Part shown: positions 1 through 64,000 of the stretch, piece after piece
Layout: each line of letters opens with the position of its first letter
Numbering within the stretch: position 1 is the stretch's first letter
Source: an uncultured Mycoplasmatota bacterium
GTDB lineage: Bacteria > Bacillota_I > Bacilli_A > RF39 > UBA660
Direction of reading: 5' to 3'
Length of the DNA stretch: 64,000 bases
Assembly: GCA_937944975.1 (NCBI GenBank)
Contig: CALEBF010000012.1
Coordinates: forward strand, 17,748-81,747
Made by a program: the position numbers and the translations under genes
The notes under the pieces: model-generated
Told to the model about the DNA's origin: nothing
The model's database searches: none
Seen by the model: only the letters and a program-made list of their open reading frames with translations

Positions 1-160
1 AGGGGATTAAAAAATGTTATAAGAATAGTGTGTATATGTGATGTGTTATGAATCGTATTAAAGAATTATAAAAACAAACAGGTAGAATTAAAAAAATTGT
101 AATATATATCTTCAAATGATATAATACATTAAACTGTTACATTAAATATTGGAGGTGGTT

Positions 161-982
161 ATGAAAATATTAATAATTAACATTCCTACAGGGAAGAAAG
201 ATGATAAAAAATTTATGTCTTTTATTAATAATGTATATATTCCTGTACTCAATAATAATATAAATTTAGTTAAAGATCAAAATACAGAAATTACTCATCG
301 ATTTTGCGAATGGGGATTAGGGCCTGTAGAGATGGCATATTGCAGATATATGGACCATTTAGCACAGCCTATGATATATTATGCTGCTAAAAATGCAGAA
401 AAAGAAGGATATGATGCAGTTATTATAAACTGTTTTGGTGATCCAATGCTATGGGAATTAAAACAAGCCTTAAACATTCCAGTTATAGGTTTGGGAGAAG
501 CATCTATGATGTATTCTTTAAATCTAGGGCATAAATTTGGTGTGGTAAGCATTTCACCATACAATAATTTTCAAATTGAAGAAACTATTGAAAAATATGG
601 TTTAACTAAACGTTTTGTTGGCTGTGAGGCGATTGCAAGTTGGGAAAAGGGAGATCAAATAGAAATTGAAGAGACAATAGAGGCTTTTACTCAAGCTGCA
701 AGGAAACTAATCGATAAGGGTGCAGAAGTAATAATTCCAGGATGTTCTGTCACTTCATTTAAAATTAGAGCTATTAAAAGAATGATTGAAATTGATAATG
801 TTCCAATTGTGGATATAATAGGTGTTGCAATTAAACAGGCCGAAATGCTTGTTTCAATGAAAAAATCTGGAAGTAGCTGGATTAGTAGAAAAAATTTATA
901 CCATCAGCCTAATACAAAAACACTAGAAACAGCAGATTATCTTTTGAACAATGAAAATTTGACATTTTGGGATATAAAATAA
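161..982 (+). CDS. Asp/Glu/hydantoin racemase family protein
   Basis: ATG at 161 preceded by GGAGGTG RBS (track ORF starts at an upstream TTG). Motifs AVIINCFGDP and IIPGCSV are typical of the Asp/Glu/hydantoin racemase fold. Confidence 0.55.
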   Translation: MKILIINIPTGKKDDKKFMSFINNVYIPVLNNNINLVKDQNTEITHRFCEWGLGPVEMAYCRYMDHLAQPMIYYAAKNAEKEGYDAVIINCFGDPMLWELKQALNIPVIGLGEASMMYSLNLGHKFGVVSISPYNNFQIEETIEKYGLTKRFVGCEAIASWEKGDQIEIEETIEAFTQAARKLIDKGAEVIIPGCSVTSFKIRAIKRMIEIDNVPIVDIIGVAIKQAEMLVSMKKSGSSWISRKNLYHQPNTKTLETADYLLNNENLTFWDIK

Positions 983-997
983 TTAAGGAGGTAAAGA

Positions 998-1495
998 ATG
1001 GAATATAGAGATATTTATGATAAAAATAAGCAATTAACCGGTAAAACATTTGAAAAAAGTGAGGGTGTTCCAGAAGGCTATTTTTATTTAATGGTGGTTT
1101 GTTTTATGCAAAATAATAAAGGACAGTTTTTAATGCAAAAAAGAGTGCCAGAAAAAGATGGTAAATGGGCAACGACTGGTGGTCATCCTAAAGCTGGAGA
1201 AAATTCACTTGTTGGGATGGTTACCGAAATAAAAGAAGAACTAGGTATAGATGTAAATCCGAATGAGTTACAATTATTTAAAGAAGCAAAAGGAAAAAAT
1301 TCATTTTGTGATTTATATTATTTAAAAAAAGATATAGATATTAAAGATATTACTGCACAAGAAGAAGAAGTAGAAACGGTCAGTTGGCTAACCTTAGATG
1401 AAATTAATAATTTACTTGAAAACGGACAATTTAATAAAGGACATTATATGATGTTGCAAGATTGCTTGAAATTTTTGAATAATAAAAATGATTAA
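998..1495 (+). CDS. NUDIX hydrolase
   Basis: Nudix box GGHPKAGENSLVGMVTEIKEELG (GX5EX7REUXEEXGU). GGAGGT RBS upstream. Confidence 0.7.
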   Translation: MEYRDIYDKNKQLTGKTFEKSEGVPEGYFYLMVVCFMQNNKGQFLMQKRVPEKDGKWATTGGHPKAGENSLVGMVTEIKEELGIDVNPNELQLFKEAKGKNSFCDLYYLKKDIDIKDITAQEEEVETVSWLTLDEINNLLENGQFNKGHYMMLQDCLKFLNNKND

Positions 1496-1504
1496 TTTGT
1501 TAGA

Positions 1505-2404
1505 TTAATCATTTTTTATATACTTGTTTATATCAACATTTAATTTATTTTGTTTTAATAAAAGGTTTATTTTATTAATATAGTCTTTATATTTAGTAGT
1601 TGTTATTGAGAAAGAAGAATTTAAAATGGTTAGTATATGTTTAATTTGTTTTTCTGCATATTGATTAGATAATTCCATAAATTGTGGATAATATTTTTTT
1701 ACTTTTTTTTGTACCCTATTTATATATTCAAAAATGTTAAGATGTTCATCAGTAAAGTCTAAACTAGTTAAACTATTGTTTGAACGTCTCATATAATGAT
1801 ATAAAGGATGACCTATAACTGTATAGGTATTTATTTCGTTAAAAATATTCCACATAAACATTCTATCTTCATTAACACGATAATTTAAAAATTTTTGATT
1901 TATTAAACTTTCTTTTGTAAATAATTTACCCCAAACAGCAAAAGCAATTTTATCTTCTAGATACTCTTTGATTAAAGTGTTTTTTTTATAGACTACTAAT
2001 TCATAGTCATTATAAACATCAAAAATATCACCGTTAACATCGTTAACGTTAATACTGCATCCAACGACATCAGCGTTTGTATTTTTTTGAATTTTTAATA
2101 ATGTTTCAATAAAATTTTTTTCTATATAGTCATCACTGTCTACAAAACTGATATAATTGCCTTTAGCTTTTTCTAATCCAATATTTCTACAAATACTTGG
2201 ACCATTATTTTCAATGTTAATAACAGTAATACGTGTATCATTTTTCGCATAATTATTGCAAATTTTTAAACTATTATCTGTAGAACCATCATTAATTAAA
2301 ATAATGTCTAGTTTTTTATAGCTCTGTTTAATGATAGAATCTAAACATCTGTTTAAATAATTTTCTACATTATATACTGGTACAATGATTGTTACTAAAT
2401 CCAT
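1505..2404 (-). CDS. family 2 glycosyltransferase (GT2)
   Basis: N-terminus IIVPVYNVENYLNRCLDSIIKQSY and LINDGSTDNS, with a DxD-like VDSDDY. Region is AT-rich. Last gene of a coupled four-gene operon. Confidence 0.75.
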   Translation of the reverse strand: MDLVTIIVPVYNVENYLNRCLDSIIKQSYKKLDIILINDGSTDNSLKICNNYAKNDTRITVINIENNGPSICRNIGLEKAKGNYISFVDSDDYIEKNFIETLLKIQKNTNADVVGCSINVNDVNGDIFDVYNDYELVVYKKNTLIKEYLEDKIAFAVWGKLFTKESLINQKFLNYRVNEDRMFMWNIFNEINTYTVIGHPLYHYMRRSNNSLTSLDFTDEHLNIFEYINRVQKKVKKYYPQFMELSNQYAEKQIKHILTILNSSFSITTTKYKDYINKINLLLKQNKLNVDINKYIKND

Positions 2405-2969
2405 AGGAAAGCCTCCTTTTTATTTCTTCTATTATATTGGTTATATCAAAATTAAAATTATTGGTATTAATAACTATATTATATTCGCTATATGTTTTGT
2501 ATTCTACTGTTGTTTCGACTCTTAAGGCATCTTCATATTTTTTATGTTCTCTATTAATAACGCGATTTATTCTTTTGCTTTTATCAGCAATCATCAATAT
2601 TTTATAATTTGCTTTATTGTATAACTCTAGTTTTTCGCAAGCAAACCAATCAATCAAAGGAATAACTCCTTCTTGATTTAAACTATTTATAATATTCAGT
2701 AGACATTTATCTAAATAATTTAAAAATACTTTGTGGATTTTTTCATTTTCTTCATCATTAAAAAAGCAAGCATTTAATACTGTTTTTAAAGGTATATTTT
2801 TCTTAAATATATTTTTCATGTATTTAAGAAAATAAGGATTCTTAATAATGTATTTTTCTATAATGTCATCAACGGAAACATGGACAAAAGTTTGGTCAAT
2901 TTCATTTATTTTTTTACATAATTCGCTTTTGCCTGTGCCACCATAACCGCTTACACAAATGTACATCAT
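2370..2969 (-). CDS. P-loop NTPase / nucleotide-kinase-like protein
   Basis: Walker A GYGGTGKSE close to the N-terminus. Overlaps the flanking genes by 4 and 35 nt, consistent with translational coupling. Confidence 0.5.
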   Translation of the reverse strand: MMYICVSGYGGTGKSELCKKINEIDQTFVHVSVDDIIEKYIIKNPYFLKYMKNIFKKNIPLKTVLNACFFNDEENEKIHKVFLNYLDKCLLNIINSLNQEGVIPLIDWFACEKLELYNKANYKILMIADKSKRINRVINREHKKYEDALRVETTVEYKTYSEYNIVINTNNFNFDITNIIEEIKRRLSYGFSNNHCTSI

Positions 2970-3475
2970 TTCTTTATCAAACCTTTTTCTTTCCTATCAT
3001 TATTTTCTAATAAATGTCTGTTAATAATATTTAAAACAAAGTCATATTCTTTCTCATCATCAGTCATATGAAATATGTTATCAAAACTATAATTTTCTAC
3101 TTTAAGTTTATATTTTTTTCTTATAAATTGCTTTAAATTTTCTATATTTTCGTAGATGAAAGCATCTTTACGTTCAATATATCGTTTTTCAGATGGGGGT
3201 AATAATAAATATAATATACAAATTTGATTAGAATCATATTTATCAACCATTATATCAGCTTTGTAATTACTATATCCTGGTTTACCAGTCCCAGTATCTA
3301 ACGCATAAATATCTTTTATAAATTGTCTATAATCCTTAAATTTCACATATTCTAATGATTCTATAACAGCAAACTTGCTAATATCATTAATTGCCTCTTC
3401 AAAAAAAGGATTCATAGCGTTCCATAAAATTGCAATACTTTTCATAATCATGCCTCCTATATTTATGCTATACAA
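2966..3475 (-). CDS. hypothetical protein (operon member)
   Basis: Clean 169-aa ORF overlapping both neighbours by a few nt. No family recognised by eye. Confidence 0.4.
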   Translation of the reverse strand: MYSINIGGMIMKSIAILWNAMNPFFEEAINDISKFAVIESLEYVKFKDYRQFIKDIYALDTGTGKPGYSNYKADIMVDKYDSNQICILYLLLPPSEKRYIERKDAFIYENIENLKQFIRKKYKLKVENYSFDNIFHMTDDEKEYDFVLNIINRHLLENNDRKEKGLIKK

Positions 3476-4544
3476 TGTAATCGCTTAAATTATTTTTATT
3501 ACTCGTTTGCCACTCAAATCTTTTTAATTTTTTGTCAGTACAATAAGCACAAAAGTCGCAAAAATGCTCTAAATATTCAATTAACTCATCTCCATTTTGA
3601 AAATCATCAATTTTTTTAAAATCGTTTTCTGTAGTTTTAAAATTTGAATTACACTTTTCATTTAAATATTGTATTAATAAAGGATATGAACATCTAGAAA
3701 TAAATCCATCTTTTACAAAAGGAAAATGCCTTCCATAACATAAATTATTTGCTTTTTCCGGATCATTAACTTTTTTTGTTGTTAAACAAGTGTGAAATTC
3801 TAGAATTAGTAAAGTTTCATCTTTTTGCTTACATCCGTTTCCAAAGAAAAATTTAATATTTTTATCGTCTAAAAACTTCACAATTTTATCAGCAATTTTA
3901 TAGGTTGGTTGATATAATGATATATTAAAAAATACATTATTATTCTTTATGCTTTCTATTAACTGATCATCCATCTTTGGAATTAAAAGGCCATTAGAAA
4001 CTAATGCGACTTTTGAATTAGGAAAATATTTTCTAACAATAGGTAGAATTTTCGATAATTCAGAGTGTAATAATGGTTCTCCACCCATTAATCTTATTAA
4101 ATCAATATTAACAAGACTTGATAATTTTTCGATGTCATTTTTAAATTGCTCTATACTAATTTCGTATTTATCACAAATATTCGAAAAGTGAGTACACCCT
4201 TTACATTTTAAATTGCAATGATTAACTAAATTGATTTCTATATATCCGAGCAACGGTTTTTTTAGCAATGAAAATTCACGGATATTATTAATGATACTAT
4301 CATCTATATCAAACAGGTCTAAAATGTATATAGTTTCAATGTTTTGCTTTTTTAGTTGGTTAGAATATTTTGTAATAAAAATAGGTGCTTCCAATATAAG
4401 AATAGAGCTTTTATTATCAAGAATAACTAACTGCTCTAAATTACTAATCGTTCCTTTATAAATATATCCTTTATTTTCCAAACATTTTATAACCGTATCA
4501 TTGTATTTTGTGTTTCCAACTATATAAAATTCACGATATTTCAT
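3468..4544 (-). CDS. radical SAM protein with C-terminal Cys-rich auxiliary region
   Basis: CNLKCKGC (CxxxCxxC) and GGEPLL motifs. C-terminal cysteines (CYG..C..C..CDFCAYC) suggest an auxiliary cluster. About 110 aa N-terminal extension. Probable ATG start at 4544 (AAGGGG RBS); track gives a TTG at 4556. Confidence 0.7.
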   Translation of the reverse strand: MKYREFYIVGNTKYNDTVIKCLENKGYIYKGTISNLEQLVILDNKSSILILEAPIFITKYSNQLKKQNIETIYILDLFDIDDSIINNIREFSLLKKPLLGYIEINLVNHCNLKCKGCTHFSNICDKYEISIEQFKNDIEKLSSLVNIDLIRLMGGEPLLHSELSKILPIVRKYFPNSKVALVSNGLLIPKMDDQLIESIKNNNVFFNISLYQPTYKIADKIVKFLDDKNIKFFFGNGCKQKDETLLILEFHTCLTTKKVNDPEKANNLCYGRHFPFVKDGFISRCSYPLLIQYLNEKCNSNFKTTENDFKKIDDFQNGDELIEYLEHFCDFCAYCTDKKLKRFEWQTSNKNNLSDYIV

Positions 4545-4829
4545 ATAATATAACAACCCCTTATTTCATAAATATAGACATATTATAATCAATTTTAACT
4601 AAAAGTCAAGTGTAAGTTTTTAAATTGATTTTAATGAATTAATTGTTGGTATAGATACTTGGAATTTTTAGACTTGTGTACTAGCAAATATAGTTGAGTA
4701 GCAATCATCATTTATCGTTTATATAAAGTGAAAGTTTGTAGAAGAAACTGAAATAATTTCATTAAAAATTTCAAAAAAAGCGACACAAATCACTGTGTTC
4801 TTTTTTTATACTTAAAATGAGGTGAAAAC

Positions 4830-5612
4830 ATGAAAGTATACGTCGATCTAGTGTTCTTGCTAAACGTAATCTTTGATTTTTTAATCTTGCTTACGACATC
4901 TACGATTCTGCATCGAAGAGCGTCTTATAAGAGACTTTTTTTGGGCTCGATGGTTGGTGCCGTTAGTATTTTCTTTCTCTTTTTAACGTTATCTTCATTT
5001 ACATTATTTTTATTAAAAGTAATGATCAGTATCGGAATGTTGCTTGCGACGTTTGGGTATCATAATTTGAAACAGTTTGTAAGAGAGTTCGCACATCTTT
5101 ACATGGTTAGTATTGTGATGGGTGGCTTTTTATACTTTTTAAATGTTCAATTTTCTTATCAACAAGAAGGTCTTGTTTTTTATCATCGTGGCTTTTCCAT
5201 CAACGTGATCTTTTTATTCATATTTTCGCCTATTATTTTATATACTTATGTAAAACAAGGTAAAAAGAGAGAAGAGTTATACGATCAAATTCATCTAGTC
5301 CAGTTTCACTATCGCGGGAAGACATATGCTTGGAATGGCTTTGTCGATACGGGAAATCATTTGAAAGATCCATACTTTCATCGCCCTGTCATATTGGTAG
5401 AAAAAGATAAGATCGAGGATACGGAGGGAAAGAAAATCTACATTCCTTATGATACGGCAAATCATCATGCGATGTTAGAATGTATTCCTATTACTTCTGT
5501 TACAGTGGATGGAATTCTCAAAAAAAGAAAGATATTGGTGGGGCTTCTAGAAGATAAGATTCATCTAGATGGAGTAGATTGTATTTTACAAACAAGTATA
5601 TGGGAGGGATAA
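4830..5612 (+). CDS. spoIIGA: sporulation sigma-E processing peptidase SpoIIGA
   Basis: Polytopic N-terminus plus C-terminal aspartic-protease DTGN motif. Immediately upstream of sigE. Confidence 0.85.
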   Translation: MKVYVDLVFLLNVIFDFLILLTTSTILHRRASYKRLFLGSMVGAVSIFFLFLTLSSFTLFLLKVMISIGMLLATFGYHNLKQFVREFAHLYMVSIVMGGFLYFLNVQFSYQQEGLVFYHRGFSINVIFLFIFSPIILYTYVKQGKKREELYDQIHLVQFHYRGKTYAWNGFVDTGNHLKDPYFHRPVILVEKDKIEDTEGKKIYIPYDTANHHAMLECIPITSVTVDGILKKRKILVGLLEDKIHLDGVDCILQTSIWEG

Positions 5613-5613
5613 A

Positions 5614-6306
5614 ATGTTAAGAAAAATAATACAGTTTTTACATCGATTATGGAGTGATGGTACAAGTTTGTTTTTTATTGGAAGTAGTGATAAACTACCA
5701 GAACCATTATCAAAAGAGGTTGAAACAGAATGCGTTTTAAAAGCACAAGATGGAGATATTGTCGCACGAGGTAAACTCATTGAACACAATCTAAGGTTGG
5801 TCGTATTTTTAGCAAAAAAGTATGAGAATACAGGAATTGATTTAGAGGATCTCGTCAGTATTGGAACGATTGGTCTAATCAAAGGAGTGAATACTTATCG
5901 GCTCGATAAAAATATTAAACTGGCAACCTACGCTTCCAGATGTATCGATAATGAAATTCTCATGTTCTTAAGAAAGAATAAAAAAAGGCGAGGAGAAATC
6001 AGTTTCGAAGATAATTTATCTTTTGATTCCGAGGGAAATGAGCTACATTTAGAGGATATTTTAGGTACGGAGCCGGATATTGTGACAAAGGGAATCGAAG
6101 AGGCGACGGAAAAAGAATTGCTGTATCGTGAAATCGAAAAATTGAATGGACGTGACAAGCAAATTATGGTATTACGTTATGGCTTGTTCGGACATAAAGA
6201 CATGACACAAAAAGATGTCGCACGTGTTTTAAATATTAGCCAATCCTATATTTCTAGAATCGAAAAGAAAGTCATTCGGAAGCTAAAGAATTTGGTGAAG
6301 TCATAA
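5614..6306 (+). CDS. sigE: RNA polymerase sporulation sigma factor E (pro-sigma-E)
   Basis: Pro-sequence and regions 2-4 closely match B. subtilis pro-sigma-E (YIGGSEALPPPLS vs FIGSSDKLPEPLS; NLRLVV..AKK.ENTGI). Confidence 0.9.
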   Translation: MLRKIIQFLHRLWSDGTSLFFIGSSDKLPEPLSKEVETECVLKAQDGDIVARGKLIEHNLRLVVFLAKKYENTGIDLEDLVSIGTIGLIKGVNTYRLDKNIKLATYASRCIDNEILMFLRKNKKRRGEISFEDNLSFDSEGNELHLEDILGTEPDIVTKGIEEATEKELLYREIEKLNGRDKQIMVLRYGLFGHKDMTQKDVARVLNISQSYISRIEKKVIRKLKNLVKS

Positions 6307-6328
6307 AGAGAGTTATCTCTTTTTTTAT
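6305..6328 (+). terminator. rho-independent terminator after sigE
   Basis: Hairpin AAAGAGAG-tta-TCTCTTT followed by a T-run. Confidence 0.6.
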
Positions 6329-6393
6329 TGTCTCTCTTGAAGAGATACCTGTTTGTGTGCTAGAATAATTTTATAAGATAGACAGGTGGTTTT

Positions 6394-7608
6394 ATGTTAA
6401 CATTTGATTTTAAAACTTATATGGGATCTGTGATTACCAAGGATCAATTCAAAAAGTATTTACCGAGATTACAAAAGATTACAAATCATATGAATCGAAA
6501 ATTAGAGATGTTAGATTGGTTAGATGTTTCGACGTCGATTACGAAAGAAGAACTCGAGAGATTAAAGTCATTGGCACAATATACGAAGTCGCATTGCGAT
6601 CTTTTCATCGTGATCGGAATTGGTGGCTCTTATTTGGGAAGCAAGGCTGTGATCGACGCCATTCATCCTTATTTTGGAAGCGATGGACTTCATCCTGAGG
6701 TGATCTATCTTGGAACATCTTTATCCTCTTCTTATATCAAAGATTTGATTGGATGGATCGGAGATAAAGATGTGATCGTGAACGTGATATCGAAATCTGG
6801 AAATACGTTGGAGCCTAATATCGCATTTACAATTTTTCAAAAGTATTTGCGTCGACGTTATGGAAAAGAAGAATTAGAGCATAGACTTATTATCACGACA
6901 GATGAATCGTCTGGCTCTTTATTAGAATTTGCCAAGAAACATCATTTAAATACACTTTCGATTCCTAAGAATATTGGAGGAAGATTTTCTATATTTACGG
7001 CAGCTGGTCTATTTCCTATGGCGGTTGCAGGAATACAAATTGATTCATTATTAAAAGGAGCAAAGCAAGGTAAAAACTATTTAAATGAAGCGTATATGTA
7101 TGCGATGGTAAGAGATATTTTGAGAAAAGAAGGAAGACAGGTAGAATCGTTTACTGTCTACGAACCAAAACTTGCATATTTTACTGAATGGTTAAAACAG
7201 TTGATGATGGAAACACAAGGAAAGAACAAGAAGGGACTACTTACAACTAGCGCGATCAACACGAGAGATTTACACTCTTTAGGACAATACTATCAGGAGG
7301 GAACAGACAATCTATTCGAAACTGTGATCGCAATTGAGAAAACAACGAAAGTAACAGTTCCTCAATACGAAAAAACACTAGACGAAATCAATTTGATTGC
7401 AGCGAAAGCCGTTGCTTCCGCACACAAAAAAGGAAATACACCAAGTAGTATGATTATCATGGATAAGTTAAATGAAAAAAATCTTGGAAGCTTGTGTTAT
7501 TTCTTTATGATGAGTGCTGCGATTGGAGCGTATTTACTCGGAGTAGATCCATTTAATCAGCCAGGTGTAGAAGTGTATAAGAAAGGAATTAAAAGAAGCT
7601 TAAAATGA
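6394..7608 (+). CDS. pgi: glucose-6-phosphate isomerase
   Basis: GIGGSYLG motif and overall short-form PGI architecture. Confidence 0.8.
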   Translation: MLTFDFKTYMGSVITKDQFKKYLPRLQKITNHMNRKLEMLDWLDVSTSITKEELERLKSLAQYTKSHCDLFIVIGIGGSYLGSKAVIDAIHPYFGSDGLHPEVIYLGTSLSSSYIKDLIGWIGDKDVIVNVISKSGNTLEPNIAFTIFQKYLRRRYGKEELEHRLIITTDESSGSLLEFAKKHHLNTLSIPKNIGGRFSIFTAAGLFPMAVAGIQIDSLLKGAKQGKNYLNEAYMYAMVRDILRKEGRQVESFTVYEPKLAYFTEWLKQLMMETQGKNKKGLLTTSAINTRDLHSLGQYYQEGTDNLFETVIAIEKTTKVTVPQYEKTLDEINLIAAKAVASAHKKGNTPSSMIIMDKLNEKNLGSLCYFFMMSAAIGAYLLGVDPFNQPGVEVYKKGIKRSLK

Positions 7609-8273
7609 GAAAATTTGGAATAATTGTATTAGTCTGCTTTAGTTTATTTCTCTTTGTTGGATGTGGAGATAAAAAAGTTCAAACAGAAGAGAAACAGGAA
7701 CTTACAGATGGAGAAAAATTTAAAAAAGAGTATGAACAATATAATAAATACGTAGCTGACGATGGAACAAAAGAATATCCACAAGTGACGATTACGGAAG
7801 ATAACAAGATGAAATATAGCTCTTTTAAAGAAGTAAAAGAGATTTTAAAAGACGGAACAGGTGTCGTATTCTTTGGAACACCTAAGTCTGATTGGACGAG
7901 AAATGTCGTTCCTATTTTGATTGAAGCGGCAAAGGAAGTCGGGATTGATACCATTTATTATTACGATCATTATGAGGATCGAGATGAAAAACATTTAGAT
8001 GATAATGGAAATATCGTAATCGATAAAGACGGGACAGAAGAGTATCAAGAGCTCGTGACGATTTTATATTCTGAATTAGGACCGTATGAAGGTTTAAACA
8101 ACGATACAATCAAGAGACTTTATTATCCAACTGTCGTATTTGTTAGTGATGGACTTATTTTAGGAAGCCATATTGGTACTATAGAATCACAAACAGATCC
8201 TAAGGCAAAGCTTTCCAGCGCAGAGCAAGAAGAACTTAAGGAAATTTATACGCATTATATGGAATTGATGTAA
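7605..8273 (+). CDS. lipoprotein, function unknown
   Basis: Signal peptide with lipobox LFVGC. Start overlaps the pgi stop. Confidence 0.55.
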   Translation: MRKFGIIVLVCFSLFLFVGCGDKKVQTEEKQELTDGEKFKKEYEQYNKYVADDGTKEYPQVTITEDNKMKYSSFKEVKEILKDGTGVVFFGTPKSDWTRNVVPILIEAAKEVGIDTIYYYDHYEDRDEKHLDDNGNIVIDKDGTEEYQELVTILYSELGPYEGLNNDTIKRLYYPTVVFVSDGLILGSHIGTIESQTDPKAKLSSAEQEELKEIYTHYMELM

Positions 8274-8356
8274 GGAACACAACAACGCAAGTTGTTTTTT
8301 CTTTGGATTGAATAAAAAATCTTTTTTTTCACATCATGAATAAGAAGGAGGAAACC

Positions 8357-9133
8357 ATGGCACGTCACAAAGTAGAAATATGTGGCGTGAATACTGCGAA
8401 TATTAAAGTATTAAGTAGTGAAGAGCAAATGGAATTATTTCGAAAGATGCAAGCTGGGGATCCATTTGCGAAAGATGAATTGATCAAGGGAAATTTAAAA
8501 CTCGTGTTATCCGTCTTACGTAAGTTTAACAATCGTGTCGATAATATGGATGATTTATTTCAGGTAGGATGTATCGGACTGATTAAAGCGATCGATCATT
8601 TTGATCTTTCCTTTGAAGTCAAGTTTTCAACCTATAGTGTTCCGATGATTCTAGGAGAAATCAAGCGTTATTTACGAGATAACAATAGTGTTAGAATTGC
8701 AAGAAGCATCAAAGATACCGCATATAAAGCATTGAAGATCAAGGAAGAGATGACGAATCAAAATGGAAGAGAACCCAGTGTATTAGAAATTAGCAAAGCG
8801 ATGGGACTAACAGAGTATGAAGTGAGCCATGCATTAGATGCTTTAAAAGAAACAGTAAGTATGTTTGAACCAATTTATAATGATGGGGGAGATACGATCT
8901 ATTTGGAAGATCAATTAGAAGACAAAAAATTAGAACGATACCCAATCGAGACGAGGATCGCATTAACAGATGCTTTAGATAGGTTGAAAGGAAAGGAAAA
9001 GTACGTTTTAGAACAACGCTATTTGGTTGGAAAAACACAAATGGAACTAGCAAGTGAGATCGGAATCAGCCAAGCACAGATTTCTCGTTTAGAAAAAAGC
9101 GGAATCGACCATATTAAGAAGATGATATTATAA
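8357..9133 (+). CDS. sigG: RNA polymerase sporulation sigma factor G
   Basis: KVEICGVNT N-terminus as in SigG/SigF, with sigma-70 regions 2 and 4. ATG at 8357 after AAGGAGGA RBS. Confidence 0.85.
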   Translation: MARHKVEICGVNTANIKVLSSEEQMELFRKMQAGDPFAKDELIKGNLKLVLSVLRKFNNRVDNMDDLFQVGCIGLIKAIDHFDLSFEVKFSTYSVPMILGEIKRYLRDNNSVRIARSIKDTAYKALKIKEEMTNQNGREPSVLEISKAMGLTEYEVSHALDALKETVSMFEPIYNDGGDTIYLEDQLEDKKLERYPIETRIALTDALDRLKGKEKYVLEQRYLVGKTQMELASEIGISQAQISRLEKSGIDHIKKMIL

Positions 9134-9158
9134 GCAATGATAACATTGCTTTTTTTGT
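9133..9158 (+). terminator. rho-independent terminator after sigG
   Basis: AGCAATG-ataa-CATTGCT followed by TTTTTTT. Confidence 0.65.
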
Positions 9159-9380
9159 TCAACTGCTAATGGCTGGTGATTATGAATTATTTTTGATATA
9201 ATGAAGTTAGGATTTGCTAAATGATACATGATATTGATTGTTTATAGTTCGAACAAGAAAATGCATATTTGGTGCAATCATGAACCATGTTGAATTTTGT
9301 AGTTTTAAAATAGAGAAATAATAGAGTTCGTTGCTGATAAGAAAGCAGCGTACTCTCATTGCACGTATGGGAGAAATAGT

Positions 9381-10172
9381 ATGAAAATATGGTTAAAGAG
9401 AAACAAAATAGTGATAGGATATTTTATGATATGGTGTATTTTGTGCTGGATAGAAATCAATCAATTTAAACAAATGTCACCTGTATATCAAAATGTCGAT
9501 GTCTTTTCAGCATTTCAATATATTTATATGAATTCTAATTTATCCATGATGGTATTGTTTGGACCTCTCATCGTGATTACTCCAACATTATATCGACTTT
9601 ATTGTGATATGTCTGGAGGAATGTTACGTACTTATTTGACAAGGCAGAGTTATTTTGATTTCCTTAAAAAGAAGATAGTTGCAATGTTACCGTATACTTT
9701 GATGATTTCAATGAGTTATTTACTTTTATTTTTATTTTGCTCTTTTGCATTTCAATTCAATTTTGATGTAGCTTCAACTGCACTGATTGATTCTGCATTT
9801 GAAGCAGTTATGTATACAGAAAATTTACCTATCTTTATGTTTTTAGTATTTTTTATACCAATTTTATGTAGTGCTTTTTGGATTTTAATCGGGTTTATGT
9901 GTATTCGTTTTTCTAAGAATTATTTTGTATCGTTAGCACTTTCTTATATTGTCGTATATATTTATAACTTTTGTGAAAATATGCTAGTCACTTTATTTTC
10001 CATTCCCAACTTTCATTATTCATTTGATGTATTAGTTAGTATCCAAGAGTCTAATATAGAAGATTCTGTTGTTATGATTTTGTATTATTTTGTTGTCATC
10101 ATGGGGGCTATATTTATTACGTGGATATTTTATAGAGATAAAGAAAGATTGGTGATTGATAGTGAGGCATAA
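9381..10172 (+). CDS. polytopic membrane protein (putative ABC-2-type permease)
   Basis: Multiple hydrophobic segments. Upstream of an ABC ATPase and overlapping the next permease gene. Confidence 0.45.
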   Translation: MKIWLKRNKIVIGYFMIWCILCWIEINQFKQMSPVYQNVDVFSAFQYIYMNSNLSMMVLFGPLIVITPTLYRLYCDMSGGMLRTYLTRQSYFDFLKKKIVAMLPYTLMISMSYLLLFLFCSFAFQFNFDVASTALIDSAFEAVMYTENLPIFMFLVFFIPILCSAFWILIGFMCIRFSKNYFVSLALSYIVVYIYNFCENMLVTLFSIPNFHYSFDVLVSIQESNIEDSVVMILYYFVVIMGAIFITWIFYRDKERLVIDSEA

Positions 10173-10920
10173 ATTATATTTATGGAAAGAATTGTTGAAA
10201 TATGAATTAGAAGGAAGCAATTTTAAAGCGGTCATTTTAATGTCCGTTTGTATCAATTTGATTTTTGCAAATATCACGATGTTGCAGGATAACTTTTTTG
10301 CGCAAGTGATTGCTCCTTTTAGGGATTACACTTATGTAATTGCTATCTTGTTGTTACTATGCTTTAATACATTTTATACAGATCGAGCATTTGAGCAAAA
10401 CACAAGTATGATGATAAGATTAAAAAATAAAAAAGAAATGCTTCGAAAATTAGTGTTTCAAATAATTCTTTCTAATACTTTGGTTCTTTTGATCAATCAA
10501 GTAATTTCGGTTACTATTTTAAATTTCACATGCCATTTGCCATTAGATTTTGGATTCTATCATCATTATAATATAACAAATTTACAGTATGTCTTTTTCT
10601 ATTTATTACGTAGCTATATTTTGATAGAACTAATGTTATTATTCGTTTTTTTCATTTGGAAATTGTCTGGACATGTCGGCGCTATAAGTACCTTGATCAT
10701 TTATATTTTTTCAATTGCATTTTCACCTGTGATTGAAGGTGAACGCCTTGGAAATTTTTACAATATGAAATTTCACCCGACGCAGTATTTTTATCAAAAC
10801 TACTATCCTAATTTTTCTTCGGAATTGGTTTTTTCATTTATTTATATTGCAGGGATTGTCATGATTGTAATTGCCCTATACGAGATTACAAGTGTATATA
10901 TGAAAAAGATAGGAGAATAG
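10156..10920 (+). CDS. polytopic membrane protein (putative ABC-2-type permease)
   Basis: Hydrophobic throughout. Sits between a permease gene and the ABC ATPase. Confidence 0.45.
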   Translation: MIVRHKLYLWKELLKYELEGSNFKAVILMSVCINLIFANITMLQDNFFAQVIAPFRDYTYVIAILLLLCFNTFYTDRAFEQNTSMMIRLKNKKEMLRKLVFQIILSNTLVLLINQVISVTILNFTCHLPLDFGFYHHYNITNLQYVFFYLLRSYILIELMLLFVFFIWKLSGHVGAISTLIIYIFSIAFSPVIEGERLGNFYNMKFHPTQYFYQNYYPNFSSELVFSFIYIAGIVMIVIALYEITSVYMKKIGE

Positions 10921-10922
10921 AT

Positions 10923-11567
10923 ATGAAAATAGAAGTAAAACAAGTATCAAAAGAATTTAAAAAGCAAATGGTTTTAAAAGATATCAATGTAACGTTTGAA
11001 TCCGGGAACATCTACGGACTCATCGGAAGAAACGGTTCCGGGAAAAGTGTTTTTTTAAAATTATTATGCGCTTTATACCGCCCAACGAGTGGAGAGATTT
11101 TGTTCGATGGAGAAAATGTGATCAAGGAGAAAAAATTTCCACCTTCTACTGGTGCTCTGATCGAAAAGCCAAGTTTTATAGGAGATTTGACTGGGTTTGA
11201 AAATTTAAAATTGCTTGCATCGATTCAAAAGAAAATCGGGGAAGATGAGATCAATGCGATTTTAAAGAAAGTCGAGCTTTATGAAGAGAAAGATAAAAAG
11301 TATTCCAAGTATTCTCTAGGTATGAAACAAAAATTAGGAATTGCACAGACTTTGATGGAGGACCCAGAGATTATTATATTAGATGAACCTTTTAGCGGAG
11401 TAGAGGATGATACGGCAAGCTCGTTAAGAAATTTGTTGTTAGAAGAAAAAGAAAAAGGAAAATTGATTATTGTTGCAACCCATATGAAAGAAGATTTAGA
11501 AAAGTTAGCTACTGTAACGTATCGCTTTCAAAATGGACAGATGGTAAAACAAGAAAATCAATCGTAA
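10923..11567 (+). CDS. ABC transporter ATP-binding protein
   Basis: Walker A GRNGSGKS, signature-like LSLGMKQKLGIAQ, Walker B IIILDEPFSG. Confidence 0.85.
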   Translation: MKIEVKQVSKEFKKQMVLKDINVTFESGNIYGLIGRNGSGKSVFLKLLCALYRPTSGEILFDGENVIKEKKFPPSTGALIEKPSFIGDLTGFENLKLLASIQKKIGEDEINAILKKVELYEEKDKKYSKYSLGMKQKLGIAQTLMEDPEIIILDEPFSGVEDDTASSLRNLLLEEKEKGKLIIVATHMKEDLEKLATVTYRFQNGQMVKQENQS

Positions 11568-11605
11568 GATGGTTTTCTTTTTCATATATTGAAATAGGTG
11601 AGAAT

Positions 11606-11839
11606 ATGCGTTTATCTGATTTACAAAACAAAGATGTAATTAATGTGAACGATGGAAAGAAAATTGGAAATATTATCGATGTGATGATCGAAAATAGTAC
11701 AGGTCGTTTGGAAAGTTTGATCGTCGAAAAATCTAAGTTTTTAATTTCCATGTTTTCAAACAAGGATGAGATAGAAATTCATTGGGAACAAATAGAAAAA
11801 ATAGGAGAAGATGTAATTTTGGTAAAAATGATTTTTTAA
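11606..11839 (+). CDS. YlmC/YmxH-family sporulation protein (PRC barrel)
   Basis: 77 aa. Opens with MRLSDLQNKDVINVNDGKKIGNIIDV, typical of YlmC/YmxH. Confidence 0.7.
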   Translation: MRLSDLQNKDVINVNDGKKIGNIIDVMIENSTGRLESLIVEKSKFLISMFSNKDEIEIHWEQIEKIGEDVILVKMIF

Positions 11840-11880
11840 TAGGTTAAAATATGATATACTAAAAATAGGGGCGTGGTTGA

Positions 11881-12517
11881 TATGAAACTTGCAATTGTAA
11901 CAGTGATCATGGGAATGTTTTATCTACTTGTTTTAGGCCTTACAGGTCAGGAAGTATGGCTAAATACTTTAATTTCGACAGCACTTGACTTCATACAGAC
12001 ACCTATTTTAATAACTGTAATGAACGTAGTAAAATGGCTTGCGTCTTTTGAGTGTTTATTAATTGTCATGTTGCTTGCTACATTCTATCTGTATCGTAAA
12101 AAGAAAGAACAATCTCTAACTTATTTTCTATGCTTTGTCATCGCAGGGGGACTTGCTATGATTTTCTTGAAAGAATACTATGTTGTCGGGCATCCAGAAT
12201 TAAGTAAATTTTTACCCATTGCAGGACTTGGATACTTGAACATCGACGTGTTGTTTGGAACGTTCCTCTATGGAATGATATATGTATTGATGGATCAGGA
12301 AAATTCACTCGAACGGATGATAAAAAAAGTTTGTCTTGCTCTTATCATCGTCGTAGGAATTGCAAACTTCTATTTAAAAGTGAGCTACTTTAGCGATATT
12401 CTGCTCGGATATTTATTTGGCTTATTCTTGTGTTGGATCTTTGCGAAGGTGATCAAAAGGAACGTGACGAAATTGTCACTTGAAAACGATAGTACAAAAG
12501 ATAAAACTATGATATAA
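11881..12517 (+). CDS. integral membrane protein (possibly PAP2-like)
   Basis: About six TM segments. Weak PAP2-like C-terminal motif region. ATG at 11881. Confidence 0.35.
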
Positions 12518-12535
12518 TAAATTCTAGGTGATAAA

Positions 12536-13570
12536 ATGAAAGTGTTATTACATTCTGATAAACAAGAGCAAATAGCGAAAAGCGGTGTAGGGCGTGCGAT
12601 CGTTCACCAGCAGGAAGCATTGCGATTAAATGGTGTTGAGTATACATTAGATCCAAAAGATACAGATTATGATATCATTCATATCAATACGATTTTTCCG
12701 GAGTCTTATTTCATGGGGAAAAAGGCGAAAAAGATGGGAAAGAAGGTTATTTTTCATGCCCATTCGACAGAGGAAGACTTCCGTAATTCATATTTACTTA
12801 CGAATCAAGTTGCACCATTATTTAAAAAATGGTTGTGTAAACTCTATTCTTCAGCGGATCTTATCATTACGCCAACTCCTTATTCAAAGAGGCTTTTAGA
12901 TAATTATGGATTAGGAAAACCTATCATTGCGATTTCAAATGGGATCGATTTAGATTTTTATAAGCAAGATAAAAAGAAAGCGGAAAACTTTCGAAAGAAA
13001 TATGGTTTTTCCGATACGGATAAAATTATTATCTCTGTAGGTCTCTATATCGAACGAAAAGGTATTTTAGAGTTTGTCGAACTTGCAAAAAAAATGCCAG
13101 AGTACCAATTTATTTGGTTTGGTTATAGCAACTTGAATACAGTACCTTCTAAAATTAAAGAAGCAGTACAAACGAAATTAGATAATTTACATTTTCCCGG
13201 TTACGTTTCTAGGGAAGAATTGCGTGATGCTTATTTGGGATCAGATTTGTTTTTGTTTATGACACATGAAGAGACAGAGGGAATTGTCTTGTTGGAGGCT
13301 CTTGCTAGTAAGATTCCAACGTTGGTGCGAGACATTCCAATTTACGAAGGTTGGTTCGAAGATGGTAAGAACATCTATAAAGCATCTACACTTCCAGAAT
13401 TTGAAGAAAAGATTCATGGCATTTTGAACCATACATTAAAAGATGTTACGGAAGAGGGCTATAAAGTTGCCGAGGAAAGAGATATCAAATCGATTGGCGC
13501 TGAACTTAAAAAGGCGTACGAACGTGTATTAAATGAGCCGGAAAAAACAGAGTTAGAGGAGACAAAGTAG
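12536..13570 (+). CDS. family 4 glycosyltransferase (GT4)
   Basis: GT-B fold with EX7E-like motif EETEGIVLLEALASKIP. Confidence 0.75.
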   Translation: MKVLLHSDKQEQIAKSGVGRAIVHQQEALRLNGVEYTLDPKDTDYDIIHINTIFPESYFMGKKAKKMGKKVIFHAHSTEEDFRNSYLLTNQVAPLFKKWLCKLYSSADLIITPTPYSKRLLDNYGLGKPIIAISNGIDLDFYKQDKKKAENFRKKYGFSDTDKIIISVGLYIERKGILEFVELAKKMPEYQFIWFGYSNLNTVPSKIKEAVQTKLDNLHFPGYVSREELRDAYLGSDLFLFMTHEETEGIVLLEALASKIPTLVRDIPIYEGWFEDGKNIYKASTLPEFEEKIHGILNHTLKDVTEEGYKVAEERDIKSIGAELKKAYERVLNEPEKTELEETK

Positions 13571-13601
13571 AGTGATCTACTTTTTCTATATAGGGTGAGT
13601 T

Positions 13602-14615
13602 ATGCAGGAAAAAATAAATCGAGTATTATGGGTATTTATTCCTATCTTGCTTTTGGGAGTGATTGCTTTCGGGATGATACAAAGTGCTAAGATACGGTCA
13701 TATGGAATGTCTGGACATTATTTTGGACAAGATGTGAAAGTGACTTTGTATGAAAATGACGAAAAGAAAGCGAATCGTGCTTTAACGCAGATAGAAAAAA
13801 TTTTTGAAACTTATCAGAATCTTGCTCGTACCGATCGAAATGATCTTGATAGTTTATACAAAATCAATACGAATACTGAATCCGATGTGAAATTATCGAA
13901 AGAAATGAGTGAATTTTTAAGCTATGGAAAGCAGTGGGAAAAAAATTCCGGAGGGAGAATTCATCTTCAATTAAATGATTTGATAGAAACTTGGAAAACG
14001 CATTTTCAGGATGGAAGCTTGCCAGAAAAAGGAGAATTGGATACAGTTCAAATTCCAAGTGTAGATAGCATGACTGTAGATGACCAAACGCTCCATAAGT
14101 CAGAGAACCTGTTTTTAAATACTTTTCAATATGAAGTTGGGTACACATTAAAACAGGTGGATGCTTACTTGAAAGATCAGGGTATGACGAGATATATTAT
14201 ACAAGTAGGCAGTGATACTATGGTAGGAGATCACTACGGAGAAGATGGCTACAAAGTAGCGCTTGCTTCATCGAAAAACGGGAAGATCGAACGAATTTTA
14301 TCACTTACGAATCAAACGATGGTCACGAAAGGGGCTTATCATGAACAGGTGTTGTTGGAAGATGGTAAGACCTATGGTACGATTCTCGACCCCATAACGA
14401 AATACCCATTTGAAAAAATTAGAAGTGTTACGGTGTTTTCGAAAGATCCATTGCTTGCGGATACGCTTGCATCTATTTTATATCAAATGGATGTAGAAGA
14501 AGGGCGTGCATACATCAAAGATTATGATGATGTAGAAGCCATTTGGACGACTTTAGACGGAAAGGTAGAGACCACTTCTAAAATTGACGATTGGACAAAG
14601 GAGGAGAATGGATAA
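13602..14615 (+). CDS. apbE: FAD:protein FMN transferase (ApbE family)
   Basis: N-terminal TM anchor. ApbE-like segments (DLDSLYKINT; GTILDPITKYP resembling HIIDPRTGYP). Confidence 0.55.
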   Translation: MQEKINRVLWVFIPILLLGVIAFGMIQSAKIRSYGMSGHYFGQDVKVTLYENDEKKANRALTQIEKIFETYQNLARTDRNDLDSLYKINTNTESDVKLSKEMSEFLSYGKQWEKNSGGRIHLQLNDLIETWKTHFQDGSLPEKGELDTVQIPSVDSMTVDDQTLHKSENLFLNTFQYEVGYTLKQVDAYLKDQGMTRYIIQVGSDTMVGDHYGEDGYKVALASSKNGKIERILSLTNQTMVTKGAYHEQVLLEDGKTYGTILDPITKYPFEKIRSVTVFSKDPLLADTLASILYQMDVEEGRAYIKDYDDVEAIWTTLDGKVETTSKIDDWTKEENG

Positions 14616-14666
14616 TTCCTCTTTTGTTTTTTTAGAAAGAATGTTATAATATTACATGGTGAGGAA

Positions 14667-15188
14667 ATGAAAAAAATTACAATTCTAGCGTTTTGTTGTA
14701 TTGTATTAGATCAATTTGTAAAATGGATCGTTACTCATATGATAGAATTTATGGAACAAATATTTGTGATACCCAATTTCTTTTATCTTACGAACGTTCG
14801 AAACTATGGCGCTGCTTGGAGTATATTAGATGGGAATCGTGTGTTTTTTATTTTTATGGCGTTTTTCTGTCTTGCATTGATTTATTATTTCTTTATTTAT
14901 CAGCAAAAGCTAGCGAAAAGAGAAATTTTGGGCTATGGATTACTGATCGGTGGAATTATAGGAAATTTAATCGATCGCATGATACTAGGATATGTTGTAG
15001 ATTATATAGGATTGATTTTCTTTGGATATCACTATCCTGTATTCAATATCGCCGATGTGTGTATTGTCGGTTCAGTGATCATTATTTTTTATCATTTTTG
15101 GAAGGAGCGAAATTCAGATGGAACAGACAATTATCGTCAAAGAAGATCATCCGGAAAGAATCGATCACGACATGATGAGAGAGCTTAA
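14667..15188 (+). CDS. lspA: lipoprotein signal peptidase II
   Basis: NYGAAWS and FNIAD motifs. 3' end overlaps rluD by about 70 nt. Confidence 0.8.
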   Translation: MKKITILAFCCIVLDQFVKWIVTHMIEFMEQIFVIPNFFYLTNVRNYGAAWSILDGNRVFFIFMAFFCLALIYYFFIYQQKLAKREILGYGLLIGGIIGNLIDRMILGYVVDYIGLIFFGYHYPVFNIADVCIVGSVIIIFYHFWKERNSDGTDNYRQRRSSGKNRSRHDERA

Positions 15189-16020
15189 TCTTTCTCGTAG
15201 TGTCGTTCAAAAGATGATTCAAACGAATAAAATTTTAGTGAATCAAAAACCTATTAAAAATAGTTATCGTCTCAAAAAAGGAGACGTTGTCACCGTAGAG
15301 GAATACGTTCCTGAAGAAATGAAGGCGGAACCTGAAAAGATGGATTTAGATATCGTATATGAAGATGACGATGTTATCGTCGTTAATAAACCGAATGGTA
15401 TGGTTGTGCATCCTGCAGTTGGAAATTCACATGGAACGCTCGTAAATGGACTTTTATATCATTCGAAGGAATTGAGTGATGTCAATGGAGAATTTCGTCC
15501 AGGAATCGTCCATCGAATCGATGCAGATACGACAGGGCTATTAATGGTGGCAAAAAACAATCGTGCGCACGAAGCACTTGCACGTCAACTAGAAGAGAAA
15601 ACGACATATCGAAAATACATTGCTCTTGTGTGGGGAGTGATTCCTCACGATACGGGAGAAATCGATGCACCAATTGGACGCGACATAAAGGATCGGAAGA
15701 AAATGGCAGTGACCGCTACAAATAGTAAAGATGCAGTTACGCATTTTAAAGTGTTAAAGCGATATCAAGATGCGACTCTCGTCGAATTACAATTAGAGAC
15801 AGGAAGAACACATCAAATTCGTGTGCATATGAATTATATAGGTCATCCTGTTGTCAACGATCCAGTGTATGGCAAAAGAAAGAAATTTGATGATAGCGGG
15901 CAATGTTTACATGCGGCAGCGCTTGGGTTTCGACATCCGAAAACAGGAGAATATATGGAATTCGAATCAGAACTTCCAGAGTGTTTTACAAATATTTTGA
16001 AGCATTTTGAAGAAAGTTAA
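15118..16020 (+). CDS. rluD: RluA-family 23S rRNA pseudouridine synthase (RluD-like)
   Basis: S4-like N-terminus and catalytic HRIDADTTGLLMVAKN. lspA-rluD linkage is conserved in Firmicutes. Confidence 0.85.
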   Translation: MEQTIIVKEDHPERIDHDMMRELNLSRSVVQKMIQTNKILVNQKPIKNSYRLKKGDVVTVEEYVPEEMKAEPEKMDLDIVYEDDDVIVVNKPNGMVVHPAVGNSHGTLVNGLLYHSKELSDVNGEFRPGIVHRIDADTTGLLMVAKNNRAHEALARQLEEKTTYRKYIALVWGVIPHDTGEIDAPIGRDIKDRKKMAVTATNSKDAVTHFKVLKRYQDATLVELQLETGRTHQIRVHMNYIGHPVVNDPVYGKRKKFDDSGQCLHAAALGFRHPKTGEYMEFESELPECFTNILKHFEES

Positions 16021-16034
16021 AGGAGGTGCTTTCA

Positions 16035-17194
16035 TGGGAGAGGTAACAGTAGAAAAAAATGACGAACTCGTCATGAAATTGCTACATTATTTTATTACAG
16101 AACAAGGATACAATCCGATCGTTCTCCATGGAGCGAAGAATGAAATTTGGTTAGAAAATATCGATGCTAGCTACGGAATTGTTCGAATCAATACCGGATA
16201 TATTCACAACAAAGAACAGTTAGATTTCGATTTGTTTAAAACGAAAAGTATTTTGGGAAAGATCAAAAAGAAAATGATGACGATGCATATGAATGTACTT
16301 TCTTTCTACTTAAACATGGGAGAAAATGTATCGTTTGAAAATGGAGAAAACAGCATTGCCAACGTTACTTGTATCCAACTTACGAAGATTGATGATTTAA
16401 ATGAACATCCTCTTTTGCTAGAGGCTTTTCCTAATATTACTAAGAAAACAACTTATGCGGAAAAAGGAATGGATTTATTTATTAAATTAACGCGTGAAAT
16501 CAATAAAAAGAGTGAGGAAGATGCGATGAGGGCAGAACAAGTCTTTCGCATGAAAAAGCCAGTCATTACTTATCTTTTAATTGCGATTAACATGTTTGTG
16601 TTCATATGTATGTATCTTTTTGGAAATGGTAGCCAAGATCCATTTACATTATTAAGCTTTGGAGCAAATTATGGAGATTTAGTAAGAGCAGGGGAGTATT
16701 ACCGCTTGTTTACTTGTGCCTTTTTACATATCGGTGTTCTACATTTATTTGTTAATATGTATTCTTTATATGTCATCGGTCCACAACTCGAAAGTTTTTT
16801 AGGAAAAACAAAATTCTTAATTGTTTATCTGTTTAGTGCCTTATCGGGAAGCTTATTATCTATTTGCTTTACAGATGGTGTTAGTGCTGGTGCGAGTGGA
16901 GCGCTCTTTGGTCTTTTAGGATCTTTACTATATTTCGGATATCACTATCGTATTTATTTAGGAAGCGTTATGAAATCTCAAATTATTCCTATTATTATTT
17001 TAAACTTAATGATGGGATTCTTCATTGGTGGAGTCGATAATGCAGCTCATATCGGTGGTTTGATTGGTGGAGCACTTATTACAATGGCTCTAGGTGTAAA
17101 ATATAAGTCAACTCTGTTTGAGAAGATCAATGGTTGGATTTTGACGGCAATTTTTCTTGGTTTTATGATTTATATTGGGTTTGTAGGATTATAA
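16035..17194 (+). CDS. rhomboid-family intramembrane serine protease with N-terminal cytoplasmic domain
   Basis: GASGALFGLLG (active-site Ser) and AHIGG (His) in the C-terminal TM core. ATG at 16035 after AGGAGGTG. Confidence 0.75.
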
Positions 17195-17226
17195 AAAAGA
17201 GAATCGTTTGTGATTCTCTTTTTTAT
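17195..17226. terminator. bidirectional terminator between rhomboid gene and lexA
   Basis: AGAGAATC-gtttgt-GATTCTCT flanked by A-run and T-run. Confidence 0.65.
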
Positions 17227-17840
17227 AATTTTCTATATAGTCCTATCGCTTTTCCTAGGATAGTAACTTGATCCAGAATAATTGGATCCATCGTATCGTT
17301 TTCAGGTTGTAATCGAAAGTATCCATCTTCTTTATAGAAACGTTTTAAAGTTACTTCGTTTTCTGCTGTCATTGCTGCGACGATTTCACCGTTACGTGCT
17401 GTATTTGTTTTTTCAATTACGATGATATCTCCATCGAAGATTCCGGCATTGATCATACTTTCTCCACTGACATTGAGAGTGAATACTTCTTTGTTATTTG
17501 GAATCATATAGGCAGGAAGAGAAAAATATTCGTCAGGATGTTCAATCGCTTCGATTGGGCTTCCTGCTGTAATTTTTCCAAGTAGAGGAACTTCTACTAC
17601 CATGTCGTCTTTTGGAGCAAATTCGTTATCTACTAATAATTCGATTGCTCTATTTTTCGTTTCTTCCTTTTTGATCATTCCCTTATTTTCCAAGTTTTGT
17701 AAGTGCACATGTACTGTTGCAGGGGACGAAACACCAATCGCAGCACATATTTCTCTGACCGTTGGTGGGTATCCGTTGCTTACGACGTATTCTTTAATAT
17801 AGGTTAAAATTTCGTCTTGTCTCTTTGTTAATCCTTTCAT
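17223..17840 (-). CDS. lexA: LexA repressor
   Basis: Winged-helix N-terminus, then the S24 peptidase domain with cleavage-site AG and Ser/Lys dyad region. Confidence 0.9.
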   Translation of the reverse strand: MKGLTKRQDEILTYIKEYVVSNGYPPTVREICAAIGVSSPATVHVHLQNLENKGMIKKEETKNRAIELLVDNEFAPKDDMVVEVPLLGKITAGSPIEAIEHPDEYFSLPAYMIPNNKEVFTLNVSGESMINAGIFDGDIIVIEKTNTARNGEIVAAMTAENEVTLKRFYKEDGYFRLQPENDTMDPIILDQVTILGKAIGLYRKL

Positions 17841-17904
17841 AGCAACCTCCTTTTATATTTACAATATAACATATTTCAACACATAAGTCAAACAATTGTT
17901 TGCG

Positions 17905-17991
17905 TGAACAGATGTTCCTGTTTCAGAATGATAGAAAAAACGTAAACACGAACAATTGTTCACAAAAACCATTGACACGAACAACTGTTCG
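17905..17991. promoter_or_regulatory. three LexA (Cheo/SOS) boxes in the lexA / small-ORF divergent intergenic region
   Basis: TGAACAGATGTTCC (17905-17918), CGAACAATTGTTCA (17949-17962), CGAACAACTGTTCG (17978-17991, perfect CGAACnnnnGTTCG). TTGACA at 17972 and TAAGAT at 17995 (17-nt spacer) form a rightward promoter overlapped by the third box. Confidence 0.75.
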
Positions 17992-18026
17992 TAGTAAGAT
18001 AGAAGTACGAAAGAGAGGTAGTAAAG

Positions 18027-18173
18027 ATGAAAGAAATGTTAAAGAGTAAAATCATGGTAGGATTTGTTGCCTTTATCTTAGGAATTACTTATATGAATGG
18101 AGTACAAACAAGAAAGATGGAGGATACGACGAAACAAACACAAGATAGCTATATCGCTATGAATTTAAAATAA
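18027..18173 (+). CDS. small SOS-regulated membrane protein (48 aa), positional analogue of YneA
   Basis: GAGAGGT RBS then ATG. One predicted TM helix (IMVGFVAFILGITYM). Divergent from lexA with LexA boxes in its promoter. Below the 60-aa cutoff of the ORF track. Confidence 0.45.
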   Translation: MKEMLKSKIMVGFVAFILGITYMNGVQTRKMEDTTKQTQDSYIAMNLK

Positions 18174-18239
18174 AACTTTATTCTTGTCTGGAAGTTTGCT
18201 ATAATAAAAAGAGAGTAAAAAAATAGAAAGGGTAGACAT

Positions 18240-20225
18240 ATGGACAAGGATATCATTAGTAATATAAAGTCGTTAGGAATTGATATGATTCATCAAGCAG
18301 GAAGCGGTCATCCAGGAATTGTTCTTGGAGCTGCTCCTATTATATATACGTTGTTTGCATATCATTTGAATATTAATGTAAATGATCCTCATTGGATCAA
18401 TCGAGATCGTTTTGTGATGAGTGCTGGACACGGATCTGCGCTTCTCTATGCGACGATGCTTATGGCAGGTTATCCACTTACGATCGATGATTTAAAGTCT
18501 TTTCGAAAGATTCATTCTAAAACACCAGGACACCCTGAATATGGGTTGACATCGGGAGTTGAGATGTCTACGGGACCATTAGGGCAAGGAATCGCGAGTG
18601 CGGTTGGAATGGCATTAGGTGGAAAGATTTTAGAAACTCGTTATCAGTTGCATCCGCTTGCAAAGAAAAAAGAGAAACGAAAGATGTTGGATCATAGAGT
18701 ATATGTTTTATGTGGCGATGGAGATTTAATGGAAGGGGTCAGCTATGAAGCTTGTTCTTTCGCCGGAAGTCACAATCTGGATAATTTAATCGTCTTATAT
18801 GATTCCAACAGGGTTAGCTTAGATGGTGGAACGGAACATACTTTCACTGAGAACACAAGAGAACGTTTTCATGCGATGGGATGGCATACAGAATTTGTAA
18901 AAGACGGAGAAGATGTTCGTGAAATTAATCGTGCAATCGAAAAAGCAAAAGAATCTGGGAAACCGTCCTTTATAGAAGTTCGAACTGTGATAGGTCGAGG
19001 ATCTTTGGCAGAGGGAACAAATAAAGTTCATGGGAAACCATTATCCAATGAAGATATCGCTCAGTGGAAAGCGAGTTTAAATTTAACGAATGAGGAGTTT
19101 AGTTATTCTAGTGCGTTGCAGACAGAATTTCAGAGATTGATCGTTGCACATAGTCGTGCAAAATACGATGAATGGGCTAGTGAGTATCGTGAATTCACTG
19201 CCGATAAAGCGCTAGAAAAAGATGACGAATTTAATTTTATTTTTGGAAAGCAAATTTCAGTTGATTTACTGAAATATGAATGGGATTTTCGTTCTATTGA
19301 AGCTGAACCACTACGCAACACAAACCAAACGATCATGACAGATATCGCAAAGTTGGTTCCTAATTTTATCGGTGGAAGCGCTGATCTCGCTTCATCGACA
19401 AACGCCTATTTGTTAGGGCAAAAAGATGTGAGTAAGAAGGATTACAATGGAAGAAACATTTGGTTTGGAGTTCGCGAACACGGGATGGCTGCTATTTTAA
19501 ATGGGCTTGCGCTTTCTAATTTTAGACCATTTGGATCTACTTTCTTGACATTTGCCGACTATTTAAAACCAGCGATGAGAATGTCAGCGTTAATGGAGCT
19601 CCCAGTTACTTATGTATTTACGCATGATTCTATTGAGATTGGTAGCGATGGTCCTACACATCAACCAGTAGAGCAACTTGCAATGTTGCGTTCTATACCA
19701 AATATGACAGTATTCCGTCCAGCGGATGCTAGAGAAATTGTCGGTGCTTGGAACTATATTTTAAATCAAAATATGCCTGTTTCTTTGGTGATTTCAAAAA
19801 CAGCTGTTCCTGTTCTTGCTACGACGAATGCTTCAAACGTAGCAAGAGGAGCTTATATTGTAAGAAAAGAAACAGATAAATTAAATGGAATTATCATAGC
19901 GACAGGAACGGAAGTTCATACTGCTATGAAAGTGGCAGAACGCCTCACACAAGAGAAGATCGACTGTCGTGTTGTAAGTATGCCGAGCAGGGAACTTTTC
20001 TTACGTCAAGAGAAAGAATATCAAGAAGAAGTATTGCCAATTGGATATAAAAAGGTAGTGATCGAGGCAGGATCATCGTTCGGATGGCATCAGTTTGTCT
20101 ATAATGAAAGATATTTGATCACTGTGAATGAATTTGGTGCGAGTGGTTCGCCGCAAGATGTTTTAAAAGAAAAAGGATTTGACGAGGAAACAATTTATGG
20201 AAGAGTTCGAAAACTATTACGTTAG
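18240..20225 (+). CDS. tkt: transketolase
   Basis: GSGHPG TPP-binding motif and GDGDLMEG. 661 aa. Confidence 0.9.
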   Translation: MDKDIISNIKSLGIDMIHQAGSGHPGIVLGAAPIIYTLFAYHLNINVNDPHWINRDRFVMSAGHGSALLYATMLMAGYPLTIDDLKSFRKIHSKTPGHPEYGLTSGVEMSTGPLGQGIASAVGMALGGKILETRYQLHPLAKKKEKRKMLDHRVYVLCGDGDLMEGVSYEACSFAGSHNLDNLIVLYDSNRVSLDGGTEHTFTENTRERFHAMGWHTEFVKDGEDVREINRAIEKAKESGKPSFIEVRTVIGRGSLAEGTNKVHGKPLSNEDIAQWKASLNLTNEEFSYSSALQTEFQRLIVAHSRAKYDEWASEYREFTADKALEKDDEFNFIFGKQISVDLLKYEWDFRSIEAEPLRNTNQTIMTDIAKLVPNFIGGSADLASSTNAYLLGQKDVSKKDYNGRNIWFGVREHGMAAILNGLALSNFRPFGSTFLTFADYLKPAMRMSALMELPVTYVFTHDSIEIGSDGPTHQPVEQLAMLRSIPNMTVFRPADAREIVGAWNYILNQNMPVSLVISKTAVPVLATTNASNVARGAYIVRKETDKLNGIIIATGTEVHTAMKVAERLTQEKIDCRVVSMPSRELFLRQEKEYQEEVLPIGYKKVVIEAGSSFGWHQFVYNERYLITVNEFGASGSPQDVLKEKGFDEETIYGRVRKLLR

Positions 20226-20287
20226 GCGAACTCTTTTTTTCGACAAAATATTTCTTTTTCTTATGGTTTAATAAAATAGGTGATAGA

Positions 20288-20734
20288 ATGCGAACATATT
20301 ATATTTTTCATATCAAAAGAGAATGTACTACATATTACAAGGAAAAGCCGAAGGATTTATATCAATTGCTTCATCATTTATTTTTAATGCCAAGACATTA
20401 TGGACGTTACGGGATTTCTTTCTACGACCAAGTTTGTAACCATTTTGATCAAGAAATCTTAAATTTTTATCTTTCAGGAAAATTTCAATTACAACCGCAA
20501 AATGGGATTTTTTACTTTCCGGAAGGAAACTTAGTCCAAATACAGTCATCTTGTTGTATCGTACGAACGAATTCTAACTTTCCAGCAATTTTTCGTACGT
20601 TTTATTATTATAGCCGGGATTTATTTGTCTGTGATTTTTATAATCAAGATTATTTTTGGCTTTCAAAACACTATCATGAAATCCGAAAGACCTCATATAA
20701 TAAAATAGGAGTTGAAAAGATAGGGAATATCTAG
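20288..20734 (+). CDS. sirA: SirA (YneE)-like sporulation inhibitor of replication, putative
   Basis: 148 aa, N-terminus M.RTYYIFHIK resembles SirA. Position tkt-sirA-yneF matches B. subtilis. Confidence 0.45.
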   Translation: MRTYYIFHIKRECTTYYKEKPKDLYQLLHHLFLMPRHYGRYGISFYDQVCNHFDQEILNFYLSGKFQLQPQNGIFYFPEGNLVQIQSSCCIVRTNSNFPAIFRTFYYYSRDLFVCDFYNQDYFWLSKHYHEIRKTSYNKIGVEKIGNI

Positions 20735-20764
20735 TAAAATGTAGTATATAAGGAGGAATGAAAA

Positions 20765-20983
20765 ATGGCATTTGTGATAGATTTATTACAAATTTTAGGT
20801 GGTTTTATCGTAGGAGCGATTGCAGGATTCTTTATTGCTCGTAATTATATGAAAAAGTATATGAAGAAAAACCCACCTATTAATGAACAAATGATTCGTG
20901 CGATGATGTCGCAGATGGGGAGAACTCCAAGTCAAAAACAAGTAAAACAAACAATGAAAGCAATGACTAAGTACATGGACTAG
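20765..20983 (+). CDS. yneF: UPF0154 family small membrane protein YneF
   Basis: 72 aa, N-terminal TM followed by a basic tail. Syntenic with B. subtilis yneF. Confidence 0.6.
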
Positions 20984-21013
20984 CATTGCTTTTTATTTGA
21001 GGAGGAATAAAGA

Positions 21014-21715
21014 GTGAAAAAAATAGGGGTATTGGCACGTCCGGAAAAACACGATGAGAGATTGTATTGGTGTATCAATGGAGAGATAAAACAAGTGATT
21101 ATGGAGTATGGATATTTACCGTATCTCATATATCCAACACATTTAAATGACGAATTAAATGAAAAAGATTTCCATATGTTAGAAGAACAATTAAAAGAAT
21201 GCAGTGGCGTTATATTACAAGGAGGTTCAGAAATTTATGGCTATGATCGATATGCGTGTTCTTATTTATACGAACATGATATTCCTACTTTGGGAATTTG
21301 TTTAGGAATGCAGACGATGGCAGAAGGAAAACTGGGACGTTTGGAAGATATGAAAATAAAACAACACTACGATAGAAAAGATGCATCGTATGCACATGAA
21401 AATTGGATTCAACCAGGAACAAGATTGTTCGACATCGTGGAAGAGATCAAAATTCCAGTTAATTCTAGGCATCATGATTATGTTTTAGATACGGATTTTT
21501 TTGTTAGTTCTTATAGTAAAGATGGAATTATCGAAGCGATCGAAGATACACATAAAAAATTTTATATTGGGGTACAGTGGCATCCAGAGTCTATGATCGC
21601 ATATGATAAAGTAAGTAAAAAGTTATTTGATGCATTTTTTCAAATGATAGGAGGCCAAAATGAAACTAAAACAAATAGCGCACATCGTGAACGGGAAGAT
21701 CCTTTCAGGGAGTGA
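21014..21715 (+). CDS. class I glutamine amidotransferase-like / peptidase C26 gamma-glutamyl hydrolase family protein
   Basis: GICLGMQ nucleophile motif and H..WHPE. Confidence 0.7.
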   Translation: MKKIGVLARPEKHDERLYWCINGEIKQVIMEYGYLPYLIYPTHLNDELNEKDFHMLEEQLKECSGVILQGGSEIYGYDRYACSYLYEHDIPTLGICLGMQTMAEGKLGRLEDMKIKQHYDRKDASYAHENWIQPGTRLFDIVEEIKIPVNSRHHDYVLDTDFFVSSYSKDGIIEAIEDTHKKFYIGVQWHPESMIAYDKVSKKLFDAFFQMIGGQNETKTNSAHREREDPFRE

Positions 21716-23015
21716 CGAACGAGATATACATGATCACGTCTCTATCGATACGCGTACGATGAGTGAGGGAGATATATTTATTGCTATTGTAGGAAAAACG
21801 CAAGATGGGCATATCTACGTGAAAGAAGCTGAGAAAAAGAAAGCAGGCGTTATCATCGTATCGCAGGAAATAGAAGATGTTTCAGCTCCGGTGATATTGG
21901 TATCCGATACGACAGAAGCTCTTTTGGCAATGGCAAAACACCATAAAAACACGCATTTTCACGGACTTTTGATTGCGATCACTGGTAGTGTCGGAAAGAC
22001 GACGACGAAGGAAATGGTCGCTCACATTTTGAGTAAAAAGTATCGTGTAGCAAAGTCTCCGGGAAATTATAACAATCATATAGGCGTCCCCCTTACTTTA
22101 CTATCCTTACAAGATGCGGATGAAATTTGTGTTCTTGAGTTGGGCATGAATCATGAGGGAGAAATTTCGAGACTTTCACGTATAAGTGAACCTCACGTTG
22201 CAATGATAACGAAAATAGGAAGTGCTCATATTGGATTCTTAGGTTCTATGGAACGTATTATGCATGCGAAAATGGAAATTACAGACGGTTTGAAAAATGG
22301 AATATTATTGGTGAATGGCGATGATAAGCGATTGAGTAAGTTAAGAGATACGAAAAATTATCAAGTAGGTTTTTGTGGTATCCGTAGAAACGCGATGACA
22401 AAAGTAAGTGAAATTGACGCAACTCTAGATACTTTATCATTTCAACTTTTAGAAGATCATAAGAAATATCACTTCTTTTATCCTTATGGAGGTAAGCATC
22501 TACTTACAAACTTACTTTTAGCGATTGAAATGGGTATTTTATGTGATGTTCCTATCGAATTGATCCAGGAAGCAGTGAGAGAAATGCCTTGTTTTGAAAA
22601 AAGATTAGAAAAAATCTCTTTAAAAGGAAATAATATTCTAATCGACGATACATATAATGCTAGTTTAGATTCTGTACTTGCTGACATTGATTATATGAAT
22701 CTTTATCATGGGAAAAAATTGTTTATATTCGGAGATATTTTAGAGGTAGGTACATTTGGAAAAAGGATTCACCGGGAAATCGCGAAGAAATTAAAGAAAT
22801 GTCACAATTTAGAAGTCCTTTGTATCGGAGAAGAAACAAAGCAATTTTCCAAACTGTTAAAGCGATGTGCACATTTTGATACAGCAGACGAATTAATGAA
22901 AACATTAGATTATGCGAAATTAGAAGATACTTTTATTTTGGTAAAAGGATCGCGTAAGATGCATTTGGATCTGGTTGCTACGAAGATAAAGGATGATTGG
23001 AAGTTATCGAATTGA
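21660..23015 (+). CDS. murF: UDP-N-acetylmuramoyl-tripeptide--D-alanyl-D-alanine ligase
   Basis: Mur-ligase P-loop ITGSVGKTTTKEM and MurF-type N-terminus. Overlaps the upstream gene by 56 nt. Confidence 0.85.
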   Translation: MKLKQIAHIVNGKILSGSDERDIHDHVSIDTRTMSEGDIFIAIVGKTQDGHIYVKEAEKKKAGVIIVSQEIEDVSAPVILVSDTTEALLAMAKHHKNTHFHGLLIAITGSVGKTTTKEMVAHILSKKYRVAKSPGNYNNHIGVPLTLLSLQDADEICVLELGMNHEGEISRLSRISEPHVAMITKIGSAHIGFLGSMERIMHAKMEITDGLKNGILLVNGDDKRLSKLRDTKNYQVGFCGIRRNAMTKVSEIDATLDTLSFQLLEDHKKYHFFYPYGGKHLLTNLLLAIEMGILCDVPIELIQEAVREMPCFEKRLEKISLKGNNILIDDTYNASLDSVLADIDYMNLYHGKKLFIFGDILEVGTFGKRIHREIAKKLKKCHNLEVLCIGEETKQFSKLLKRCAHFDTADELMKTLDYAKLEDTFILVKGSRKMHLDLVATKIKDDWKLSN

Positions 23016-23078
23016 AATGAAAACAATTGACACAATTTGCAAATAAATATACAATGAAGTAGCAAGGGAAGAGGGTTT

Positions 23079-23579
23079 ATGAAAGATATTAAATTTAAAG
23101 AAGGAAATGACTTATTTAACTACAGGGTGGCAGCGGTAATCGAATCGAATTCGAAATATTTATTTCAGAAAATGCCAAATGATATGAATTATACGTTGGT
23201 AGGAGGAAGAGTTCGTTTCATGGAGTCGACAAAAGAGGCCTTAATTAGAGAAGTTTTAGAAGAAGTTGGATACGATATTACAAATGATGACTATCACGTT
23301 GCAGAGATTGCTGAAAATTTTTTTGATTATAAAGATGAAGAAGGAGTTATTCATAAGGTTCAAACATTGTTATTTATCTATAAAGTAAAAATTTTAAAGA
23401 AATCAAACATTATCAAAGATACAATTTTTACAATGCAGGACAAAGACAGTACGACTCTACATTGGCTTAGTTATGATGAAGCAAAAAAAGCTTCTATCTT
23501 ACCATCTATAGCAAAACGCTTGCTACAAGAAGATTCATTGCAATATGAAGTTATAAATGACTGTAAGTATGGAAAATAA
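23079..23579 (+). CDS. NUDIX hydrolase
   Basis: Nudix box GGRVRFMESTKEALIREVLEEVG. Confidence 0.7.
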   Translation: MKDIKFKEGNDLFNYRVAAVIESNSKYLFQKMPNDMNYTLVGGRVRFMESTKEALIREVLEEVGYDITNDDYHVAEIAENFFDYKDEEGVIHKVQTLLFIYKVKILKKSNIIKDTIFTMQDKDSTTLHWLSYDEAKKASILPSIAKRLLQEDSLQYEVINDCKYGK

Positions 23580-23893
23580 TATATAAAGTCCAAGTAATAT
23601 AAAATTCAAGTAAAAACGTAGATACTTTTATTTAGAGTCTATGTTTTTATTTTCATGAAAAATAGAAGGAATTTTGAATTATAGTTTATATCATATTTAT
23701 AGAGAGTTATTGAAGAAGTGATCTTTTGATAACATTAGGAAGATTGTTTTATTTATCGATTATATAAAATTTATCCCTTTTTTCCTGACAACTGGACAAG
23801 CGTGTGATATTTTGCTATATTATTAGTGCATAAGTGATTATGCTGTGCGCTGTTGCATATAATAATAACGCAACTTGTTGCAAAAAAAAGCTA

Positions 23894-23995
23894 GTGATTC
23901 CCACTATGAGAGGAAATTGAAAAGAAGCGATTCCGGCTTTGACAGGAACTTAAAAAAGCGGCGATTCCGGCCATAACAGTGAACTTAAAAAAGGG
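23894..23995 (+). ncRNA. ToxI/antiQ-like antitoxin RNA: about 2.9 tandem 33-34-nt repeats
   Basis: Units begin at 23894, 23927 and 23961 (GYGATTCC...ARGAAMTTRAAAAG). They lie directly upstream of a terminator and a ToxN-family gene, as in type III TA loci. Confidence 0.6.
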
Positions 23996-24026
23996 ACTAG
24001 AGAGCAAACTCTAGTCCTATTTTTTA
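23994..24026 (+). terminator. rho-independent terminator between antitoxin repeats and toxin gene
   Basis: GGACTAGAG-agcaaa-CTCTAGTCC followed by TTTTTT. Confidence 0.75.
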
Positions 24027-24057
24027 ATTAGAATGCAATATGTTCGAAGGTGATTTT

Positions 24058-24567
24058 ATGAAAAATTTTATATTGGTAAGATTGGATTATAATTATTGTG
24101 ATTATTTAAGACAGTTTGATGATAAAGTTCCTTATAATAAAAATAAAAAAGAATTAAGACCATTTATAGGAATTTTATTTGAAAGAAATAATTGTAAGTA
24201 CTTTGCACCATTATCTAGTCCTAAGCCGAAACATAAAACAATGAAAACTACTTTAGATTTTCTAAAAATAGACAATGGTAATTTAGGAACAATTAATTTT
24301 AATAATATACTACCAGTAACAAATCAAAATATCATTAAGTTGGATTTAGATAAGGATTGTTTTACAAGACAAGAAGAAAAATACATAAAGTTGTTAAAGG
24401 AACAATTGTTTTGGTTAAACCGTAATGATGATAAATTATATGGTAGATCTAAAAAGTTATATAATAAATACGTTAATGGGATATTAAATCATGGTATTGC
24501 TAAAAGATGCTGTAATTTTACATTATTGGAGGAAAAATGTATCGAATATAATAGAATCAAAACATAG
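24058..24567 (+). CDS. toxN: ToxN/AbiQ-family endoribonuclease toxin (type III toxin-antitoxin / abortive infection)
   Basis: Recalled ToxN/AbiQ hallmarks: YL..FDDKVP, PFIGI..E....Y.APLSSPKPKH, C.F.LLEEK. AAGGTGA RBS before the ATG at 24058. Confidence 0.75.
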   Translation: MKNFILVRLDYNYCDYLRQFDDKVPYNKNKKELRPFIGILFERNNCKYFAPLSSPKPKHKTMKTTLDFLKIDNGNLGTINFNNILPVTNQNIIKLDLDKDCFTRQEEKYIKLLKEQLFWLNRNDDKLYGRSKKLYNKYVNGILNHGIAKRCCNFTLLEEKCIEYNRIKT

Positions 24568-24592
24568 ATACCGTTGTTTTGATATCTATGTT

Positions 24593-24973
24593 TTATTTTT
24601 GATTTGCTCTCATATTGATTCCGAGCATACTACCAAATATTGTAATCATCATTAAAATAGCGTCGTATAAAATGTTTGTAAGACGGAATGGATCATCCAG
24701 GAAGAATAGTTGAATGAGTGTAAATATGATGATAAAGCCTAGACTCAGTTTTAGACCTTCTAACCATCCCTTTGATTTACTTTTTTTACCAAGTAGGATA
24801 CCTGCTGCAAACAGCGACAAAAACGGTATTAGTAATTTTAGAATGGTAAAAAAGTTCCCTGTTACAAGGTTGAAATAGTTTAGAATCGTTAAAATAAAAC
24901 TAGATACTAACAGCGATAACAATCCAACTCCTAAACAGATTCCCATGGTTTCAAAATATTTTTTGTAATTCAT
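24593..24973 (-). CDS. small integral membrane protein
   Basis: 126 aa with 3-4 TM segments. Confidence 0.4.
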   Translation of the reverse strand: MNYKKYFETMGICLGVGLLSLLVSSFILTILNYFNLVTGNFFTILKLLIPFLSLFAAGILLGKKSKSKGWLEGLKLSLGFIIIFTLIQLFFLDDPFRLTNILYDAILMMITIFGSMLGINMRANQK

Positions 24974-25045
24974 AATCTCACCTAATATAATCTATGTGTT
25001 TGTATAAAAAAATATGTTTGGCTCATAACAAAATAGGGTGATACT

Positions 25046-25675
25046 ATGTATATTGTAATCATTTTAAAAACAATATTTCTCTATCTTTTTATTATGGTAG
25101 GATTCCGTATTATGGGGAAAAAGGAAGTGGGACAGTTAAGTGTCATTGATTTGATCGTATCTATTTTAATTGCAGAACTTGCTGCGCTTTCTTTGGAAAC
25201 TGCAGAACAGTCATTATTAAAGTCTATCGTTCCCATTACGACGTTAATTTTGATTCAAATCTCGCTTAGTTATTGGTCCTTGAAGAATAGTAAAGTTCGA
25301 ACGATTTTAGAAGGAAGTCCGACCGTTATCATCAAAGATGGAAAGTTGAATTTTAGTGCGATGTCAAAAATTAGATATAGTTTAGATGATCTTATCTTAC
25401 AATTACGCGAAAAAGGATATCAAAGTATTGAAGAGGTTAGTTTTGCAATCTTAGAGAATAATGGCTCTTTATCTGTTTTTGAAGGAACGCACGAATATCC
25501 TATGCCTCTTATTTTAGATGGCGTGATCGACGAGGTCGTCTTAGGAGAGATCGGAAAAGATAAAGGATGGCTAATGAGACTTTTGGATCGTAAAAAGGTA
25601 CGGTTAGAGAACGTATTTTATGCATTTTATACGAAGAAAAAAACGTTTATTATTACGCAAGATGAATTAGAATAA
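25046..25675 (+). CDS. DUF421 (YetF-like) membrane protein
   Basis: N-terminal TM segments then the MGKKEVGQLSVIDLIV pattern typical of DUF421. Confidence 0.55.
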   Translation: MYIVIILKTIFLYLFIMVGFRIMGKKEVGQLSVIDLIVSILIAELAALSLETAEQSLLKSIVPITTLILIQISLSYWSLKNSKVRTILEGSPTVIIKDGKLNFSAMSKIRYSLDDLILQLREKGYQSIEEVSFAILENNGSLSVFEGTHEYPMPLILDGVIDEVVLGEIGKDKGWLMRLLDRKKVRLENVFYAFYTKKKTFIITQDELE

Positions 25676-25677
25676 AA

Positions 25678-25706
25678 ATAAAATGTCTTTTGGACATTTT
25701 ATTTTT
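25678..25706. terminator. bidirectional terminator
   Basis: AAATGTC-ttttg-GACATTT flanked by A- and T-runs. Confidence 0.6.
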
Positions 25707-26724
25707 CGATGTAATGATAGTTACTAGAGCGAATCAAACGATTCATGATTGCGATCCCAAGGCCTTCTTTTTTTACTCCTTCGATTAAAATTTGCGTTGG
25801 TTCATAGGTATCAACTTTTCTAAGGAGTGTAAATATATTATGTGAAATCTCATCATAGTTATGGATACTTCCATGAGAGACAAATTTATCGCAGCGAATT
25901 TTATTTTCATGTTCTTTAAACCCAATCACAACGGTACCAGGCGTAACGTTTTCGTTTACAAGATCAATCTGTGTTTTTTCGTCATCGCTATAAATTAGGA
26001 TACAAGGACTTTTAGGCGCATAGTGTTTATATTTCATTCCTGGGCTTCTGACAACTCCCTCTGCTTTTTCGAAGATATGTTTGTCGATTGATACGATCCC
26101 TACGACTTCTTTGATATCCTCTGGTGTGATTTTTCCGGGCCTTAAAATGGTTGGAATTCCATCGATGACGCGTACGACAGTCGATTCGATCCCGATATCA
26201 GATGGTCCGCCATCGATGATGATGTCTACCTTTCCATCAAACTCTTCCTTGATATCTTCGATGTTGGTTCCACTTGGCCTGCTGGATATATTTGCGCTTG
26301 GAGCAGCGACTGGAACATCTGCACACTTCAAAATTTCATGTGCGATTTTATTGGAAGGCATGCGGATTCCTACGGTATCTAAGTGAGCAGATACGTTATC
26401 TGGAACGATCGATTTCTTTTTTAAGATGAGTGTAAAAGGTCCAGGGAAAAAAGCATCGATCAGTTTCTTTTCCATATTGTTGATATCACAAGCAAGTTCG
26501 TCTAATTGTTTAAAATCGTGAATATGGACGATGAGAGGGTTGTCATTTGCTCTTCCTTTTGCCTCAAAAATATGGTCGACCGCATCTTTTCGTAATGCGT
26601 TCGCACCCACACCATATACAGTTTCTGTTGGGAATATTACGAGTCCACCATTTTGCAAGACTTGTGCAGCCCTTTGTAGTTCTTCTTTATTGATCGCTTG
26701 TTTAAAATCGTAAATTTTTGTCAT
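25699..26724 (-). CDS. tsaC: L-threonylcarbamoyladenylate synthase (Sua5/YwlC long form)
   Basis: ETVYGVGANA motif in the YrdC domain plus Sua5 C-terminal domain. 341 aa. Confidence 0.85.
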   Translation of the reverse strand: MTKIYDFKQAINKEELQRAAQVLQNGGLVIFPTETVYGVGANALRKDAVDHIFEAKGRANDNPLIVHIHDFKQLDELACDINNMEKKLIDAFFPGPFTLILKKKSIVPDNVSAHLDTVGIRMPSNKIAHEILKCADVPVAAPSANISSRPSGTNIEDIKEEFDGKVDIIIDGGPSDIGIESTVVRVIDGIPTILRPGKITPEDIKEVVGIVSIDKHIFEKAEGVVRSPGMKYKHYAPKSPCILIYSDDEKTQIDLVNENVTPGTVVIGFKEHENKIRCDKFVSHGSIHNYDEISHNIFTLLRKVDTYEPTQILIEGVKKEGLGIAIMNRLIRSSNYHYIEK

Positions 26725-26800
26725 ATTTTCACCCGGTGAATATTATACACTCAATTTTTGAAAAAATATAGTATAATAAAAATAGAATAGGAGTGAGGAC

Positions 26801-27379
26801 ATGGGCCATAACCGCAAAGAACAAATGAGACGATATTTTAATGCATCTTACGATTCTAAATTACATTTGAATCAACATTATATAAAAGGAGAAAAAGCTG
26901 TAATTCCAATTCACGTAGAAGCAACCTCGGATATCTATTCTCAGTACGACAAAGAAAACAGAGTTTTAAATGAAACTTTAGTTTCTTATATCGAGCAGAT
27001 TGCTTATTATATTCCATATCAACATTCGATCGTATTGGAGTTCGAGGGAATGACTTTTTCCGAGGAAGAAAAAGCTCTGCTCGTCGATGCGATCACGGAT
27101 CAATTTGGACTTGTTACACACGATATGTCTGTAGAACTTAGGTATAACACGATCAAGTCGATCAATCTATTTTTGATCGGATGTCTCGTACTCGCCTTAT
27201 CGTTTTTCTTGCGCAATGTCGAACATATGAATTATTTTAGCGAAATTCTGTCGATCATAGGAACGTTTTCTATCTGGGAATTTGTCAATACGATCTGGTT
27301 TGAACGTAAGATGAAAAAGATTGACAAGATGAATTCTGGTCAACTTTCTTCATGCACTGTTACATTTGTCGAAGATTAG
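26801..27379 (+). CDS. hypothetical membrane protein
   Basis: Two C-terminal hydrophobic segments. No family recognised. Confidence 0.35.
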   Translation: MGHNRKEQMRRYFNASYDSKLHLNQHYIKGEKAVIPIHVEATSDIYSQYDKENRVLNETLVSYIEQIAYYIPYQHSIVLEFEGMTFSEEEKALLVDAITDQFGLVTHDMSVELRYNTIKSINLFLIGCLVLALSFFLRNVEHMNYFSEILSIIGTFSIWEFVNTIWFERKMKKIDKMNSGQLSSCTVTFVED

Positions 27380-28674
27380 GCATCATGAAACATTTTTCGT
27401 ACGGAAAGATATTGGTGAAGTGTTACGTAGATAACGTTACTTGCCATTGCGATGACGAGTCCCCACATACCGATATTTAGGTAGCTTGCTCCAAACAGAA
27501 TGAGTGTACGTAAAACCATTCCTTGCAGTGTTCCCATCATGGCAGTTTTTGCTTTCCCTGTTGCCTGAAGAGTGCTTGTGAGAGGGGCTTGGATATAATG
27601 GAGAATAAAAATAGGAGCGAGGACTCTTAGATAATCGACTCCTTGATTGGTGTGATAAATAAGATGTAGAAAGATTTCTGGAAATAGACAAAATAGAATT
27701 GTAATAGGAATTCCGATAAGCAAAGAAAACCCAATTGCCTGTCGGATTTTTGTTTTTGTATAGGTATAACGTCTTTTTTCGTAGTTGCGACTTACGACCG
27801 GAATCAATGCTTGGCTGATTGCCATAGAAAAGAAAGATGGAAGTAGCAATAGTGGGAGGACGTATCCATTTAAAATTCCATATTGATTGACGATGAAGGA
27901 ATTAGAATATCCAATTTTTAATAGGACGTACGTTAAGAGAATCGGTTCAAAAAAAGATCCAATACTTCCAATGAGTCTACTGCCTGTTGCAGGCAAACTA
28001 ATCGATAGAATCTCTTTGATGTTTTTCTTTTTCGGTTTGAAATCTTGTTTTGAAATTGTAAAGTTTTTCGGTAAAAAGAAGAAGAGAACGAGAATTGAAG
28101 TGAGTTCGCTTGCGATATTTGATAGAATGATAAAAGCGACCGCATATTCGATTCCCTTGACGAGAAAAATGGGAATTCCAATGGCGAGAATTACGAGTCT
28201 TACGATATCCTCAGTAACGTTGGACACGACGTGAGGTACCATGCGTTGTTTTCCAAAAAAGTATCCGCGCAAGATACTAGAAACACTGATAAACGGAAGG
28301 ACAAAGCCGATTGCGATGAGTCCGTAAAAGCATCTGGGTTCGTGTAAAAGTTCTGAAGCAAGATACGAAGCTCCAAAGAAAAGACCAATTAAGATAATGA
28401 AATTGAGAATAAGAGAGATAGGCAAAATGGAGAAGACTAAATTTTTATGATCGTTTCGTTCTTTGGCTACGAGTGTGGAGATGGCGATTGGAAAACCGAG
28501 TTGCGCAAGGGCAATCAACAGCATGAACGTAGGATTCATAAGCATGTAAATTCCGATTCCTTCTGTTCCAATTAAACGTGTCATGACGATTTTGATCATC
28601 ATTCCTAGAATTTTGGTGATGAGACCGCCGATCATTAAAATAATAGTGGAACGAATAAATTTGCTTTTGTACAT
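27376..28674 (-). CDS. MOP-superfamily flippase (SpoVB / polysaccharide biosynthesis protein family)
   Basis: About 12-14 TM segments. N-terminus LIGTEGIGIYMLMNPTF typical of SpoVB/Wzx-like MOP exporters. Confidence 0.6.
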   Translation of the reverse strand: MYKSKFIRSTIILMIGGLITKILGMMIKIVMTRLIGTEGIGIYMLMNPTFMLLIALAQLGFPIAISTLVAKERNDHKNLVFSILPISLILNFIILIGLFFGASYLASELLHEPRCFYGLIAIGFVLPFISVSSILRGYFFGKQRMVPHVVSNVTEDIVRLVILAIGIPIFLVKGIEYAVAFIILSNIASELTSILVLFFFLPKNFTISKQDFKPKKKNIKEILSISLPATGSRLIGSIGSFFEPILLTYVLLKIGYSNSFIVNQYGILNGYVLPLLLLPSFFSMAISQALIPVVSRNYEKRRYTYTKTKIRQAIGFSLLIGIPITILFCLFPEIFLHLIYHTNQGVDYLRVLAPIFILHYIQAPLTSTLQATGKAKTAMMGTLQGMVLRTLILFGASYLNIGMWGLVIAMASNVIYVTLHQYLSVRKMFHDA

Positions 28675-28816
28675 ACGATCACCTGATTCATCATATGAAA
28701 GGATAGGACAAAAAATACGATAGCAGGTGAATTCTTTTAAAAACGTATCGATAACACTTTAAAAACATAGGAAATTGGTTTATAATAAATATGAGCTTAT
28801 CGAGGTTAGGAGGAAA

Positions 28817-29081
28817 TATGGCAGACACTTTTCAAACGCAGCAAGAGTTGTATCGCAGAGTTCGACCTGCCCTTAGTTCTAAAGCGGAAGAGATGCGCCG
28901 CTTGGGATATACGTTTATCAAAGAAGAGGACGTGTGGAATTTTTTGAAAGAATCGAAGTGGAAGCAGGCAAAAGGACTTTCTTTAGCACAACTTGTAAGT
29001 GATATTTTAAATGCGGAAAACGACTTGATTCAAAAGTATGTTTTGGATCGGTTAAAGCATGTAGAAAGAAAGATAGATTAA
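28817..29081 (+). CDS. comN: post-transcriptional regulator ComN (YrzD)-like protein
   Basis: About 88 aa. Directly upstream of secDF, as yrzD is in B. subtilis. Confidence 0.5.
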
Positions 29082-29094
29082 CAGGAGGAGTTTT

Positions 29095-31410
29095 ATGAAA
29101 GCAAAAGAAAAAATAAAAAAGAAAGAAAAAAAGTCGATTGTAAAACCATTGCTCGGGGTGTTGGTCGTTGCAATCGTGGTTGGGTGTGCGATGATTCCAC
29201 TGATGCAAAACTTGAATTTCGGCCTTGATTTACAAGGAGGATTTGAAGTTTTATATAAAGTGGAGAGCATCGATGGAAAAAAAGTAACGTCAGATATGAT
29301 GAAAAGTACGTATAAGACGATCGAAAAGAGAATCGATGTGTTAGGTGTAACAGAACCTAGTATCGTCGTAGAGGGAGACGATCGCATCCGTGTACAATTA
29401 GCGGGGGTGACAGATCCAGAAGAAGCTCGTAATTTGATTAGCCAAGCTGCCAATTTGACTTTCCGCGATACGAGCGATAATTTGATCATGTCAAGTGACG
29501 TATTAAAAAGTGGTGGAGCAAAAGTATCTCAAGATTCCTACGGAAAACCAGCAGTTGCTCTGTCGGTTGCGGATAATTCTAAATTTTATAGGGCAACCAA
29601 AAAAGTAAGTGAAATGTCGGATAATCGATTAGTCATCTGGCTAGATTTTGATCCAGAGACTGATTCATTTCAAACAGAACGAGCAAAATGCGGGTCCCTT
29701 TCTGATTCAAAATGTCTTTCTGTTGCGACGGTTTCGCAAGGTTTTTCAAGCGATGTTATCATCCAAGGAAGCAAAGATAAACCATTTACAGAACAAGAGG
29801 TCAATAGTCTAGTGGAATTGATCAATTCAGGAAGTTTACCGACAAAGTTGACGGAAGTTTCATCTAAGACGGTCGTCGCTTCTTTCGGAGCTGATTCTTT
29901 GTCTAAAACATTTGTCGCTGGTGTTGTAGGAGTTGCAGGGATTATTTTACTGATGTGTGCGGTTTATCGTTTTTCTGGTTTTATCGCAAGTATTGGGTTG
30001 TTATTCTATACGGCCATTACCTTCTTAGTATTCTGGTTGATCGGTGGGGTACTTACTTTACCTGGAATCGCAGCACTCGTGATCGGAATCGGTATGGCAG
30101 TCGATGCGACAGTTATTAGTTTTTCTCGTATCAAAGATGAGTTGTATAATGGTACGAAATTAAACATGGCTTTTAAACTAGGAAATAAAAACTCATTTAT
30201 GACGATTTTTGATTCCAATATCACGACGTTGATTTCGGCAGTTATTTTATTTATCTTTGGAGAAAGTAGTGTCAAAGGATTTGCAACGATGTTAATCATC
30301 AGTACGATTGTAACGATGGTAGTCATGGTATTTATCACGAGATATCTTGTCGGTCTTTTTGTAAAAACAGGTTACTTTAACGATAAATTGCGTGCTTTTA
30401 TCGGAATTCGTACAGAAGAAATTCCAAAGATTGAGAAAAAGGAAAAACGTGTACATGAAGATTGGAAAAATGTCGATTTCGTAGGTAAGAGAAAATGGTT
30501 CTTCTTAGCTTCAAGTTTGATGATTGTGATCGGAATGATATCTCTTGGAGTAAATGGATTACATCTTGGAATCGACTTTAAAGGTGGATCTTCGATTACA
30601 GTACAAAGTAGTCAAAAATTGACTGAGAAAGCACTCACCAAAGATATCGAGTCATTAGGATATGAAGTGATCGAGACAGATCAAATTGACGATGAAACAT
30701 ATTCTATTAAGATAGAAGATTCTTTAAGTCGTAAACAAGTGTTGGAGACAGAAGATTATTTTGAAGAAAAATACGAAGCTACGACAGATATTGGAGTGGT
30801 TTCTAATATCGTAAAGCAAGAGCTTGTAAAAAATGCAGTAATTTCTGTTATCTTGGCAAGTATTGCGATTGTAATCTACGTATCCCTTAGATTTACGTTT
30901 AAGTTTGCAATTGCAGCGATTATCGCATTATTCCATGATGTCTTCATGATTTTTACAGTATTTAGTTTATTCCAAATCCAAGTATCTAGTATCTTTATTG
31001 CAGCGGTTCTTTCTATTATTGGATATTCGATCAACGATACGATCGTAACTTTCGACCGTATTCGCGAAAATATTCATGCGAAATTTAAAAATAAATTAAA
31101 GACGAAAGAAGATTTGAATGAAGTTGTTAATATTAGTTTAAGAGAAACTTTGAATCGTAGTTTGATAACGACATTTACAACGTTGATTCCAGTATTTAGT
31201 TTAATTTTACTTGGATCACACGAAATCATTACATTTAATTTAGCACTTTTTGTAGGATTCGTAGTAGGAGTATACTCATCTATTTTTATCGCTAGTCAAT
31301 TATGGATCGAATTTTCAAAACGAAATATAGGAAAAGCAAATCAAAAGAGATGGTATGAAGAAGAGAGTGACGAGGTAGAAGAGCTTACCGTAAAAGGAAT
31401 TAACGCATAA
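29095..31410 (+). CDS. secDF: protein translocase subunit SecDF (fused)
   Basis: 771 aa with two periplasmic-loop plus six-TM modules. Confidence 0.85.
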   Translation: MKAKEKIKKKEKKSIVKPLLGVLVVAIVVGCAMIPLMQNLNFGLDLQGGFEVLYKVESIDGKKVTSDMMKSTYKTIEKRIDVLGVTEPSIVVEGDDRIRVQLAGVTDPEEARNLISQAANLTFRDTSDNLIMSSDVLKSGGAKVSQDSYGKPAVALSVADNSKFYRATKKVSEMSDNRLVIWLDFDPETDSFQTERAKCGSLSDSKCLSVATVSQGFSSDVIIQGSKDKPFTEQEVNSLVELINSGSLPTKLTEVSSKTVVASFGADSLSKTFVAGVVGVAGIILLMCAVYRFSGFIASIGLLFYTAITFLVFWLIGGVLTLPGIAALVIGIGMAVDATVISFSRIKDELYNGTKLNMAFKLGNKNSFMTIFDSNITTLISAVILFIFGESSVKGFATMLIISTIVTMVVMVFITRYLVGLFVKTGYFNDKLRAFIGIRTEEIPKIEKKEKRVHEDWKNVDFVGKRKWFFLASSLMIVIGMISLGVNGLHLGIDFKGGSSITVQSSQKLTEKALTKDIESLGYEVIETDQIDDETYSIKIEDSLSRKQVLETEDYFEEKYEATTDIGVVSNIVKQELVKNAVISVILASIAIVIYVSLRFTFKFAIAAIIALFHDVFMIFTVFSLFQIQVSSIFIAAVLSIIGYSINDTIVTFDRIRENIHAKFKNKLKTKEDLNEVVNISLRETLNRSLITTFTTLIPVFSLILLGSHEIITFNLALFVGFVVGVYSSIFIASQLWIEFSKRNIGKANQKRWYEEESDEVEELTVKGINA

Positions 31411-31430
31411 ACGAATAGAGGGTGTTATAA

Positions 31431-33599
31431 ATGACGAAAAAAGATTCTAACGTAACATATGAGAAGTTAGAACAAGAGTGTAAAAAATATATGAAAGAGG
31501 AAGATATCGCGCTCATAAAAAAAGCCTATGAGTTTGCGAAAGAGTGTCATATGGGAGAACTACGCTTAACAGGAGAGGATTACATCGAACATCCTCTCTC
31601 TGTTGCTTATATTCTCTCGCATATGAATGCGGACTGTGCGACGATTTGTGCAGGGCTTATGCACGACTTGTTAGAGGAAAATGATGATGCTTTACCTTAT
31701 TTGAAAGAAACGTTTGGAGAAGATATCGTTTCGATCATCGAAGGAGTTACCGTGATCAATCGTTTGAACTTTGAAGGAGATACACAGTCTTTGATTGCGA
31801 ATCATAGAAAGATTTTGGTTGGGCTTTCGGAAGATGTGCGTGTCATCTTTGTAAAAATGGCAGATCGCCTTCACAACATGAGAACTCTTTGGGCACTTCC
31901 TGAGAAGTCGCAAAAAGAAAAAGCAAAAGAGACGCTCGATATCTTGACACCGATTGCGCACCGCTTAGGTATGAACCACATTAAAAGCGAGTTAGAAGAT
32001 TTATCTCTTCGCTATTTAAAACCGGACGTATATTTCTCTATCGTCGAACAGTTAAATCAGACGAAATCAGAGCGTGATCAATACGTTACTGATATGATAG
32101 AGAGTATCCATAAAATGTTGGAGGAAGCAAACATTCCACATAAGATCAAGGGAAGAGCAAAAAGTATCTATAGCATCTATAAAAAACTCGATAAAGGAAA
32201 GAAGTTTAGCGACATCTATGATTTACTTGCCCTACGTGTATTTGTAGATACCGAAGCTGAGTGTTATCAAGTACTAGGAATTATTCACTCGAAATTTAAG
32301 CCGAAGCCAAAACGTTTTAAAGACTATATTGCCATGCCGAAGACCAATATGTATCAATCTCTACATACGACAGTATTTGGGGTAGATGAACAACTATTCG
32401 AAATTCAGATTCGTACTTACGAGATGGATATGGTGGCTGAAAACGGTATCGCATCTCACTGGTCTTATAAAGAAAAAGGAAGCAGCACGAAGGCAAGCTT
32501 GCAAAATGCGATGGAACAAAAGTTGCAATTTTTCCGTTCTCTTATGGAATTGAAGCAAGAGGGGGCAAGCGAAGAAGAAATTGCAAACTCTGTTGCAGAT
32601 GAAGTTTTAAAAGAAAATGTATATGTATTTACTCCACAGGGAGATGTGATTGAATTATCGAAAGGAAGCACGCCAATTGATTTTGCTTACCGTGTTCACA
32701 GTAAAGTTGGAGATCAGATGGTAGGAGCCATCGTCAATAATAATATCGTTCCTTTGGATTACGAATTAAAAGATAACGATATCGTTAAAATCAATACGAG
32801 TAAAAACTCCCCTGGACCTAGTAAAGAATGGTTAAATATCGCACATACAGCCCAAGCGAAAAATAAAATTCGTGCATTTTTCCATCGCATCGATAAAGAA
32901 GATTACTTGAAACGTGGAGAAGAAGCGATCAATAAAGAGTTACGAAAAAGAAAGATTGCTTTTAATGATTTCTTTACTGATGCAAACGAACAAAAAATAT
33001 TAAAAGAATTGAAATATGATACATTAAATGAAGTTTATATTAACGTAGGGAATGGGAAATTGCCTGTTGGAACTCTGTTAAACATTATTTTTAATGAGAC
33101 AGAGACCAAAGAAGAGCTCATTTTAAAAAGGACGCAAAACAATAAAGTGTACGTACCAGCGATTAAAAACGATATCGTCGTCGATGGAATCGATGAGATT
33201 AAAGTAAATATCGCAAGTTGTTGTAAACCGATTCCAGGAGATCCAATTGCTGGATATATAACGAAAGGAAATGGAATTACAGTTCATCGTATGAGTTGCC
33301 CGAACATTCATGATTTGCAAGAGAGAATGATTTCTGTTCATTGGAACGAAGAGATTCAAAAGAAATATCCAACAACTGTCTTAGTACATGCAATAGAAGA
33401 AAAGAATGTGCTTTTAGATATTATTTCTAAGACGAGTAATACGAATGTTACTGTTCAAGGAATACAGACACTTCATACAAACGATGGATTTTTATATAAA
33501 ATTACAGTCATTCTTTCTAATAAAGAACAATTAGATAAATTTATGAATGATGTAAGAAGTATTTCTGAAGTCCGCGATGTAGAAAGATGGATGCAATAA
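31431..33599 (+). CDS. relA: bifunctional (p)ppGpp synthetase/hydrolase Rel
   Basis: HD hydrolase domain, synthetase domain, and TGS/ACT C-terminal domains. 722 aa. Confidence 0.9.
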   Translation: MTKKDSNVTYEKLEQECKKYMKEEDIALIKKAYEFAKECHMGELRLTGEDYIEHPLSVAYILSHMNADCATICAGLMHDLLEENDDALPYLKETFGEDIVSIIEGVTVINRLNFEGDTQSLIANHRKILVGLSEDVRVIFVKMADRLHNMRTLWALPEKSQKEKAKETLDILTPIAHRLGMNHIKSELEDLSLRYLKPDVYFSIVEQLNQTKSERDQYVTDMIESIHKMLEEANIPHKIKGRAKSIYSIYKKLDKGKKFSDIYDLLALRVFVDTEAECYQVLGIIHSKFKPKPKRFKDYIAMPKTNMYQSLHTTVFGVDEQLFEIQIRTYEMDMVAENGIASHWSYKEKGSSTKASLQNAMEQKLQFFRSLMELKQEGASEEEIANSVADEVLKENVYVFTPQGDVIELSKGSTPIDFAYRVHSKVGDQMVGAIVNNNIVPLDYELKDNDIVKINTSKNSPGPSKEWLNIAHTAQAKNKIRAFFHRIDKEDYLKRGEEAINKELRKRKIAFNDFFTDANEQKILKELKYDTLNEVYINVGNGKLPVGTLLNIIFNETETKEELILKRTQNNKVYVPAIKNDIVVDGIDEIKVNIASCCKPIPGDPIAGYITKGNGITVHRMSCPNIHDLQERMISVHWNEEIQKKYPTTVLVHAIEEKNVLLDIISKTSNTNVTVQGIQTLHTNDGFLYKITVILSNKEQLDKFMNDVRSISEVRDVERWMQ

Positions 33600-34057
33600 T
33601 GAGAACGATTATACAGAGAAGTTTACAATCTAATGTCAAGGTAGATGGCAAAATTATTGGAGAAATTGAAAAAGGACTTGTAATTCTCGTGGGATTTACA
33701 TATGATGATACTATAGAGGATATTAAAAAAATGGTCGATAAAATCGTTCATCTTCGTATTTTTGACGATGAAAACGGAGTTATGAATCGTTCTTTATTAG
33801 ATGTTGGTGGAGAAGTTTTGAGTGTTTCACAATTTACTTTATATGCCGATACGAAAAAAGGACGAAGACCTAGCTATATGAAAGCTTTGAGAGGAGAAGA
33901 GGCGATTCATCTATATGATCAGTTTAATTTATTGTTAAAAGATCATAATATAGATGTAAGCACTGGTATATTTGGTGCGGATATGAAAGTCTCTATTACG
34001 AATGATGGACCAATTACGATAGCGTTAGAAAGTGAGGAGTGGCATGTTAAAAAATAG
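33599..34057 (+). CDS. dtd: D-aminoacyl-tRNA deacylase
   Basis: MRTIIQRS..V...G.IEKGLVILVGF and C-terminal SNDGPIT. rel-dtd linkage is conserved. ATG overlaps the rel stop (TAATG). Confidence 0.85.
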   Translation: MRTIIQRSLQSNVKVDGKIIGEIEKGLVILVGFTYDDTIEDIKKMVDKIVHLRIFDDENGVMNRSLLDVGGEVLSVSQFTLYADTKKGRRPSYMKALRGEEAIHLYDQFNLLLKDHNIDVSTGIFGADMKVSITNDGPITIALESEEWHVKK

Positions 34058-35162
34058 GATTGACTATAAATTAGTAAATATCGCACTGATTGCCGGTATC
34101 ATCTATCTTTTATATCATACCGGTAAGTTATGGATGGGAGTAACAGATAAAATTATTGCAATTACATTGCCATTTTTCTTTTCTTTTATCATTGCCTATG
34201 CTTTTCATCCAGCAGTCAAGTATCTGGAGAAAAAAAGCTTTCCAAAATCAATTGCAATCTTTGCAGTCGTTGCCATTATCGTAAGTTTATTTGCGATTAC
34301 GGCGGTTTTAATTGCGCCGTTATTATTCGATCAACTATCTAGTTTATTCAATAGCATCATTTCATTCTTAAAAGAGATGTCTATCAATTACGATTGGAAT
34401 GTCGGGCCATTACAAGATTCGTTATCTAAAACATTTAAAGAAATTATCGTGAATTTAGGAAAATATGTATCTGATGGAGCCTTATCTGTAATCGGGGTTT
34501 CTCTATCTGTCATATCTGCGATCGTCATTTCATTTTCCGCATTCATTTATTTCTTGATTGACATGGATCGAATTCGTGAAGGGGTTAGAAAATTCTTAAA
34601 GAAAACTTCAACACGTGCATTTCGTTATGTTCAAACCCTAGATCATGAAATGCACAATTATTTAACAGGATTTGTTAAAATCATCTTTATCTCTTTAATC
34701 GAATATACATTAGCATTCTATATCATAGGACATCCAAATGCATTATTATTAGGTTTTCTAGCGGCAGTTGCCACATTGATTCCTTATTTCGGAGGAATTG
34801 TCGTTAACTGCATCGCTGTGATTACTGCGTTTGTCTCAGGTCCAATTTTATTCATCAAAACGATTATTGCTTTTCTAGTGCTATCTAGTTTGGATGGATA
34901 TTTGATCAATCCACTTGTCTATGGTAAGACGAATGAGGTCCATCCAATCGTCGTTATTATGTCTGTCTTTGCAGGAGGAATTCTATTTGGAGTTACGGGA
35001 ATTATACTTTCATTACCATGCGCGATTTTACTTATCGCGACATATAAATTTTTCCGTGAAGATATCGTAGATAAATATGAAGAGATCAAAGAAAACAAAG
35101 ACGAAAAAGAAAAAACGATTCGAAAAAAACAAAAGCATAAAAAAAGTTCTAGCACAGTCTAG
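34044..35162 (+). CDS. AI-2E family transporter (YtvI/TqsA-like)
   Basis: 8-TM architecture with the conserved central pattern of PF01594. Confidence 0.55.
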   Translation: MLKNRIDYKLVNIALIAGIIYLLYHTGKLWMGVTDKIIAITLPFFFSFIIAYAFHPAVKYLEKKSFPKSIAIFAVVAIIVSLFAITAVLIAPLLFDQLSSLFNSIISFLKEMSINYDWNVGPLQDSLSKTFKEIIVNLGKYVSDGALSVIGVSLSVISAIVISFSAFIYFLIDMDRIREGVRKFLKKTSTRAFRYVQTLDHEMHNYLTGFVKIIFISLIEYTLAFYIIGHPNALLLGFLAAVATLIPYFGGIVVNCIAVITAFVSGPILFIKTIIAFLVLSSLDGYLINPLVYGKTNEVHPIVVIMSVFAGGILFGVTGIILSLPCAILLIATYKFFREDIVDKYEEIKENKDEKEKTIRKKQKHKKSSSTV

Positions 35163-35270
35163 AATTTTTTAAATTTATAAAAGAAAGAATTATAGAAAAA
35201 CATCGACTCCTTTCTTGACAAAAAAGAAAGGAACTAGGTATAATAGTAACAGAATGATAGCGAGGGGTAC

Positions 35271-36003
35271 TATGTCTAAATGGAAATATTTCATTGTTTT
35301 GCTGTTTTGTTTGGCAATTTTTCCAGATGTTGTATCTGCAGAGTCTTGTGATTATAATGTGTTATCCAGATTAAAAAATTATGCTAGTAATATAAAATAT
35401 GACTATAGTTATACCGAGCAAAATAATCAAGTTGTATTTACTGCGCGTTTTACAAATATTTCTGATAATGTCATTTTAACAGATAAGACAACGGGACAAA
35501 CTTATACAAATGTCGGAGAAATTACAATAGGAAACTTACAGCCTGGGAAGAGTTATGAATTTACTGTGATTCCTTCAAACAAAGGTTTAACAAGCGTGAT
35601 TAGACGTCAAAATATCTGGGGACAATGGGTGGAATATGAAGTTCCAACAGATGTAAACGAAAGTTGTAGAAACACAGAGTTAAAGAAGATTTATATTACA
35701 CTTCCATCGTACAACCCTTATTATAAATTACCTGTATGTGAAGGTGCAGAAGAATACGATATGTGTTTTAAATGGCAAAAGCACGAATTATCGGAAGAAC
35801 AATTTATAGAAGATGTAACAGAATATAAAGAGAAACATGCTGTACAAGAAGATGACGACAAAGAAAAAAAAGAAACATCATTGATAGAACAAATTATTAA
35901 GTTATTGCGAGACTATTATTATGTTCCAATTACGATCGCAATTATTATCGTAATTGCAGCAGTTTATATAAAGAAGAAACGAGAAGCAGAGGAAGGCTGG
36001 TAG
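35271..36003 (+). CDS. secreted Cys-rich protein with C-terminal TM anchor, unknown function
   Basis: TTGACA (35212) and TATAAT (35236) lie inside the track ORF. The real start is the ATG at 35271 after GAGGGG. Signal peptide, then eight Cys, then a TM anchor. Confidence 0.5.
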
Positions 36004-36004
36004 T

Positions 36005-38179
36005 ATGAAAAAGATATTTTACGGAATATTAGTCATTGGTATTGTTGGAATTATGGGATATGCTACACTACAAAATGCTGAGGAAGTTGAGGCAAAACCT
36101 ATTCCTCAAGATGAGTTATGTAAACAACCTGGTTATTTTGAAGATAGTTTTAGTTACAAAGAAAATGAATATTGTTCAACTACTTGTGTAGCAAAAGGAT
36201 ATACTGATTTTCCAACTGATATTACAACGGTAAATGTCGATCAAACAGTAAATGCCGGAGGACAATTTCAATGGGAAGAGATTCGAATCAATACGGAATT
36301 TGAATGTACGACAAACATCGATTATTCAAAGTGGTATAACGATTATAATCGCTTGATTGAAACTGCTAAACAAGCCTTGAGAAATATCGCTAGGGAAGCG
36401 CATCAATATCACACAAGAGATGTTATTGGACCTTGTAATATTCGAATTTATAATGGAACATATACAACTTATTCGAATACGAATTCATACGCTAGTGAAT
36501 GTTATAACTATGCCAATAGTACTAATGAATACATTAATTCAATTAGTAAAGTAAATGAATATGCTCCAAATGCTAATTGGAAGAGTGAAGCAACACGACA
36601 ACATATTTCTTTTGACGCACAATATTTTGAGCAAGGAACTAGAGATTGTTATTCATTGGGAGCAACTGGTGATCAGGGTAAGGCGTGTAAACCTGGATAC
36701 AGACCTGATGGTGCGAGCTTATGTTGTAAAGTTAATTCTTGGTATGAGTACAAATGTTATACAGAAAATTATAGTGTATCTAAGGGTGAACTAATTAAAT
36801 ATGAGAAAGTTCAATGTGGAGATACGGCAGATACATGTCATGTTGTAGATACTAAATATTATTGTAGTCAATCTATGCCTGTTTGGGATGTTAATTACGA
36901 TAACTATTGGGTAGATGTATTTAACGATGCAATGAGAAAATTAAAATCAATGGGATCCAATGGATTACCAGGAAAGTTAAAAGCTTGCAATGAATCAAGT
37001 GAGAAGAGAATTCAAAAAATTGCAAAGGATCCACGCACGATTGTACATTATGTAGATCCAACTGACAATTATCATGACGCGGAGAATTTACAGTTAGAAA
37101 CTGTGGTAGAACAGCCACTCACTATGACGACAACTCAAAAAACACCTGCTGCTAATCCAAACATACCGGTGTTGAATACAATTGCTGATGGGGTGTCTAA
37201 CAATGGGAACAGTAGTTTTAGTTTTACTGCATTGGGAAAAACTGCAGGTGTTAGATTATATACACAAACGACCTCAGCTGCTTATTCTCAATATGCCAAT
37301 ACTCAAGTTAAGAAAAAGGCAACTGCAAAATATAAATACGAGTTACCGGATGGATTTTATCAATATACGTTAAAACCTGATGGAAATATCGTTCATAAAC
37401 CGGGATCTACAGGAGCAAGTATGGCAAATCAAGGATCTATTAGCTCTTATGTGGATAGTGGGCGTTATATCGATTTAGGATACTCTAGCTATCCAGTACA
37501 TTATCAGACTCCAACGGGAATTTATCCGATTTCCTTAACTTATAATATTCCAGGAGTTATCGATGGAGATCGTTTGTACGAATGTATGTATCGTGTTAAA
37601 AATCGAATTGCTTGTCCAGAAGGTGAATGCCCTGATCCTGGAGAAGAAACGCCACCTGGAGATGGAGGAAATGATAATCCGACATGTCCAGATGGAGTGT
37701 GTGATGACGACGATCTATATTCTGGGCTCAATGTTGTGTATCGTTCAATAGCGTTATCTGCTCCGTTCCACTATAGAAATGGTAGGGTAAGAGAATCAGG
37801 TGAAAACTGGACTGATCAAGACATAAGCGAATTTATTTTAAACAACCGCGGAGTTTCAGATGATGATGTATATAATAAACAACCAATTTATGAATTTACT
37901 TTGACTCCTGCAGCGATTGCTGATATTCGAAAGTATAATAGTACGCATGAATTTTCTGATTTTAGAACGATGACGTGCTATGGAAAAGATGAGGAAGGAA
38001 AATCGATTGGTACAAAATGTAAGAGTCAATTTATCGACGACATGAAAGGTGTTTTAAATGCATCTGGATCTTGTATTACAAATCGTAGTGCTGCCGGCTT
38101 CTATAGTTGTGCTGGAAAGAAGTCAAATCAGGATCAAATTGATGTCGCGAAGATGTTAAATAAGAATGGAAGTTTATAA
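36005..38179 (+). CDS. large secreted Cys-rich protein (724 aa), unknown function
   Basis: Signal peptide/TM, many paired Cys, and a CPEGECPDPGEETPPGDGGNDNPTCPDGVCDDDD linker. Translationally coupled to the upstream gene. Confidence 0.5.
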   Translation: MKKIFYGILVIGIVGIMGYATLQNAEEVEAKPIPQDELCKQPGYFEDSFSYKENEYCSTTCVAKGYTDFPTDITTVNVDQTVNAGGQFQWEEIRINTEFECTTNIDYSKWYNDYNRLIETAKQALRNIAREAHQYHTRDVIGPCNIRIYNGTYTTYSNTNSYASECYNYANSTNEYINSISKVNEYAPNANWKSEATRQHISFDAQYFEQGTRDCYSLGATGDQGKACKPGYRPDGASLCCKVNSWYEYKCYTENYSVSKGELIKYEKVQCGDTADTCHVVDTKYYCSQSMPVWDVNYDNYWVDVFNDAMRKLKSMGSNGLPGKLKACNESSEKRIQKIAKDPRTIVHYVDPTDNYHDAENLQLETVVEQPLTMTTTQKTPAANPNIPVLNTIADGVSNNGNSSFSFTALGKTAGVRLYTQTTSAAYSQYANTQVKKKATAKYKYELPDGFYQYTLKPDGNIVHKPGSTGASMANQGSISSYVDSGRYIDLGYSSYPVHYQTPTGIYPISLTYNIPGVIDGDRLYECMYRVKNRIACPEGECPDPGEETPPGDGGNDNPTCPDGVCDDDDLYSGLNVVYRSIALSAPFHYRNGRVRESGENWTDQDISEFILNNRGVSDDDVYNKQPIYEFTLTPAAIADIRKYNSTHEFSDFRTMTCYGKDEEGKSIGTKCKSQFIDDMKGVLNASGSCITNRSAAGFYSCAGKKSNQDQIDVAKMLNKNGSL

Positions 38180-38197
38180 TTTCCATTCTTTTTTTCA
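38164..38197 (+). terminator. rho-independent terminator
   Basis: GAATGGAA-9 nt-TTCCATTC followed by T8. Confidence 0.7.
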
Positions 38198-38214
38198 TTA
38201 CTTTTAACAAAAAT

Positions 38215-38242
38215 TTGACAAAATCAAACTTTTGTATATAAT
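38215..38242 (+). promoter_or_regulatory. sigma-A-type promoter (TTGACA, 16 nt, TGtTATAAT)
   Basis: Near-consensus -35 and extended -10 upstream of the lipoprotein gene. Confidence 0.6.
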
Positions 38243-38270
38243 AGGAGTCATCAGGGAGGAGAATGATACA

Positions 38271-38879
38271 ATGGCTTTGAGTAAAACACAAAGCAAAAAG
38301 GCTTTATATAAGAAAGCTTTAGCTGCATTACTTGCAGGAACAATGGGAATGGGAATTGCTGGATGTAGCAATTCAAACGAAGGAACACAACCAGATTCAA
38401 AAGAACAAACGTCAGAGGTAAATGAAGATCCGAAAAGTGAGAAATTTGAACTTCCAACAGAAACGATGAGTGTTGAGGAAACACAGGCTTTGGAAGTTGG
38501 AACAGAGATTATGTTGACAGATTTAAGTAAAATGCCAAACGAAGCAACTTTAGAAGAAATGAATCGTTCTACAGCGTATTTATTAGATTTAAGTTTTAAG
38601 GATCAGAACGGAAAAGATATTGAGGGTGGAGTTATTATGAGTGGAACTTTACCTGATGGAATTTTAGATACAGGGTATATAGATGAACCATTAGAAGATG
38701 GCACAACAAGAAGAACAAAACTAGTTGGGATAACTATCGCACAAGTAGATTCATTTACTCAAGATGAAAATGGACAATGGATCAAAATGCTTACAGATGG
38801 TGAATATTTGTATGAAGGAACTCCTGTTGTTTCAGAAAAATTGTTACAACAATTTGGTGGACCTCAAAAAACTAAATAG
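38271..38879 (+). CDS. lipoprotein, paralogue family member A
   Basis: ATG at 38271 after GGAGG. Lipobox GIAGC. Shares the motif ..EET..L.....I....L.KMPNE.TLEE......Y.......NG with the 41619 and 42330 products. Confidence 0.5.
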   Translation: MALSKTQSKKALYKKALAALLAGTMGMGIAGCSNSNEGTQPDSKEQTSEVNEDPKSEKFELPTETMSVEETQALEVGTEIMLTDLSKMPNEATLEEMNRSTAYLLDLSFKDQNGKDIEGGVIMSGTLPDGILDTGYIDEPLEDGTTRRTKLVGITIAQVDSFTQDENGQWIKMLTDGEYLYEGTPVVSEKLLQQFGGPQKTK

Positions 38880-38895
38880 GGAAACTATTCACATT

Positions 38896-38934
38896 AAAAA
38901 TTGCTTTTAATATATAAAAGCAATTTTTTGTTTT
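38896..38934 (+). terminator. rho-independent terminator
   Basis: AAAATTGCTTTTA-5 nt-TAAAAGCAATTTT followed by a T-run. Confidence 0.65.
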
Positions 38935-39024
38935 AATAACATAGTTATTGATGATGAGGATATCAATTGACATTCTTTTTTTTATTCCGTATAATGAGCT
39001 TAGTATATAGTAAAGAGGGGTAAG

Positions 39025-40377
39025 ATGGGAAAACACAATAGAAAATCATTAAACAAAAAAAGTGTAATTGTTTTATATGCAAAAAAGTATATGAAGATTA
39101 TAGTAGGAATTGTTATCACGTTGATTGTGATAATTTGTGTTGCGACCATGTGGAACCAAGAACGGTTGAAAACGATTGCTGCTGATGTAAGAGAAATTAT
39201 GGAAAAAAATGACCTGACACAAGGACTTTTCCATATCAAAGGAAGTCGAGTTTATTATGAAGATAATGATAAGAAAGAACTAGTGGGTACACTACCTCTC
39301 TTTGGATGGGTAAATGGATATGTGCATTTGACGGAAAATAATGAAATGATTCGTATTTGGAATCATGGGTGGATTACATATAAAAATTATAATCAAAAGA
39401 ATATGAAAACTAGTCTGTTGTTTGCAAATCAAATGCTTACGTACAACACGATGGAAAATGAACAAGTATTTATTGTTCCTTCTACTGGAACTTATAAAAT
39501 AGAGTTATGGGGAGCAAAAGGCGGAGAATCTACTGCTTACCGTGATACGAATCCTTATGTTGGAAAAGGAGCTTATGTTTCAGGAGAAATCTTTTTGTGG
39601 AAAGGTGAGAAACTTTATTTACAAGTTGGATCAAAAGGGGAAGATGGAGAAAAGATTGAAGATTTGAGAAGATTTACTGCCTTTGGATATCCTTCTTCCG
39701 GTGGTAAAGGAGGATATAATGGTGGTGGAGACGGAATGGATGATTCTGAATTAAGCGCCGGCGGAGGTGGCGGAGGAGCTACCGATATTCGTCTAGTTTC
39801 TGGAAATTGGGATGACTTTGATTCTCTTAAGTCACGTATTATGGTTGCCGGAGGTGGCGGAGGAATGAGTCGGTTATATACTTATACTAACACTTCATAC
39901 GCGGATGCTGGATCAAGTGGATCTGGTGGAACTACAGAGGGTATAAAAGCGAAAGTGGTTTTATTTGATGACAATATATATGGTTATGGTTCTACACAAA
40001 CAGAAGGTTATCAATTTGGTGTTGGAGAAAATGGAGAATGGTGCTTATCTACATTAAATGGCCTTGGTGGAGGAGCTGGAGGTTATATGGGATCTCACTC
40101 CGGTGCTTGTAATAAAACAGACTGGTATCTTCCAACAGGTGCTGGCGGTGCTTCTTCATATGTATCTGGATGCAAGAATTGTAAGGCAATTAAAGAATCA
40201 TCTACAGAAGATAATTTAGAATTCGAAAAGAACAGTACTCATTATTCGGGCAAAAAATTTAAAAATATCGTTATGATCGATGGTGATAGCGAGATGCCAA
40301 GTACGAAGGATACGAAAAAGAAAATGACTGGTAATAATGGCGATGGTTATGCACGTATTACAAAGGTAGGTTGGTAA
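39025..40377 (+). CDS. glycine-rich membrane-anchored protein (Gly_rich-like domain)
   Basis: Own promoter (TTGACA 38967, TATAAT 38990). N-terminal TM. TGTYKIELWGAKGG start, followed by repeated GGGGGG tracts. Confidence 0.5.
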   Translation: MGKHNRKSLNKKSVIVLYAKKYMKIIVGIVITLIVIICVATMWNQERLKTIAADVREIMEKNDLTQGLFHIKGSRVYYEDNDKKELVGTLPLFGWVNGYVHLTENNEMIRIWNHGWITYKNYNQKNMKTSLLFANQMLTYNTMENEQVFIVPSTGTYKIELWGAKGGESTAYRDTNPYVGKGAYVSGEIFLWKGEKLYLQVGSKGEDGEKIEDLRRFTAFGYPSSGGKGGYNGGGDGMDDSELSAGGGGGGATDIRLVSGNWDDFDSLKSRIMVAGGGGGMSRLYTYTNTSYADAGSSGSGGTTEGIKAKVVLFDDNIYGYGSTQTEGYQFGVGENGEWCLSTLNGLGGGAGGYMGSHSGACNKTDWYLPTGAGGASSYVSGCKNCKAIKESSTEDNLEFEKNSTHYSGKKFKNIVMIDGDSEMPSTKDTKKKMTGNNGDGYARITKVGW

Positions 40378-40378
40378 C

Positions 40379-41503
40379 ATGATAGATAAGAGATTTATAT
40401 ATTTTGTTTTAGGGATTATTTTAGTTTTTATCGTATTAGAGTTTCTGCTTACCTATGTGCCTTTTTTAGAAAAAGAAACTGCGTATGCTTCGTTTGTAGA
40501 ACAAACAGATAAAATAAAAAAAGAAAAAGTAAATGAGATTACTGAATATCAGTTTGATAATGGCAATTTATATCGGACGCCAACTGGAGATATTTTTGGT
40601 TCCTGGGAGTATCCTAATTTCTGTATCGTTCAAGAATATCCAAGTAAAAAACCTGTGATTACAAGTGAATGCGAAAAAATCACTTATGATATTGCAGCAA
40701 AACATATAGAAAAGACAAGCGATACAAAAGATCTATTAGATGATACGGAAGTAACCGGGAAAGATACGACAAAGCCATTTAGTAGTAAAAAATACTTTGT
40801 AGGGACAAATCCTAATAACTATTTATATTATTCTGGTAGTTGTTATCGAGTTGTAAATATCGCTCAAAATGATACTGTGAAAGTTGTTTACGAGGGAATT
40901 GCAAATTCTGATGGAAGTTGTACTGATGTTGCTGATAATAATTCAGGAATGGTTATGCTTTATACTTGGGATGAAAATAAACAAAGATCTGGTAACTTTG
41001 AGAATGCTTCTACGTTAAAAGGAAATCTCGATCGTTTTTATGAAGAAGAAGAGATCAATACAGTAGCTATGAAGCAACCGATTGATACCAGTGTTATCGC
41101 AATGGCCGATTGGTATATTGGAAAAGTAAACGAAGGCAATACGACGTTACTTGAAGATATACAAAATGAACGAAGCGAAATATCAACGACACAGTTTCCA
41201 TTAGGGCTTTTAAATAATAGTGACTATTTAAAAATATCATGTCAAACATCTGGAGGTAAATCGACTACAGATTGCTCTAAGAATAACTATTTATATAAGT
41301 CAAAATATCAATGGTGGATGATCAACTATGGTGAAGAAAAAGATGCATGGTTTGTTCATAAAGATGGTACGATGAAGTCAGATACAATTGGTTATTCTCA
41401 TGAATATCGATTTAGTGGCGTTAGGATGGCATTCTACTTAAAAGCAGACACTTTACTAACTGGAAATGGAACGGAGAATAGCCCATATCGCATTATTAAA
41501 TAA
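40379..41503 (+). CDS. membrane-anchored extracellular protein, unknown function
   Basis: Coupled to the upstream gene (1-nt gap). N-terminal TM. C-terminus ...YQWWMINYG....AWFVHKDGT......YGVRMAFYLK resembles C-terminal modules of some Firmicute surface proteins. Confidence 0.45.
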   Translation: MIDKRFIYFVLGIILVFIVLEFLLTYVPFLEKETAYASFVEQTDKIKKEKVNEITEYQFDNGNLYRTPTGDIFGSWEYPNFCIVQEYPSKKPVITSECEKITYDIAAKHIEKTSDTKDLLDDTEVTGKDTTKPFSSKKYFVGTNPNNYLYYSGSCYRVVNIAQNDTVKVVYEGIANSDGSCTDVADNNSGMVMLYTWDENKQRSGNFENASTLKGNLDRFYEEEEINTVAMKQPIDTSVIAMADWYIGKVNEGNTTLLEDIQNERSEISTTQFPLGLLNNSDYLKISCQTSGGKSTTDCSKNNYLYKSKYQWWMINYGEEKDAWFVHKDGTMKSDTIGYSHEYRFSGVRMAFYLKADTLLTGNGTENSPYRIIK

Positions 41504-41511
41504 TAAATGAT

Positions 41512-41541
41512 AAAACCAATATCTCGCTATATTGGTTTTTA
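41512..41541 (+). terminator. rho-independent terminator
   Basis: AAACCAATAT-ctcgct-ATATTGGTTT followed by TT. Confidence 0.65.
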
Positions 41542-41618
41542 CATGTGATTTACAAACTGCTTGACAACTAGAATCATTCTTGTATAATATTTTTTTGTTA
41601 ATAAGGGGGGTGGATGAA

Positions 41619-42239
41619 ATGTTATTGATTGAAAAAAAGAAAACATTGTATAAAAAAATGCTTGCTATAGCGCTTGCTACTACTGCTACATTAGGAATGA
41701 CTGGATGCAATAATAACGAAATAGGTTCAGAAGAAGAATATTCTGATGTCATGATGAATAATGGTTCGAGATATGATGATAAAACATTTCAACAGGAACC
41801 GTTGAGTAAAAAATATTTACCCGAAGCTATTATGGATAGCACTAAAACAAAGCTTTTAGCAACTGGTACATATATTGATGCAGAGGATTTAAACGAGATG
41901 CCGGATGAGAAGACGCTTGAATTGAATGATCAGGCAATTTGTTATTGGTATTCAAGTAGTACAGAACAAAACGGAGAATTAGTGAACACAAAATATGCGT
42001 TGTCATACCCAGAGTTTTTATATCCTGATGGTGCTGCTACAGTTATGAAAGAAGAAGGAAAAGACGTAATCCATTTTCTTGGAATTGAGATTGTCGATAT
42101 CATTGATTATCAAAAAGACAAGGATGGAGATTACGAGAAATACATTCAACTTGAATCAAATGAGATTGTATCTGCTGGGCGTGTCTTGTCAGAAAGTAAG
42201 ATAGAGGAATTAGATGGAAATCAAAAAGTATTAAAATAA
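41619..42239 (+). CDS. lipoprotein, paralogue family member B
   Basis: Promoter TTGACA/TATAAT near 41560-41590. AAGGGGGG RBS and ATG at 41619. Lipobox GMTGC. Paralogous to 38271 and 42330. Confidence 0.5.
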   Translation: MLLIEKKKTLYKKMLAIALATTATLGMTGCNNNEIGSEEEYSDVMMNNGSRYDDKTFQQEPLSKKYLPEAIMDSTKTKLLATGTYIDAEDLNEMPDEKTLELNDQAICYWYSSSTEQNGELVNTKYALSYPEFLYPDGAATVMKEEGKDVIHFLGIEIVDIIDYQKDKDGDYEKYIQLESNEIVSAGRVLSESKIEELDGNQKVLK

Positions 42240-42265
42240 GATGGAATTGATTTCCATTTTTTTGT
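42240..42265 (+). terminator. rho-independent terminator
   Basis: ATGGAA-ttgatt-TTCCAT followed by TTTTTT. Confidence 0.65.
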
Positions 42266-42329
42266 TTGACAAGTATTTAGAATTGAGATACTATGATATT
42301 AGATAAAAGATTAAAGATTGAGGGGTTTT

Positions 42330-42893
42330 ATGATGCAAAACATTGTTAGATATAATCAGGCATTTAGAGAAAAACTTTTCAGTAGAAGTTCTGAGCTTGT
42401 CTTGAATAAGGCTATTTCTTTGGAAGAGGATGACAATGTTTCTTATTTACCACATACGACTATGAGTAAAGAAGAGACTAATCAGTTAATCCTTTGTCAA
42501 GAAATTAAAGTTGAAAATTTGAAAAAGATGCCTAATGAAAAAGTATTAGATGAACGTATGATGACATTAGCATATCATTACCGTACGTTATTGGATCGAA
42601 ATGGAAAACTAGAACCTCTCGATTTGAAAGTGACAGTAGGCGAACCTCTTCGCAATGATCAATTATTTCGAAAGCGGTGTTATTTGGAGAATGGTAAACT
42701 GTATGATCTCCACTATGTTTTTGATGCGATTTCAATTCATCCGGTGTTTCGATATTATCAATTAAGAGAAGATCAGGAAGGAATTTTTTATAAATTAGGT
42801 ATTGTCAATGGAAAAGAACTTCCATGCGGTGTGGTAAAATCTCCTAAAAAAGTACGTGAATTAAGTCAAAATTACTACATACAAACAATTTAG
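42330..42893 (+). CDS. cytoplasmic paralogue (family member C) of the two lipoproteins
   Basis: No signal peptide. Shares the TMSKEET...L.KMPNEKVL.E....AY.......NG block. Own TTGACA promoter. Confidence 0.45.
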   Translation: MMQNIVRYNQAFREKLFSRSSELVLNKAISLEEDDNVSYLPHTTMSKEETNQLILCQEIKVENLKKMPNEKVLDERMMTLAYHYRTLLDRNGKLEPLDLKVTVGEPLRNDQLFRKRCYLENGKLYDLHYVFDAISIHPVFRYYQLREDQEGIFYKLGIVNGKELPCGVVKSPKKVRELSQNYYIQTI

Positions 42894-42904
42894 AAGATAT
42901 ATTA

Positions 42905-43140
42905 TATTCTTGACGTTTGATAGAAAATCTTATATACTAAGAGTAGATTTCAGATGAAGTGGAAGAGTATAAAAAGATACACTTTAAAGAGACGATATGG
43001 TTGGTGAAAATATCGAGTGTTATTTTTAGAAGACACCATGGATGAAAACGTAGTCTTTGCGTTAAAAAGAGCGAGGTAGAGAAGTCTATGAAATAAGGTG
43101 GTACCGCGCGATCAGCGCCCTTATATCTAGCTTCTTTTTA
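42905..43140 (+). promoter_or_regulatory. T-box riboswitch leader
   Basis: Conserved T-box sequence AAGGTGGTACCGCGCG at 43095-43110, followed by a short GC hairpin and a T-run. hisS-aspS operons in Firmicutes are classically T-box controlled. Confidence 0.55.
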
Positions 43141-43158
43141 TTGTTTAAGGGGGATTTT

Positions 43159-43695
43159 ATGGAATTGCAGGAAGCGATCAAAAACCGGAGAAGTGTTCGC
43201 AAGTTTAATGAAGAGAATGTCTCGAAAGAAGAAATCATGAAAATTTTGGAAAGTGCTCGTCTAGCACCCTCTGCCAAAAATATGCAACCGTGGCATTTTG
43301 TCGTATTAAGAAACGAGCAAATAGAGCACGTCTATCAAATGATGGTAGAAAAAATGGAAAAGGATGAGAGTGCGCGTGGAGCAGAGCCCACTTCTCGAAC
43401 AGTGAGAAGAGCGAATACTTTGATTTTAGTATTTAATACGATGCCTGATGATAGTACGATCAACATGGAACAATCGATTGGAGCTGCAATTGAACACATG
43501 CTTTTAACTGCAACAGAACTTGAGATTGGTAGTGTATGGATTCGAATGACATATATTATCGAAGATGAATTACGAGATTGTTACCATATGGATGGTATGC
43601 GGTTGAGTGCAACTGTAGCGCTTGGACATTACGATGAATTACCTAGTCCAAGACCTAGAAAAGAATTAGAAGATATCATGACTTGGTATGAATAA
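43159..43695 (+). CDS. nitroreductase-family protein
   Basis: N-terminus IKNRRSVRKF, typical of NfsB/NfnB-like nitroreductases. AAGGGGGA RBS. Confidence 0.7.
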   Translation: MELQEAIKNRRSVRKFNEENVSKEEIMKILESARLAPSAKNMQPWHFVVLRNEQIEHVYQMMVEKMEKDESARGAEPTSRTVRRANTLILVFNTMPDDSTINMEQSIGAAIEHMLLTATELEIGSVWIRMTYIIEDELRDCYHMDGMRLSATVALGHYDELPSPRPRKELEDIMTWYE

Positions 43696-43707
43696 AGGAG
43701 GAAGAAT

Positions 43708-45033
43708 ATGATACAAAAGCCAAAAGGAACTTATGATGTGTATGGAACACAAGGGGAAAAAATATTATATTTAGAAAATTTATTAGCATCTCTAATGGAA
43801 AAGTATAATTATCAGTACTTACGTACACCGCTCTTTGAACAGAGTGATCTATTTCACCGTGGCGTAGGAGAGACAACTGATATTGTAACCAAGGAAACAT
43901 ACGATTTTACTGATCGCGGAAATCGTAATATGACGTTACGTCCAGAAGGGACGGCTGGAGTTGTCCGCAGTTTTATCGAAAATAAAATGTATGGAGATCC
44001 AACACAACCGATTAAAACTTGGTATTATGGACCGATGTATCGTTATGAAAGACCACAAGCGGGAAGATTTCGTGAATTTTATCAATTTGGCGTAGAGGCA
44101 TTCGGTAGCAACGATCCGATGTTAGATGCTGAAATTATTAGTATTCCAGTTAATTTTTATCGTTTACTTGGATTAAAAGGGATCAAAGTAAATATCAATA
44201 GCCTAGGAGATACAGAATCACGTTTAAAATATCGTGAGGCGTTACTAGATTATTTTAAACCTCATTTAGACGAGCTTTGTGAAGATTGTAAGTCTAGATA
44301 TAAGAAAAACCCACTTCGTATGTTAGATTGTAAAGTGGATGCTGAAAAAGAGATTATGAAAAAAGCACCAAAGATGAAAGATTATTTGACGGAAGAGAGT
44401 AAGAAACATTTCGAGCTTGTGAAGAAATATTTGGAAGCGATGAATATCGAATATATAGAAAATCCAAACTTAGTGCGTGGTCTTGACTATTATACTTATA
44501 CAGTATTTGAAGTCGAAGCTGCCGTAGAGGGGTTTGGTAGCCAAAATGTATTATGTGCGGGTGGAAGATACAATGATCTCGTACGTACGATTGGTGGACC
44601 TGATACGCCAGGGGTTGGATTTGCACTTGGTATGGAAAGACTTCTTACTGCATTAGAATATGAGCATATCGAACTTCCGATCGAATCAGGAGTAGATGTA
44701 TATGTTGTGCCAATCGAAGAAGCGCAAAAGCCATATGCGGCATCTTTAGTACAAGCACTTCGTATGACGGGATACAAAGTAGAGACTGATTATATGAATC
44801 GAAGTATGAAGAGTAATTTTAAAATGAGCGATCGCGTCAGTGCGAAATATGTCATTTTACTTGGAGAGACAGAAGTTGAATCAAATGAATTAACTGTAAA
44901 AGATAACCGTACAAAACAAGAATATAAAGTGATGTTAGAAGATATCGTCGATTTTTTAGATCAGAATTTAGATGGTGAGGTCCACGAATGTCATTGTGGG
45001 GGAAACTGTCATTGTCAAAAGGAGGAAAAGTAG
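43708..45033 (+). CDS. hisS: histidine--tRNA ligase
   Basis: Class II motifs (motif 2 FRYERPQAGRFREFYQ; GGRYD motif 3) and C-terminal anticodon-binding domain. Confidence 0.9.
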   Translation: MIQKPKGTYDVYGTQGEKILYLENLLASLMEKYNYQYLRTPLFEQSDLFHRGVGETTDIVTKETYDFTDRGNRNMTLRPEGTAGVVRSFIENKMYGDPTQPIKTWYYGPMYRYERPQAGRFREFYQFGVEAFGSNDPMLDAEIISIPVNFYRLLGLKGIKVNINSLGDTESRLKYREALLDYFKPHLDELCEDCKSRYKKNPLRMLDCKVDAEKEIMKKAPKMKDYLTEESKKHFELVKKYLEAMNIEYIENPNLVRGLDYYTYTVFEVEAAVEGFGSQNVLCAGGRYNDLVRTIGGPDTPGVGFALGMERLLTALEYEHIELPIESGVDVYVVPIEEAQKPYAASLVQALRMTGYKVETDYMNRSMKSNFKMSDRVSAKYVILLGETEVESNELTVKDNRTKQEYKVMLEDIVDFLDQNLDGEVHECHCGGNCHCQKEEK

Positions 45034-45034
45034 T

Positions 45035-46351
45035 ATGAATCGAATTAAATTAAAGGACTTAGATCAATATTTTGGGAAAGAAATAGAAGTACAGGCATTC
45101 GTTGAAAATATTCGCGATTTACAGTACGTTCAATTCGTTATCTTACGTGATGGAAGTGCGACAGTGCAGATGACGATTGAAAAAAGCGAAGAGAAGAATG
45201 CATCATTGGTTGAACTTTTTAAGGAATTACCTCTTGAAAGTACGATCAAGGCCAAAGTACTTGTCTCTGAAAATCCTAAAGTGAAATTACGTGGAATGGA
45301 ATTGTTACCGATTGAAGTAGAAGTGACGAGTCGTTCTAAAAACGAACTTCCAATCGATTTAAAAGATAAAGAAAAAACGCTGAGAGAGACGAGATTAGAT
45401 TATCGTTTCTTAGATTTACGTCGCAAGGATAATCATCTTTTATTCGAATGTGAGACTTATCTAGAACATATGATGAGAGAGTATTTTATCGCTCATGAAT
45501 ATATGGAAATACACTCTCCTAAAATTGCTGCAGGGGCTGCTGAGTCTGGTGCGGAGGTATTTAAGATCGATTATTTTGGAGAGGAAGCTTGCCTTTCACA
45601 ATCACCACAATTTTACAAACAAATGGCGATTGCTGCTGGGTTTGATCAAGTATTTGAGATTGGCCCTGCGTTTCGTGCTGAAAATTCTCATACAAGTTAT
45701 CATGCAACCGAGATTAACATGGCCGATGTAGAAATCGGATGGATCCATTCATTTGAAGATGTCATGGATATGGAAGAAGAATTTTTAAAGTATGTCATTT
45801 CTAAATTGAACGAAAAATATGGAGAGGAGATCAAGTCTACATTCCATGTCGATTTAGTTGATACGAGTATTCCATTTGCCCGTGTTACATTTAATGAAGC
45901 AAAACGTATTTTAAAAGAGGAATGCAATTTTGTAGGAGAAAGAGAAGATGATTTTGAACGTCAAGAAGAAATGCTAATTTGCGAGTATTTTAAAAAGAAA
46001 ACGGGAACAGATTTTGTCTTTGTAACGAAGTTCCCATTTGCTGCACGACCTTTCTATCATATGCTTGATAGTGATGGAAACACATGTAGTTACGACTTAT
46101 TATTTAGAGGAATTGAACTTACGACAGGAGCACAAAGAGAACATCGTAGAGATATTTTAGAACACCAAATGATCGAAAAAGAGATCGATCCAAAGTCTCT
46201 TGCGTTCTATCTTGAATTCTTCGAGTACGGATGTCCACCACATGGAGGATTCGCAATCGGAATCGGACGCTTTATGATGCAATTATTCAATATTGATAAT
46301 ATTCGTGAGGCTACATTTATCTATCGTGGTCCTACGAGGTTAAATCCTTAA
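45035..46351 (+). CDS. aspS: aspartate--tRNA ligase, short archaeal/eukaryal-type class IIb
   Basis: QSPQFYKQ flipping-loop signature of AspRS. About 439 aa, with no bacterial insertion domain. hisS-aspS synteny. Track ORF extends 5' into hisS. ATG at 45035 after GGAGGA. Confidence 0.7.
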   Translation: MNRIKLKDLDQYFGKEIEVQAFVENIRDLQYVQFVILRDGSATVQMTIEKSEEKNASLVELFKELPLESTIKAKVLVSENPKVKLRGMELLPIEVEVTSRSKNELPIDLKDKEKTLRETRLDYRFLDLRRKDNHLLFECETYLEHMMREYFIAHEYMEIHSPKIAAGAAESGAEVFKIDYFGEEACLSQSPQFYKQMAIAAGFDQVFEIGPAFRAENSHTSYHATEINMADVEIGWIHSFEDVMDMEEEFLKYVISKLNEKYGEEIKSTFHVDLVDTSIPFARVTFNEAKRILKEECNFVGEREDDFERQEEMLICEYFKKKTGTDFVFVTKFPFAARPFYHMLDSDGNTCSYDLLFRGIELTTGAQREHRRDILEHQMIEKEIDPKSLAFYLEFFEYGCPPHGGFAIGIGRFMMQLFNIDNIREATFIYRGPTRLNP

Positions 46352-46427
46352 GAAAGCTAGTGAATTTTCACTAGTTTTTTCATGCGTTTTTCACAGAATC
46401 GGTGTATAATGAATGAGAGGTGATACT

Positions 46428-47102
46428 ATGAAGATACTTGTTGTAGATGATGAAGCACTCATTCGCTCTGTCGTAATAGAATATGTAGAAAACGAAGGAT
46501 ATGAGGTGGTCGAAGCAGAAAATGGTTTAGATGCGGTAGAAATCGTTCGTAACGATCCATCTATCGATCTTATGATATTAGATATCATGATGCCTAAGAT
46601 GGATGGGTATACTGCATATGAAGAGATTAAGAAGATACGTAACCTTCCGACGATTATGCTTTCTGCAAGAGGAGAAGAGTACGATAAACTCATGGGATTC
46701 CAACTTGGAATCGATGACTACTTAACCAAACCATTTAGTCCAAAGGAACTGGTTGCACGTATGAAGGCAGTTATGAAGCGTTATCTAGAAAGAACCGAGG
46801 GGGACTTATTTCATTATAAAGGACTTAAGATTGATTTTAAAGGCCGTGTTGTTACCATAGATGAAGAGGAAGTAAAATTGACTCCAAAAGAGTATGAATT
46901 ATTGACATACTTTGTTACAAATCCTAATATTGCACTCTCTAGAGAGCAGCTTTTAAATCAAATTTGGGGGTATGACTTTTTTGGAGATGATCGAACGATC
47001 GATACACACGTTAAGATGTTGCGTAACAATTTAGGACCATATCGTGATTTGATTGTAACCGTTAGAAGTATGGGGTATAAGTTTGAAATTAAAGAAAAAT
47101 AG
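46428..47102 (+). CDS. OmpR-family response regulator
   Basis: Receiver domain (VVDDE, phospho-Asp region DIMMP) plus winged-helix C-terminus. TGtTATAAT at 46403. Confidence 0.85.
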   Translation: MKILVVDDEALIRSVVIEYVENEGYEVVEAENGLDAVEIVRNDPSIDLMILDIMMPKMDGYTAYEEIKKIRNLPTIMLSARGEEYDKLMGFQLGIDDYLTKPFSPKELVARMKAVMKRYLERTEGDLFHYKGLKIDFKGRVVTIDEEEVKLTPKEYELLTYFVTNPNIALSREQLLNQIWGYDFFGDDRTIDTHVKMLRNNLGPYRDLIVTVRSMGYKFEIKEK

Positions 47103-48480
47103 TTTAGGGGTTAAGATATGGCTGTATCTCTGTTTATTCTCGCTTTTGATTTTAGTGTTTCTATGGTTATTTCAGGTTCTCTTTCTAAATACATATTATG
47201 AATGGGTCAAAAGTAAACAGATTCGTACATTAGCCTCTGATTTAAGAAACCAGTATAAAGATAATGATTGGACGGAACTTTTAGATGATATGGCTTATGA
47301 AAAGGGAATTTGTATTGAAGTATCGAAAGATAATCGTACGATATATACCTCATCTGCTTTCAATCGTGGTTGTATGATTAACAGTGATCGAAATCCTAGT
47401 ATTTTATATTATAAAAACGATTTTATAGAAAGTGGAAAAAGAAAGAAAGAGTACGAGCTGATCAATCCGGCTTTAAATAATAAGACGTTATTTTATGGAA
47501 TTAAACTAGATCAAGATACGTATGGATTTATCAGTGCTTCTCTAGAACCTTTAGACGAGGGAGCACGCATTATTAAAAGTCAGTTAATTTATGTATCGAT
47601 CGGTGTTTTTGTTCTTTCTTTGTTGATCGGATACGTCTTATCAAAAAAACTTTCCAGACCGATTGTCAAAGTAAATAAAACAGCGCTCAAAATGGCAGAA
47701 GGAAATTACGATATTACGTTTAAAACCGAAGAAGATATCGATGAAATCAATCAATTAGTACAGACATTGAATCATGCGAAAGATGAGCTATCTAAGACGG
47801 AAGAATTAAGAAGAGATTTGCTTGCAAACGTAGGACATGATTTAAAAACACCACTTACGATGATCAAGGCATATGCGGAAATGGTGCGAGATCTTACTTA
47901 TAATAAAAAACAGAAGAGAATTCAAAATTGTAATGTCATTATAGAAGAAGCGGATCGCATGACGGGGCTCGTTAATGATATCGTAGATTTATCACAACTA
48001 CAATCACGTGTCTTAGAGATGCATATGGAACGATTTAATATTACGGAGCTCGTTTATACAATTTTAAAACGTTACGATATTTTAAAAGAAAAAGAAGTTC
48101 TTAAGTTTGTATTCGATGAAAAGAACGATTACTATGTATATGCAGATAAAAAGAAGTTAGAACAAGTCATCTATAATTTGCTTAACAATGCAATCAATTA
48201 TACTGGTGAAGATAATACAGTAACGATTCGCTTGATTCCAAAAGAAGATGTGATCCGAGTTGAAATTTCAGATACTGGAAAGGGAATTAAAGAAGAGGAC
48301 TTACCTCACATTTGGGATCGTTATTATAAAAATAGTAAAAAGCATAAACGAAATGCAGTAGGTACGGGAATTGGTCTTTCTATCGTCAAAAATATTTTAA
48401 TCAATCATCATTTTGAATATGGTGTGATTTCGAAAAAAGGAAAAGGAACGACTTTCTATTTTGAAGCAACGAAAAAATAA
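47083..48480 (+). CDS. sensor histidine kinase
   Basis: Two TMs, HAMP-like region, H-box ANVGHDLKTPL, and N/G boxes (NLLNNAINYT; GTGIGLS). Confidence 0.85.
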   Translation: MKLKKNSLGVKIWLYLCLFSLLILVFLWLFQVLFLNTYYEWVKSKQIRTLASDLRNQYKDNDWTELLDDMAYEKGICIEVSKDNRTIYTSSAFNRGCMINSDRNPSILYYKNDFIESGKRKKEYELINPALNNKTLFYGIKLDQDTYGFISASLEPLDEGARIIKSQLIYVSIGVFVLSLLIGYVLSKKLSRPIVKVNKTALKMAEGNYDITFKTEEDIDEINQLVQTLNHAKDELSKTEELRRDLLANVGHDLKTPLTMIKAYAEMVRDLTYNKKQKRIQNCNVIIEEADRMTGLVNDIVDLSQLQSRVLEMHMERFNITELVYTILKRYDILKEKEVLKFVFDEKNDYYVYADKKKLEQVIYNLLNNAINYTGEDNTVTIRLIPKEDVIRVEISDTGKGIKEEDLPHIWDRYYKNSKKHKRNAVGTGIGLSIVKNILINHHFEYGVISKKGKGTTFYFEATKK

Positions 48481-48577
48481 TGTGCAAACATTGTTTTTTT
48501 TGTTTCACCGAACTTTCATGAAAACGTCAATTTCTCTTCGCTTTTTCTACATAGAATAGAAGAGGAAAGGAGATCAT

Positions 48578-48822
48578 ATGTATATTATTAAAAACACATT
48601 GAAAAATGTTATTCGAAACAAAGGGAAAAGTATATGGTATCTTTGGAAAGAGTGGAGCTGGAAAGTCGACGTTGATGTCTCTGATCGCTGGTCTTGAAAA
48701 GCTAAGTATCGGAGCAACGAAGAAGCAAATTCGTCATCATTATTTCACACTCTACAAAAGTAAAACAAAAAGTAGATGAAATATATCATTTAAAAAATGG
48801 ACGATTAGCGCCTACTCACTAG
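48578..48822 (+). pseudogene. ABC transporter ATP-binding protein remnant (frameshifted/deleted)
   Basis: ATG 48578 gives MYIIKNTLKNVIRNKGKS. A second frame gives Walker A GIFGKSGAGKSTLMSLIAGL and then an early stop. A C-terminal fragment IYHLKNGRLA is also present. No intact ABC ORF exists. Confidence 0.55.
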
Positions 48823-48880
48823 GCGTTTTTCGTTGCGAGAACGTATTACTCGTGCTATAATACGCTTTATGGAGGCACAT

Positions 48881-49729
48881 ATGAGACCACAAGATTATAT
48901 ATACGAGAAGAAAAGACAAATTATAGATGTGTTTTGTACGTTGTATGGAGAAGAATACCTAGATTATTTTTCTCATATTTTTGATGAACTTGTATTTTTA
49001 TATCCACATATCAATCAGGAAGATTATGACTATATATGGAAACTATTTTATCGAAACGAGATGAATTACAACGCATTGCCACAAACGTTAATTTTAGAGA
49101 TGCTCGAAGCGAGTATAGGAAGTTTCCGACCGATTTTAATGAACGATGGCGGAGATTTAAAAATACGTAAACTTATCATTTGTGGTCTCGATCGTATCGA
49201 TCATCCAAATATGGACATCGTACTTTTACACGAATTAAAGCACGCGCTTACATATCATTACAAGCTCTATGTTCACGATCAAGAGTTGCTGAGTCTCTCT
49301 GAAAAGTGTGGAGTCAATATTGTGCACAAGAATTATTTTTATGGAAAGCAAAATGTAAAGTGGAATCGTTTTTCTCCTGTGAACGAGGTGTTGACACAAA
49401 AAGATGCGAGGCTTTGTGAACTAGAATTGATGCAATTTGGTGGGATTTTTCCAAAATGCAAGGTCGTGAGAAATGATAGAAAACCATGGTCAGATCGTTA
49501 CATTCCACTATTTCAAGAAGTTACAAACGAAGGATTTCAGATGTTACGAGATGCTGAAATGAAGGAGAAGATGGGAATATATACAGATCCTGTCAATGAA
49601 GTGTTTCTCACGAAATTATTTCAAGTGATGAAAGAATATAAGGAATCAATGGAAAAGGGAGATAAGACAATGGGAAGACAACTTTGTAAACGATTCGCAA
49701 CAGTTGTCGAGGAAGCTACAAAAAAGTAA
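48881..49729 (+). CDS. hypothetical protein with HExxH motif
   Basis: TATAAT at 48855 and GGAGG RBS, ATG at 48881. LLHELKHAL suggests a possible zincin-like metalloprotease. Confidence 0.4.
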   Translation: MRPQDYIYEKKRQIIDVFCTLYGEEYLDYFSHIFDELVFLYPHINQEDYDYIWKLFYRNEMNYNALPQTLILEMLEASIGSFRPILMNDGGDLKIRKLIICGLDRIDHPNMDIVLLHELKHALTYHYKLYVHDQELLSLSEKCGVNIVHKNYFYGKQNVKWNRFSPVNEVLTQKDARLCELELMQFGGIFPKCKVVRNDRKPWSDRYIPLFQEVTNEGFQMLRDAEMKEKMGIYTDPVNEVFLTKLFQVMKEYKESMEKGDKTMGRQLCKRFATVVEEATKK

Positions 49730-49856
49730 AAACTCGTATAAAAAGACTTGAAACTTCATAAATTTTCATGTATATTATAAATGTACTTATTCTTGGTTTA
49801 AGAAGTCTCCGACTTTTTCTCGGAATAAGCGTATAATATAAGAAAGGAGAACAGAC

Positions 49857-50126
49857 ATGGCTTTAAGTAAAGAAAAAAAGGCAGAGATCGTAAAGAAATT
49901 TGCGAAAGATGCAAAAGATACTGGATCTTCTGAAGTACAAATTGCTATTTTAACTGAAGAGATCAAAGAATTAACTGAACACTTAAAAGTACATAGTCAC
50001 GATTATCATTCTAGAAGAGGACTTTTAAAGAAAGTAGGACAAAGACGTAGTTTATTAAATTACTTATTCAAAACTGACGTTACTAGATATAGAAAAATCG
50101 TTAAAGACTTAGGTTTAAGAAAATAA
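49857..50126 (+). CDS. rpsO: 30S ribosomal protein S15
   Basis: 89 aa, matches S15 along its whole length. Confidence 0.9.
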
Positions 50127-50181
50127 GGAAAAAAGTAGGCACTCGTTTTTGGGTGTCTTTATTTTTATAGATGGAGGATAT

Positions 50182-52407
50182 ATGAAGAAGATATTTGAAC
50201 TAGATTTTAGGGGTAGAAAATTAGTAGTAGAACATGGAGAATTAGCAAAACAAGCAAGCGGTGCGGTTCTCGTTCGTTACGGAGATACAGTTGTACTATC
50301 TACGGCAGTCGTGAGTAAAAAATCAAATGTACTTGCTGACTTTTTTCCGCTTATGGTACTTTATCAAGAAAAACTATACTCTGTTGGTAAAATTCCAGGA
50401 GGATTTATCAAAAGAGAAGGTAGACCAAGTGAAAATGCAACACTTGCAGCTCGTATGATCGATCGCCCTATGAGACCATTATTCCCAAGTGATTTTAAAA
50501 ACGAAGTACAAATCGTCAATACTGTGTTATCAGTAGATCAAGACAATTCACCAGAGATGGCTGCACTATTCGGTTCATCTTTAGCAACGTCTATTTCTGA
50601 AATTCCATTCGATGGACCAGTTGCTGCGGTTAAAGTAGGAAGAGTCAATGGAGAATTTGTCATCAATCCGACGACAGAACAAATAGAACTTAGCGATATC
50701 GATCTTACGGTAGCTGGAACGAAAGAAGCGATCAACATGGTCGAAGCTGGAGCGAAAGAAGTAAGTGAAGAAGACATGTTAGAAGCTTTGATGTTTGGAC
50801 ATGAAGCGATCAAAGAGTTAGTTGCTTTCCAAGAAAAGATCATCGCTGAGATCGGATTACCAAAGATGGAATATGAAGTTTTAGAAATTTCTGATGAAGT
50901 GAAAGAAAACGTCAAAAAATTAGCAACTGATCCTTTAAATAAAGCACTTCGCATTAAAGATAAATTAGAAAAATATAGAGCGATCGACGAAATCAAAGAA
51001 AAGATTGTAGAACAATATAAAGAAGAAAATAAAGACTTAGATGCTGAAGAATTAGAACATCTCATTACAGGTGTAAAATTAGTATTGGAAGAAATTGAAT
51101 ATGAGATCTTTAGACAAATCGTCGTAAAGGAAAAAACGAGAGCTGATGGAAGAAGTATGACGGAGATCCGCCCACTTTCTACGGATATCGACTTACTTCC
51201 ACGTACACATGGATCCGCACTTTTTACAAGAGGCCAAACACAAGCTTTAGGTGTTGTTACACTAGGAGCGTTGGGGGAACATCAAGTATTAGATGGACTT
51301 GGAATTGAAGATCAAAAACGATTCATGTTACATTATAACTTTCCTCAATTTAGCGTTGGAGAAACAGGACGTTATGGTGCTCCAGGAAGAAGAGAAATCG
51401 GGCATGGAGCCCTCGGAGAGAGAGCTTTATTACAAGTAATTCCATCAGAAGAAGAATTCCCATATACGATCCGTGTCGTAAGTGAAGTATTAGAAAGTAA
51501 TGGTTCTTCTTCTCAAGCAAGTATTTGTGCGGGATGTATGGCATTGATGGCAGCCGGAGTTCCAATCAAAGCACCAGTTGCAGGAATTGCGATGGGACTG
51601 ATTACTGATGGAGATGATTACACGATTTTAACTGATATCCAAGGAATGGAAGATCATCTTGGAGATATGGATTTCAAAGTAGCAGGAACGAGAGATGGAA
51701 TCTGTGCATTACAGATGGATATCAAGATCAAGGGGATTACAAAACAGATTTTAAAAGAAGCACTTGCACAGGCAAAACAAGCTCGTTTTGAAATTTTGGA
51801 TGTGATTACAAAGCAAATCGCAGAACCTAGAAAAGAAGTTAGTAAATATGCACCTAAGACGATGACATTTACAATCGATCCAAACAAGATCAAAGATGTA
51901 ATCGGAAAAGGTGGAGAGATGATTACGAAGATCATTTTAGAAGCAAGCCATGTAAACGCTGTTACTGATATCAATGCAGTCAAAGTAGACTTAGAAGATG
52001 ACGGACGCGTTATTATCTACCATACAGATCAAGACATTATCAATACGACAGCTGAGATGATTCAAAACATCGTAAGAGAAGTAGAAGTAGGAAAAGTATA
52101 CAATGGTAAAGTTGTCAAAGTAGAGGATTTCGGATGTTTTGTCGAATTATGGCCAGGATGTGAAGGACTTGTACACGTATCACAATTAGATACAGCACGT
52201 GTAGAAGATCCGAAAGAGTTTGTCAAAGTAGGAGATGAAATTCTAGTAAAATCTCTCGGTACCGATAAAAAGGGTAGACTAAACTTATCTAGAAAAGAAG
52301 TACTTGCTCCTGGAAGCAACGATAAGAAAAAAGAACAAGAAAAAACCGAGAAAAAGGAAAAGAAAAAAGTAGAGCAAGAAGAGAAGGAAATGGAAGAAAA
52401 TGAATAG
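50182..52407 (+). CDS. pnp: polynucleotide phosphorylase
   Basis: Two RNase PH domains plus KH and S1 domains. K/E-rich C-terminal tail. ATG at 50182 after GGAGGA. Confidence 0.9.
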
Positions 52408-52447
52408 TTTTCTTCTTTTTTTCGTGTATAATAAAGTTGGTGATAAA

Positions 52448-54085
52448 ATGAAGTACATCAAAAAGCATAAGGAAGTTATCTTGTTGGTTTTGATTTCTAG
52501 TTTAGTAATGATATGGGTAATGGGTGATACTCATTTACTAGGTCATGATACAAGGTTTCATCTAGCGAATATCGAAAATTTAAAGAATTCTATTTCATGG
52601 AACAATTTATTTCCTACAGATGCGATCGTATCCAACTTATCATTTGACATGGGTTATGGACTTTATCTTTTTTACCCGATCATGCCTCACTTACTCGTTG
52701 CATATCTAGCAAAGTTCTTAAGCTTCTTTACAGTCGATACTTATACATCGCTTTCTATTTTTTACATTTTCATAATGATTGCTAGTGTTCTACTCATCTA
52801 TCAACTATCGAAAAAACTTTCTAAGAACTGTCTCGTTGCTTTCTTCTCAGGTCTTATCTTTTTATTGATGCCATACCGCATTGGGACGATGGCGGTAAGA
52901 GGATCGTTAAATGAATCGATGATTTCGCTTTTTGTTCCAATGATACTGTTATCTATCTTAGCATGGAAGGAGAAAAATTGGAAAAACTTTTATCTTTTAT
53001 TCATCGTGGGTTGGATTGGTCTTCTTTGGTCACATATGACGATGGCTTTATATACAGTTATCTTCGTTTTACCGTTTTTGTATTACATGAAAGATGAGTT
53101 AAAGGATAAAATTGCTTTAAAACACGGTATTTTAGCGATTTTGGCAGTTACAGTAGTCGTAATACCTGGAATTGTTCAAACGTTCTCACAAAGCGGCTAT
53201 CTTGTCTTTTACGATGGATATATGACAAGATTATCTTTACTAGAAGAAAACTTTCTATCTTGGAAAGATTATCTATTTATGAATACTAACTACGATTGGA
53301 CAGTTCCATATTTTATCCCAATCGCATTGCTTCTTTCCTTAATCGTAAGTTTCTATACTTATCTAAAGCAGAAAAAGGATACTTATCTTACTATTCTATG
53401 GATATGGATACCAGTATTTATCTTGATGATGTCTTCTTTTTTCCCATGGGAGATATTGCCAAAATCTTTGTGGATGATTCAATTTCCATGGAGACTATTA
53501 GGACTACTTAGTATCGTGATTGCCTTATTAACTCCCCTTATGCTACAAAATAAGAAGTTAAATAAATTATTCTTGCTATTCTTTGTCGTTCTTTTCATTC
53601 AGATGATTCCTTTTTTACAAATGTTAAAAGATCGCCCATATCATATCGATAAGATCGATATCGATGATGGAAGAGGGAATATCGTCGAATATTATCCAGA
53701 AGAGTACCTCGAATATCCTAGTTTTTTTGAAATCGATGATCAGAGTATCAGCATAGTAGATGGAGATGCGGTCGTAGAGATATTATCCAATCGAACACAC
53801 GATCTAAAAATCAAAGTAAAAACAGACGATATCGTCACATTAGAACTACCTAAAATATATTATAATGGATACGTAATAGAAGATGAAAGTAATCATAAAG
53901 AGTACGTAGGTCGAAGTAAACATGGACGGATCGAAGTCACCATTAAAAAGAGTGGCACTTACCATATTTACTACCGCGATCTACCAATTGTAACCACTTT
54001 AAAAATAGTCCGAATCATCGCTTGTATCGGAATCGCTTTAGGTGTTATATCACATTATAAAAAGTTACTTTACGTAAAAAAATAG
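52448..54085 (+). CDS. polytopic membrane protein (possibly GT-C-like), unknown function
   Basis: TATAAT and GGTGA RBS lie inside the track ORF, so the ATG at 52448 is the start. About 12 TM segments plus a C-terminal soluble domain. Confidence 0.4.
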   Translation: MKYIKKHKEVILLVLISSLVMIWVMGDTHLLGHDTRFHLANIENLKNSISWNNLFPTDAIVSNLSFDMGYGLYLFYPIMPHLLVAYLAKFLSFFTVDTYTSLSIFYIFIMIASVLLIYQLSKKLSKNCLVAFFSGLIFLLMPYRIGTMAVRGSLNESMISLFVPMILLSILAWKEKNWKNFYLLFIVGWIGLLWSHMTMALYTVIFVLPFLYYMKDELKDKIALKHGILAILAVTVVVIPGIVQTFSQSGYLVFYDGYMTRLSLLEENFLSWKDYLFMNTNYDWTVPYFIPIALLLSLIVSFYTYLKQKKDTYLTILWIWIPVFILMMSSFFPWEILPKSLWMIQFPWRLLGLLSIVIALLTPLMLQNKKLNKLFLLFFVVLFIQMIPFLQMLKDRPYHIDKIDIDDGRGNIVEYYPEEYLEYPSFFEIDDQSISIVDGDAVVEILSNRTHDLKIKVKTDDIVTLELPKIYYNGYVIEDESNHKEYVGRSKHGRIEVTIKKSGTYHIYYRDLPIVTTLKIVRIIACIGIALGVISHYKKLLYVKK

Positions 54086-54153
54086 CAATCGATACTTTTA
54101 TAAGAAAGAGAAAAATGTTATACTGATATTAGAAATATATGGGGGTATATTTT

Positions 54154-55635
54154 ATGGATTATGATTTTAATAGTACAATCGATAATATTCGAAAGTTGAT
54201 GACACAAGCACTAGAACGATTCGAGGAAGAAGTTGCCGAGGCTTTATTAGATAATGAACGGTTTTATGCTTTTCGCGGTGAAGATGCTTTAAGTGATTTG
54301 GGAGTTCGTGTTCAAGGAATGGATTATTATTTACAAGAAAAATATTCTGACCTCGTACAGGTGCCTACGAAACAGAAATTACAAAGGGCACTAGGTGACC
54401 TTTTGGAAAAATTAGAAGAATTATATGTTACTATGGAAGGATTAGGAAATGAAAAGCAAGTAGAGAAATTTGAAAATTATCTAGTACAACTTCATCAAGC
54501 TTTTACAAGTGGTAAAATCATTCGCAATGATTTCAATAGCGACGAGTTTGAAGAATTACGATCGACTGTTGGAAATTTCTATTTAAATTCTATGCCATTT
54601 GACCCTATGGAACACGGATATCAAGAATTAACTAACACCTGTAGACAGGCGCAGAATAGATTCGAAGATCGAATGGATGAATTAAATCGTTCTTTGCAAA
54701 GATATATCGATCAAAAGTTAAATATAGAAATTACTGTATTCTTGGCAGAGAAAGAAGAGATGTTAGAAAGACAAGAAAAAGACAAAGAGGAAATAAAACA
54801 AGAAATTACTAGGGAACAACCCGAGGAGGTAATTGAACAGGATTTAAAAACAGAAGAACGAGAAAATACGAGTGATACCCCTGAAACTGAAAAAGTGGAA
54901 GAAACAAAGGGAAAGACTCCTGCTACTTCAACACCATCTGAAAAAACAGATGCGAAAACGATACAAACAGAAGAACAAGAAAAAGAAAACGATTTACCTG
55001 AAGTTTCTAATATAGAGGAACAAAATAAAAACGACGATGACATGCAGGCACAACAATTATTAGCGCAAGAAGAAAGGATAAGAGAGTTAGAGCAACTCAT
55101 CGCAAAACAAGAAGCAAGCATCGCAGAAAAGAATCAGAGAATCGTCGAACTTGAAGAACATAAAAATAAACTTAGTGAAACGATCGATCAAATTGAGCAG
55201 CAAATGACTACATTGCAAGGAAAAGTTGCAGAATTAACAACAAGAGAGGCAGAAAAAGATCAGGAAATAAAAAAATTAAAGGAAGAAAATTATCTTCTAC
55301 ATAGCCGTAATGATGCAAAAGATGAACTAATTACATCATTACGAGATGAAATTAAAAATATGCACCAAACACCCCCACAGAAGGAAGAGTTAACAAATGA
55401 AGAGGATTTAGAGCAAACTTATCAATTGTTACATTCGTTTACAGAAGAACAAAAACAAGAATTTTATAAGAGCTCTAAGTCCGAAGAAGCTTTAGAAGAA
55501 TTGGTGCACTTAAAATTAAACGGGACAGTCTCTCCATCTCATCAAGAATTATTAGATGAACTGATTCTTACATTGTTGGATGGGAGAAGTTCGGTTACTA
55601 TCGATAATGAGAAACTGAGTGAAGCTCATAGATAA
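54154..55635 (+). CDS. acidic coiled-coil protein, unknown function
   Basis: Long heptad-like E/K/Q-rich central region. Confidence 0.4.
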   Translation: MDYDFNSTIDNIRKLMTQALERFEEEVAEALLDNERFYAFRGEDALSDLGVRVQGMDYYLQEKYSDLVQVPTKQKLQRALGDLLEKLEELYVTMEGLGNEKQVEKFENYLVQLHQAFTSGKIIRNDFNSDEFEELRSTVGNFYLNSMPFDPMEHGYQELTNTCRQAQNRFEDRMDELNRSLQRYIDQKLNIEITVFLAEKEEMLERQEKDKEEIKQEITREQPEEVIEQDLKTEERENTSDTPETEKVEETKGKTPATSTPSEKTDAKTIQTEEQEKENDLPEVSNIEEQNKNDDDMQAQQLLAQEERIRELEQLIAKQEASIAEKNQRIVELEEHKNKLSETIDQIEQQMTTLQGKVAELTTREAEKDQEIKKLKEENYLLHSRNDAKDELITSLRDEIKNMHQTPPQKEELTNEEDLEQTYQLLHSFTEEQKQEFYKSSKSEEALEELVHLKLNGTVSPSHQELLDELILTLLDGRSSVTIDNEKLSEAHR

Positions 55636-55657
55636 GTATTAGAAGGGATGTATCACG

Positions 55658-56602
55658 ATGGTTTACGTATTGTATGGAACAGACTTATATCTACGCAAAA
55701 AAGAACTTGAAAAAATCATGAAAGAGCACCAGTTAGAATCGATTGATTGTAGTCGATATGATTTTTTGATAACACCTTTAAAAGACATTGTAGAAGATGC
55801 TTCTACAGTTTCTTTGTTTCATAGTGAAAAGATGATTTTAGTAGATAATGCGTATTTTCTTTCAGGCGCTACCAAAAAGGCAAGTGTAGAGCAAAATATC
55901 GACGATTTAAGTTTATATTTAGATCATCTAAATCCGGAGAGTCATTTAGTATTTATAGTCGATACCGATAAATTAGATGAGCGAAAGAAAATCGTCAAAA
56001 AGATAAAACAGGTGGGAGTGATCAAAGAGTGTTCACAACCCAAAGATATACAAAAGCTTATCTCTCTTATGGCTGGAGATTATCAAATAGATTATCAAGC
56101 TAAGCAACTATTGATAGAAAGGACAAAGGGGGATTTATTACTGTTGGAGCAAGAGCTTGAGAAACTAAAAATGTACCGTTATAACGAAAAAATAATTTCC
56201 CTAGAAGACGTAGAAAATTATACGACAAAAACAGTAGACATGGATATTTTTCACTTTATTGAAAATATCGTTGCAAACAAAAAAGAAGCTGCGCTTGCTA
56301 CCTACGATGAGATGCTGAAAAACAACGAAGAGCCGATTAAAATTATCATTATGCTGGCAAATCAATTTCGGCTTATTTTTCAAGCAAAAACACTATATAA
56401 AAAGGGGTATACAGAAAAAGATATCGCATCTACTCTTGGAATTCATCCATATCGGATTAAATTAGCACTTCAGAGTGGGCGTAATTTTCAATGTGATCAA
56501 TTGCTGATGTATTTAAAAAAATTAGCTTTATTAGATAGTAAAATAAAACATGGAGAAATCGAAAAAAAATTTGCTCTCGAACGATTTATTTTAGAATTAT
56601 AG
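55658..56602 (+). CDS. holA: DNA polymerase III subunit delta
   Basis: 314 aa, N-terminus VLYGTDLYLRKKELEKI and overall HolA-like pattern. Confidence 0.65.
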   Translation: MVYVLYGTDLYLRKKELEKIMKEHQLESIDCSRYDFLITPLKDIVEDASTVSLFHSEKMILVDNAYFLSGATKKASVEQNIDDLSLYLDHLNPESHLVFIVDTDKLDERKKIVKKIKQVGVIKECSQPKDIQKLISLMAGDYQIDYQAKQLLIERTKGDLLLLEQELEKLKMYRYNEKIISLEDVENYTTKTVDMDIFHFIENIVANKKEAALATYDEMLKNNEEPIKIIIMLANQFRLIFQAKTLYKKGYTEKDIASTLGIHPYRIKLALQSGRNFQCDQLLMYLKKLALLDSKIKHGEIEKKFALERFILEL

Positions 56603-56610
56603 GTGATTTT

Positions 56611-57219
56611 ATGAGAATTGGAATTGATATCGATGGAGTTATCAATAATGTCGATCAATTAAAGTTGGATTATCTTTATCAATTTTGCATTACGCGAGAT
56701 AAAAAAGTTAAAAATGCAAATGGCTTTATCATCTCGCGTATGGCAGATTTAAACGCAAGGGAAATTGAAGAATTTCAAGCGTACTATCGACCGCTATTAT
56801 TGCGCAATGCGAAGGCAAGACCATTCGCTTCTGAAATCATCGATAAATTGATGTTTGAGGGACATAAAATCATTCTTTTGACAAGCGAAAAAGGGTACGG
56901 AAGAAACCATACCCCGATTTATCAGTGGCTCATTAAAAACAATATTCATTATCATGAAATTGTCTTTACAAGAAGAAAACAATATGCCTGTCAAAGTTAT
57001 AAAATAGATTTAATGATCGATGATAATTATACTTTGTTTCAAAAGATACCACCTAATATTTGTTGCTTTTGTTATGAGACACGCTACAATCGCTTTTATT
57101 TTCAACGGAATGTGATTCATGTACACTCTTGGTATGACATCTACGATAAAATAACGAATTGGGATCAGACAATACTAGATTACGAACGTCGTAAAATTCG
57201 TAATAAAATTAGAAACTGA
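56611..57219 (+). CDS. HAD-superfamily 5'(3')-deoxyribonucleotidase-like protein
   Basis: DIDGV nucleophile motif at the N-terminus. C-terminal MIDDN. Confidence 0.55.
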   Translation: MRIGIDIDGVINNVDQLKLDYLYQFCITRDKKVKNANGFIISRMADLNAREIEEFQAYYRPLLLRNAKARPFASEIIDKLMFEGHKIILLTSEKGYGRNHTPIYQWLIKNNIHYHEIVFTRRKQYACQSYKIDLMIDDNYTLFQKIPPNICCFCYETRYNRFYFQRNVIHVHSWYDIYDKITNWDQTILDYERRKIRNKIRN

Positions 57220-57226
57220 CAGAATC

Positions 57227-58204
57227 TCACATTCTGTTTTTATTTGTGTATTTTTCTATCGCACAAGCAATAAGTTGTTGTTTCAATAAAACTTTACTTC
57301 CTTTTTTGAACGTAACTGACATAGTACCATCTAACGACTCTTCGACGGTTGATTTCATCGCTCCTTTGCATGGAGCTTTTAAACGGTTCTTCTTTCCTGG
57401 CTTTAATCGTATAGTTAAATCATAGTTTCCTTTCTGAAACTCTAGTATCATCACTTCATTTTGGCTTTTTCTATAAGATGTTAGTTTAGAATGATTATAA
57501 GTCGTAAATTTATACTGTTTACTTCCTAATTGTAGGACACATAAGAAACCTTGGAAAGATATTATGCCAAAAGGAATATCGGCGACTGCTAACATTACGC
57601 TGATTTTCTTAATATCTCTCGATTCTTTTTTTAATGTATTCGCCTGTGCCCATAGATAATTTTTAGGAAAACTAGTTCCGTAATCTTTTTCGCTATAACC
57701 ATATCCATCTTCGAAATCAATTTTTTTTCCTTGGTAAATAAAATGTCCATCGATGTAGTGATGCATACTTATAATTCCATGTGAACATTTCATTGGAAGA
57801 TATGAAAATGGTCCCATAATAGTAGGAGAGAAAAAAGTAGCATGATAAGGAGTAATTTCACTAAAAAATAAGTTGGTTTTCAAATGGATCTCGTCGTTTG
57901 ATATATTTAATATCAATTGATCTTTTGAAAAATAATTTCCATTTAACTCGATCGAAAACGGTTCTTCATGGAAACTAATTTCCTCGATAGGGTATTTACA
58001 ATAATAACTACGATGTGTTATATTTTCAGTCACTTGAATAAAAGCATGCGCATCCTCTGTACAAATTCCAACGATGATAGCAAAGCTGATTTTTTTATCT
58101 GCCGTTACTAACTTATAATACCATCCTTCAAAGTATTTCTTTTTTGTCGTACTTCCTTGTAAACATACTTGATCTTTCTTTTTCGTATTCTTCCCTCCAT
58201 TCAA
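57227..58204 (-). CDS. tocopherol-cyclase-like family protein
   Basis: FEGWYYK N-terminal signature resembling the tocopherol cyclase family. Confidence 0.35.
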   Translation of the reverse strand: MNGGKNTKKKDQVCLQGSTTKKKYFEGWYYKLVTADKKISFAIIVGICTEDAHAFIQVTENITHRSYYCKYPIEEISFHEEPFSIELNGNYFSKDQLILNISNDEIHLKTNLFFSEITPYHATFFSPTIMGPFSYLPMKCSHGIISMHHYIDGHFIYQGKKIDFEDGYGYSEKDYGTSFPKNYLWAQANTLKKESRDIKKISVMLAVADIPFGIISFQGFLCVLQLGSKQYKFTTYNHSKLTSYRKSQNEVMILEFQKGNYDLTIRLKPGKKNRLKAPCKGAMKSTVEESLDGTMSVTFKKGSKVLLKQQLIACAIEKYTNKNRM

Positions 58205-58273
58205 AATAATCTATGATTCAAAAAATAATTTAGAACAAAATGGTCATACTACTATTAGAAAGAAAGGTGATTT

Positions 58274-58705
58274 ATGAAAGAGACAATAACTTTATTAAAT
58301 CATATTTATCAGATGTGTGAACTGATTTTAACTAAGTTTGAACCTATTTTAAAAGAAGTGGAAGATGTCGAATTTAAATCCGAAGTAAAAAGAGAAAAAG
58401 CATTATTTGAAGAGATTAAATATTTAGCTGATGGTCTACTTGCTTCATTAAAAGAAGAAGAGAAGGTGCCGGGGAAAATACATAAATTTAGTTCTTATTT
58501 ATCGACTAAATTAAGTACACTCACGAATAATGAACCTAGGCATATTTCAAATGTAATGTTAGAAGGAGAAAGAGAATATCAAAAAGACATCCAAGAAAAA
58601 ATACACGCTTGTCCAAAAGCGGATGTATCCGTAATTGAACTTGCTACAAGATTGAATCATACTTTAGAAGAAAATATACAGGTGTTAAAAAAATGGACAA
58701 AATAA
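58274..58705 (+). CDS. hypothetical protein
   Basis: 143 aa ORF with its own terminator at 58706-58729. Confidence 0.4.
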   Translation: MKETITLLNHIYQMCELILTKFEPILKEVEDVEFKSEVKREKALFEEIKYLADGLLASLKEEEKVPGKIHKFSSYLSTKLSTLTNNEPRHISNVMLEGEREYQKDIQEKIHACPKADVSVIELATRLNHTLEENIQVLKKWTK

Positions 58706-58757
58706 AACGAGAAAGATCTCGTTTTTTATTGTTTTTAGTATAAATACAGAGGCCTAG

Positions 58758-59750
58758 TTAAATCAGTTTCGCGGGCTTTTCTATTTTTTTGCAGAGATAT
58801 TCTGCAAGTCTTTCCGATCTTTCATTTTCGTGAATAATTGAATATAATATGCGCACTATAGAGTGTTCGAATGATAAGTGTTGATTGTTTAATAAAAGAA
58901 TGCCATTTTTTCCTTCGATTGTATTTTTAGATTCATATTCAGCAATGATATCTTTTGGCTGTTTTGAACCAATCAATACGCCGTATTGATAATTCCTACT
59001 ATGTGAACTAGATAAAGTTAAAAACATATCTCCAATTCCAGCACTTGTAAAAATAGTTTCTTTTTGACATCCACATTTTTCTAACATATATTTTACTATA
59101 CAAACTGCTTGTTGAAAGTAAAATGCTTTTGTAGATTCTGTCATCCCCAGTCCGTGCAATATGCCTGATCCGATCGCTAAAACATTTTTTAAAATACCGC
59201 ATAATTCTACACCTTTCAGGTCACTGGTTCCTTCGATTGAAAGTGATGAGGTTTCCAAAACTTCTTTAACCAAATCTACTACGATATCGTCGTTTGTCGC
59301 TAAAGTAAGTTCAACTGGCATATTTTGTATGATGTCTGTTGCAAATGATGGACCAGCGAGTACGCCATAATTGGAAATTTTTAATCCACCAGCAAATGCT
59401 TCATGCATCCATAATTTATTCCCGGGAAAAACCCCTTTAGATCCGATGATTACAATTTGATAAGATAGAACCAATCCCTTTAAATTTGTCAACAATTCTG
59501 CTAAATACGGGGTTGGCGTTGCTATGATAATTATATTTGCATCTTGTACTGCTGACGCTAAATCATTGCTGAATTTGAGGGCTTTGGGAAGTGCGACATT
59601 TTCTAGATATGGACTCTGATACGTTTCTACTAATTTCTCATATTCCTCTTTGATCGGAGTATATAAAGTAACGTCCTTTTGATTTTGAATTGCTCTATAG
59701 CCAAGCGATAACCCGTAAGCTCCTGTGCCTAAAATTGTAATTTTCATCAT
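58758..59750 (-). CDS. gpsA: NAD(P)H-dependent glycerol-3-phosphate dehydrogenase
   Basis: ILGTGAYG Rossmann motif and GpsA architecture. Confidence 0.85.
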   Translation of the reverse strand: MMKITILGTGAYGLSLGYRAIQNQKDVTLYTPIKEEYEKLVETYQSPYLENVALPKALKFSNDLASAVQDANIIIIATPTPYLAELLTNLKGLVLSYQIVIIGSKGVFPGNKLWMHEAFAGGLKISNYGVLAGPSFATDIIQNMPVELTLATNDDIVVDLVKEVLETSSLSIEGTSDLKGVELCGILKNVLAIGSGILHGLGMTESTKAFYFQQAVCIVKYMLEKCGCQKETIFTSAGIGDMFLTLSSSHSRNYQYGVLIGSKQPKDIIAEYESKNTIEGKNGILLLNNQHLSFEHSIVRILYSIIHENERSERLAEYLCKKIEKPAKLI

Positions 59751-60982
59751 CGTTCATTTCCTCCTAAAAATTTTTCTATTTTCTGATATACTTCTTTTAA
59801 CATACGTTCATGTTGGCTCGTCGTCTTCGGCTGAAAATATTTTTTCTGTTTGAGTGTATCCGGCAGATATTGTTGTTTTACAATTCCATTTGGATAGTCA
59901 TGAGGATATTTATAATCTTTCGAATTCGTTTTAATATGATGAGGAACGTTTCCTGCTTTTCCTTTTCGAATGTCGTTGATTGCTTCATCTAAAGCGATAT
60001 GTGCGCTATTTGATTTAGGAGAAAGAGCAAGCTCTATTACGACTGTTCCAAGTGGAATTCTAGCTTCTGGGAATCCCAAACGTTCTGCTGCTTCGATTGC
60101 AGCCATGACACGTGGACCCATCGATGGATTCGCAAGTCCTATATCTTCGTATGCAATTACTGCCATCCTTCTACAAATACTATCTAAATCTTCTACTTCG
60201 ATCAATCTTGCTAAATAGTGAAGGGCTGCATTTACATCGCTTCCTCTGATCGATTTTTGAAACGCTGATAATACATCGTAATGTCCATCTTCGTTACGAT
60301 CGTGAAAGAAGATAGGCTTTTGATGAATTCTTTCTAGTACACTTGCTGTTACGTGATAATCACTTGCTGCGTAATATGCGACTTCTAATAAATTATAGGC
60401 AGCTCTCAAATCTCCTCCAGATAAACTTGTAATCATTTGGTAACACTCTTCATCAACTACGATATTTTCTAATATGTTCGATGCTACCGCGCGTTTTAAA
60501 CCACTTATAATATCCTCTTCTTCTAATGGGAGTAGTTCAAAGATTTGACAACGACTTCGAATTGCTGGGTTGATCTTGTGGTAGGGATTAGAGGTCGTCA
60601 TCCCGATCAATATGATAAGTCCACTCTCTAAATAGGGAAGTAGTAGATCCTGTTTATCTTTATTTAAACGATGTATTTCATCCATTATGACGACCATGGA
60701 CCCATACATCTTTGCTTCTTCTATGACGATATCAAAATCTTTTTTACTATGAATGACTGCATTTAACATTCTATGGCGTAAGCCAAGTTCCTCTACGATT
60801 GCAGTTGCGATCGTCGTCTTTCCAATTCCTGGCTTTCCATATAGAATCATCGAAAATAATCTATGATTCTTTACCATGTGATATAAAATTTTATCTTTTC
60901 CTACTAAATGTTGTTGTCCAATGACATCTTCTAATTTCTTCGGACGTAATTTCATCGCTAATGGTTCGTTCATTTTTATCAC
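59747..60982 (-). CDS. rarA: replication-associated recombination protein A (AAA+ ATPase)
   Basis: Walker A GKPGIGKTT, Walker B VVIMDEIHR, and MgsA C-terminal domain. Confidence 0.85.
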   Translation of the reverse strand: MIKMNEPLAMKLRPKKLEDVIGQQHLVGKDKILYHMVKNHRLFSMILYGKPGIGKTTIATAIVEELGLRHRMLNAVIHSKKDFDIVIEEAKMYGSMVVIMDEIHRLNKDKQDLLLPYLESGLIILIGMTTSNPYHKINPAIRSRCQIFELLPLEEEDIISGLKRAVASNILENIVVDEECYQMITSLSGGDLRAAYNLLEVAYYAASDYHVTASVLERIHQKPIFFHDRNEDGHYDVLSAFQKSIRGSDVNAALHYLARLIEVEDLDSICRRMAVIAYEDIGLANPSMGPRVMAAIEAAERLGFPEARIPLGTVVIELALSPKSNSAHIALDEAINDIRKGKAGNVPHHIKTNSKDYKYPHDYPNGIVKQQYLPDTLKQKKYFQPKTTSQHERMLKEVYQKIEKFLGGNER

Positions 60983-61098
60983 CTTATATTATTTTATCAA
61001 AAATTACATCAGTTGAATAGCATCTTTTATCTGTCAAGTAGACACTTGTAGGATGAGAAATATGAAAATGCGTGATATAATGTTTATGGTGAGTAGAT

Positions 61099-62016
61099 AT
61101 GATAACAATTTATAAAAACGAAAACAGCCAATTAAAAAAACAAAAAGAAATAGAAGTAGGAACATGGATCAACGTCGATCATTTTTCAAGTGAAGAGTTA
61201 GACGAGATTCATAAAAGTACAAACATTGAATTGAGCTTACTAAAAAAATTGATGGATACGCACGAAACCGCACGTGTCGAACAGAGAGAGGATACTGTTT
61301 TGATCGTTTTAAAAGTACCGATCAAAAAATATAACGGTTATCGTACTGTACCATTAGGTATTATCGTTGCACCAAATCACATTGTGACGATTTGTAACGA
61401 AGGAAATCAAGTGTTTAAACAACCATTAGAAGATAGTTCGTTAAATCCTTTGGAGAAAACAAATTTTACGATCCAGATCTTCTACTATGTTGCAACACTT
61501 TATCTCTCTCATTTGGAAGAAGTTCAAAATGATTTGCAAAATCAGGAAAAATCACTTTACCATGCTACGAATAATACTGCATTAAAAGGGCTTATGAAAA
61601 TTGAAAAAAGTTTAGTATATTTTATGCAATCGCTATCCTCTAACGAGATGGTTTTAGAGAGGATCGCAAGTGGGAATGTACTTCCTTTATATAAAGGAGA
61701 TGAGCGTTTATTAGAAGACGCTATGATCGAAAATAGACAGGCGATCGCGATGGCAAATTTATACCAAGAATTACTGTCTAGCTTAACGGACTCTTATGGG
61801 ACGATCATTTCAAACAATCTAAATCAAATTATGAAGTTTTTAGCAGGCGTCACTATTGTAATCTCTATACCAACGATGGTATCTTCCTTCATTGGAATGA
61901 ACGTTCCACTTGGGAAACTTGGAGAAGATCCGATGGCATTTATTTATCTATGTATCTTTTCACTAATTATCTCACTTATCGTCGCATTCTATTTAAAGAG
62001 AAAGAATATGTTGTAA
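61099..62016 (+). CDS. corA: CorA-family magnesium/cobalt transporter
   Basis: GMN motif (FIGMNVPL) before the last TM. Confidence 0.8.
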   Translation: MITIYKNENSQLKKQKEIEVGTWINVDHFSSEELDEIHKSTNIELSLLKKLMDTHETARVEQREDTVLIVLKVPIKKYNGYRTVPLGIIVAPNHIVTICNEGNQVFKQPLEDSSLNPLEKTNFTIQIFYYVATLYLSHLEEVQNDLQNQEKSLYHATNNTALKGLMKIEKSLVYFMQSLSSNEMVLERIASGNVLPLYKGDERLLEDAMIENRQAIAMANLYQELLSSLTDSYGTIISNNLNQIMKFLAGVTIVISIPTMVSSFIGMNVPLGKLGEDPMAFIYLCIFSLIISLIVAFYLKRKNML

Positions 62017-62017
62017 T

Positions 62018-62902
62018 ATGAATCATTTTTTAGAGTGTATCGAAGAGTTTTTAAATTATTTATATATCGATAAAAAATATAGTGAAAATACAATTCAGTC
62101 TTATGAACGTGACCTCATGAAATACTATGAATTTCTAGGACACCCTGAATTAGAAAATGTAAAAAAAGAAGATATTAAACGCTATTTAGCCTACTTAAAA
62201 GAACAGCATCTAGGAGATAAAACGATGTCTAGAAATATATCTTGTCTACGTTCTTTTTATAAGTTTTTACTTATGGAGAGAATCATCCAAAAAAATCCAA
62301 TCGAATTTATAGAACTACCTAAAATTAGGAAGACATTACCATCCGTTCTTTCGGAAGAAGAGGTAGAGAAACTATTGGATGTTTCACTTACGGATCATTA
62401 TAGCTATCGCAATAAAGCAATGCTAGAATTAATGTATGCGACAGGACTTCGTGTGAGTGAACTCGTAAACTTAGAACTCAACGATATCGATTTTTATACA
62501 GATACTGTTCGTACGTTAGGAAAGGGAAGTAAAGAAAGAATTATTCCTCTTGGAGATTACGCAAAAGAAGCACTTCGTATCTACATTGAAGACCACCGAC
62601 CTAAAATGATGAAAAGAACACCTAATAATTATGTGTTTGTCAACAATCATGGAAATAAAATGACACGACAAGGATTTTTTAAAATACTCAAAAAGTTAGC
62701 AAAAGAAAAGGAGATTAAAACTCCATTCTCTCCACATACTTTAAGACATTCTTTTGCAACGCATCTACTCAATCACGGTGCCGATTTAAGAAGTATTCAA
62801 GAGTTATTAGGACACAGTGATATTTCAACAACACAAATTTATACGCATGTAACAAATGAAAAAGTAAAACAGGAATATGACGATTTTCACCCACATGCAT
62901 AA
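62018..62902 (+). CDS. xerD: tyrosine recombinase XerD/XerC
   Basis: RHSFATHLL ... GHSDISTTQIYTHV with catalytic Tyr. Confidence 0.8.
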   Translation: MNHFLECIEEFLNYLYIDKKYSENTIQSYERDLMKYYEFLGHPELENVKKEDIKRYLAYLKEQHLGDKTMSRNISCLRSFYKFLLMERIIQKNPIEFIELPKIRKTLPSVLSEEEVEKLLDVSLTDHYSYRNKAMLELMYATGLRVSELVNLELNDIDFYTDTVRTLGKGSKERIIPLGDYAKEALRIYIEDHRPKMMKRTPNNYVFVNNHGNKMTRQGFFKILKKLAKEKEIKTPFSPHTLRHSFATHLLNHGADLRSIQELLGHSDISTTQIYTHVTNEKVKQEYDDFHPHA

Positions 62903-62915
62903 GAAAGGAAACAAT

Positions 62916-64000
62916 ATGAAAAGAAGAAAAGATATTACGCCAACTATTTTTAGAGAATATGATTTAAGAGGTATTTATCCGACAGATATCGATAGCGATG
63001 TCGCATATACGATAGGAAAGTCGTTCGGATCTTATATTCAAACAATGGGAGAAACAACGACGATTGTTGGACACGATAATAGAGAGTCCGGAGAAGAACT
63101 ATATCAGGCTTTTTTAGAAGGGTTAAAGGAAACCGGAGTCCACGTATTATCGTTAGGGCTCGTAACGACACCAATGTATTATTATGCTAAGAAAAAAGAA
63201 AAATTAAAGACAGGTGTCATGATTACAGCAAGCCACAATCCAAGAGAGTATAATGGATTCAAAGTTTCTTTTTCGGAAGTAGGAAACGCTTATGGGGACG
63301 CCATTAGAGAATTTCAAAAGTTTACAGAAGCTTGTGAGTTTAAAGAAGGAAATGGAGATATTACGCCATATTCTATTCACGATGACTATTTAGCTTTGAT
63401 TAAAAATTCTATTAAACTCGGAAGGCATCGTATGAAAGTTGTCGTCGATTGTGGAAATGGGACTGGCTCTATTATCGTAAAAGAAGTGATGCAACAATTT
63501 CCAATCAAAGTAGAATACTTATATTGCGAAAGTGATCCAACATTCCCAAATCATCATCCAGATCCGGCTGTTTCTAAAAACATGATAGATCTTGGTAAAA
63601 AGGTGGTAGAATTAGGGTACGATCTTGGGATTGGAATTGATGGAGACGCCGATCGTGTCGGATTCGTCGATAATAAAGGAAAGGTCGTTCCGATCGATCA
63701 ATTTATGCTTTTAGTGTATCGTGATTTAAACAATCACTTAAAGAATAGAAAGGCGTTATTCGATGTAAAATGTGGAAAATCTCTCATCGATGGCCTAGAA
63801 GATTTAGGAATAGAGCCTGTGATGTATCGAACAGGTGCTAGTTATACTAATATGATGGTTAACACCGGAGATTTTGATTTTGGAGGAGAATTTTCTGGAC
63901 ATGTCTTCTTCCGCGATAAATTTCCTGGATTCGATGATGGTATTTATGCAGGATTGCGCATGATCGAAATTCTATCTAAGAAAAGAAAATCTTTTACAAA
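62916..64000 (+). CDS. phosphoglucomutase/phosphomannomutase family protein (3' partial at window edge)
   Basis: Active-site TASHNP. ATG at 62916 after AAAGGAAA. The frame runs off the window. The minus-strand ORF 62950-63174 inside it is spurious. Confidence 0.75.
   Translation, partial: MKRRKDITPTIFREYDLRGIYPTDIDSDVAYTIGKSFGSYIQTMGETTTIVGHDNRESGEELYQAFLEGLKETGVHVLSLGLVTTPMYYYAKKKEKLKTGVMITASHNPREYNGFKVSFSEVGNAYGDAIREFQKFTEACEFKEGNGDITPYSIHDDYLALIKNSIKLGRHRMKVVVDCGNGTGSIIVKEVMQQFPIKVEYLYCESDPTFPNHHPDPAVSKNMIDLGKKVVELGYDLGIGIDGDADRVGFVDNKGKVVPIDQFMLLVYRDLNNHLKNRKALFDVKCGKSLIDGLEDLGIEPVMYRTGASYTNMMVNTGDFDFGGEFSGHVFFRDKFPGFDDGIYAGLRMIEILSKKRKSFT

Follow-up and report, generated by a model that had tools for sequence, protein, structure and literature searches.

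The Vlp, Vsa and Vsp proteins of Mycoplasma form variable surface lipoprotein paralogue families of the Mollicutes, the LanI-type proteins NisI and SpaI are lipoprotein immunity proteins, and the glycine-rich domain (GRD) of ALK and LTK is an extracellular ligand-binding module. Here we describe a locus that invites comparison with all three, located in a 64-kb stretch of DNA (the window) from an RF39 bacterium of the human gut. The RF39 are common, uncultured, small-genome gut bacteria of humans and animals, and their cell surface is almost undescribed. The lineage is placed near the Mollicutes, with NCBI putting Candidatus Fimihabitans in the Mycoplasmatota; unlike the hosts of Vlp, Vsa and Vsp, this organism has genes for peptidoglycan and for sporulation.

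A lineage-restricted lipoprotein family

A preliminary description of this DNA had proposed a family of three paralogues, two of them lipoproteins and one a leaderless copy. All three open reading frames are present at the positions it gave, on the forward strand, as are all features located below: A (38271–38879; 202 aa), B (41619–42239; 206 aa) and C (42330–42893; 187 aa). Pairwise BLASTP establishes that they are homologous and that their similarity is significant, with 28% identity across ~200 aa between A and B (E = 8e-19), 45% identity across the 55-aa motif block between A and C (E = 9e-10), and 26% identity across 183 aa between B and C (E = 3e-9). In their alignment 26 columns are invariant, among them LP..M...T..L, MP.E..L, Y and NG. 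The shared motif originally proposed is exact in A and C; B departs from it, having MDSTKT where MSxEET was expected. According to tblastn, the window contains exactly three copies of the family.

The three paralogues belong to an undescribed family of lipoproteins, confined to RF39/CAG-822 gut Bacilli (Candidatus Fimihabitans and its relatives). The family amounts to 16 clusters in 5.8 billion proteins searched, and to 44 representatives in 1.84 billion proteins searched. The three proteins match no curated family; the mature domain obtained no score above the curated cutoffs of Pfam-A, NCBIfam, PHROGs or PADLOC, and when 42 aligned family members were scanned one by one, the best curated-family matches were sub-threshold noise. 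A PDB profile search with the family matched only the signal peptides of Gram-positive lipoproteins. Family-profile matches to P0046 (a DUF285/LRR protein) and P0056 (a lipase) were judged spurious, as they involved short repeated stretches only, and the family alignment is too diverse for pattern design. The AF2 model reaches a pLDDT above 90 over residues 60–198, and Foldseek found no structural match to it in the PDB or BFVD; the family therefore offers a confidently predicted fold with no counterpart in the searches run.

We next consider the export signals, using the Gram-positive lipoprotein pattern G+LPPv2. Both MALSKTQSKKALYKKALAALLAGTMGMGIAGC in A (..GIAGC; lipobox IAGC, Cys32) and MLLIEKKKTLYKKMLAIALATTATLGMTGC in B (..GMTGC; lipobox MTGC, Cys30) match the pattern, and C carries no such signal peptide, in agreement with the division first proposed. 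Conservation of the lipobox Gly and Cys is 90% or more among the 42 family members, and a lipobox is found in 48 of 55 members, the seven without it all being C-type. The gene lspA, encoding the signal peptidase II that A and B would need for their processing, is located at 14667–15188 (PF01252, 5.6e-36); no lgt was seen within the 64-kb window. A and B are predicted to be lipidated and exposed on the cell surface.

The number of family genes varies between genomes, a point that the preliminary description had singled out for checking. L011 and L016 lack B, and the C gene of L007 carries a frameshift. A second, separate locus, which has no GRD module and is flanked by HTH_26, zinc-ribbon and Band_7-GYF_2 genes, harbours a fourth paralogue (P0012, P0015). 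Because this fourth paralogue lies outside the GRD module, the family is not obligatorily linked to it. The gene-context comparison leaves out P0025, P0029 and P0050, whose contigs are too short.

A five-gene surface module in the core genome

The ancestral place of the family is beside a GRD membrane protein, in a five-gene surface module consisting of the lipoprotein gene, the GRD gene (g4), g5, g1 and g2. The promoter search identified a perfect sigma-70 promoter (TTGACA-N18-TATAAT; 35215–35244) that would drive a g1–g2 operon. The first gene, g1 (35272–36003), encodes a surface protein of 243 aa whose hydrophobic N and C termini correspond to a signal peptide and a membrane anchor, respectively. 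It has one weakly Fn3-like region (Fn3_Dep-1, sub-threshold at E = 1e-3) and is conserved at all module loci. The start of g2 (36005–38179) abuts the g1 stop. Its product is a secreted, Cys-rich protein of 724 aa that has a signal peptide but lacks an anchor, and for which a Pfam search found no domain and only eight clusters of homologues were found. The structure prediction for g2 is poor (pLDDT 50.6), and a PDB search with this poor model gave no fold match. That search also returned pore-forming toxins at a probability of only 0.01–0.02, which is meaningless and is not counted as evidence, and a weak match to monocot lectins (E = 0.18) was likewise disregarded. A terminator hairpin with a T-run closes the operon at the 3′ end of g2 (38162–38190).

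A is the module's own hypervariable copy, preceded by a perfect sigma-70 promoter (38215–38242) and followed by a terminator-like hairpin (38886–38938). A third perfect sigma-70 promoter (38967–38995) precedes the putative GRD–g5 operon, in which g4 (39025–40377) encodes a 450-aa membrane protein, anchored N-terminally by a transmembrane segment at about residues 13–46, with an ALK/LTK-type GRD (PF12810, 2.9e-46) and with phage homologues of unknown function. The adjoining g5 (40379–41503) encodes a module-specific, N-terminally anchored membrane protein of 374 aa with no known domain, and a hairpin follows the gene (41507–41544). B then follows its own perfect sigma-70 promoter (41561–41588). 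The perfect form TTGACA-N16-18-TATAAT occurs only four times in the 64-kb window (0.17 expected), ahead of g1, A, the GRD gene and B. By this arrangement, A and B are each predicted to be transcribed singly from their own consensus promoter, and the locus, which contains the window's only four perfect sites, looks to be among the most strongly transcribed RF39 surface modules.

The site of the locus is fixed in the core genome of every relative seen, with dtd/AI-2E permease on one side and the T-box-hisS-aspS operon on the other. Contigs of RF39/CAG-822 metagenome-assembled genomes that carry the locus number in the hundreds. The same gene set is present at L001, L002, L007, L011, L015, L016 and L098-100. 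At L014 the order is permuted to lipoprotein-GRD-g5-g1-g2, L018 is arranged likewise with no detectable g5, and L017 carries GRD-g5-g1-g2 on a contig whose end cuts off the upstream side. A tie to the neighbouring secreted and membrane proteins had been suspected from the window, and the comparison bears it out, as the lipoprotein gene stays by the GRD gene, g5, g1 and g2 even in the permuted L014 and L018. Among 79 GRD loci sampled from genomes, the family stands beside only the close orthologues, and 75 of the 79 have no neighbouring family lipoprotein; GRD relatives elsewhere are found in giant surface proteins and multi-gene arrays. A first genome scan with a single GRD protein as the query yielded no match, and a metagenome scan with g5 yielded one contig, identical, from human gut. 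Scans of viral contigs with A and g5 were empty, and a prophage origin was consequently rejected. Searches of the literature on PF12810 and on bacterial GRD found nothing relevant; with this locus, bacterial ALK-like GRD proteins gain a defined genetic context.

Strain variation of A and its co-variation with g2

The locus is the fastest-evolving stretch of an otherwise conserved neighbourhood, with A being 37–88% identical between strains while the flanking housekeeping proteins are 93–100% identical. Between strains, the signal peptide, linker and N-terminal motif of A are kept and its beta-domain (aa 104–202; 38580–38876) is replaced: the signal peptide is 94–97% identical vs 25–32% at residues 104–160, and residues 104–202 have 24–38% identity between haplotype groups. 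The dN/dS of A is up to 0.48, and that of B and C, which are under purifying selection, is about 0.1. Across haplotypes, B is 91–99% and C 98–100% identical, and the 90%-identity clusters have 3 members for A, 88 for B and 72 for C. A search for an intragenomic switch at the locus turned up neither an invertible element nor a homopolymer switch nor any silent cassettes, the inverted repeats being terminators only; the mature region of A has no tandem repeat units, and the coding regions have only trivial short repeats. The variation of A is allelic between strains and is not phase variation inside one genome.

A comparison of identity between haplotype groups also delimits a hypervariable internal cassette in g2 (aa 150–270; 36452–36814), which is 23–32% identical between groups, with aa 300–724 at 89–97%. 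The g2 cassette and residues 104–202 of A give the same grouping (the window with L001, 69/85%; L007 with L010, 90/96%; L098 unique). The intervening aa 300–724 of g2 group otherwise (97% between the window and L007, 89% between the window and L001). No mixed combination of A and g2 cassette occurs in seven genomes, a co-variation that rests on only three to four independent haplotype groups. B and C co-vary with nothing. As the variable regions of A and g2 are 1.8 kb apart and the groups are few, linkage or parallel immune selection could give the same co-variation.

It is a real, if minority, possibility that A and g2 diversify in parallel under antigenic or phage-driven selection without binding each other. 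Here, A and the g2 cassette would be the two epitopes most exposed on an abundant surface layer, linked and subject to the same selection, and A, B and C would have no specific partner among their neighbours. Several observations fit: the perfect promoters imply abundant surface proteins, hypervariability is limited to parts of A and g2, mosaic recombination spans the region, and one family member lies outside the module. The domain of P0017, an allele at the A locus, has 68% protein and 80% DNA identity to the second-locus paralogue, which points to domain exchange between loci and agrees with the same explanation. However, the g2 sequence between the two variable segments is discordant with both of them, yet no mixed pair is seen in the seven genomes, and the lipoprotein gene has kept its place beside the module despite a permuted gene order and at 37–48% protein identity.

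Weighing toxin immunity

The preliminary description had likened the locus to the immunity-protein or cognate-binder arrays of polymorphic toxin or surface-effector systems. The cognate-binder part of this comparison fits the change of the A variable domain with the g2 cassette; the polymorphic-toxin immunity array is not supported, given that no domain of toxins, trafficking or secretion systems turned up in the cluster, that g2 varies internally, that B and C are conserved and that the site is fixed in the core genome. In its general form, the immunity explanation has g2 (or g5) secreted as an antibacterial protein whose specificity resides in a variable region, with A as its cognate immunity lipoprotein and B and C as orphan immunity genes. 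The order of the genes suits it, as A directly follows the gene for the secreted g2, whose cassette it co-varies with, and B and C come after g5; lipoprotein immunity proteins such as NisI and SpaI exist, and the poor model of g2 leaves room for a toxic activity. We nevertheless judge it distinctly improbable. Toxin, LXG, WXG100, Rhs, CDI and bacteriocin domains are absent from the cluster, which gives no PADLOC match either, and the other ORFs of the window scanned with Pfam contain no secretion-system or matching toxin domain, with LXG/WXG100/EssC, CdiB and Rhs/PAAR all absent from them. The C-terminal 425 aa of g2, where a polymorphic toxin would be expected to vary, are 89–97% conserved, and in L014 and L018 the lipoprotein gene precedes the GRD gene, far from g2. 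B and C are each represented by one conserved allele rather than forming a diverse orphan array, a cytoplasmic C could not guard against an extracellular toxin, and the GRD relatives elsewhere belong to giant surface proteins and multi-gene arrays.

The leaderless copy C

C does not match G+LPPv2, and hydrophobic segments are absent from it (its highest Kyte-Doolittle score over 15 aa is 0.77); a stop closes its frame just upstream of 42318, so that it has no hidden leader. The C-type proteins form a single clade in which the hydrophobic core and lipobox have been lost. That C is a decaying relic of a dead duplicate, leaving effectively two functional lipoprotein paralogues, is very unlikely: its missing signal peptide and lipobox, its weaker promoter-like site (42266–42294; 10/12 matches) and the frameshift near the 3′ end of the L007 copy would suit a relic, but its dN/dS is 0.11–0.13, similar to that of B, its 187-aa frame is intact in the window, L001, L002, L011, L015, L016 and L098-100, its 90% cluster has 72 members, the N-terminal 35 residues are conserved within C orthologues, and a good Shine-Dalgarno sequence (GAGGGG) precedes its ATG. 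Moreover, C is 98–100% identical between genomes whose module differs by about 50%. From its substitution pattern, C is kept under purifying selection despite its lost export signal, and would provide a natural example of a lipoprotein turned cytoplasmic protein.

Discussion

Most likely, A is either tethered to the surface as a partner of g2 or serves as an exposed antigen, B is a conserved duplicate, and C is a functional cytoplasmic derivative. We give a probability of roughly one half to the full account, in which a surface lipoprotein family includes a copy, A, that docks with g2, a second copy, B, and a cytoplasmic copy, C. According to this account, A would be displayed on the cell surface and would dock the variable region of g2, either as its membrane tether or as a cognate binder, and host immunity or phage would exert diversifying pressure on both. 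B would be a second surface copy, conserved and dispensable in some lineages. C would work in the cytoplasm with the same fold, and may bind the same kind of partner before export, which is the least certain step. A bolder and rather unlikely version has the A beta-domain and the g2 cassette as a co-evolving lock-and-key pair in an undescribed GRD-containing RF39 surface machine that confers strain-specific recognition (self/non-self, kin adhesion or a new effector–immunity pair), with B and C in accessory or regulatory roles. A and g2 offer a candidate case, open to testing, in which a lipoprotein and a secreted protein would pair in an allele-specific way. With a biology confined to one lineage and a mechanism that is inferred, these findings are in our view of moderate rather than high value.

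Among described systems, the Vlp, Vsa and Vsp families resemble this locus in having several paralogous lipoprotein genes, in keeping the 5′ end and signal peptide highly conserved while the mature region diverges, and in strong expression, which is predicted here. In contrast to them, the A/B/C family includes one leaderless paralogue and has no sequence similarity to theirs, and, unlike the Vlp/Vsa type, A has no tandem repeats in its mature region and the locus no intragenomic switch. As in CDI, Rhs and LXG/T7SS loci, small paralogous genes lie downstream of large secreted or membrane proteins, their copy number depends on the strain, and one small gene (A) co-varies, over three to four haplotype groups, with a variable segment of an upstream protein (g2). 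The locus differs from these in lacking toxin and trafficking domains as well as a secretion system, in a variable segment that is internal instead of C-terminal, in the conservation of its extra copies B and C, and in its fixed, core chromosomal position. With LanI systems (NisI, SpaI) it shares a lipoprotein gene beside a secreted product and a non-lipidated form alongside the lipidated one; here, however, the non-lipidated form comes from a gene of its own that has diverged, the neighbourhood lacks genes for lantibiotic biosynthesis or transport, and neither sequence nor fold matches. Finally, although A, B and C themselves have no GRD, their neighbour g4 is a clear member of the ALK/LTK GRD proteins (PF12810), which fits a surface binding complex.

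Two lipoproteins and a leaderless paralogue

We confirmed three open reading frames, A (38271-38879, 202 aa), B (41619-42239, 206 aa) and C (42330-42893, 187 aa), which tblastn finds to be the only family copies in the window. Pairwise BLASTP relates A to B over their full length at 8e-19, A to C at 9e-10 and B to C at 3e-9, and the three share 26 invariant alignment columns, centered on LP..M...T..L, MP.E..L, Y and NG. Both A and B fit the Gram-positive pattern for lipoprotein signals, with lipoboxes (the Cys-ending motif of lipoprotein signal peptides) IAGC and MTGC. C lacks any hydrophobic segment and, because a stop codon just 5′ of the gene closes its frame, can have no hidden leader. In the MAFFT alignment its N-terminus (..YNQAFREKLF..) falls opposite the signal-peptide n-region of A and B (..KKALYKKAL..), which suggests a degenerated leader. 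The three-member family of two lipoproteins and one leaderless copy, proposed in a preliminary description, is upheld by BLASTP, alignment and signal-pattern match; the similarity is significant, and the three do not belong to a known, unrelated housekeeping lipoprotein family.

The family belongs to no curated protein family. Neither A, B and C nor any of 42 aligned relatives matched Pfam, NCBIfam, PHROGs or PADLOC, and a PDB profile search matched only Gram-positive lipoprotein signal peptides. It is very small, comprising 16 clusters among 5.8 billion proteins and 44 representatives among 1.84 billion (exhaustive HMMER search). A lipobox is present in 48 of the 55 members examined, and the seven without one are all C orthologues; this is therefore a lipoprotein family in which one clade, C, has lost export. 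From a 15-sequence alignment, AlphaFold2 confidently predicted a mostly beta domain at residues 60-198 (pLDDT above 90), for which Foldseek found no counterpart in the PDB or BFVD. On a rough neighbor-joining tree, A joins a fourth paralogue type, B joins the lipoproteins found at position A in the L015/L016 lineage and C stands alone on a long branch. Genes of the fourth type (P0012 and P0015) occupy a separate, unrelated locus (L004 10001-10579; L008 10001-10540), where they are preceded by an HTH_26 regulator, zinc-ribbon (DZR) membrane proteins, a Band_7-GYF_2 protein and a DUF4839 protein, and adjoin a type I restriction-modification system.

Genomic setting and promoters

The nearest genome records are an uncultured Bacilli MAG and Candidatus Fimihabitans intestinipullorum, whose genus is GTDB UMGS1648, family CAG-822, order RF39 (PMC8035907). 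One human-gut metagenome contig is identical across the compared part, and one relative's locus sits on a 1.04-Mb scaffold. The window encodes lspA, murI (149-982), a Mur ligase (21660-23015) and spoIIGA-sigE-sigG, which indicate a cell with a lipoprotein-processing enzyme and a wall. The sporulation genes (4830-9133), which include a sigE-like factor (5614-6306) and another sigma factor of sporulation type (8336-9133), occur here in RF39, a small-genome lineage classed near Mollicutes.

A, B and C lie within a seven-gene insert, bounded by dtd and an AI-2E permease on one side and a T-box leader on the other, in the order g1, g2, A, g4, g5, B, C. The g1 product (243 aa) has a signal peptide, a weak Fn3-like region and a C-terminal anchor; g2 (724 aa) is secreted and Cys-rich; g4 (450 aa), hereafter GRD, carries an N-terminal anchor and an ALK/LTK-type glycine-rich domain (PF12810, 2.9e-46); and g5 (374 aa) has an N-terminal anchor. 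The T-box leader (RF00230, 103 bits, 42945-43125) directly follows C and precedes a nitroreductase-hisS-aspS operon, so that the nitroreductase gene separates the T-box from the tRNA synthetase genes. Elsewhere in the window, 23884-24567 resembles a type III ToxIN toxin-antitoxin (abortive infection) locus: a ToxN gene (PF13958, 1.7e-46, 24040-24567) lies downstream of a 34-nt unit repeated 3.2 times in tandem (23884-23993), the apparent RNA antitoxin repeats. Three ORFs of 561, 498 and 298 aa, at 52400-55635 and 48833-49729, match nothing in Pfam at E <= 1e-5, and two of them sit between pnp and holA.

The whole 64-kb window holds only four perfect TTGACA-N16-18-TATAAT sites against 0.17 expected from shuffling, and all four fall in the surface cluster (35215-41588), ahead of g1, A, GRD and B. 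C has a promoter-like site with 10 of 12 matches, and hairpins lie 3′ of g2, A and g5. With their own strong promoters and these hairpins, A and B are monocistronic and probably strongly expressed.

A conserved surface module

The window's arrangement recurs in related genomic and metagenomic loci (L001-L003, L007, L011, L015, L016, L098-L100). In distant relatives the gene order is permuted and GRD is 48-52% identical: L014 reads lipoprotein-GRD-g5-g1-g2; L017 reads GRD-g5-g1-g2, the contig end truncating its upstream side; and L018 reads two tandem, remotely related lipoproteins, GRD, g1 and g2, with g5 not detectable. The L018 lipoprotein genes (1-1411), in the slot upstream of GRD, share 51% identity with each other and only a remote relationship with the family (HMM E about 1e-8), and an unrelated 537-aa membrane protein takes the g5 position. 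Tandem pairs occur in both L013 and L018. Among 79 GRD loci from 185,579 species genomes, the family is present only in close orthologues; the other loci lack it and encode giant GRD proteins or arrays of GRD genes. Since the same genes recur even when permuted, and only in close orthologues, the lipoprotein is a conserved component of one five-gene surface module (lipoprotein, GRD, g5, g1, g2). B and C were added in the lineage of the window. A search of viral contigs found no relatives.

Bacterial GRD proteins seem to form an expanded family of surface proteins. Among other gut genomes, a water-buffalo Bacilli MAG has a tandem array of nine GRD genes (L041 1066-15658) and Segatella albensis an array of six (L042 3-5122), and giant GRD proteins of 2,000-4,000 aa occur in L019, L021 and L033.

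Variation of A and g2

Among relatives, the housekeeping proteins that flank the module are 93-100% identical and the module itself is far more divergent, with A the most extreme (88, 60, 61 and 37% identity). Divergence within A is block-wise: between alleles, the signal peptide is 94-97% identical, the linker about 80% and the hypervariable residues 104-160 only 25-32%. Likewise, an internal g2 cassette (aa 150-270) is 23-33% identical while the rest of g2 is 90-100% identical. In all-against-all matrices, the g2 cassette and the A variable domain co-vary, defining the same haplotype groups: the window pairs with L001 (cassette 69%, A domain 85%), L007 pairs with L010 (90% and 96%), and L098 is unique in both. 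The intervening g2 aa 300-724 are 89-97% identical and group otherwise (window-L007 97%, window-L001 89%). Consequently, two non-adjacent cassettes have a common history that the DNA between them lacks, as selection for matched A/g2 pairs would predict, in a sample of only three to four independent groups.

The dN/dS of A ranges from 0.15 up to 0.48. P0017, an A-locus allele on L097 (127-738) whose flanks match window 38145-39264, shares 68% protein and 80% DNA identity with the second-locus paralogue of L004 across its mature domain, a likeness that indicates exchange, by gene conversion or recombination, between paralogous loci. Compared with window 32300-50199, L007 shows a sharp mosaic pattern of recombination: dS is 0.00 for hisS and aspS, which are identical to those of the window, 0.66-0.88 for dtd and the AI-2E permease at the opposite end of the cluster, and 1.8 for C.

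B and C are under purifying selection. Across haplotypes, B is 91-99% and C 98-100% identical, there are 88 and 72 members in their 90% clusters versus 3 in that of A, and the dN/dS of B is 0.10-0.15. Copy number varies, a point raised by the preliminary description: B is absent from L011 and L016, and C is frameshifted in L007.

Proposed roles and alternatives

A, B and C form a real, newly recognized, lineage-restricted lipoprotein family inside an uncharacterized GRD-containing surface module of RF39 gut bacteria, with one hypervariable, one conserved and one leaderless but selected copy. We propose that A would be tethered at the surface and would contact, through its variable beta-domain, the variable region of secreted, anchorless g2, and/or be a dominant antigen exposed there. 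The N-terminal motif (M-S-x-E-E-T...P-D/N-E-x-x-L-E), conserved in all members including C, would contact a conserved partner; B would be a conserved second copy, and C would use the same fold in the cytoplasm. We give this proposal a probability of about 0.5, the doubt lying mostly with direct A-g2 binding and the role of C.

A and g2 may instead have diversified in parallel without binding, an unlikely but credible reading that accounts for the variability and the linkage, yet fits less well with the discordant central part of g2 and the preserved adjacency. A toxin-immunity system is improbable. The position of A after g2 and their co-variation would suit one; however, scans found neither toxin nor trafficking domains in the cluster, and neither a secretion system nor a matching toxin domain among the other window ORFs scanned. 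Moreover, g2 varies internally, B and C show conservation, C is cytoplasmic, the locus holds a core position and the L014 and L018 gene orders do not fit. Of the two kinds of array first envisaged for these paralogues, a cognate binder is plausible and now testable, and an immunity array is unsupported. That C is a relic is very hard to credit, as its dN/dS of 0.11-0.13 marks a functional gene.

Polymorphic toxin-immunity loci bear only a superficial likeness to this family. In behavior, its nearest likeness is to the variable surface lipoprotein families of Mollicutes. Unlike in those families, repeats and switch elements were looked for here and none found, and the variation is allelic rather than phase-variable; in common with them, the family combines several paralogues with a leader that is conserved, a mature part that varies and probable strong expression.
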